From positions 8,804,001 through 8,868,000 of the forward strand of contig CM022677.1 of assembly GCA_012295275.1 (NCBI GenBank): DNA of 64,000 nucleotides, in the 5' to 3' direction. A program made the translations under genes and the position numbers. Below the pieces are notes generated by a model, which had not been told where the DNA came from, did no database searches, and worked only from the letters and a program-made list of their open reading frames with translations. Below, piece after piece: positions 1 to 64,000 of the stretch; the first letter of the stretch is position 1, and every line of letters begins with the position of its first letter. This DNA is from Chrysomallon squamiferum (lineage: Eukaryota; Animalia; Mollusca).

Positions 1-1956
1 CAAATCGTGATCTGTGACGTGTCTGTGAGACAACACATAGCCTGACGCACTACACGGTTTCACTTCAGACTGGTTTGAATTATCACATTTATTGCACACA
101 TCCCTGTTCCCTGCCTGAAGAAAAAGACAGTCATTAAAAAAACTGTCATTGCTGTTACCATTGCACAATCCCGGATTATTTATATTCCTTGAAAGTTCTT
201 GGTTTTGCAATGAACTGAATTTATCTTGTATTGCCTCTGGTCCCACACAACATAAAGCAGACATATTGTTTCTGAACAATGAAGAGTCGTGTGAAGTTTG
301 AGATGAATATGAACACTCACATCCTCGGTCCTGATCACAATTACAGCTGTCAACAGGTAGGCTGAAGTAGTCAGTTGAGACATTATTTTCCTGAGTATTA
401 TAAGAAATTAAACTGAGATTATTTGTATCATGAAAAAAACATGATTCACCACTGAGAGATTTAGAAGTGTTTTTAAAAGACGAAGAGTCAGTCTGTTGAG
501 ATTCTGTACAGGAACAAAGTGACTCAGTCTTTATAGAATATTGGTTTATATTATCAGAAACTGTCATTGTAGGATACTGATCTACGTTACAAGAACAAAA
601 TGGTTTAGTCTTTGTAACACTGTGTTTAGAACAAACTGACTCAGTCTTTGTAGCATTTGGATTTGTAGAATACTGATCTGATTTATGAGTATTTACTGTA
701 TTATAGTTAGGAGAATAAGTACTATCTAACTTAGACTTTTTAATTTTATGTTTATTGGAATAGGAACACACTGGCTCAGTCTTTGTAGGTTTTTCATTTG
801 CAACATAAGAACACATTTGAGTTTCAGAAAGTTTTGAGATCAGTGGACTAGTCTGTGTAGAGTTATTTGAATTTCTGCTACATGTCTCACAAGACGCAGG
901 AAAATGTGAAACACAAGAATGATGAGATTTTGTTGCTTTAACATTTTTGCATTCATTATCTTTACTTTTGACTTCTGAACAATGAAATGCATCTTCCAAG
1001 TTACCATATGAATTTACAATAAAATTTGAAACACAATGAGAATTTTCTGACAAACAAATATGGTTTGGGCTATCACTATGAGTCACTAGTGCCAGACTTG
1101 AAGGTCGGGCAATAGTTCTGCTGTCTGAATGCGACATTCTGCAATCAGTATTTGAATTCTTGGGCTCAGTTAAGTTGTTATTAACACAACTGCCAGACAC
1201 AGGAAATGATGTAGTCTGATATTTAACATTTTTACTTCTTTCATTATTCAAACCATGACAAACACCAATGCCGTTTCGCTCATTACTCAGTGATTCAAGC
1301 ATTTTTGGAAACATTTTCTCCAGTTCCGGACTGGAGGAAAGAAGATGTTGTCTGAATGAAATATGTACAAGATTATCTGTGCATTCTCTTTCATTCCCTT
1401 GCTCTGAACAGACATCATATAAACTGCGAGATACTGAGTGATTCACTGGGTTACTGTTCTTTGGTTTACAAATCATCTCAGAGTTAACATCAGTGGTTGG
1501 AGTCTTGTTATTACTACATTCCCCACTGTTGTGAGCCTCAACTTTGAACTTTGACCTTCTTCTAGAGCGATGACCTGACCTGGTTTGTTTACAAGGTGAT
1601 TTCCGTGTCAGCATTCGGTGCAGTGCTAGGCCAGCATTTCTCCATCGTTCCAAAGCTGTGGAGTCGTTTTCGCAGCTGCTGCTTTCCATACTGCAAGCTC
1701 CCAAAATGCCACCATCTCCTTCTGTGGAATTTTTAATCCTGGTGCCAGACTGACAATACAGACTCTGTGATCGAACTATTCTGCCGTCGAATTCACTGGA
1801 TACACAGGGCAGCTGAGTTCCACTGTGTGAACGCCTCACTGTCGATTTGCTACCCAAGAGCTCGCAAGGGGAGGTAACTCTGTCCTGCAGAGTTGAACAC
1901 CACAGACGTGATGGTCTGGGCCAAACTGAATCTCGTGAATGGTTTGTGAACCACAT
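1..1956 (-). CDS. Large coding exon, 3'-partial; Ser/Asn/Cys-rich, probably disordered protein of unknown family (at least 652 aa)
   Basis: Manual translation from the ATG at 1956 (MWFTNHSRDSVWPRPSRLWCSTLQDRVTSPCELL...) reaches base 1 with no stop. In-frame TAA TAA lies upstream at ~2010-2005 and a candidate acceptor (ttcag) at ~2103. It is absent from the ORF track, presumably because its stop is outside the window. No recognisable domain. Confidence 0.8.
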   Translation of the reverse strand, partial: MWFTNHSRDSVWPRPSRLWCSTLQDRVTSPCELLGSKSTVRRSHSGTQLPCVSSEFDGRIVRSQSLYCQSGTRIKNSTEGDGGILGACSMESSSCENDSTALERWRNAGLALHRMLTRKSPCKQTRSGHRSRRRSKFKVEAHNSGECSNNKTPTTDVNSEMICKPKNSNPVNHSVSRSLYDVCSEQGNERECTDNLVHISFRQHLLSSSPELEKMFPKMLESLSNERNGIGVCHGLNNERSKNVKYQTTSFPVSGSCVNNNLTEPKNSNTDCRMSHSDSRTIARPSSLALVTHSDSPNHICLSENSHCVSNFIVNSYGNLEDAFHCSEVKSKDNECKNVKATKSHHSCVSHFPASCETCSRNSNNSTQTSPLISKLSETQMCSYVANEKPTKTEPVCSYSNKHKIKKSKLDSTYSPNYNTVNTHKSDQYSTNPNATKTESVCSKHSVTKTKPFCSCNVDQYPTMTVSDNINQYSIKTESLCSCTESQQTDSSSFKNTSKSLSGESCFFHDTNNLSLISYNTQENNVSTDYFSLPVDSCNCDQDRGCECSYSSQTSHDSSLFRNNMSALCCVGPEAIQDKFSSLQNQELSRNINNPGLCNGNSNDSFFNDCLFLQAGNRDVCNKCDNSNQSEVKPCSASGYVLSHRHVTDHDL

Positions 1957-2794
1957 GGTTGTTTTAAGTTGGGTGGTTGTATTATTGTCCAAAATTAAAA
2001 TATTTTATTATGGAATGCCCCAGAAAGGAATTATCCATAATTTCAATTCTTAAGTAGACAGTGAAGTCTGGTTGTGTTTCTTATCCCTAGTTGAATCAAA
2101 TTCTGAATTAATTTATCATCACAGCATGCATCTTCTCCTTATTAATAAAAAGAAAAATAATGAAAATAACAGATTTTATTTATTCATTTATTAAAAGCAG
2201 TAATAGGACTAAAAAAGAAAAACAAATTTAAATGTATATCAGTTTTACATATATCTAATAATAATAATAATAATAATAACAGATTTATAAAAGAAACAAG
2301 AAAACTAATAGTAACAGGTACTTACTACAACAGCAACAACTACTAATAATAACAATAACAATAATAAATAAAATAAGATAAAATAATAATAATTATATGA
2401 GCAAACTGTGTCTTTATTTATGTCAAATAACAATAATAAAAAAGGAGGTCTAAATGATAATAAAATACAAAATATACAAAAAAAACAAAAAAAAAAAATA
2501 GAATCAAAATAATAAGTATATAGAATGAAATGATAATTATTTCACCTAGCAAATCTTCAAATCAACAATTTATGCTGATTTCATTTGTATTAATAAACTA
2601 CACTACTGAGGTGCTCTCGTTATCTGTGGAGTATGATCACTGGCTACACTTTAAATTACTTATTACGCCTTCACAGTTGCAAATTATAATCAGTAATGAA
2701 GTGTGTGTGTATCAGTGTATGTATGTGCAGTGTAACTGTAGCACAGTTATCAAAAAAGTAAATGCATGCGTAATCTGAAAGAACCATTCCAGTG

Positions 2795-2860
2795 ACACAT
2801 CGCCATTTTCTCCATAAAAGAAAAAAAATTAGATACGATGCGATCGCCATTATTTAATTA
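2795..2860 (-). promoter_or_regulatory. Candidate proximal promoter / 5' UTR motifs (YY1-like AAAATGGCG) of the left-hand gene
   Basis: Two ATGGCG cores on the minus strand (plus-strand cgccattttc at ~2801 and cgccattat at ~2846), about 850 bp upstream of the ORF. Motif match only. Confidence 0.25.
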
Positions 2861-3314
2861 TAAGAGTCGAAAAGAACAACAAAATAATATGAGAGAATAC
2901 GCATTTACAAAATAGTGTACATAAAACAAAAAACACAATGATTTTAAAAAAGAAAAGTAAGGCGGATGCCAATACCTGTGTCAACATCAGTCATTTTCTA
3001 GCCTCAAGATTGCAAAGATTTCCAATAAGGGGAGATAACATCGTAGTTTTAGAAGACAGTTGTTTGTTGTTTGTTCACATTGTCTTTCTTTCGTATCAGA
3101 TTAAAAAAATATATATATATTAATTCTCTTTCTACGATGTGATGTCTTTCTTTTATTTATTTATTTATTTATTTAATTTATTTTCAATAGATAGCAAATA
3201 AATAAATAAAAAAAGGATATAACTCGGCATAAAGGAGTCTGTATTATCAACCTGAGTGCACTTTACATTATAGTAAAACATTTAACAGTTGTTGTTCCAA
3301 TGATGATGATGATG

Positions 3315-3371
<57 letters not shown>

Positions 3372-3649
3372 TTGACGATTATGATGATCATCATGACAAT
3401 ATAATAATAATGTTGATGATAATGATATTGATGATAAAATGATGATAATAATGATGATGATTGGAATGATTATAAGAATGACAATATAGTTACTGATAAT
3501 AATTATAACTCAGTAAAATAGATAGGTGGACAGACAGAGAAACAGATAGACAGCCTTGTAGATAGACAGAAGACAGAGAGACACGAAGTCAGATATTAAG
3601 CCAGCCTTAGCTCTATTTTTCTCTTTCTCACTTTACACACACACACACG

Positions 3650-4790
3650 TGTTAGATGGGTTAATTCTGGCCCCCTTTTCCATTCAACCTCATCTACAGT
3701 TTCACAGATAAAAGGAAACAACAAAATGGACTGAATAATGTGTAGTATATGCATTTCTGCTTCAGTATACACTGTTTGCATTATCATTATATGCATAGTG
3801 CTTATACTTTTCAAAAGTCAGATTCAAAACTTCAATAAACTAAACACAAATATGACACAAGAATACAATTTCTTTCAAGTTCGCACCAGCTGGGATTTCG
3901 AGGTGTGCGCAAGAATCAAGACAATACCAATTTGGGCACCCATCACATCCTATGAACTCGTCAGAATTCATTCCATCATCATCTCTGCCCCAGAGTTCAC
4001 ATACCAGATCTCTGTCTTCTAGTTCAGACTCGTCACCACCAACATTTTCTTTGACTGCATCCACCGGTTCTGCTGTAGCATTCAAATTGAGCTGCCGTTT
4101 TTCCTTTGGTATCTTCTTCCGTTGTTGTTGATGTTATTTTTTGCCGCCTCACTTTTGCTCTCTCTGCCTTTTCTTCCTCCTCCTTCTTCTTCTCTGCCAA
4201 CTCTTCTTCATAGCGCTTGACACTTTCGTCTGCTGTCAATCGGCAGCCTCATCCTCTTGATTTTATTTGAAGTTTGACGACTTGCCCCATAGGATGGGCC
4301 GTGAACTTTCAGTTGTTTCATAAAACTTAAATAAAACTCAGAATGGACTATATCAATGCCAAAACTGTTGATTTCAGCATCACATATGGGGGCCAGATAT
4401 ACCCCATGCATGAGGGCCAGAATTATCGCAAGTGGTGGAGTAGAATAAAAATACACTTCTTGCCTAATCACCACATATTGATCAAGTTTCTTCTGCTGAA
4501 CTTAATAACTAATTATATGTTTACCTGTTATAAGTTATCACTAACCTTATATCTATAGAACTAAAAAAGTAACACTGACTTTTGAAACCTCAAAATGTAC
4601 TTTTTTTACAACCTTGTTGTTTTCACCACTTTTATGGCCACTATACTCAATGTGTAAATGGCTGAGGATCTACATCCTTTGTTCTAATGAGAGATAGGAA
4701 AGTCCTATTTATATCAACAAAGTTCCAGAAGCCTGGACACAACAATATAGTGGCTGGTATAGAGTAGAATATTTCCAGGCACCGTCGAGT
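3650..4790 (-). mobile_element. Internally deleted pogo-like DNA transposon remnant (transposase C-terminus with PHD-like finger)
   Basis: Frameshifted ORF pieces RMRLP / TADESVKRYEEELAEKKKEEEEKAERAKVRRQK followed by CELW...FIGCDGCPNWYCLDSC...FLCHIC match the coiled-coil plus PHD tail of invertebrate pogo-type transposases. The motif AATTCTGGCCC occurs at ~3663 and inverted at ~4412-4422. Ends are approximate. Confidence 0.55.
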
Positions 4791-4994
4791 TTATGTTCTA
4801 CTTAATAATTTACATTCTTTTAACCATAATTAGTAAATGAATGAATGACTCGACAGAAGAAAATTTTATAAATATCATGAGCGCGTCGTTAAATAATAAT
4901 AATAATAATGATGATGCAAACAGCAAAATTTATTTTCATAAGGTTTCTTCGTTCATTTACAAAGCTAGGCTTACTTTTGTTTCTTGTTTTTTTA

Positions 4995-5056
<62 letters not shown>

Positions 5057-5541
5057 TTATTATTATTACTACTACTACTACTACTACTACTTTTTGTTTC
5101 ATTTTTTTAATGATTATTTATTTAGTTGTTTATCTATTTATTTATTTATATGATAACCTTATCTCTTATTTAGTTATTGTGTCACAAACTTTTAATGACC
5201 CGTATAAATCAACTAACTAAATAACATTTATTTTGAATCGATTGATGAAGAAATTCGTTCAAATGTTGTAAAGAGAAATAACTCGTATTAACGGGAAATA
5301 ACTCGTTTTAACGTAGTCATCCTATAGTTAAGGAAAATAACTTAAGATTTTTCATTACTGAAAGAAACATATGACAACATATAAACATAATCATACTTTC
5401 TTTCATGCATAGATACATAATACACACAAATACATACCTACCTACCTACCTACATACACACACACATACATACATACATGCATGCATACATACATATATA
5501 CATACATACATACGAACTAATAAAAAACATAAATACATGCA

Positions 5542-5710
5542 GGGTTGTCTTGATGGCCGAACGGTAACGTCGTCCGCCTTCGGAGAGCGGGCGAATGGGT
5601 GCCATACGTTCAAGTCTCGTCATCGGCTTCTGACGGGTTTCTGAGATCGTGATTGGACTTTGTCCTCCTGCGCCAGTGCGTTCCTGAATATTGTCTATGT
5701 GTAGAGTCTA
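5542..5710 (+). mobile_element. tRNA-derived SINE fragment
   Basis: GC-rich island among simple repeats, with an A-box-like TGGCCGAACGG (5554-5564) and a B-box-like GTTCAAGTC (5608-5616). No full cloverleaf. Confidence 0.5.
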
Positions 5711-6199
5711 TTCAGACGTACATAAGACAGAGAATATTCAAAATCCTAACCTACATACGTACATACGAATAAATGTACATTTGGATGGAGATTAGTAAGT
5801 TCTTTCCAAGTATTAGCCAGTTACAGAGGTGATCAGCAGAGAAGGATTTACACAGATTTCCAGTTTCTGTTTGAAGACAAAAATATATAAACTATAATAT
5901 TTTATTTCTTACTCAAATGATAAAACAAAAATCGGCCACCGTACTTATTGACCTTCAGTATACAGAAAACAACAAAAAAACAAACAACAACATGAAAATA
6001 TCAAAAGCAAAAACAAAACAGCCTTATAGTATAAAAGATTTATTCAAATTCAGTATGAAAAATAGTACAACCCTGATTCTGCCTACAAAATAATATATAC
6101 ATGATATATGTTCAAAGAAATAAATATTTACATTGTCGTCTGCATTCTCTCAGTCATTATATACAAAAATACTTGTTTTATTAAACACCGAAAGCAAAA

Positions 6200-6279
<80 letters not shown>

Positions 6280-8030
6280 TCTATCGAAACTCAAAAATAC
6301 CATACGTAGTATATAGCATCGATTCAAAAACTCTTGTTTTATAACGACACGAATACATTTTTCTTCGTAATAACTTAATTTGAGGCTGTTTCTGTAGTAA
6401 TACGTCATTATTGTTTCACCCTGATGACGTAATAAGAAGACGAACTTGTAGCCTCATTAATATGAATGAATTATTGTCATAGAAACCTGATAACGAAAAT
6501 AGTCGAAATGCTATTAGAAACGAAACAAGGTCTACGCGACTTTGACGTAACTTAAATGCAACGTGTTTGTATGTCAAATAATACATGATAAAATAATTTG
6601 TAGCTAACAAATTATTTAATATTTGTTAATTTTATAATATATAATTATATATGAATATTTTATTTAGTTTTATATTTTTATTTAACTTGTGTTTGTTTGT
6701 GATGTGTTTGCGCGTCATTGTGTTGAATGTAGGAGGGTGTTTTTGTGTGTGTGTGTGTGTGTGTGTTTGTGTGATTATCTTTGTACAGAAAAGTATATTT
6801 GTCTGTACCTCTGTTCTTCCTATACTTATATTTGCAGTTATAATTGTCCAGATGTCTGAAATACTGTGGCATTTAAAAACGATAAAAAAAGAAAAAAAAT
6901 GTGGTTTCAATCACACATTATCACTAATACTAGCGTTAATATACACAAAACTACTCTTTTTATATCTACCTGTACCCATATAACATCACTCTGTTTTTTA
7001 CATTTCTTTGAGTATTTCTATAAATATGATTACAATCAACGCTTACTCCAAAATTTCTTAAACAGTCTGAAGTCCCGACAATTACTAATAACTTTTCATT
7101 GTAATAAATATACTACATAGCTGACATTTCACTAACGTACCGATTATCCTTTCAGTTACCATTACCGATACTGATTATAATATATTTGTTACAAATACGT
7201 TATCTTTTCATGTTTATTACAATAAATTATATGTTTTCAATTGATTATTTCCACATTAGTGTTCATCAGACATAATCTAATATTGTGTTAAATTTGTCAC
7301 TATGACAGTAACATGCGTTGTCATATAATTACATATTCCATATTGTTTATGTAACTACTTAACTCATACATTACGTAATAATCGTCCAGTTTGACGTACA
7401 CATTAAGCACCTTGTTCTAACCATTCGTTACGATATGAGCATAGTTTTTCAGAACGTCGACATTTGACACGACATTATTTGACAGTTTTTTTTAACACAG
7501 AACGTGCTAAAATATTATTTCTGTCTATCTCTAACGTGATACGTTCATAAACCTGTATATCATTTCTCTTTATCCGACACAAATTTACGTTGCTTTTCAA
7601 CATTGTACATTCAAAAACAGTTTAATCGCCTACTGATTATTTCATTATCATCATCTGACGTTTTACCTCTCTGTTTCTTTCATCGTTACGCATAGAGTGA
7701 TTATTCCTCACTTAGATCTAATCAAAGTGAAATATAATAAAACTTTTCTAAGCTGAAGTTAAGATCAGTGGTAACGTTTTCTGAAAAATCTGTGATGCAG
7801 TAACAGCAATAGAAAAAATATTATTGCACATATGATTCTAATTTTTGAAACAAAAATCACAAGATACTTTTCTGTTATATATATACGTACGTTTTGTAAA
7901 AAGGACAGTAAATAAAATAAAAACTATACAAGTTCACCTCTTTTTGCATAAAGCATTTTTCTGGAGCGTGCTAAGCAATATTCAAAATTATTTTGTTATT
8001 TGAATAAACTCTTTAACGTCATTTTTAAGC

Positions 8031-8100
<70 letters not shown>

Positions 8101-8508
8101 GTGATAGCAAGAGCAATAGCAGTAGCAGTAGCAGTAGTAGTAGTAGTAATAAGAAGGCAGCTCTCATAACCCGTTTATCTCCTGCAGTAAATGAGTGAAA
8201 ATTTAGTACATGGTTTCTAAACAAAATATGGATTACATTTTATATAGAGAAAAAAAACAATTTAAAAAACCCAAAAACAAAAACCAGTAAATAAATAAAT
8301 TAATTATAAAATGTTATAAATACGAAAAAATTATCTACACCTGCAATGCCATATTTCTTCATAATATCAATAATTTCTTTTAAAGTAATAACTGTAAAAA
8401 TTATCTAAGACAAATTCATAATATATATAAATATCAAAATCATTTACGTCATTTTAAATTGTGACAGAAAAGTCAACTCAATCGGCATTTCAGCAGGAAT
8501 ATTTTCTG

Positions 8509-8573
<65 letters not shown>

Positions 8574-8739
8574 GATATTAATAATAATTATTATTATTAT
8601 AGATCTATGTTTAAAATCTGGCTTATTACATATTTTTCTTTATTTCTTTCATTCTTTATTTATTTATCTATCTATTCTTATTTATTTATTTTTTGTACTT
8701 TTTTTTTTCTACCAGGCTAGCTCATAAATGACTCAGTAA

Positions 8740-21933
<13,194 letters not shown>

Positions 21934-24213
21934 TGTCTAGATTTTAGAGAAATTAATTTAACCGGAAATTTCTGCTATATAATTTGGAGCGAAATTAGTG
22001 AGTCTTTTTGTCCTTAAGTATAAAAGTTATTATTTCAAATAATATTTTCTAGATGAATTTAGTACCCACTCCACAATTCTGTTAACAGTTTGGCCCACTT
22101 ATAATAGCGAAAATTTCTCTCTGTAAGGAACTGTTTTTTATCAAGACTTGAAGTTCATTATTTTCCTATTCACAGTCACTGACGGAATTCTTTTCTATAA
22201 CAGTTAAAAATTAGACATCAGCTCGGTCACTTTTTTTGTTTTACTGATTATCTCCAATGACACTAAAAAATTATATTGGTTCTTAGGATTCGGAATTGTT
22301 TAAAAATGCCTTTCATAAGACGTTGCTTCAGTTGAAGTATTTGTAAGTAATCTCCTCTGTGCTCTGTAGAAGGTTTTCAAAACGACTTTTTTATACTGTA
22401 ATAATGATTTCTTTTGAAACAACTTAGACTCGCTTCTCAAACTTTGATTACTGAATCTTCAGGCCCAGTTAATTCAGGACAAGAAATGTAATTCTCTTTC
22501 GTTCGAGAACAGATTCTCTTTAATGATTGACTCTTCAGCTTCAGAAGTGTCTTTAGTATTACAGTCTTTGACTGATTCCTGATCACGAGAACTGTAATTA
22601 TCTTCAGTGATTTGTCTGTAGAGAACTGAACCTAAGTCTTGCAGTTAGTTCCAGACTAACGTGTCGCAGTTCAGAGTTTCGCTCTAAATGATCAGCTCAG
22701 ACTCTGCAGGTGTCTTTATAGATCCGCCTACCTCCACCACAGCAGAGAGGACCGCCACATTTTCAGTTTATCGTTCTCAATTTACTCAGCGTAAAACAAC
22801 GTCTCCCGTTGGCTACAAGGCTACGGAAGAAATCTCTCTTTACCATAAACAGACATTTGTTTTCACCTTCTTTTCTTTCTCTTAAAGCATTATTACTTTC
22901 CTTCTCAGTTATCTCCCTTTGGGTTGAAGTGAAGGAGAGTAGTTTGAAGAAAAACGTTGGCTGTGTTATTCAGGTTGTTTTTGTGTTTGACGTTTCAGTA
23001 AACGGGGCTCACACATCAATACTTGTGTTCCCTGTTTGTCAACACAGAATTGTTGAGTTTGTCAACACGAAAACGTAAACGCGAAGGCGGAACTCCCGCG
23101 CTCCGAGAAACGTAGACAGGTTGACAGGTTCGGTCAGCAAATACCGACACACGCTCGTATGCAAATTTAGTCGATTTTTAACAACAGTAAAATGCTTTCC
23201 TATAGTTTCCTGGTTTTGTTGTCTATGGAGTCTGTGGTAGATTAAATATAGATTATGGTTATAGCGAGGGACTGTTTTATGAAAATATATTGTTTTACAT
23301 TTTTGGTCCGGTTCATTATTTTTCAGATCAAACCACATGTCCGTGAATTGTCTTTCAATCATTGTATAAAAATATTAATAAGAACAACAATATGTTGTTT
23401 CTGTTTTGTTATTATTATTATTATTACTATTACTATTATTATTAGTAGTCGTATTAGTAGTAGTACTAGCAGTAGTAAATTATTGTTGTTGGTGTTGCCG
23501 TTATTGCTGTTATTATTATTATTATTACTATTATTATTACTGTTACTACTATTACTATTGTTATTATTATTACACGCACACACACACATTCTTGTTCGAC
23601 AGAGAGACAGATAGACAAACACATTATCAAGACAATCATACAAGGAATAATGAATCATAAGATTGCCAAAGAAACAAAAATAAATAATTTGTACACAGTA
23701 ATTACACTGATAATTAAAAAAATAGGAAAAGAAAAAGACAAAATGTAAATAAGTTTAAAAATTAAATAAACGTATCAACTGAATAAAAAAAAGAGAAGAG
23801 TACATTGAATAGACAATGCGGAAACATTATCTACACACAGACCAGTTTTACCAGACACACACCGAGACACAGAGACAGACAACAAATACATACAGTGACG
23901 CGAAGAACTGTATTATCAGAAATGTTGTAATTATTGATGTTATCTTGTTTGAACTATTTGGACGCTATAAATAATTGACCAAGTTGTTGAATAGTGCTCT
24001 CGTTTAACTTACCGTAGTCGCGAGATCTCGCCTTCTCGATTTATACACAGTTTTAGTATATTTATAAAATATGGAAATAGTTGTGTATATCTTTCCTGTG
24101 ATCTCTCTCTGTTAGAGTCTCGCTTTCTCTATCATCTTCTCTCCCTCTGTCATTCATTATGTAGGATTCTTCATAAATTGATTTTTAACATGAATTAGCA
24201 AAATAATTAATTA

Positions 24214-24272
<59 letters not shown>

Positions 24273-26471
24273 TGATGATGATGATGATGATAGAATAGTT
24301 AATACTAACAATTACAATATCAACAACAACAATAACAACGTCAATAATAACAACAACAGTAATACAACAATAACAATAATAATAATAATAACAACAACAA
24401 CAATAATATAATAATAAAGTAATTGTAATAATGAATGAAAAAGAAAAGAAAAAAGAAAGAAAAGGAAACATGTTCAAAACAAAAGAGTGTAAAAAATAGT
24501 AACATCTGTTGTTAACAGCGCTTTCACAAATATACACCGTCAACTCAAAATGAAGACAAAATAACCGCCATGGCACTTCTTTTGTATACAACAACTGCAA
24601 CGACGACGACAATAACAAATTAACATAGGAAACTCCTACAAATTAAATTTAGTTGCACCAAACCAGATTCTGTTTTTGGAAAAATATTTTCTTTCTATTT
24701 TTTTTTTTTTTTTTTTTTTCTTCTTCTTCTTCTTCTTCTTCTTCTTCTTCTTCTTGTTATTGTTGTTGTTGCATTGTTATTGTTGTTACTGTTATTATTC
24801 CTAACTGATGCAACTATTATTATTACTATCAGCATTCAATTACCAATTATTTACTTACTTCTTCACTGTTTATATATATTTATAAAAGATAAATTCTCTT
24901 ATGAAAAATACATCAGAAAACAAAAGGTATTTATTCGTCATAATACTAACATTGTCAGAAAACAACAAGAAAAAAAATATATAAAAAAGGATTAGAAACA
25001 ATATAAAATATTTTTTAGAAAAAGAAGAAGAAAAAATAAACACAGACACAAAACGAGGTGAAGCAGTTCATTATTATTATAACTCCTAAAAATAATAATA
25101 ATGATGACGATGATGATGATAATTATAGTAGTAGTAACAATAACGACAACGACAACAATACATATACATATATATTTATTATAAATTTATTCTTATAAAT
25201 ATTATTTATTAAAATAAAATTACAAAAAGCTGTGGCAATCAATTAAGCATAATAAATAATAGTTTTTTATAAAACAACAAAACATACAATAACAACAATG
25301 ATGATGATGAGAAAAAATAATAACTATGATGACAGTAACATATTTATAATAATAAATCATTAAAGAATCGTAATAGGACATTTTTTTTAACAATAACAAG
25401 AAAAATAAATTTAGTACATGATTAAGTTGTCATCACACTGGCTAGAACTGACTAATTTGTTATTTTTAAACTCAGTCAGTAAATCTGTGCGACCTTTGGT
25501 TAATTTTATCAAGATTGCAAAAAACGTGACAATATACGTTTTTTTCTTTCTTTTGTTTATCAAATGGTTAAAACCTGGACAAGCCAACAATATCTAAAAA
25601 CTGAGACTTTTGTGTCTTCTTTTTTTCTTTCTACACCGCACAAAGTTCTTCTTTATGTCCAGATACGCAGAGGGTCAAATTCTTCAAATCACAACCGACG
25701 ATTTTTATGAAAAGCTCAAACAGAAATCTTTATTTGTATAAATCTTTTTTCGGTCTTTATTTGAGGGAATATTTTTGAATCCCTGCACGTTGAAACATTT
25801 TACCAAAGTCCTGGCCTTGTCAGTGTTTACAAAATCAGAACTGAATTGAAAAAACGACCTGAGATGAATTTGTTTGTGTGTGTGTGTCCGTGCAGACGAC
25901 ATTGTTGAAGTTATTTCTGCTCCCCGAGAAGACTCTGCGAGCAAACGATAAGAACAAATTGCTGTGTTTATTCAAATAATAACAGCTTGTCAGCGCGATG
26001 AAGCCGCCATTGTTTCGTGCAAGGTCGAGTGTTGCTTGCAGCGTCCTGGGTTTGGTTTGAAAACTTGTAAGTTATTTCCACAACTTGATTCTCGATGTTC
26101 AAAACAAACCCGAACCATAACCGACAAAAGATAATGGATAAAAAAAGTAATAAGAGTTTAAAAAAAAGTGAACGTAAAAAATTAAAATACACTAAATTTA
26201 ACATTATATAAAAGCTAAAAAATATATTTAAAAAAAAAAAAAATAAATAAATAAATAAATAAAAGAAAAAAGATTTAAATAATAAATAAAGTTATTAATA
26301 AAGAAATTAATTAATTAACTAATTAATAATAATAAGGAGAACAAGAACAAGAAAAAAATATATATATAGCTGAAGACGCGTTATAATTAAGAATTAAATG
26401 ATTTAAAAAAAATAATAACAATAATAATAATAATAACAACAACAACAACAATAAACAACAACAACAACAAG

Positions 26472-26503
<32 letters not shown>

Positions 26504-26613
26504 TATAATAATAACACTAATAATAATAACACTAATAATAATAACACTAATAATAATAATAATAATAATAACACTAATAATAATAATAATAATACAACAA
26601 CAACAACAACAAG

Positions 26614-26654
<41 letters not shown>

Positions 26655-26657
26655 CAC

Positions 26658-26711
<54 letters not shown>

Positions 26712-26747
26712 CAATAATAATAATAATAACACTAATAATAATAACAC

Positions 26748-26824
<77 letters not shown>

Positions 26825-27169
26825 GCTGGCGTAAAGTGAAAATGGTAATGTTGCGGACGGAGAAGTAGAGCTAGTGAAAACGCTTCAACAGAAAACTGTT
26901 ATAATAATTTCTATCAATGACGTTATCAGTGCTGATGTCATTATCAACAACAACAATGTATTAATATATATATATATCATAAAAAATCAATCAATCAATA
27001 AATAATAATAAAAAAATGAAATAAAAAAAAAATAAAATAAAATAAAATAAAATAAAGAATATAATAAAAAGGTAAATTAAAATGATAACGATGTTGTAAA
27101 CCTGCCAGTAAGGTTAATGTTAGATAGATTTTAAAAAGAGAACTAAATCTGAGAAAGCAAGTTTAAAGA

Positions 27170-27850
27170 GAATGCAACAAATTTAACGTTACAATGATTG
27201 TAAGAAATCTAACTTGATACTGAAGTTAACAAAGTAACTTTGCAAATACGTTAAACAGAGTAACGTTACAACAAAATTAACTGAACTGAAGTTAGAACCA
27301 AATTAACTAAAGTTACAAATAAATTGATGAAACTAACGTTACAACAAAATTAACAAAACTAATGTTACAACAAAATAAAAAAATTACATTACAACAAAAT
27401 TAATAAACCTAAAGTCAGAACAAAAAAAAATCACGTTACAAAAAAATTAACAACTATCATTTGAATGATGTTAACAAATTAACTTTACGATCAGGATAGC
27501 AAAACTAAAGTAATAATGAAGTTACCTGATATAATATGTTTTTATGTTTCAAAAATCTAAAGTTTAAGTGAAAATATAAATTTAATAATGTTAAAGTTAC
27601 AACATTACAATTGTATTAACAGTAACAACATTACAATTAAATTAAAAGTTACAGCATTACAGTTATATTAACAGTTAATATTACAATTATATTAACAGTT
27701 AATATTACAATTATATTAACAGTTACATCATTACAATTATATTAATTGTTAGAACATTACAATTATATTAACAGTTATAACGTTACAGTTAAGTTACCAA
27801 AGTTAAATGAAAAAGAAATTTACGTTGCAATGACGTTAATAAACAAAAAC
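27170..27850. repeat. Degenerate AT-rich ~24-27-bp tandem repeats
   Basis: Repeated GTTACAACAAAATTAAC... units followed by TTACAATTATATTAACAG... units. Confidence 0.6.
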
Positions 27851-30664
27851 TGCTGAAAAACTAAATTAACATCAACCTTACAGTGGAATTAAAATGAATA
27901 TCTATATGGAATTAATAATTAATAATATTCTTCTAAATAAACATCCCTGTTATCTATTTGGTTTGTGTCTGTAGTATCTAGACCAGTAGATATTTTTCGT
28001 TAACATTCGGAAGCAATACGAAATGTTCCCAACATTTATCTAATGGACATCTCTCTCTCTCTCTCTCTCTCTCTCACACTCTCTCTCTCTCTGTCTGTCT
28101 CACACACACACACTCACGCACACATACACACATTGTAATGATAATAATGATACTGATGATGATCATGCTTATAACACAACAACAAAAACAAAACAAATGT
28201 CGACAACAACCACACAAAAACAACAACAATTATAATAAATAAATAAATAAATAAATAAACATATTTAAAAGTTATTCCAATCCATGGTACTTTATTTTCT
28301 TTCACCAAGAAAACTCCACATAGCTTCCTGGCGTAAAAGAACGAACAAACACGAAATTTCACGAGTGACGAAAAACTGCACCGAGTCTAGTCATGACGGA
28401 AATCGACCTGTTTTTCTTTATCGTTAATACTTGCAGTATTTCCTCCGTGATGAATTTAATTCTGAAAATAAATCAACATGATTAAATATGACGGCGCTAG
28501 GCACGTTTTCGCATCAAACAGGGGAGATAATAAGTTATGTTTGTACTGGTCTATCGAACTGTCGTAATGATTGGATTAAACAGGAAGTTGGTCAAATCAG
28601 GGCATCAGATGTCAGTACAGCCAGAAGTGTCAGAGGAATCAGGCGTTATTATTATTAATACTACTGATGATGATGATGAAGAAAATAATAATAATGATAA
28701 TGATGATGATGGTAAAAAATAACATATAACAATAAGAATAACAAGAAGAAGAAGAATATTGAACGTTGTGTCCATGCTTGTACGTTTCCAAAGCGTTTGA
28801 CTTGGGGAGTGAGGACCCCAACTTGTTTAAAACATCATCGGTTTGTACAGCGTTGTTACGCAGTCAGTTTTCTATAGCAGTATAGCTATTACCAAATTAA
28901 AGAAAATATAGAAAGTATTTAGTATAGTAATGAACTTGAAATAACAATTTGAAAGAATAAAAAATATGTTTTGTGGCTTTCGAATGGAAAGAATGGATGA
29001 ATAGTTAGTAAATGTTAATAATGAGTTTTGTTTTCATTTTTGTGTTATTTCGTTTCTTTCCTTTTAGTTTTTATTTTCTCATAAAATTCTTCATCTTTCA
29101 AGTTTTCTGTCTGTTGTTTCAGTTTATTTTAGTTTAATTTTGATTCTTCTTATTTATTTATTTATTTATTTACTGACTTTTTCATTTAATGAAATGAGAC
29201 GAACCAAACTCTAATGGGCAACTTTTATCGATTAACTATTTATAATAGACCTTCTCATATACTGAACAAAATTTACAGATATACGACAGCCTTTGCTTGT
29301 AATAAAGCCTTTTAGAATTTTATTTTTTACCGATATCCTCGTACCAGACTAACTAAATATTATAATTTTTTAATTATTTTTTGGGGGGATTAGCTAGAAA
29401 TATTGTTTATAATAGACCTTCTCACTGGAAAAGTCATTAAGTATTTACATTTCTATATATATATATATATATACTAGACAACCTAACATAATTTTTTATT
29501 AACCTTCAACAAACAGCACGTGACTTGAGGTCTGAATTTTTTTCTGTGTTTACAATCAAAACTGTTCACGTAATCAGCTGCAGCACTTCCGAATTTCCTG
29601 TTATTTTAATGAACTCATTTGTCCAGCGCATAAAGCGAGAATAACAGAAATTAAAATCGGTGAAAATAATTAACAAATAAATCGATCTGTTTAAAAATAC
29701 CCAGAACTAACAAGATTTTGTTTTCCCTTCTTTTTGTTTTTCTGAATGCAGAATTTAGTAAATAAAAATGAAAATCTAACAATGTATTCACAAAAATATC
29801 CGAATGCACCGATTCGTTTTCAGTAAGAAAATATGGATGCGCTAGAACTTCCGGTTCATGCGCTGTTAAGAGGAAGAGAAATCAATGTGGAGACTAACAA
29901 AGATGTTGGGTAATTAATTTAACGTTAAATAACTAAAGGAAGAAATCGTGATGATTTGCAGAAATGCACGCTTCGTATGCGGGTTCACTTCTTTGTCAAA
30001 ATATTAGTGAAACCTGACATCGCTCTTCGATACGATATTTAGCTATTTATAGACCAAATTAGGGTAAAATTGCACGCACTTTAATCTGTTTGTCAGAGGA
30101 CATTCTTCTGGTGAAACTTCCTCCCTTTCAAAATGCCGCTCATATACAACGAAAAGGAATGTCTGGACCATCAGTTGTTTCTGAAACAAAATTCCTCCAT
30201 TTTTGTTTGCGGCAGAAATGTTGATCTATTTAATTTTTTGTTTAATTTTATTTACATTTATTTATTTATTTTTATTTTGTTATTCATATTTGTATCTCAT
30301 TCATCCTCATCATTATTGTCATCTAGGTCATCATCATTATAACCGTTGTAATTGTTGTTGTTTGTCTTTGTCTATCTTTGTCTTTCTATCTCTCCTTCAC
30401 TTTCTCTCTATATTTCAGTCTCTCCGTCTTTCTATCTCTCTCTCTAATCTTCTTCTTCATCAAGACCATCATCATCACATCATCCTCATAACAGTTGTCT
30501 TCCGGTTTTGTTTCTTATTTTTCTTCTATCATTATCATCATCATAAACACATCACCATAACAGTCTTCTTACAGATTTTTCTTCTTCTTCAGTAATCATT
30601 ATTAACGTGGTCTTTAGTGTCTTCGTCATTGTATTTTTACTCTGCATTATTACTGTTATTGTTA

Positions 30665-30710
<46 letters not shown>

Positions 30711-31427
30711 CATCACCTTTATTATTATTGTTGTTGTTGTTGTTATTATTATTATTATTATAATTATTATTTTTACTATTATTATTATTGTAATGCTAAT
30801 ATCATCATCAACATTACCATCATCATTATTATCGTCATCATCTTTTTCATTATTATTCCAGTTACACAGCTTATCTTTCGTTCTATAACACAAAGTAGTC
30901 GTTTCTACTATTAGCTTCAAAAAATTCTCTCTCGTTTTTTTCCTTTGTCTTAATTCTTAAGCGCTCTGGTGCAAACAAACAAGGATCATTTCATTTTAGG
31001 GCGTCCCACGTTAATTTCCTCAAATTTCGCATACCGATTGACAGTTGGGACAAGACAAAAAAAAATGCTCTCTGATTGCATTTAGCGCACCTCCGGTTAT
31101 CCAGTAAGGGACATTTACATATTTACTGCGGAATCACTTCCGCAATCAACGCTGAAACGAGACGGAATGAAGGGAAGGGCCGCGGTGCGCAGACTAACGT
31201 GTCGTCGTTTGAAACAAATGTCCATTGTTTAATAAGTGTTAGGTGAATTTAAGTCTTCCTTGTTTTTCTTCATTTTTTCTTTTTCTTATTACGCTGACAT
31301 ACACAGACAGACAGACACACACACACACACACAAACAAAATGCACTCAAAATGAAGTAAGTTATAAATCTTTCTTAATGTGTCTTTATTTCTAGTAAAAT
31401 ATTAGCAGCAACCCAACAACAATAATT

Positions 31428-31462
<35 letters not shown>

Positions 31463-31510
31463 ATAATAATAATAATAATAATAATAGTAATAATTATGAC
31501 GATGATGATG

Positions 31511-31571
<61 letters not shown>

Positions 31572-31707
31572 TTTGTTAATTTTGTTTTGTACTTTAAAGA
31601 ATACAAGTCTGATGAATGATGGGAAATTATTACATTATTTAAAGATACTGGACGCATATGTTTAAAGATAATGTGTATACTACCACTACTACTGCTGCTA
31701 TATATAA

Positions 31708-31752
<45 letters not shown>

Positions 31753-31829
31753 TGTATGTAGCAATAGCAATAGTAGTGATAGTTATAGTAGTAGGTAGTA
31801 GCTCTAGAAGTAGTAGTAGCAGCAGCAGC

Positions 31830-31862
<33 letters not shown>

Positions 31863-32252
31863 ATCTCTAGGATGTAATCATATTGTTATTATTATTATAT
31901 GAAATTAAGAAAATCTCTAGAGAGAGACTAATGTTCATTACTTAACGCTTTATCAGAACTTTACTTACAATGGTGTTTATTTAATTATTTAAACAGAACT
32001 GTTTACTTTTCTAACGTCATCAACAGAACCAAGGATTTTTTTACTCCGGCCAATGTAGACACAAATATTAAAGGTCAATTAGCTGACCAGAAGCGGTAAT
32101 GTTTAATATTACCTTTCCTGTGACCCTGGCCTTGGCTGTCCTGTCCACTCTGGTTTATGACCAGTCTGGTTTCTCACAGCGTGGACCATTTGTGTGTGTA
32201 TGTTATGACCCTAGTTATTAAACGTTATTGTGAAGTGTTGTGTAAACATTCA

Positions 32253-32398
32253 CATTGGTACCTTGACTTACGAGTTTAATTCGTTCCGTGACCGAGCTCA
32301 GTTTGCTCGTATATCAGATCAATTTTCCCAACTGAAATTAATTGAAATACCATTAATCCGTTCCAGTCTTTATAAAGTGTTTTTAATCCGTTCCAGTA
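32253..32398 (+). mobile_element. Truncated copy of the Tigger-type MITE
   Basis: TGGTACCTTGACTTACGAGTTTAATTCGTTCCGTGACC...GAAATTAATTGAAATACCATTAATCCGTTCCAG is shared with 13554-13801. The right TIR is absent. Confidence 0.65.
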
Positions 32399-33895
32399 TA
32401 AATGCAAATATTGTATAAAACCAAAACCATGGACAGCAAGGTTAGGGTTTCTCCATCTTTTTGGACAGAGGTTCGCAGCTTACAAATTATATTAACCCCT
32501 TTGGCTGAGTTATAGTTTTTAATCGACTCTTTTTCTTTCAGTATGGTACATATCGTAAAAATACTGGAGTTTATAGCAGTACTAGAACAGTAGTAATAGC
32601 AATGATGGGGGTTTATAGTAGTATTAATATAGAACTAATCGTTGGTATAGAGGTGATGGTGGTGGTATTAGTAGTTATATTTATTTCCTGTGTTATTACG
32701 TTCTAAAGTTACTTGTAATGATCTGTTTCCTACAAACTGAATTATTAAGAGACATATTAATAGAATACTGCCATATTATTATTATTATTGTTGTTGTTGT
32801 TATTGTTATTGTTGTTGTTATTGTTAGTAATATTTTAGTGATACTAATATTAAGTGCAGAAACAGTAATAGTCGTCGTAGTATTATTACCAGAAATCACA
32901 GAAATAGCAAATAGCTGTCACCATGGCAGCAGAAGTGATAGACTATTAGTAGAAACAGTAACATAGCACTACTATTAGTACTAATAGTAGTAGCATTGGT
33001 AATAGTAGTGGTAGTAGAAGTTATAGTAGTAGTAGTTGTAGTAGTAGAAGAAGAGTAATGGTAACATTAATAATATGAAATAGTTTAGTAGTAGTAAAGT
33101 AGTAGATAATAAAATAGTAGTTATTATAGTAATAGTAATAATAGAATGTAACAGCAGAAGTAATAGTACTAATATTAGTTGTAATAGCAACTATAGAATT
33201 AGTAGCAATTACTAAAATTACTATATAAAAATTAAAAATAAATCTAAAAAAACAAAACAACGAAACAACAAAAAAACAATTTCCTTAATTTATTTCGTTA
33301 TTCCGTTGCTATGCAATGCCGCTCTCATACGATGCGTCACGAAGGCAGCCGACAAATAATTACATAAGGCGGAACTAACATAGCAACAGAAAAAGTTAAC
33401 TTTTGAGATTGACAAGTGTCGAGAGCCAATGAGAAGAGTAAACAAAAATGTCAATCAACAAACATGCTAATTACATAAAGAAGGCGGGGAAGATAAAAGG
33501 CGTGCTTGAAATGAAAGAGCAATGTTTTCAACAAAAATAACGTAGACATCTCGGAAAACCACTAAATATTTTCATTTCTATTTTTTTTTTTTCCATTTTT
33601 TTTTTTAATAATTTTTATTTTTATTTTTATTATTATTTTGTTTTTCCTAACTTCAATGAGAACAGTTTTTGACACAGCATTTCTTAAAAAGATGACTGTA
33701 TTGATTCCAAAAATAATGATATATGACACAAAATAAACAGATATCTACCTGTCTATATCTATGTCTGTCTGTATCCTCTCTATCTCATTCTCTGCATTTA
33801 TCTGAACTCTCTTACTATCTTTCATACTATCTGCTTCTTATTTTCTCTATGCAATACTGTTCTTTCTCTTTCTTTTTGTCTCTCTATTTCACTGT

Positions 33896-33973
<78 letters not shown>

Positions 33974-34386
33974 CTCTTTCTCTGACTTTTTCGTCTGTTT
34001 TTTCTCCGTTCATTACCTCTCTTTTCGCACTCTTTCTCCCAGTCTTATTTATCTCTTTTTGTTTCCTTCTCTCACTTTTCTAGCTGGATAACGTCCTCGC
34101 TTATTGTTCGTTCCTTCATTCACTTTATTTTCTTTATTTTCTCTATTATTTTCTGTCTTTCTCTTCATTTTTCATTCCTTCTCATTTTCTTTCAAATATC
34201 ACCTACTTCATTTCTACAAGAAATCTAACGTGACTTCCAAACTGTTCTGCATACATAGGAAAGTTAACACAACACTTCCTTATTCAACAACAATAACCAA
34301 AAACTTTGTTCTTCTAATTTGAATACAACACATTTCTGACCTTCGACGTTTTCCTAATATTGAGAATGAAATTTACAAACAGCGAG

Positions 34387-34489
34387 TATTTACCTCTCAG
34401 TCGTTCTGTATGGAACTGTATTTACCTCTCAGTCGTTCTGTATGGAACTGTATTTATCTCTCAGTCGTTCTGTATGGAACTGTATTTAC
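34387..34489. repeat. 32-bp tandem repeat, 3 copies
   Basis: TATTTACCTCTCAGTCGTTCTGTATGGAACTG repeated three times. Confidence 0.9.
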
Positions 34490-35830
34490 GAAACTGTGCT
34501 TTTTCCAGCGCGGCATGTTTGAAAGAAAATTAGCGAGTAACTCGGAGTAAATATTTTCCAACGGGGCTGACTTGTAGGCGATATTTTGATTAAGTCAGAA
34601 TCTGTGAGTAGTCTTTTGTGTTAATACTACGTTGGTTAATAAATATAAAAATATTTCATGTTTGTGTTAGTTTTGTAGTATTAATGAAAACCTGAAGTCG
34701 AAGGAAAAGATGAAAATCCAAGAGAAAAATAGAAATTTTTTTTTTATATATTTTTTTTATTCTTTGGAAATGTTTAATTTTAAGTGTTTTATGAAATATG
34801 CTAAGAATTGTGCACCTTATTATTTTTCCTTTATTATTTTTAAAATTCTTTTATCATTATCGTCATCATCATCATCATGATTTTTATTAAATTTATGATG
34901 ATGATCATCATCATCTGATATGATTATCGCTTTCGTCATCATCATTAACCTGTCGTGTTTCTTAATATTACCATTATCATTATCATCATCATTAACGTTG
35001 TCGTCTATTTTCTCTAACATCATCATCATCATCTTTATTAACACTACAGTTTTTATTAACTTTATCATCATCAGCATCATTTTATGCTTTCATTTTTATT
35101 ATCTTTATCATTACCATCATCATCATTATTATCATCATTAATCTTGACGACTTTACAAACATAATCATCATTTACGCCGTCGTCTTTTTAACTTTATCAT
35201 CATCATCATCCGATTTTATTGTCACTCTCATTATCGATACGAAAACTGCAGCTTTCGTCATGTCGGCATCATCATCATCAGCAGCAGCATCAGCATGAAG
35301 AAGAAAGACATTCATATATTCATATTCTTTCATTCTGAAAACGAACAGAAACAGCGGACATTTTCTAAATGTAAATTTAAAATAAAAATAATAATGGCTT
35401 CCAATTTCGACACAAATTAGAAATTCAGTATTTTGTTTTCTTGCTGTCTACAAAATGTTTGCTTTAATTTTTACCTTCCACAACACACAGGCGTTGTCGT
35501 TTGACTGTTTGCATCATTTAACCTTGGCAGAACAATGGCTAAAACCAGGCAAGTGTTATTTTTAGATTAGCACGTGTTTGTCGTCTGTTAGGTAACCTCG
35601 GCGACAACGGAGAATAACTAGTGAACGTGACAACATAGAAAATTAATTTACACGATATATTTTTGTGTTTGAATAGCTGCAATGCTGATCTTAATAAAAT
35701 ATTAAAAATTTCTCTTGCACTTAATGATATACAAATATCGATAATGAATGAATGGATGAATGGATAAATATGTAACCATTTTGCGTTGGCTAGGTGCATT
35801 TTAATATTAGATGTTACCCGGTTATCGCCC

Positions 35831-35909
<79 letters not shown>

Positions 35910-35917
35910 GTGGAGAG

Positions 35918-36035
<118 letters not shown>

Positions 36036-36139
36036 ATGCGAATATTCGACAGATACAGAAACAGAGGTGTGTTTGTGGCTGTGTATGTGTATGTATGTGT
36101 GTATATACATACATACATACATACATAAAATTATATAGT

Positions 36140-36237
<98 letters not shown>

Positions 36238-36630
36238 AAATATGAGTAAAAGTGATTAAGAACCCACCACCGTACATACACTCAGAGTACATTACAGATG
36301 TTTTATAATTTCCTAATAATAAAATATAACAAATATCAAATTTGCTTTTACTACTTCTGACAAGTTCAGCGGTAATTTACTAGCGACACCTAGTGTGATA
36401 TGGGTCATAATTAACACGTACTGGTGTTGACATCAAAAATTGGATATTATCTCCCTTATTAAACTCTCTACGCTACGACAGATCGACCGAATTTCGCATT
36501 AAATGTCAACCTTTATTACTGCTGTCGACGTTATCATCTAATGATATCTGTTTTCATACGTTTATCTCTGTGAAATAAAACATAAAAATTAATTTGATAT
36601 CATTATTGATGCGTTTTTCTGGGTCGTTTA

Positions 36631-36680
36631 TTGCGAAACATTCGCTATATAACTAAGGATGTTTTCTGTGATCGTCACTT
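36631..36680 (+). promoter_or_regulatory. Core promoter of antistasin copy A (TATA + Inr)
   Basis: TATATAA at 36646-36652 lies 31 bp before the A of an Inr-like TCACTT (36675-36680), and that A is 47 nt upstream of the ATG. A C/EBP-like TTGCGAAA is at 36631. Confidence 0.6.
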
Positions 36681-36723
36681 CGGTTTTCTCCATTTCCGAC
36701 AATTATCGAACACTCACGAAAAG

Positions 36724-37939
36724 ATGCAAGTCTTTTTTGTTATCGCTGTCTGTCTGGTTATTTCTGCGGAAGGTAAGTTTTGTTTTTCTCATTTATTTAT
36801 TTGTTTATTTATAGAGAATAATATTATTAGTTTAAAAGAGAGGGTAATAATGGTTTTAAAAAACGAATAATAATAATAGATTTAACCTATTCCTTGAGAG
36901 TAGTACATCAATTATTAACATCCTTGTCGCCTACAAAATCTATACAGCAAAACAATTTATATATTTATTGTTTTTTTTAATTGTAAACTGTTCTCAAAAC
37001 GGTCTTTTGAGATCTAAAGCTGCAATTAACCTGTATCAAAATAATTGTGAACAATAAATAAAAAATGATTTATCTTGCAAGTAAATTGATATTTGATATA
37101 TGTATCGTATACACATGAAATTTGCAAACGTGGCCTTACCGTCCCAAGTTAACCACAGAATATGGCTGGCTCCGCCGAGAATTCGCATTTTATTGAACAA
37201 ACGAAAGGCAAAGACTAGTGTTTCATTCTCTGTTCAAATTTATCTTTTATTTAGGAAAATAAACATTTTTACACCAACTTGTAACAAAACAAAACAAAGT
37301 TACAAAACAGAGAGAACGAGTCTTGCTCGATCTCGTACTTATAACAGACTGCTGTTGCTATTGCTACATATGTACCGTCTATTACTACTGCTATATTACT
37401 TCTACTAATAAAACTGCTACTACTACTAGTACTGCGACTACTATTTGCTCTCTTATTACTACACTTTGTTTATTAGTGCTACTACTAGTACTAGTACTAG
37501 TGTTACTATAACCACTGCCGCTACTGTTACATCATCTATCCGAAAATGCTCTGAATACAACTACAACTACTAATATATTACTACTACTACTACTATTACT
37601 ACTACAACTACAACTACTACTACTACTAACTACTGCTACTATTACTACTGCCGCTACAACTATACAACTGCTGCTACTATTGCAGTACTACTGCTACTGC
37701 TACTACTACTACGGCTGCTACTACAACACTACTACTACTGCTACTGCCGCTACTACTACTGCTCATACTACTACTACTACAATTCCTTCTAGCAATCTAT
37801 ATTTCATAATTTTGTTGTTCTGTTTTTAACAGGCGGCTTGATCGAAAGCAAAAGAGGTAAGTAAAAAAGTTTCTATAAAAAAAGTTTCTATAGTATTAGA
37901 TTTAATAATAATAATAAAAATATTAAAAATATTAATAAT

Positions 37940-37986
<47 letters not shown>

Positions 37987-38253
37987 TAAGGAAATGGCAA
38001 AAGATTACAATATTATTATTATGAGTTTAACAATATAGCCAGTTTGGTTTTTTTTTTTTTTTAAAACGAGTTTAATAAAATTATTTCAAGTATATATATA
38101 TATATATATATGAATAAAATTTGTGTTTCTAGAATGTGGCCCAGTTTGCGCCATGTACTGTCAATATGGAATGAAAATTGATGAAAACGGATGTCCTATC
38201 TGTCAGTGCAACACAAAAGAAGGTAAATAAATAAATAAACACCAACAAAAACG

Positions 38254-38310
<57 letters not shown>

Positions 38311-38981
38311 TTTATTTATTCTACAGAAGCTGAGTCCAAGAAAAGGAATGTACCAGGTAAGAGAAACACACGCAGTCACACACACACACACACTCATACA
38401 CAGACACGCACAACATTCAGAGAAAAAACAAAACACACAAACAGCCTCATACGCACATACTGCACAGAGCCGCAAAAGGACAAAATCACGCATGCACGCA
38501 CAAACAGCAAGTTTATAAAATACATACAGACACTTACAGAGAGACATAAAATACATATATACACAAATTCACACACAAACACACACACACACACACACAC
38601 ACAAACTCATATAGACATATACACAAACGTATGCAGACAAGCACATATTACTACTACTACTACTACTACTACTATTACTACTACAACTAGTACATTACAG
38701 ATACTTCTGTATTCAGAAATATACTTCACATGTAGAAACAGTTTTGTGTGTTTTATTCAGACTGTGGACCTGTGTGTATGATGTACTGCCAGTACGGGAT
38801 GAAGCTCAATGATGAAGGATGTCCAGTCTGTGAATGTAACCCCGCACCACGTAACTAAAATCTTTCGTCTGGATAGAATTATTTTCATTACGAAAACGTA
38901 CATTATAATAAAAACAACAGCAATAAGATAACTACTACTATTACTACTACTACTACTACAAATAATAATAATAATAATATT

Positions 38982-39039
<58 letters not shown>

Positions 39040-40248
39040 GCTACAGTTAATTATACATATATATTTATATATATTCTACAGAAGCAACCGAAAGCAGAAG
39101 TGCACCAGGTAAGAATGAAAAATACAATCATTACTATATTTATAAATTCATTATTAACTACATACCTACATAACCTTCCATTATTAACTACATACCTCTC
39201 TATCCATCTCTCTATCTATCTATGCATCTACCTAGTTGTTGTTTTTGTTGTTACTAGCATGTGGACCGGTGTGTTACATGTATTGCCAGTACGGAAATAA
39301 ACTTGATGAGAATGGGTGTCCTCTCTGTCAGTGCAACACGCAGGAAGGTAAATAAATATACAAATAAATAATTAAATAAATCAATAAATCAATAAATAAA
39401 TATACAAATAAATAAATAAATAAATAAATATACAAATAAATAAATAAATAAATATACAAATCAATAAATAAACAAATAATAAATAAATATATCAATAAAA
39501 TAAATAAATAAGTAAATATATAAACAAACAAACAAATAAATTAATTAATTAATTAAACTGTAGTAATAATAAAATTCTAATGTGACTGATGACCTCCATG
39601 ATGATGATGGTGATGGCGATGATAACAAAGCTTTTAATAATTAATTATAATATATCTTCATCAAAAACGTTTGGGTATCTTTTGTATATCCAAATACCCA
39701 TGTACACCATGTGTTTATAATATTTTGTTTTTAACATATTTTTGTCTATTACAGAAGTTGAGGCCAGCAAGAGAGATGCAGGTAAGAAAGTGAAATTACA
39801 TACAGACCCAGCACGTACAGACAGACAGATAAATATACTTCTCACTACTGCTACTGCTACTAATACAATTAGTTATTATTGTTATTATTGTTTGTTGTTG
39901 CTGTTGTCTCTCTGTTTTTTGTTCTTATTATTGTTATTATTGTTGTTGTTATTGTTGTTATTGTTATTACTGTTGTCATAATAGTGTGTGGGCCGGTGTG
40001 TAACATGTATTGTGAGTACGGGATGAAACTCGATCAAGATGGATGCCCCCTTTGTGAATGTAACGCCGCTCCAACACGTAACTAAATTCTTGTCAATTAT
40101 TTTGATTATGAATCTTGTGTAATGAATGTACTAATAATCAGATTATAATAAACTAATATTAATAAATAAAATAATAATTAAATAAATATAAAAAGGAAAG
40201 AATAAAAGGCATAAAGAAGTAAGCCAGCAACTTATTTACCCTAAGCGT

Positions 40249-40301
<53 letters not shown>

Positions 40302-42635
40302 GACACACACACACACACACACACACAACAAATAGTATTATTATTACTAGTGTGTGGACCTGTGTTATCTCGTTTTCGTTTAAAGAAGATCATTATATTT
40401 CATCTGAATTATTTCAAAACATTTAATTTTCTTTTTGCAGAGGTGAAAAGGCAAGCCAAAGGTAAGCTACATTATTTTTAATTTAAAACAGAAATCGATT
40501 TAAATGAAATCACTGCCGTCGTTCAGCTGACGTTGATGTTTACTTTTGTTTGTTTCTTTTTTTTTAATTGTTTATTTACCATGTTGTCATTATTATTATA
40601 ATTATTAGTATTAGTATTAGTATTATTATTGTTATTATTATTATTGTTATTGTTATTATTGTTATTATTATTGTTATTATTGTTATTGTTTATTATTATT
40701 GTTGTTGTTAATATTATTATTATTGTTATTATTATTATTAGTAGTAGTAGTAGTTATTATTATTATTATTGTTGTTGTTGTTATTGTTATTGTTATTGTT
40801 ATTGTTATTACTAGTGTGTGGACCTGTGTGTATGATGTACTGCCAGTACGGGATGAAGCTCAACGATGAAGGATGTCCAGTCTGTGAATGTAACCCCGCA
40901 CCAGGTAAAACCTTTATAATGTTTCCTTTCAGTACAACAGCAATAAACAAACATGAATGCATTATGATCTTTCGTTTTCAAACATCAAACAAACAAGCAA
41001 TTAAAACTGTGGATAAATAAATAAATAAATAACCAAAGAAAGAATTATATTAAAATATTTAATTTTCTTTTTTCAGGGATGAAAAGAGATTCGACAGGTA
41101 ATTTCATTTAATTACTTTTAAACTAATGCTTTGAAACAGAACATCGCATCAGAGGTTCTGGGGTCAAATCCCGTCGAGACCATGTTAAAGATTGTTTATA
41201 ATTTTGATATGTATAACAGACAAATACAAAAATAAATACATATATATATATTAAAAAAGTTTATAAGGTTTTTTTTAAATAACTGTTGCTTGCAAATAAA
41301 TTAAAATAAAGTGATAAAACTTGTGTTTGTTGAGTGTGCCCTGTTGCTTTAGATAACGAAAAGAACACCATTTGTCATATCGCACGCCGCTATGTATACT
41401 GCACGTGCAAACGAGGTGCCTTAGTGCTGTTGCAGAAGCGCGCGCAATACGGATGTATTGAAATGACATTCTGATGCACTGAACCAACATCATCCAGAAA
41501 CAATAGGAAGAATTTATTCTGTTATAAAGTGTCGCGTCCAAGCTTAAAAGAAAATCAACGACATGAAACAATGGGACGACTTTACGCCGGCCAACGCGTT
41601 CACGACGTCGCTCAGTACTTTCGTGACAATATCACGTCTCCGACTTCGTGTACATCGAACTGGACAAGTGCGAGATCGACCACGTTCTGGTAGAACACGA
41701 TTAACTCCTCCAAGGGAAGATGACGTCATCACTACGACACAGGTTCGAAAGTGCGCCACGTTCAGCCCGTACACTGCAGCAAACCACAGGACTAGAATTC
41801 ACGCTCAAACTGTCCGTAACCGTCTCCACGCTGCTGGGTTACAAACACGTCATCCTGTTGTAGTGTTCCCCTGACAGCGCGTCACGTTCAGAACGTCTGA
41901 GATGGGCCAGAATACACCAGGTTTTGTGTTCACTTTGCGGACGATAGGTGTAATGTATGGAGGCGACGGGGTGAACGATATGATGCAGACAACGTCATTG
42001 AGCATCACCGATATGACGGTGGCAGCGTCATGGTCTGGGCCGGCATTCATGGCTGAGGTAACTCAGAAAACATGACTGTTCAACGTTACTGCGACGAGAT
42101 CATTACACAGTGGTCATTCCATTCCTGCAGCAGCATCCTGGCTTTCTGCTTCAACATGACAACTGGAGACCACAACACACCGCTAGACTAACCTCTAATT
42201 TTCTTGAGCGGAACACATCCAAGTGTTGAACTGGCCACCAATGTCCCCTGACTTGTCCCCAGTTGAGTACGCATGGCACCTAGTGGGCCGTTGGGTACGC
42301 AACATTCATCCTCATATCCTTAATACGACCTACAAATGGTTGAACGGGAATGGAACGCAGTTACTGAGATTACTGTTCATTATAAGCATGAGTCGACGAT
42401 GTCTGCTGTTATCATTGCCGCTATTATTATTGAGTTCTATCACCAGTTTGGTAGATGCACCCCCAGTTTTATCAGTTACATTAAAGAAACTAGTTTATAC
42501 CGTGACAACGTGTTACTGCATTCTGAAATGTACAAATAATTCAACATCCAATCGAATATATTAACTGTTAACATTACTACTAACTTTTTTGTCCACTTTA
42601 GTTTTAACCGCAAGACAAAAAACACCTCCCTCCCT

Positions 42636-42725
<90 letters not shown>

Positions 42726-42762
42726 ATCATGTGTGTTTTCTGACTGTCTGCAAGACAAAAAC

Positions 42763-42846
<84 letters not shown>

Positions 42847-43239
42847 TTGTGTGTCTATCTGACTGTCTGCCTCTATATGGCTGAACCTCTCTTTCTCTCT
42901 TTCTGTCTATCTAAGAAATTACAGATATTATTTTTCGTTTAAACCATTTATTTATTTATTTACATATTTATTTATTTATTTGTTTGTTTATTTATATATT
43001 TTGTGTTTGTTTGTTTGTGTATTTACATATTTATTATTTATTTATTTATTTGTATATTTTATTTATTAGAATGTGGTCCACTCTGTCGTAATTACTGTCC
43101 CTGGGGTCGGGTGAAGGATGAGAATGGGTGTGACACCTGTGAATGTTATCCTAAAAGAGGTAAACACTTTTTTTTTTAATCATTACACATACCTTATTAC
43201 ATATATCCATACACACACATCCACAAATATATGTGCTCT

Positions 43240-43276
<37 letters not shown>

Positions 43277-43289
43277 TATATGTGCTCTT

Positions 43290-43334
<45 letters not shown>

Positions 43335-43433
43335 TATAAACACACTCTCTGTTATTATTATTATTATCCCTATTACAGTTCCTATTATCAGTATTATGAT
43401 TGTTGTTGTTATTATTATTATTACCATTATTAC

Positions 43434-43493
<60 letters not shown>

Positions 43494-43597
43494 GATTGTT
43501 ATTATTGTTATTTACAGAAGTGTGTGTTGAGTGTCGGATGCTGTGTCCAAACGGATTCAAGTACGAAGAAGGTTGTGCAGTCTGCGAATGTGCCTGA
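36724..43597 (+). CDS. Secreted antistasin-like (I15-type) serine protease inhibitor polyprotein, copy A: 273 aa, 7 domains separated by basic processing-like sites
   Basis: 14 GT-AG exons, all joined in phase 1: 36724-36772, 37833-37856, 38133-38222, 38327-38356, 38761-38850, 39082-39108, 39258-39347, 39755-39781, 39985-40077, 40441-40461, 40815-40904, 41077-41097, 43070-43159, 43518-43597 (822 nt). Protein: MQVFFVIAVCLVISAEG GLIESKR ECGPVCAMYCQYGMKIDENGCPICQCNTKE EAESKKR NVPDCGPVCMMYCQYGMKLNDEGCPVCECNPAP QATESR SAPACGPVCYMYCQYGNKLDENGCPLCQCNTQE EVEASKR DAVCGPVCNMYCEYGMKLDQDGCPLCECNAAPT QVKR QAKVCGPVCMMYCQYGMKLNDEGCPVCECNPAP GMKR DSTECGPLCRNYCPWGRVKDENGCDTCECYP KR EVCVECRMLCPNGFKYEEGCAVCECA*. 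The C-x3-C-x3-C-xxG-xxx-DxxGC-xx-C-x-C pattern is the antistasin domain. Confidence 0.92.
40351..40365 (+). pseudogene. Stub of a deleted antistasin-domain exon (VCGPV)
   Basis: TTATTACTAG|TGTGTGGACCTGTGT is identical to the acceptor and first 15 nt of exon 11, then stops abruptly. It is also present in copy B at ~52148-52162. Confidence 0.7.
41240..42600 (+). mobile_element. Decayed Tc1/mariner (Tc1-like) transposon in intron 12 of copy A
   Basis: HTH region ISRLRLRVHRTGQVRDRPRSGRTRLT...TVRNRLHAAGL, then frameshifted pieces GGSVMVWAGI, LLQHDNWRP and LNWPPMSPDLSPVEYAW. Multiple frameshifts; ends approximate. Confidence 0.85.
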
Positions 43598-43824
43598 TGT
43601 AGGAACACGTCTGATTTGTTTATCATTTACGTCATATTTTAATAATAGTAAATATTCACTTATATTATAAAACATTTATAGGTCCTTACATAATCATCAT
43701 AATAATAATAAAACAACAGTTACCGTTCGGATCTATTCTTTAAGCTGCAGTCCAAGGGAGACAACTATGTTTAATTTGATCTGATGTTAAAATACGAAAT
43801 AAATTAACAATAAACAACAAGAAC

Positions 43825-43892
<68 letters not shown>

Positions 43893-44128
43893 CAAAAATA
43901 AAAATAATAAAAAAAAAAAAAAAAAAAAAATAATATAAAATAAATAAATAAATATTTAAAAAAAAATAATTTAAATTAAAAATAATAAAATGAATCGGTA
44001 CAAACAATGCAAATGAATGTGCATATCTGATTATCAGGATACAGCGTATCGTCAATATAATGTATTCAAAAATGTATTTTTTTGTATGTGTGTATGTGTG
44101 TGTGTGTTTTAATATTATTTATCTACAG

Positions 44129-44230
44129 AAATTGTTTCTCTGTTTTGTTCTAGGAGAGAGAAATGACATAATTATGATGAAAGCACTTAGTTATAATGGA
44201 GGCCACTGAATAAATACTTCTATTTCATCT
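44129..44230 (+). other. Candidate terminal 3' UTR exon / polyadenylation signal of copy A (mirrored at ~49365-49465 in copy B)
   Basis: Acceptor-like CTACAG (44128) or TTCTAG (44153) followed by AATAAA at 44209-44214. Not confirmed. Confidence 0.35.
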
Positions 44231-44299
44231 GAGTGTTCTTCTTTTATTACTTGCTGTAAAAATACCATTATCCGTTTTGAGAATTTCTCTCTAAATATT

Positions 44300-44830
44300 T
44301 CATTACGGTAATGATGGCGATATTAATAAGAGATAATAATAATATATTTTAATACGGATGCTCACGGTCAGAAAATAAGAATAACAGCGAATAAAAAACG
44401 AAAAGGAATAAAGAGGAGTAAACCAATAACGTTATGAACAACGTCGGTACGACGGCAACGACGGCCACATTAACAGAAATTACAATACTATATTTTAATA
44501 TGTGATACACCAGCTCAGAAAGTTCGAGGAATAATTAATAACAAGCACTAAACATTAATGAGAAGTACTCCAACAAGCTAGGAACAACGCCATTACGACG
44601 GCAACGATGGTGATATTAATGGAGATAGTAATAATACATTTTAGTATTGGATTTGAACACTAAAGAGGTATGAATAACAGTTAAAAAAACAAACAAAAAA
44701 CAATAATGATAAGTACACCTAAAACATTAGCAACAATCCCTTTACGATGGAAACTATGGCAACATTAATAAAGATAATAATAATATATTTTGATGTAGGA
44801 TGCGCCCGATCAGAAAGTCTGAGGAATAGC
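44300..44830. repeat. Diverged ~146-bp tandem repeat, 4 units (mirrored at ~48760-49290)
   Basis: Units start near 44301, 44447, 44591 and 44741 and share TACGACGGCAACGATGG...ATTAAT...ATATTTT...TCAGAAAG. Confidence 0.6.
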
Positions 44831-46267
44831 CTTTATAAGATAAAACTGAGATTAGTAAAATTTGTATTAGTAGTACGTCTTCTTACTTTATAACCTTCTC
44901 ACAAAATGTTCTGCCGATTATTTAACAAAGCAAAACGGTTTATCTTTCAGTTGCTAGCAGCAGAGCTACGTGTGTTTGTTTATTCGTGATAATGATGCCT
45001 AACAGCACCAGCAAAGTGAATGTGGCAGTTACGTAATATTTTATTACGTTTATTATAGAATTCAGAGATAGAGAAGGGGATATTATTTTTCTTTAAAAAT
45101 GAGAAATATAAATAAATGTGCTTTTTTAAAATGTAAAAATACACAGAAAAATGTTTCAAGGCGTCAAAAAATGGGGATATTTTATAATAAAAGATATGAA
45201 CGTGATATTTTGATAGGATGAATAATTCTTATTCTACAGATAATTTAATATAAATATTAACATCATCACCGAGCACCAGTATCTTGCAGTTAAAAAATTT
45301 GCTATAGGTTTTTTTTGTTATCTTATAAGTGGATTTATATCAGCATGGTCCAGTATGCTCGGTAGTTATAAAAATTTGTTCGGTATCGTTCGTCATTTTC
45401 CGGCTGCGAATGCAGTCGCATGTAATGATATGTAAAGTTATTATGATGATACAGCTGAATGACAAAATTAGTATATTTTTATATAGTTTTCGCCTCAGAA
45501 AATGTTTATAAAGGGTTGTCATTTATTTATTTATTTATTTATTGAAACTACTGTCGTAATCGAGACCTGTCTTCAACTCGCACCAGACCGTTTTACTCTT
45601 GAACGATGAACGATAAAAGAAAGAATAACGTTGTATAACAATAAATATTCTCTTATTAATAATATTATTATTTATCTACAAAACAGACATCACAGGTTGA
45701 AATCCTACTTTCAGGAACTAGGGCCATGGTGAAAGATTCTACATTTACTGAAAAAAAAATCTGGACACACAGATAGAAACGTGAATGCATATGTTTAAAT
45801 AAAATACATATTTTGATGGATGTAAATAACTATTTTAAAATGTTAATTAAATTAAGAAATGAATAAACTATAATTATGTATTTTGAAGAAAAAAATTACT
45901 AGTGTAATAATATCCCTTTATTATTATTTGATACTCACATGCGCAGTTTATTTAGATCTACGTCAGCGGATTTAAATCGGGTTTAAATAAAACTTCCAAC
46001 GGTTTTACGTCAGTTGACATGTGAATGCCAATATCAGTAGGTCACTTTTTAATTTTTAATTTTTTTAAATTTTTTTTTTAAAATAATTTTATTGTTAGCG
46101 ATTTATTTTTTTAAATTGATTATAATCAATAATAGTAGTTAACTGTATATTTAATTAGTACTAATAAAATGTTATTATAAATATAAATAAAACACGAACA
46201 GTATGCATAAACCTCGGTTTCATGTTCTACTAATATGCCTTGGCGGACACATTCAAAGTCCACTGAT

Positions 46268-47674
46268 CAGTGGCGGCCACCAACCTTTGCACCTTTCGCT
46301 CAAGGTTGATCAGTTGCCCATGAGACGTCAGTGTGATAGGTTGTGTGTGTGGTGTTGTTCCGCACTGGTCGTGTGTGCGCGTGCATAATGCCGATTGCCG
46401 AATTAACTTCGCTGTGTTTTAAATTATTGTCATTCTTAAACACTTATTAGTAAAGAGATGTAGCTAACTAGGTGTATTTAGTTAAGAAATTATGCTAGTT
46501 AGAACAGATTTTGCAAATCTGTCGTCTCGGCAAATCTGTTCAGTTAACAGTGTTTACTATTTACTTGCACACTCAATTACAGATGAATTTAAACTAAATT
46601 AGCTTGTGACTAATCATAACTAGTTTAACACTGCCTGTTGTTTACTGTTGTTGGTTAGAGTACGCGCGTGTTAATTGCTTATGAATACCCCTTCACAATG
46701 GATAAATTTGTTAAAAGGAAGGATGTTAGTGACGGGTGTGAGGTTGAAACAGAACATACAATGAAGCCCACAAAATCCAGCACAAAAAAGGCAAAAGTTC
46801 ACCATAATAGACGGTATTGTGATGATTATTTGAAGTTTGGATTTTCTTGGTCAGGAGATGTTGCTCAACCATGTCCATTATGTATAGTTTGTGGTGAAAC
46901 AATGGCCAATGAATCCATGGTACCAAATAAATTACAAAGACATTTCACGACTAAACATTCCGACCTACAAGATAAAGATTTTAGTTATTTTCAAAGACTG
47001 TTACAACAGCAATCAAAGCAACGCAATGTTTTTCAGAAAACAATGACCGTGTCTGAACGGGCTCAACTCGCTTCATTTGAGGTAGCTGAAATAATAGCAA
47101 TGAAATCCAAATCTCACACTCTTGCTGAGTCAGTTATCCTTCCCGCTTGTAAAAAGATGGTCCTTCTAATATTGGGTTTAAATTATGCGAAGAAGAAGAA
47201 TTGGCTACCATTTCAAGTGACCGCAGTCTTAAAATAAAGCATTCTGAGGTAGATATCGACACATTTTGGATTTCAATACAAAAGGAATTTCCCGCATTAG
47301 CTGAAAAAGCCCTGTTAGTTCTTTTACAATTCTCTACTTCTTATTTGTGTGAATTGGGCTTTTCAACCTTAAATAATATAAAAAATAAAAAGAGAGAAAG
47401 ACTACGTTCCATTGAAGAAGAAATGAGAGTTTGCTTATCGCACATACGACCAAATATTCAAGAAGTCATAAGACAACACCAGGCACAAGTTTCACACTAG
47501 GTAAGTGGCAATTCTGGGACACTAACATAATAAACTGTATCAGACAAGTCCATATATGTATTTTTTAATTTAGTTTACGATTTCAACATAATAATATTTA
47601 AAATTATGACTGTGTCGCGACAGTTTCATGCGCTCGTAGGTATGTCGAGCGTAAAAAAAGGTTGAGAAACGCTG
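46268..47674 (+). mobile_element. Internally deleted hAT transposon (Buster/Charlie, SCAND3/ZBED5-like)
   Basis: ATG at 46698: MDKFVKRK...RRYCDDYLKFGF...PLCIVCGETMANESMVPNKLQRHFTTKH (BED finger). It is joined at ~47160 to the C-terminal dimerization region FWISIQKEFPALAEKALLVLLQFSTSYLCELGFS...QAQVSH. Most of the catalytic core is missing. Ends are CAGTGG...CAACCTT and AAGGTTGAGAAACGCTG; no clear 8-bp TSD. Confidence 0.88.
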
Positions 47675-48576
47675 ATATACAAACTAACTATAAAGTACGC
47701 TAAATAACGGAGACTCGCGAAATTTGCCGAGTCCTGCCGGTCAATACAAACATATTCATTGGGCGAGACCATTTTGGTAAAGGTTTTCAGTGCTGATGAA
47801 GAAGATTATTTTAAAATGCAATTAGGAAATTCCATCATCAACTCAAAAAAAAAAATAATAATAATAATAATAATAATATTTAAGAAAATAAACAAATAAA
47901 TAAACAAAAGTAAAGAACAAACAAAAAATAAATCATAAAAATAATAATAATAATATTTCTTTTTTTTTAAATGAAATAAATAATTGAAATATGAAGTAAA
48001 TAGATTAAGGAAAAGAACATTTACTAGTTTGTGCCCCGTGAACTGCTGTCCGTAGACATATTATATCAAACAAATAAAATACTTTGAAAATTTAAAACTG
48101 TTATTTTCATCCCAGAAGAAGCAGTAAGTTCAGGTAAATTGAGTATTTATTTAATAATATATTTATTTATATCTATTTTTATGGTTACAATTTCAAATAT
48201 ATAGATTTTGCTTTCTTATCCAGGAATATGTAAAGCAAACTGATTATTAAAATACATTTTTGTAGCTTATTTGAATGATATATCATTGGTGAAGAACATT
48301 CAGAAATGATTTTTATTCATTTAAAGTTTAAGGATTAAATAAAATAAAACAAAATAGTGTAATGAGAATGTTGAAAATAGATCACAGGAGTTCATTACAA
48401 CAAATAATCATAAAAGATAACAGGAACTCAAAAACTCTTCTAAAGACCCAAAGTATATCTCTATTCCTTTTTTATATACTGGTCCACTCATACCTACTGA
48501 TCTATCTGCCGATGTGTCTGTTCATCTACCTGTCTACCTGCTGTCATCTCTCTATGACCTCTCTCTCTCTCTCTCT

Positions 48577-48676
<100 letters not shown>

Positions 48677-49711
48677 TTTGTGAGAAGGTTATAAAGTAAG
48701 AAGACGTACTACTAACAAAAATATTTAAAATTTTACTAATCTCAGTTTTATCTTATAAAGGCTATTCCTCAGACTTTCTGATCGGGCGCATCCTACATCA
48801 AAATATATTATTATTATATTTATTAATGTTGCCATAGTTTCCATCGTAAAGGGATTGTTGCTAATGTTTTAGGTGTACTTATCATTATTGTTTTTTGTTT
48901 GTTTTTTTAACTGTTATTCATACCTCTTTAGTGTTCAAATCCAATACTAAAATGTATTATTACTATCTCCATTAATATCACCATCGTTGCCGTCGTAATG
49001 GCGTTGTTCCTAGCTTGTTGGAGTACTTCTCATTAATGTTTAGTGCTTGTTATTAATTATTCCTCGAACTTTCTGAGCTGGTGTATCACATATTAAAATA
49101 TATTACTGTAATTTCTGTTAATGTGGCCGTCGTTGCCGTCGTACCGACGTTGTTCATAACGTTATTGGTTTACTCCTCTTTATTCCTTTTCGTTTTTTAT
49201 TCGCTGTTATTCTTATTTTCTGACCGTGAGCATCCGTATTAAAATATATTATTATTATCTCTTATTAATATCGCCATCATTACCGTAATGAAATATTTAG
49301 AGAGAAATTCTCAAAACGGATAATGGTATTTTTACAGCAAGTAATAAAAGAAGAACACTCAGATGAAATAGAAGTATTTATTCAGTGGCCTCCATTATAA
49401 CTAAGTGCTTTCATCATAATTATGTCATTTCTCTCTCCTAGAACAAAACAGAGAAACAATTTCTGTAGATAAATAATATTAAAACACACACACACATACA
49501 CACATACAAAAAAATACAAATTTTGAATACATTATATTGACGATACGCTGTATCCTGATAATCAGATATGCACATTCATTTGCATTGTTTGTACCGATTC
49601 ATTTTATTATTTTTAATTTAAATTATTTTTTTAAATATTTATTTATTTATTTATTTATTTTATATTATTTTTTTTTATTTTATTTTTACTTTTATTATTT
49701 TTTTTTTTTTG

Positions 49712-49746
<35 letters not shown>

Positions 49747-49973
49747 GTTCTTGTTGTTTATTGTTAATTTATTTCGTATTTTAACATCAGATCAAATTAA
49801 ACATAGTTGTCTCCCTTGGACTGCAGCTTAAAGAATAGATCCGAACGGTAACTATTGTCTTATTATTATTATGATGATTATGTAAGGACCTATAAATGTT
49901 TTATAATATAAGTGAATATTTACTATTATTAAAATATGACGTAAATGATAAACAAATCAGACGTGTTCCTACA

Positions 49974-55911
<5,938 letters not shown>

Positions 55912-55954
55912 CTTTTCGTGAGTGTTCGATAATTGTCGGAAATGGAGAAAACCG

Positions 55955-56004
55955 AAGTGACGATCACAGAAAACATCCTTAGTTATATAGCGAATGTTTC
56001 GCAA
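55955..56004 (-). promoter_or_regulatory. Core promoter of antistasin copy B (TATA + Inr)
   Basis: Mirror of the copy A promoter; TATATAA at 55989-55983. Confidence 0.6.
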
Positions 56005-56503
56005 TAAACGACTCAGAAAAACGCATCAATAATGATATCAAATTAATTTTTATGTTTTATTTCACAGAGATAAACGTATGAAAACAGATATCATTAGATG
56101 ATAACGTCGACAGCAGTAATAAAGGTTGACATTTAATGCGAAATTCGGTCGATCTGTCGTAGCGTAGAGAGTTTAATAAGGGAGATAATATCCAATTTTT
56201 GATGTCACCACCAGTACGTGTTAATTATGAGCCATATCACACTAGGTGTCGCTAGTAAATTACCGCTGAACTTGTCAGAAGTAGTAAAAGCAAATTTGAT
56301 ATTTGTTATATTTTATTATTAGGAAATTATAAAACATCTGTAATGTACTCTGAGTGTATGTACGGTGGTGGGTTCTTAATCACTTTTACTCATATTTGCT
56401 CTCTCTCTCTCACAAACACACCTCTGTTTCTCTGTCGAATATTCGCATTTTCTCTCTCTCTCTCTTTATACTCACTTTCACTCTCTATCTGCTCTTTTTG
56501 ACC

Positions 56504-56573
<70 letters not shown>

Positions 56574-56609
56574 CGTTCTCGCTCATTATTTATCTATCTC
56601 TTTCGTTCG

Positions 56610-56692
<83 letters not shown>

Positions 56693-57330
56693 GGGCGATA
56701 ACCGGGGAACCTCGATATAACATCTAATATTAAAATGCACCTAGCCAATGCAAAATGGTTACATATTTATCCATTCATCCATTCATTCATTATCGATATT
56801 TGTATATCATTAAGTGCAAGAGAAATTTTTTATATTTTATTAAGATCAGTATTGCAGCTATTCAAACACAAAAATATATCGTGTAAATTAATTTTCTATG
56901 TTGTCACGTTCACTAGTTATTCTCCGTTGTCGCCGAGGTTACCTAACAGACGACAAACACGTGCTAATCTAAAAATAACACTTGCCTGGTTTTAGCCATT
57001 GTTCTGCCAAGGTTAAATGATGCAAACAGTCAAACGACAACGCCTGTGTGTTGTGGAAGGTAAAAATTAAAGCAAACATTTTGTAGACAGCAAGAAAACA
57101 AAATACTGAATTTCTAATTTGTGTCGAATATGGAAGCCATTATTATTTTTATTTTAAATTTACATTTAGAAAATGTCCGCTGTTTCTGTTCGTTTTCAGA
57201 ATGAACGAATATGAATATATGAATATAACTGTCTTTCTTCTTCATGCTGATGCTGCTGCTGCTGATGATGATGCCGACATGACGAAAGCTGCAGTATTCG
57301 TAACGATAATGAGAGTAGTAGTAGTAGTAT

Positions 57331-57362
<32 letters not shown>

Positions 57363-57507
57363 AATTATTGTTGTTAGGTTGCTACTAATATTTTACTAGA
57401 AGTAAAGACACATTAAGAAAGATTTATAACTTACTTCGTTTTGCGTGCATTTTGTTTGTGTGTGTGTGTGTGTGTGTCTGTCTGTCTGTGTATGTCAGCG
57501 TAATAAG

Positions 57508-60500
57508 TGTGATTTTGTTGTTATCTGTTTTTTTTGTTGAAAAGGAGGCACGTCGTTTTCGAAAGAGAAATCTTTATGCCCCATTTCAACGCCCAATCGT
57601 TTATGTTGTTTAGGTCTTTTTGTATTTGTTTCTGTATTGCTGCGGTCGATCTGCCTGCACGCTGTGTTTATTGGTTCGGTTGGTGGATTTTTGGCGTTGT
57701 CTTGTTGGTCGAGTGCTGTGACAATGTCGTTGATGTAGATGTTGATGAGTGTTGGCGAGATCACGGATCCTTGTGGGATGCCGTTTTCGATTGTCATTTT
57801 CTCGGAGGTTTGACCGTTTACTTTGACTGCTATGGTTCTGTTGTTGATGAAGTCTTTAATGAAGTTGAACATGTTGCCTTTGATGTTGTTGTTGATTAAT
57901 TTGACGAGCAGTCCTTCCCTCCAAACCATGTCGAATGCTTTTTCAATGTCTAGGAACACTGCGATGACTTTTTTGGATTTCCTAAAAGATTGATTAACTG
58001 TTGTTTGCAGACAGGTGATCTGGTTGTTTGTGCTGTGTTTCTTGTGAAGCCGCTTTGTTATTTACTGATTAAATTGTTGTTGTTTAGATGCTGGTTCAGG
58101 TGTGTGTTGATCCTCGTTTCCAGTGTTTTGCCAATGTGTGACGTCAGCGTGATCGGTCTGTAGCTGTTGGGTAGTGAGTGATCCTTGTGTGGTTTGGGCA
58201 AGCTGAAACATTCGGCGTGTTTCCAGTGTGTTGGAATCTTTCCAGTGGTCCAAATTGTGTTGCAGAGATCGAGTATGATGAGTAGTGGGAAGTTCGAATT
58301 GCTGCTGGACTTGGCGAAAGTTTGGCTAAGTAGGTCCGCTTTTTGCTTCTCGGTGAATGCGATGCTGTTTTTGCTGAGAGTGTTGATTCTGTTTTTTTTT
58401 GCCTTGGATGTTTTTCACTTTGGCCCACATGTCTTTGACTGATGTTTTGTGGTCGATGTTGTTGCAAAAGAGTTCCTAGTGTTCTTGTTTTGCACTGAGA
58501 ATTAGGTTGGAAACTTCTTTTTTTGCTATTTTGTATTTTTCGTGTGTGGAGAGATTTCTGACTTTTTTGTATTGTCTTCTGAATTTGTTTCTCTCTTTGC
58601 ATTTCTTTTCTATGCGTTCCGTCCACCAGGGAGTGGATATTTTGCCGGTGCATTTTCTGGTTTTGGGTATGAATCTGTTTGCAATGGAGTGTATCGTGTT
58701 GGTGAGTGATGTGCAGTAGGTGTCGATGTCGTTGGGGTTCTTTGTGGTGATGTTTCTGCATGCTTTGTAGAAGCCTTCCCAGTCCGCTTTGTTGAAGCTC
58801 CATTTGGATGTGAAATTGGATCTGTCCGAGAAAGTGTTCTTGCTGTTGTAGTTGGTGAGTATTTGGTGATGGTCGCTGTTTAGCTCATCGAGCACTTGCC
58901 ATTCGCAGAGCGCTGCGATGTCCTTACTTTGTGAATGTTAGATCAATGGCGGTTTGGTCACCACTGATGTCGCTGGTGTATGTGAATGTTCTGTCGTTCA
59001 AACAGACCAGCTGGTTTTGCTCTAGGAAATTTTCGAGGACGATTCCAGGACTGTCGTCTGTCGAGCCACCCCATAATGTGTTGTGACAGTTGAAATCGCC
59101 CACTATAATGAGCTTGTTGTTTGTTGTCATCATTTTGTTTAAGTCGTGGGTTTGCATGGTGTGTAGTGCAGGAGTGGGTGGGCTGTATATGTTAATTATG
59201 TCAATATTTTGATTGTTGTTGTATATTGTGATGCTTAGTATTTCTATGTTGGCGTGGACTTTGGCTTGGTTCAGCTTGGTGTGTGGAATGTCTTGTTTGA
59301 TGAGTTTCATGATGCCTCCCTGGGTGCTGTTGAATCTGTTGACGTAATGACTTTGATTCCCGGGGACCTTAAAGCTTTTTGAGGTTTTGTTGTTTTTGTT
59401 GTAGTGACCTAGCCATGTTTCTTGTATATGTGTTTTGGGTGGAGGCCAGGAAGTGTACGAGTTTGTCTCCGTGGTCTGCTGAGTGGAGGTGTTTAGCTGA
59501 AGAGTGGAGAGGTCTGTGTTATTGTGTGCTTGTTGTGAAGAGTGGAGAGGTCTGTGTTATTGTGTGCTTGTTGTGAAGAGTGGAGAGGTCTGTGTTATTG
59601 TGTTCTTGTTGTGAAGAGTGGAGAGGTCTGTGTTATTGTGTGTTTGTTGTGAAGAGTGGAGAGGTCTGTGTTATTGTGTGCTTGTGAAGAATGGAGAGGT
59701 CTGTGTTATTGTGTGTTTGTTGTGAAGAATGGAGAGGTCTGTGTTATTGTGTGTTTGTTGTGAAGAATGGAGAGGTCTGTGTTATTGTGTGTTTGTTGTG
59801 AAGAATGGAGAGGTCTGTGTTATTGTGTGTTTGTTGTGAAGAATGGAGAGGTCTGTGTTATTGTGTTCTTGTTGTGAAGAATGGAGAGGTCTGTGTTATT
59901 GTGTTCTTGTTGTGAAGAATGGAGAGGTCTGTGTTATTGTGTTCTTGTTGTGAAGAATGGAGAGGTCTGTGTTATTGTGTTCTTGTTGTGAAGAATGGAG
60001 AGGTCTGTGTTATTGTGTTCTTGTTGTGAAGTCTGTGAGAGATTGTGTGCTTGTTGTTGAGGTGTGTTATTGTGAAGAATGGAGAGGTCTGTGTTATTGT
60101 GTTCTTGTTGTGAAGAATGGAGAGGTCTGTGTTATTGTGTTCTTGTTTGAAGAATGGAGAGGTCTGTGTTAGTGTGTTCTTGTTGTGAAGAATGGAGAGG
60201 TCTGTGTTATTGTGTTCTTGTTGTTGAAGAATGGAGAGGTCTGTGTTATTGTTTGTTCTTGTTGTGAAGAATGGAGAGGTCTGTGTTATTGTGTTCTTGT
60301 TGTGAAGAATGGAGAGGTCTGTGTTATTGTGTTCTTGTTGTGAAGAGTGGAGAGGTCTGTGTTATTGTGTGCTTGTTGTGGAGAGGTCTGTGTTATTGTG
60401 TTCTTGTTGTGAAGAATGGAGAGGTCTGTGTTATTGTGTTCTTGTTGTGAAGAGTGGAGAGGTCTGTGTTATTGTGTTCTTGTTGTGAAGAATGGAGAGG

Positions 60501-61000
60501 TCTGTGTTATTGTGTTCTTGTTGTGAAGAGTGGAGAGATCTGTGTTATTGTTTGCTTGTTGTGGAGAGGTCTGTGTTAGTGTGTGCTTGTTGTGAAGAAT
60601 GGAGAGGTCTGTGTTATTGTGTTCTTGTTGTGAAGAGTGGAGAGGTCTGTGTTATTGTGTGCTTTTTGTGAATAGTGGAGAGGTCTGTGTTATTAGTGTG
60701 CTTATCGTGAAGAGTGTGTAAATGGTTGTTACTGTTTGTTTTGTTTTGTTTTTGTTCACTGTTGTTTTGTATTTGTAGGATTTCTCCTGTCTGTGTGTAG
60801 TTTTAGTCTTTTGTCGAGTGTGGGTAATTTGAAGCCCAAGCTGTCATCAATTATCTGGGCTACTGTGTGCTCCAAATTGGCGTCGACATTGGTGTTTCCT
60901 TGATTGGTTCTGATGTTCTGAAGCTCTATCAGGAGGCAGATAATGATTTTGTTGATTTCTGCGATTCTGATCTCAACAATCTCAACACTATGATAGAACA
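57508..61000 (-). mobile_element. Decayed LINE (APE endonuclease + RT; I/Jockey-like group), truncated at both ends
   Basis: ORF1-like tail at 61001-60756. Endonuclease motifs LSTLQLN, IQETWL, IVGDFNCHNTLWGG, AIDLTF, SDHHQI. RT motifs YRPITLTS, FLDIEKAFDMVW, GIPQGSVISPTLINIYINDI. No YADD seen; many frameshifts. Confidence 0.88.
59498..60715. repeat. 38-bp minisatellite (~32 copies) inside the LINE
   Basis: TGAAGA(G/A)TGGAGAGGTCTGTGTTATTGTGT(G/T)CTTGTTG head-to-tail with no unique spacers. Confidence 0.95.
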
Positions 61001-64000
61001 CCCATTAGTACTCCCATTAAGTCCCATGCCTGTCAAGGCTCTAATAGGGAAAACAGGGTTTTGACTTTAAAAATATTTACGGCCCCTTTTTCATCTGCGT
61101 CCAGACTGTGTCTTGCGGATGTGAAAGTCTTTCAAAAAATCTGGCTCAAAGTGTGTATGTGGTTCCCATGTAGGTGTATGAGACGTTCCACCATAAATGT
61201 TTTTGTACCCGATTGTGGAGACGGTGATTGGGAGGGTGACTGGGCAGTTGGTGCCGATCGTGATGATATAGGTGATGATATAGGTGAGTCGTCGTATGTG
61301 GAGTTGTCTGTGGTCTACTGTGATAGAGTTTTAAACGATTGGCGTGTACCAGTGATGGGGTCTTGGATATAGAATGACACAGTTTGTAGGTATGATTGGG
61401 TCCTATTTGTGTAATGAAATACGGACCTTCCCATTTGTGTGTCAGTTTCGGTGAGCGACCTATGGTCTTTTTCTGATTGAAAAGGAGCACTTGGTCACCC
61501 AGGAAAATGTCGGCTTTTGTGCTTTTAGATCTTTGTTGACTGTTTGGCTTTTAGACATGTTGTCTTTTGCAATAGCCTTGACTACTTTGAGATTGTCAGT
61601 GAGTGCAGTGATATGAGTTTTAGCGTCTTTGCCCAAGACTGATTTTGGAAGAAGAGAGGTATCAAATGGAAGATGCATTTTCTTGCCAGAAAGAAGGTAA
61701 TGTGGAGAATACCCAGTAGAATGACAGGGTGAATTATGCACTGCCATCATAATACAAGGAAGCAGGTCAGCCCAGTTGGTTTGTTCTTTGTTGCCATGTG
61801 ATCTGAGGACGTGTTCTATGGTGCTGTTTCTTTGTTCATTCGTCTAAGGGTGATAGGAGGATGTTTCACCTCAAACAATTCGCAAACTGCATTCACCAGA
61901 AGTGAGGTGAACTGACGTCCTCGGTCTGTGACGAGAGTTCGTATATGCACCAAATCTTGTCAATATCTCACTGAAAAGAACTTCGCCAATTTCAGTAGCT
62001 TCTCGAGTACATAGTGGAAATGCATCTGTCCAGCGGGTAAAGGAGTCAACTACTAGAAGTATATACTTATATCCTTCTTTGGTTACAGGTAAAGGACCAA
62101 GAATATCAATGTGAAGTCTCGAAAGGGATCTTCGATAGGAAACATGGGAGCAGGTTTTGCATGAGTGTAACGTTTGGACTTCTGATATTCTTTGCAGGAA
62201 TGGGCGTAGTGTTCTATGTCCTGGTACTTACCTGGCCAGCAATATTTGGTTAGAATAGCTAGCCGAGTAGCATCTCTCCATAAAATGAAACCTCCTGTTT
62301 TTGAATCACATCTTTCAAGAAGAAGGTCTTTCCTGTCTTGAAGAGGGACAACCAGTTGTGGACGGTTGTTTTTCTGTCCTCTGTGATTGGGCAGATAGAA
62401 ATGGTATAAAATGACATTTCGAAGATCATATTCTTGGAAGCGACCCTGGAGTCCTTTTACCTGTGACTCTGAATAGGTAGAAGGTATCTCATTCTTTTCA
62501 GTGTAGTCGATGATATGTCTTATATCAGGAAACTTGCGTTGTCTGTCTGCAGTACTCTGCTCATCAAGGTTTACATCACTTGATAGAACGAAAGGTTCAT
62601 TTGGAACTGTATCATGATGATAATGGAAGTCCACAGATAGTTGAACTGATTCATCAGAATATCAACTGCAATCCGTTTGAAAATTCGTCTGCTGATGAAC
62701 TGTGTTTCCAAAAATTGTATCATCAGGATGCCATTGTTCTGATTTATCATAATGTGAAGTATTGAGTTTTGGTTGGGTATGGTGTTCTGTTTTGTTGAAG
62801 AATGACATGTCAGAAGTATGTGCTGACAAATCAGTGCTATTGGTTGTAGAGACAGATGTTTCTACTGCATGAGCATATGCTAACTGGCTTGTTGATGGAT
62901 CAGTTGTCTGTTTCTTAAATCTAAAGAAGGAATATCATCTGTGACTGGCAGCATAGTTTGTGAAGCATATGGGAACCTGGATAAGGCATCAGCATTTTTG
63001 TTTGCAGTTCCTGCTCGGTGTATTATATCGAAATCATACTCCTGAAGCATGAGCAACCATCTGGCTAAACGTCCTGAATCTGGTTTGATGTCTTTTAGCC
63101 ATGTAAGAGCTCTGTGGTCTGTGTAAACCTTGAACTTCTGTGTTGTAAGGTACACTCTGTAGGTTCTAATGCCTTCCAATACAGCCAGACACTCTAGTTG
63201 TGTAGTTCCCCATTTCTTTTCACAGGGATGTAATGATCGACCTCCATAGCAAATTACATGCTCTCGCCCAGCAACATCTTGCTGACTCAGAATGTATCCA
63301 AGTGCAGATCCAGATGCATCTGCTGTAAGGACAAATGGCTGGTATGGATCAGGACAGGCGAGGACAGGTGCAGATGTTAAGGTTTTCTTAAGCTGAAGAA
63401 AAGCTTGCTGACATTGGACTGTCCATTTGAATGGAACATCTTTCTGGAGAAGATTATTGAGAGGAGAAGCAATGCCTGCAAAGTTGTAGGACAAATTTTC
63501 GATAGTAGCTGCAGATACCTAAGAAATGCCTAACACCGTTTTTTGGAAGTGGAATGTTATCTACATCAATGCCTTCTTTGCTGAGCAAATGCCCAAGACA
63601 GGTTGCCTTTTTCGCGGCAAATCGACATTTGCTAGGTTTCAGTGTCAATCCAGCTTCTTTTAGCTTTTGAAAAATACATGACAAATGTTGAAGATTTCTG
63701 TAAAGTTCTTTGAAAAAACAATGATGTCGTCAATGTAAATTAAAATGTATTTCCAGTTCATTTGTTTGAGAGCTGATGAAATGGTTTTACGAAATGCCAT
63801 TGGAGCATTTTTCAGTCGAAAGGGTAAACGATTCCATTCAAAAATGCCTTCAGGGGTTATAAAGGCTGAACGATATTTTGTGGAAGGATCTAGGGGTGTT
63901 TGCCAGAAGCCACTAGCACAATCTAGAACACTAAATATCTGAGCTTTCGATACCCCAAATGAATCAATGACATCTTCAAATCTAGGCAAGGGAAAGAAGA
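61001..64000 (-). mobile_element. Decayed Ty3/Gypsy LTR retrotransposon pol (RT-RNaseH-integrase), 5'-partial
   Basis: RT: FSVLDCASGFWQ, LPFRLKNAP, YIDDIIVFS. RNase H: LTADASGSALGYIL, LECLAVL, YTDHRAL. Integrase: VDSFTRW, TDRGRQFTS, STGYSPHYLL, KWEGPYFI. The domain order is Gypsy-type; frameshifted. Confidence 0.92.

Follow-up and report, generated by a model that had tools for sequence, protein, structure and literature searches.

Results

The window analysed here, 64,000 nucleotides of Chrysomallon squamiferum contig CM022677.1 (GenBank assembly GCA_012295275.1, positions 8,804,001 to 8,868,000), carries a plus-strand antistasin gene of 14 exons at positions 36724-43597 (Table 1). Each of its 13 introns has GT-AG ends and lies in phase 1, all 12 internal exons are divisible by 3, and the recomputed spliced frame is 273 aa long (30.07 kDa) with 43 cysteines, of which seven times six lie in the domains and one in the signal region, the spacers having none. 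The coordinates, the alternation of 21-30-nt micro-exons with domain exons and the phase pattern proposed in an earlier reading of the sequence alone are thereby reproduced. The predicted signal peptide is about 17 aa long, counting the first codon of exon 2; by hydropathy alone, the profile peaks at 3.6 in residues 1-14 and shows no hydrophobic segments further on. The motifs upstream of the gene are, by consensus, presumably a TATA box and an initiator.

Table 1 Features of the antistasin gene, its inverted duplicate and the transposon insertion.
Feature	Positions	Strand	Description	Evidence
Predicted core promoter	36646..36680	+	TATA box at 36646 and initiator-like element ~30 nt downstream	
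Exon 1, coding part	36724..36772	+	49 nt; start codon and predicted signal peptide	
Micro-exon 2	37833..37856	+	24 nt; short propeptide with KR at end	score 19.9
Domain D1	38133..38222	+	90 nt; P1 Ala	Pfam match
Micro-exon 4	38327..38356	+	30 nt; KKR-containing spacer	score 15.7
Domain D2	38761..38850	+	90 nt; P1 Met	Pfam match
Micro-exon 6	39082..39108	+	27 nt; lone-Arg (SR) spacer, predicted poor or uncut site	score 13.7
Domain D3	39258..39347	+	90 nt; P1 Tyr	Pfam match
Micro-exon 8	39755..39781	+	27 nt; KR spacer	score 16.6
Domain D4	39985..40077	+	93 nt; P1 Asn	Pfam match
Relic in intron 9	40336..40370	+	domain-exon acceptor and first codons	alignment
Micro-exon 10	40441..40461	+	21 nt; spacer with KR then Gln	score 17.4
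Domain D5	40815..40904	+	90 nt; P1 Met	Pfam match
Micro-exon 12	41077..41097	+	21 nt; KR spacer	score 14.7
Insertion in intron 12	41234..42333	.	degenerate Tc1/mariner-like, copy A only	DDE_3 and transposase HTH
Domain D6 (exon 13)	43070..43159	+	90 nt; P1 Arg; own KR at end	
Domain D7 (exon 14)	43518..43597	+	80 nt to stop codon; P1 Arg	
Copy B	49974..55911	-	inverted near-identical duplicate	

Of the open, symmetric phase-1 candidates in each of the six gaps, the micro-exon of the model scores highest (13.7-19.9); the runner-ups reach 2.1-10.9 and in three gaps are just 3-nt shifted NAGNAG variants of it. These scores use an untrained metazoan splice consensus table. Background sequence of 83 kb, both strands, holds three candidates scoring at least 11, none with KR. 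The intron between exons 13 and 14, already read as lacking a micro-exon and relying on the KR of exon 13, contains no plausible one (best score 0.1). The six micro-exons align with each other as paralogues. Judged on these scores, the micro-exons are more than chance and the predicted 14-exon model is real. Their donors score 8.9-12.4 compared with 4.7-7.7 for the domain exons, and their acceptors match or exceed those of the domain exons, with NAGNAG acceptors at micro-exons 4, 6 and 8. Because their splice sites are the stronger ones, regulated skipping of micro-exons, which had been proposed as a switch between products, is unlikely; the domain exons would be the weaker spliced ones, and the micro-exons look constitutive.

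All seven domain exons pass the Pfam Antistasin profile (PF02822) at 26.1-36.1 bits against a gathering score of 21.2, confirming the family assigned in the sequence-only reading. No other Pfam family matches any of them up to E 1, pacifastin included, and we reject pacifastin membership on this ground. Each unit has six cysteines and two glycines in 25-26 aa. In leech-type domains a four-Cys subdomain 1 precedes subdomain 2, according to the accessible text of PMC12131632; by cysteine count, subdomain 1 is absent before every domain of this gene. Aligned to antistasin 30-55, the P1 position falls directly after the second cysteine, and the Cys-P1-x-x-Cys loop is in register with Arg34, described as the factor Xa scissile residue in the available part of PMC7277884, from which the P1-specificity rules used below are also taken. 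Across the 25 codons of D1-D5, pN (0.125) is far below pS (0.79), which indicates purifying selection and a live gene. P1 is the most variable of the 25 positions (pN 0.74, four residues in five repeats), pointing to a predicted broad serine-protease inhibitor cocktail.

An isolated D6 model reached pLDDT 85.8 (best of five, range 55-86) and pTM 0.40, and all seven Foldseek rows obtained with it were antistasin-family structures, none significant (E 0.73-4.8). The subdomain-2 fold that each unit is predicted to adopt would pair its cysteines 1-4, 2-5 and 3-6. The solved antistasin-family inhibitors found (6/6 rows) are 48-137 aa long and all have the extra four-Cys subdomain 1. In the literature as far as accessible, we found no report of a bare six-Cys antistasin unit inhibiting a protease, and the available text of PMC7851590 calls it unclear what antistasin-like proteins do outside leeches.

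The spacers read as ESKR, ESKKR, ESR, ASKR, VKR and MKR, and KR ends exon 13. All of those listed in the sequence-only reading are present, although its basic site in every micro-exon amounts to a KR pair in five of six, the ESR of exon 6 having a single Arg and no second basic residue to assist it. This gives six dibasic sites, one after the propeptide and five in the six inter-domain linkers; dibasic pairs inside the domains, KR or other, number zero. Cleavage at a monobasic site requires a basic helper residue upstream, and the D2-D3 site has T at P4, Q at P6 and A at P8, so that six products are more likely than the seven single-domain peptides claimed earlier: D1 (3.74 kDa), D2-D3 (8.34), D4 (3.74), D5 (3.77), D6 (3.51) and D7 (2.88), that is, five of 2.9-3.8 kDa and one of 8.3 kDa. 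All are acidic (net -1 to -7), and D5 begins with Gln. P4 at the seven sites is E, S, T, A, Q, G and Y; furin requires P4 Arg, and its R-X-X-R motif is absent at all of them. Two sites are tight, with a cysteine at P2' of the first and the D6 site three residues past Cys6, and this proximity may hinder cutting. The purine-rich K and R codons could also be retained partly as splicing enhancers.

Among 169 relatives, KR occurs in 13 of the 372 linkers that are 5-20 aa long, compared with 5 of 6 here (Fisher 8e-7, which is overstated, the linkers being paralogous). These counts, over 169 or 129 proteins, come from a strict regular expression for six cysteines, by which some domains are overlooked. 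Seven of the 129 relatives with at least two Cys-free linkers have KR in at least half of them, and regular KR sites are absent in 122. The seven include three isoforms of Lineus longissimus LOC135483470 (XP_064620494-6), with S-K-(K)-R ahead of each domain and annotated alternative first domains; Hydra vulgaris XP_065667397.1 (Hydra RefSeq protein with KR in 2/3 linkers); and protein P0067, in which S-K-R flanks the domains and the spacers are acidic and 20-23 aa long, like those of a textbook prohormone. KR linkers are rare among relatives, but in the S-K-(K)-R form they turn up again in both the Lineus gene and P0067. For Octopus bimaculoides A0A0L8G2C5 the prediction is a precursor with a single domain, made up of a signal, a brief pro-part and one unit of six cysteines.

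The closest named single domains among the matches listed (best 150 of 1021) are from scallop, octopus and nemertean, and no orthologue was found among these 150, the best single-domain identity being 16-20/25. Remote sequence and fold searches took single exons or their alignment as query, which favours many-repeat proteins and may miss an orthologue. The KR-bearing relatives are no closer than others (14-17/25); domain identity gives no support to orthology with Lineus LOC135483470. By this measure the recurrence of KR-punctuated antistasins may be convergent.

The gene has a near-identical inverted duplicate in the window, copy B, in which 13 exons are intact with GT-AG. Its exon 11 survives as a remnant at ~51642-51720 that has lost the acceptor, the first Cys codon and 9 internal nt; without this exon, copy B stays in frame (243 aa, six domains, six KR sites). 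In its micro-exon 4 the Arg codon is changed silently and the next residue is altered. Divergence between the copies is 0.67% in non-exon, non-repeat sequence and 0.81% in exons, too recent for copy B to serve as a conservation test. Both forms are present in the DNA run, at depths of 35-43 and 52 with shared parts at 82-104, and the copies may be paralogues, or else two haplotypes set next to each other. Within copy A, D5 differs from D2 at 1 of 75 core nt, and the relic in intron 9 matches the D5 acceptor region at 29 of 30 nt. The DDE_3 and transposase HTH matches of the intron 12 insertion are below gathering score, and DNA reads contain the joint 41233-42334. RNA contigs from three runs sharing the organism label and from one unlabelled run were compared with 39040-39348 and 40811-42625 (2124 of 7701 nt). 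There they covered just this insert, explaining their word share of 0.02-0.03, and no exon, which is uninformative on expression or splicing either way. A single-exon word search gave 0 candidates, and the Atlas yielded no usable hit.

Discussion

We consider it reasonably probable that the gene encodes a secreted precursor of seven antistasin units that convertases cut into five single-domain inhibitor peptides and one double-headed one. Residues 1-17 would act as signal peptide and direct the precursor to secretion. Cutting after KR would fall to an enzyme of PC1/PC2 type from the regulated secretory pathway, rather than to furin because no site has P4 Arg, and a carboxypeptidase would trim the basic ends. 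Each unit would fold as antistasin subdomain 2 and present its P1 to a protease, with Ala suited to elastase-like, Met and Tyr to chymotrypsin-like and Arg to trypsin-like enzymes, Asn being unclear. The gene would have grown by duplication of a phase-1 unit of spacer micro-exon plus domain exon, an arrangement that leaves frame and cut sites undisturbed when a domain is added or dropped, as seen in copy B. The peptides would probably serve to shield a secretion (mucus, gut or haemolymph) from microbial or predator proteases. The prohormone-style cutting at KR proposed from the sequence thus draws support from the KR enrichment, the KR-punctuated Lineus gene and P0067 and the pacifastin precedent, while its count of seven peptides is not supported.

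Unlikely, in our judgement, is an uncut precursor that acts as one multivalent inhibitor with seven heads, of the Hydra antistasin or leech bplin type, with the spacers as flexible linkers and KR inherited with the duplicated unit or a by-product of splicing enhancers. Most relatives (122/129) are uncut tandem arrays, the KR of the paralogous micro-exons may descend from a single ancestral copy, decay to SR is seen at one site, and the crayfish pacifastin remains uncut according to the accessible text of PMC2689174. Against this, the spacers have diverged in length (21-30 nt) and sequence yet retain KR in 5/6, there is a further KR at the end of the propeptide preceding D1, the KR of exon 13 arose with no micro-exon involved, the Arg codon change in micro-exon 4 of copy B is silent whereas the neighbouring residue changed, and ScrepYard counts dibasic linkers as cleaved (PMC9885460, available text). 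Alternative splicing of the micro-exons, by which the animal would toggle between releasing domains singly and keeping them fused as multi-headed inhibitors, is very improbable given the splice-site strengths above. Any skip would preserve the frame, all internal exons being symmetric phase 1, but such symmetry is expected from tandem exon duplication alone; and although a skip would leave ~5-residue linkers as are common among relatives, the Lineus gene has annotated isoforms and three micro-exons have NAGNAG acceptors, the sole variation seen is the domain-exon loss in copy B, never that of a spacer exon.

The precursor could instead be cut into peptides that are not protease inhibitors but toxin-like, antimicrobial, metal-binding or structural (adhesive, cocoon), which we regard as quite improbable. 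Antistasin-like units occur in a leech cocoon protein (PMC7851590) and are putative toxins in nemertean proboscis and mucus, where a 3,543 m/z peptide was assigned to one (PMC9132205, PMC10674772, PMC11768458), as the accessible parts of these papers have it. The missing subdomain 1 and the unusual P1 Asn also fit, but variation sits exactly at the canonical P1, and its residues map onto the three main serine-protease classes. The acidic charge of all products is likewise unlike that of typical antimicrobial peptides. The boldest reading would place the gene, together with the Lineus gene and P0067, in a widespread and so far undescribed class of antistasin prohormones punctuated by S-K-(K)-R, whose products would be the smallest natural antistasin inhibitors. 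In this lineage each cut site would have come to lie on its own micro-exon, spliced in or out, with splicing alone setting single- versus multi-headed secretion; we hold this to be quite improbable.

If the precursor is cut as predicted, the antistasin family would join the pacifastins in having a single gene supply a cocktail of inhibitors. A bare subdomain 2 of 26-35 residues and three disulfides would then be enough for inhibition, making it a very small scaffold whose natural P1 variants suit elastase-, chymotrypsin- and trypsin-like enzymes. The gene offers a direct test of the role of antistasin-like proteins in animals that do not feed on blood, and annotation pipelines that skip exons of 21-30 nt would miss the cut sites and wrongly class such genes among uncleaved repeat proteins. 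High novelty is not supported, given that dibasic pacifastin precursors and one-exon bplin repeats are already described in the literature as far as accessible; with the general logic known, the surprise to a specialist is moderate. No processed antistasin polyprotein or micro-exon-borne cleavage site was found in the accessible literature, leaving aside the original Hydra description and the octocoral antistasin supplement (PMC11896702), either of which may mention dibasic processing.

Among known systems, Lineus LOC135483470 and P0067 likewise have six-Cys antistasin units each after S-K-(K)-R, but they are database predictions with linkers of ~25-60 aa and, in P0067, acidic double-KR spacers. 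The modular venom precursors of octocorals (Kunitz-Kazal PI-GRTX-Esi6/7, colipases, SCRiP doubles) also carry propeptidase sites between Cys-rich domains, are reshaped by exon loss, as copy B is, and have proteomic support for processing (PMC11896702, available text); they differ in fold and in being nematocyst venom, with no evidence of a venom context here. Dibasic linkers also set the gene apart from the uncleaved Cys-rich repeat proteins (SCREPs) of ScrepYard, whose linkers lack a dibasic site by the rule in the accessible text of PMC9885460; the D2-D3 pair alone would qualify.

Leech antistasin, hirustasin, guamerin, bdellastasin and gigastasin (PDB 1skz, 1hia, 1bx7, 3bg4, 1c9p, 5ubm) share the subdomain-2 Cys pattern and C-P1-x-x-C loop but have one or two domains of 10 Cys, each with a four-Cys subdomain 1. 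Hydra antistasin and the leech bplins share the tandem 25-26-aa six-Cys subdomain 2 (PMC7851590, PMC12131632), which in bplins is one exon able to splice to itself, giving 1-16 repeats (PMC12131632); the available text of these sources does not mention dibasic processing or spacer micro-exons.

The predicted processing logic is that of insect pacifastin-related precursors (locust PPs, Aedes aapp-1, Tribolium tcpp-1). In these, as predicted here, a signal peptide precedes tandem six-Cys three-disulfide domains that are canonical inhibitors of serine proteases; dibasic sites between the domains, a variable P1 and growth by exon duplication are further common features. Domain-skipping splice variants are also described for them (PMC2689174, PMC5691223, accessible parts), cleavage of the locust precursors into individual domains has been demonstrated (PMC2689174), and the seven-domain aapp-1 yields one double-header where a site is missing, as predicted for D2-D3. 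Pacifastins differ in their unrelated fold and disulfide pattern and in having one or several domains per exon, and dedicated cleavage-site micro-exons are not described in the available text. A one-gene dibasic inhibitor cocktail is therefore already known from insect pacifastins as these sources present them, while the gene in the window carries most of its predicted cleavage sites on exons of their own.

Results

The gene at 36724-43597 on the forward strand is a real, well-built gene of the antistasin family. Reading 35.5-45 kb and joining exons by coordinates reproduced the 14-exon model of the sequence-only reading: introns are GT-AG and phase 1 throughout (13 of 13 for each), all 12 internal exons are divisible by 3, and once joined they read through as a single 273-aa open frame (30.07 kDa, 43 Cys). 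By hydropathy, a hydrophobic stretch occurs at the N-terminus alone, as expected of a predicted secreted protein. An initiator-like element, judged by the general consensus, lies 30 nt past a TATA box. Downstream of the stop codon there is an AATAAA at 43707 and a possible 3′ UTR intron (43598-44230), with GT two bases past the stop codon, an acceptor at approximately 44154 and a later AATAAA at 44209.

For the six micro-exons, all open, symmetric phase-1 AG..GT segments of 12-60 nt were scored in each gap between anchored exons against a general metazoan splice-site consensus. The model micro-exon ranks top in all six gaps (13.7-19.9, runner-up 2.1-10.9), the runner-up being a mere 3-nt NAGNAG variant of it in three, and the same scan of 83 kb of background gave three candidates scoring at least 11, none with a Lys-Arg (KR) pair. 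One junction had been read as lacking a micro-exon, and the best candidate in that last intron indeed scores 0.1. The micro-exons align with one another, flanks included, and therefore descend from a duplicated unit of spacer exon plus domain exon. Micro-exons 4, 6 and 8 (38327, 39082, 39755) each have a NAGNAG tandem acceptor, whose alternative use could remove one residue and leave the basic site untouched.

All seven domain exons (D1-D7) exceed the Pfam Antistasin gathering score, bearing out their earlier assignment, and match no other Pfam family up to E 1. In PDB alignments each unit corresponds to the six-Cys subdomain 2 of antistasin, hirustasin, guamerin, bdellastasin and gigastasin; the four-Cys subdomain 1 is absent from the gene. 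The best of five models of isolated D6 has a pLDDT of 85.8 (range 55-86), and its seven Foldseek rows are all antistasin-family structures, none at a significant score. Arg34 of antistasin, its scissile residue toward factor Xa (PMC7277884), aligns directly after the second Cys of the units, the P1 position, where D1-D7 carry A, M, Y, N, M, R and R. Among D1-D5, pS is high (0.79) and pN low (0.125), while pN at P1 reaches 0.74; with four residues among five repeats, P1 is the most variable of 25 positions. Low overall pN with P1 most variable marks a canonical inhibitor array that is both maintained and diversifying, predicted by specificity rules from the same source to act against elastase-, chymotrypsin- and trypsin-like enzymes.

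The precursor has six KR sites, and none lies inside the seven domains. One ends a short propeptide and the others lie in five of six inter-domain linkers; the D2-D3 spacer has a single Arg with T, Q and A at P4, P6 and P8. By the monobasic rule, a lone Arg in such a setting is a poor convertase site, and in the spacer alignment this one looks like S-K-R minus its Lys codon. Instead of the seven peptides first proposed, six products are therefore predicted, one double-headed: 34, 77, 35, 35, 31 and 26 aa (oxidised, 3742, 8344, 3736, 3765, 3509 and 2880 Da), all acidic and with E, N, D, Q, D and E as their first residues. Arg at P4 is absent from every predicted cut site, which makes furin unlikely and PC1/PC2-type processing the better guess.

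The window also holds an inverted second copy of the gene, copy B. It lacks approximately 3.7 kb found upstream of copy A. It also lacks a Tc1-like insert that copy A carries, and the DNA run contains both forms, with and without this insert; outside exons and repeats the copies diverge by 0.67%, and copy B may be a recent paralogue or a haplotype misjoin. The 3.8-kb spacer between them is unique, with a hAT remnant at 46659-47497, and a degenerate 147-nt tandem repeat lies downstream of each copy (44305-44828 and 48800-49286). Thirteen exons of copy B are intact; from exon 11 the acceptor, the first Cys codon and 9 nt are gone, and the transcript would leave this exon out, giving a 243-aa frame of six domains that keeps six KR sites. 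In copy A, D2 and D5 differ at 1 of 75 nt, and the stretches 38763-38854 and 40817-40908 are 98% identical, an identity that stops at the exon while the flanking introns differ, which suggests exon-limited gene conversion, and intron 9 contains a relic domain start. Exon loss, exon-only identity and the relic together indicate that the array is still turning over, with putative domain gain, loss and conversion. Elsewhere, a gene that encodes a lytic polysaccharide mono-oxygenase domain has a signal-like start at 21936 and a last frame of 458 aa that is long, basic and of low complexity, with no Pfam match.

Coordinates of features in the window
Feature	Position	Strand	Evidence
Open frame, 668 codons, runs past window end	1-2004	-	no Pfam match
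Multi-exon gene with lytic polysaccharide mono-oxygenase domain	~8743-21936	-	Pfam LPMO_10, 34.3 bits, exon 10870-11208
TATA box ahead of antistasin gene	36646	+	sequence reading
Inverted duplication, tail-to-tail, ~9 kb	35224-44906 and 48676-57316	+ and -	0.67% divergence between copies outside exons and repeats
Further matching segment of duplication	31285-31474 and 57316-57507		match between the two segments
LINE-type element (RVT_1, endonuclease) and Gypsy-type retrotransposon (RNase H, integrase) fragments	57498-59556 and 61874-63998	-	domain search
Tandem array between LINE-type and Gypsy-type fragments	~59.5-60.7 kb		

A profile from the seven domain exons matched 1021 representatives, of which the best 150 were used, and a word search added 24 + 1. 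Among the matches listed no orthologue stands out (best per-domain identity 16-20 of 25), and KR is rare in linkers, at 19/568 for those of up to 40 aa and 13/372 for those of 5-20 aa. Only 7 of 129 listed multi-linker proteins have it in at least half of their linkers: three Lineus longissimus LOC135483470 isoforms, the database protein P0067, one Hydra antistasin-like protein and two with KR in one of two linkers. LOC135483470 has S-K-(K)-R ahead of every domain and alternative first domains; isoforms X1 and X2 (P0125/P0173) differ in their first module, either an antistasin unit of six Cys or a variant with four. P0067 (JGI/IMG, 339 aa, partial) flanks its units with S-K-R and has 20-23-aa acidic spacers with S-K-R on both sides, a layout of the textbook prohormone type. 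Ser precedes the linker site in 11/12 cases in the Lineus/P0067 group versus 0/17 elsewhere, counts in which isoforms and repeats are non-independent, and precedes 3/6 sites here. The domains of these KR-bearing relatives are no nearer to ours than those of other relatives, which leaves the shared design putatively homologous at most. In Octopus, A0A0L8G2C5 is predicted to be a precursor with a single domain, which means that a six-Cys unit also occurs alone as a predicted gene product.

Discussion

We favour, with some reserve, a precursor that works like a pacifastin precursor. That it stays uncut as a multivalent inhibitor is unlikely, with KR kept in five of six linkers. Non-inhibitory released peptides are quite improbable, P1 being the most variable position of D1-D5. 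Still less probable is the use of micro-exons as a splicing switch, raised earlier because skipping one would remove a cut site; their donors score 8.9-12.4 against 4.7-7.7 for domain exons on the metazoan consensus, which argues for constitutive inclusion.

In the literature searched, which covered few subscription papers, we found neither an antistasin polyprotein described as processed by convertases nor any account of cleavage sites that have micro-exons to themselves, and the passages of PMC12482156 consulted hold nothing further on activity. Other sources describe tandem subdomain-2 repeats in Hydra (via PMC7851590; PMC9464118), a subdomain-2 repeat that is a single exon splicing to itself in leech bplins (PMC12131632), 2153 repeat proteins set apart for dibasic linkers in ScrepYard (PMC9885460), modular, processed precursors in octocoral venom (PMC11896702) and antistasin-like proteins in the mucus and proboscis of nemerteans (PMC9132205, PMC10674772, PMC11768458). 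The working precedent for a cut inhibitor precursor is the insect pacifastin family, which combines a signal peptide with tandem three-disulfide inhibitor domains. Close to 90% of the insect precursors with several domains carry dibasic sites, cleavage has been demonstrated in locusts, some splice variants skip domains, and the seven domains of Aedes aapp-1 give one double-header product (PMC2689174, PMC5691223).
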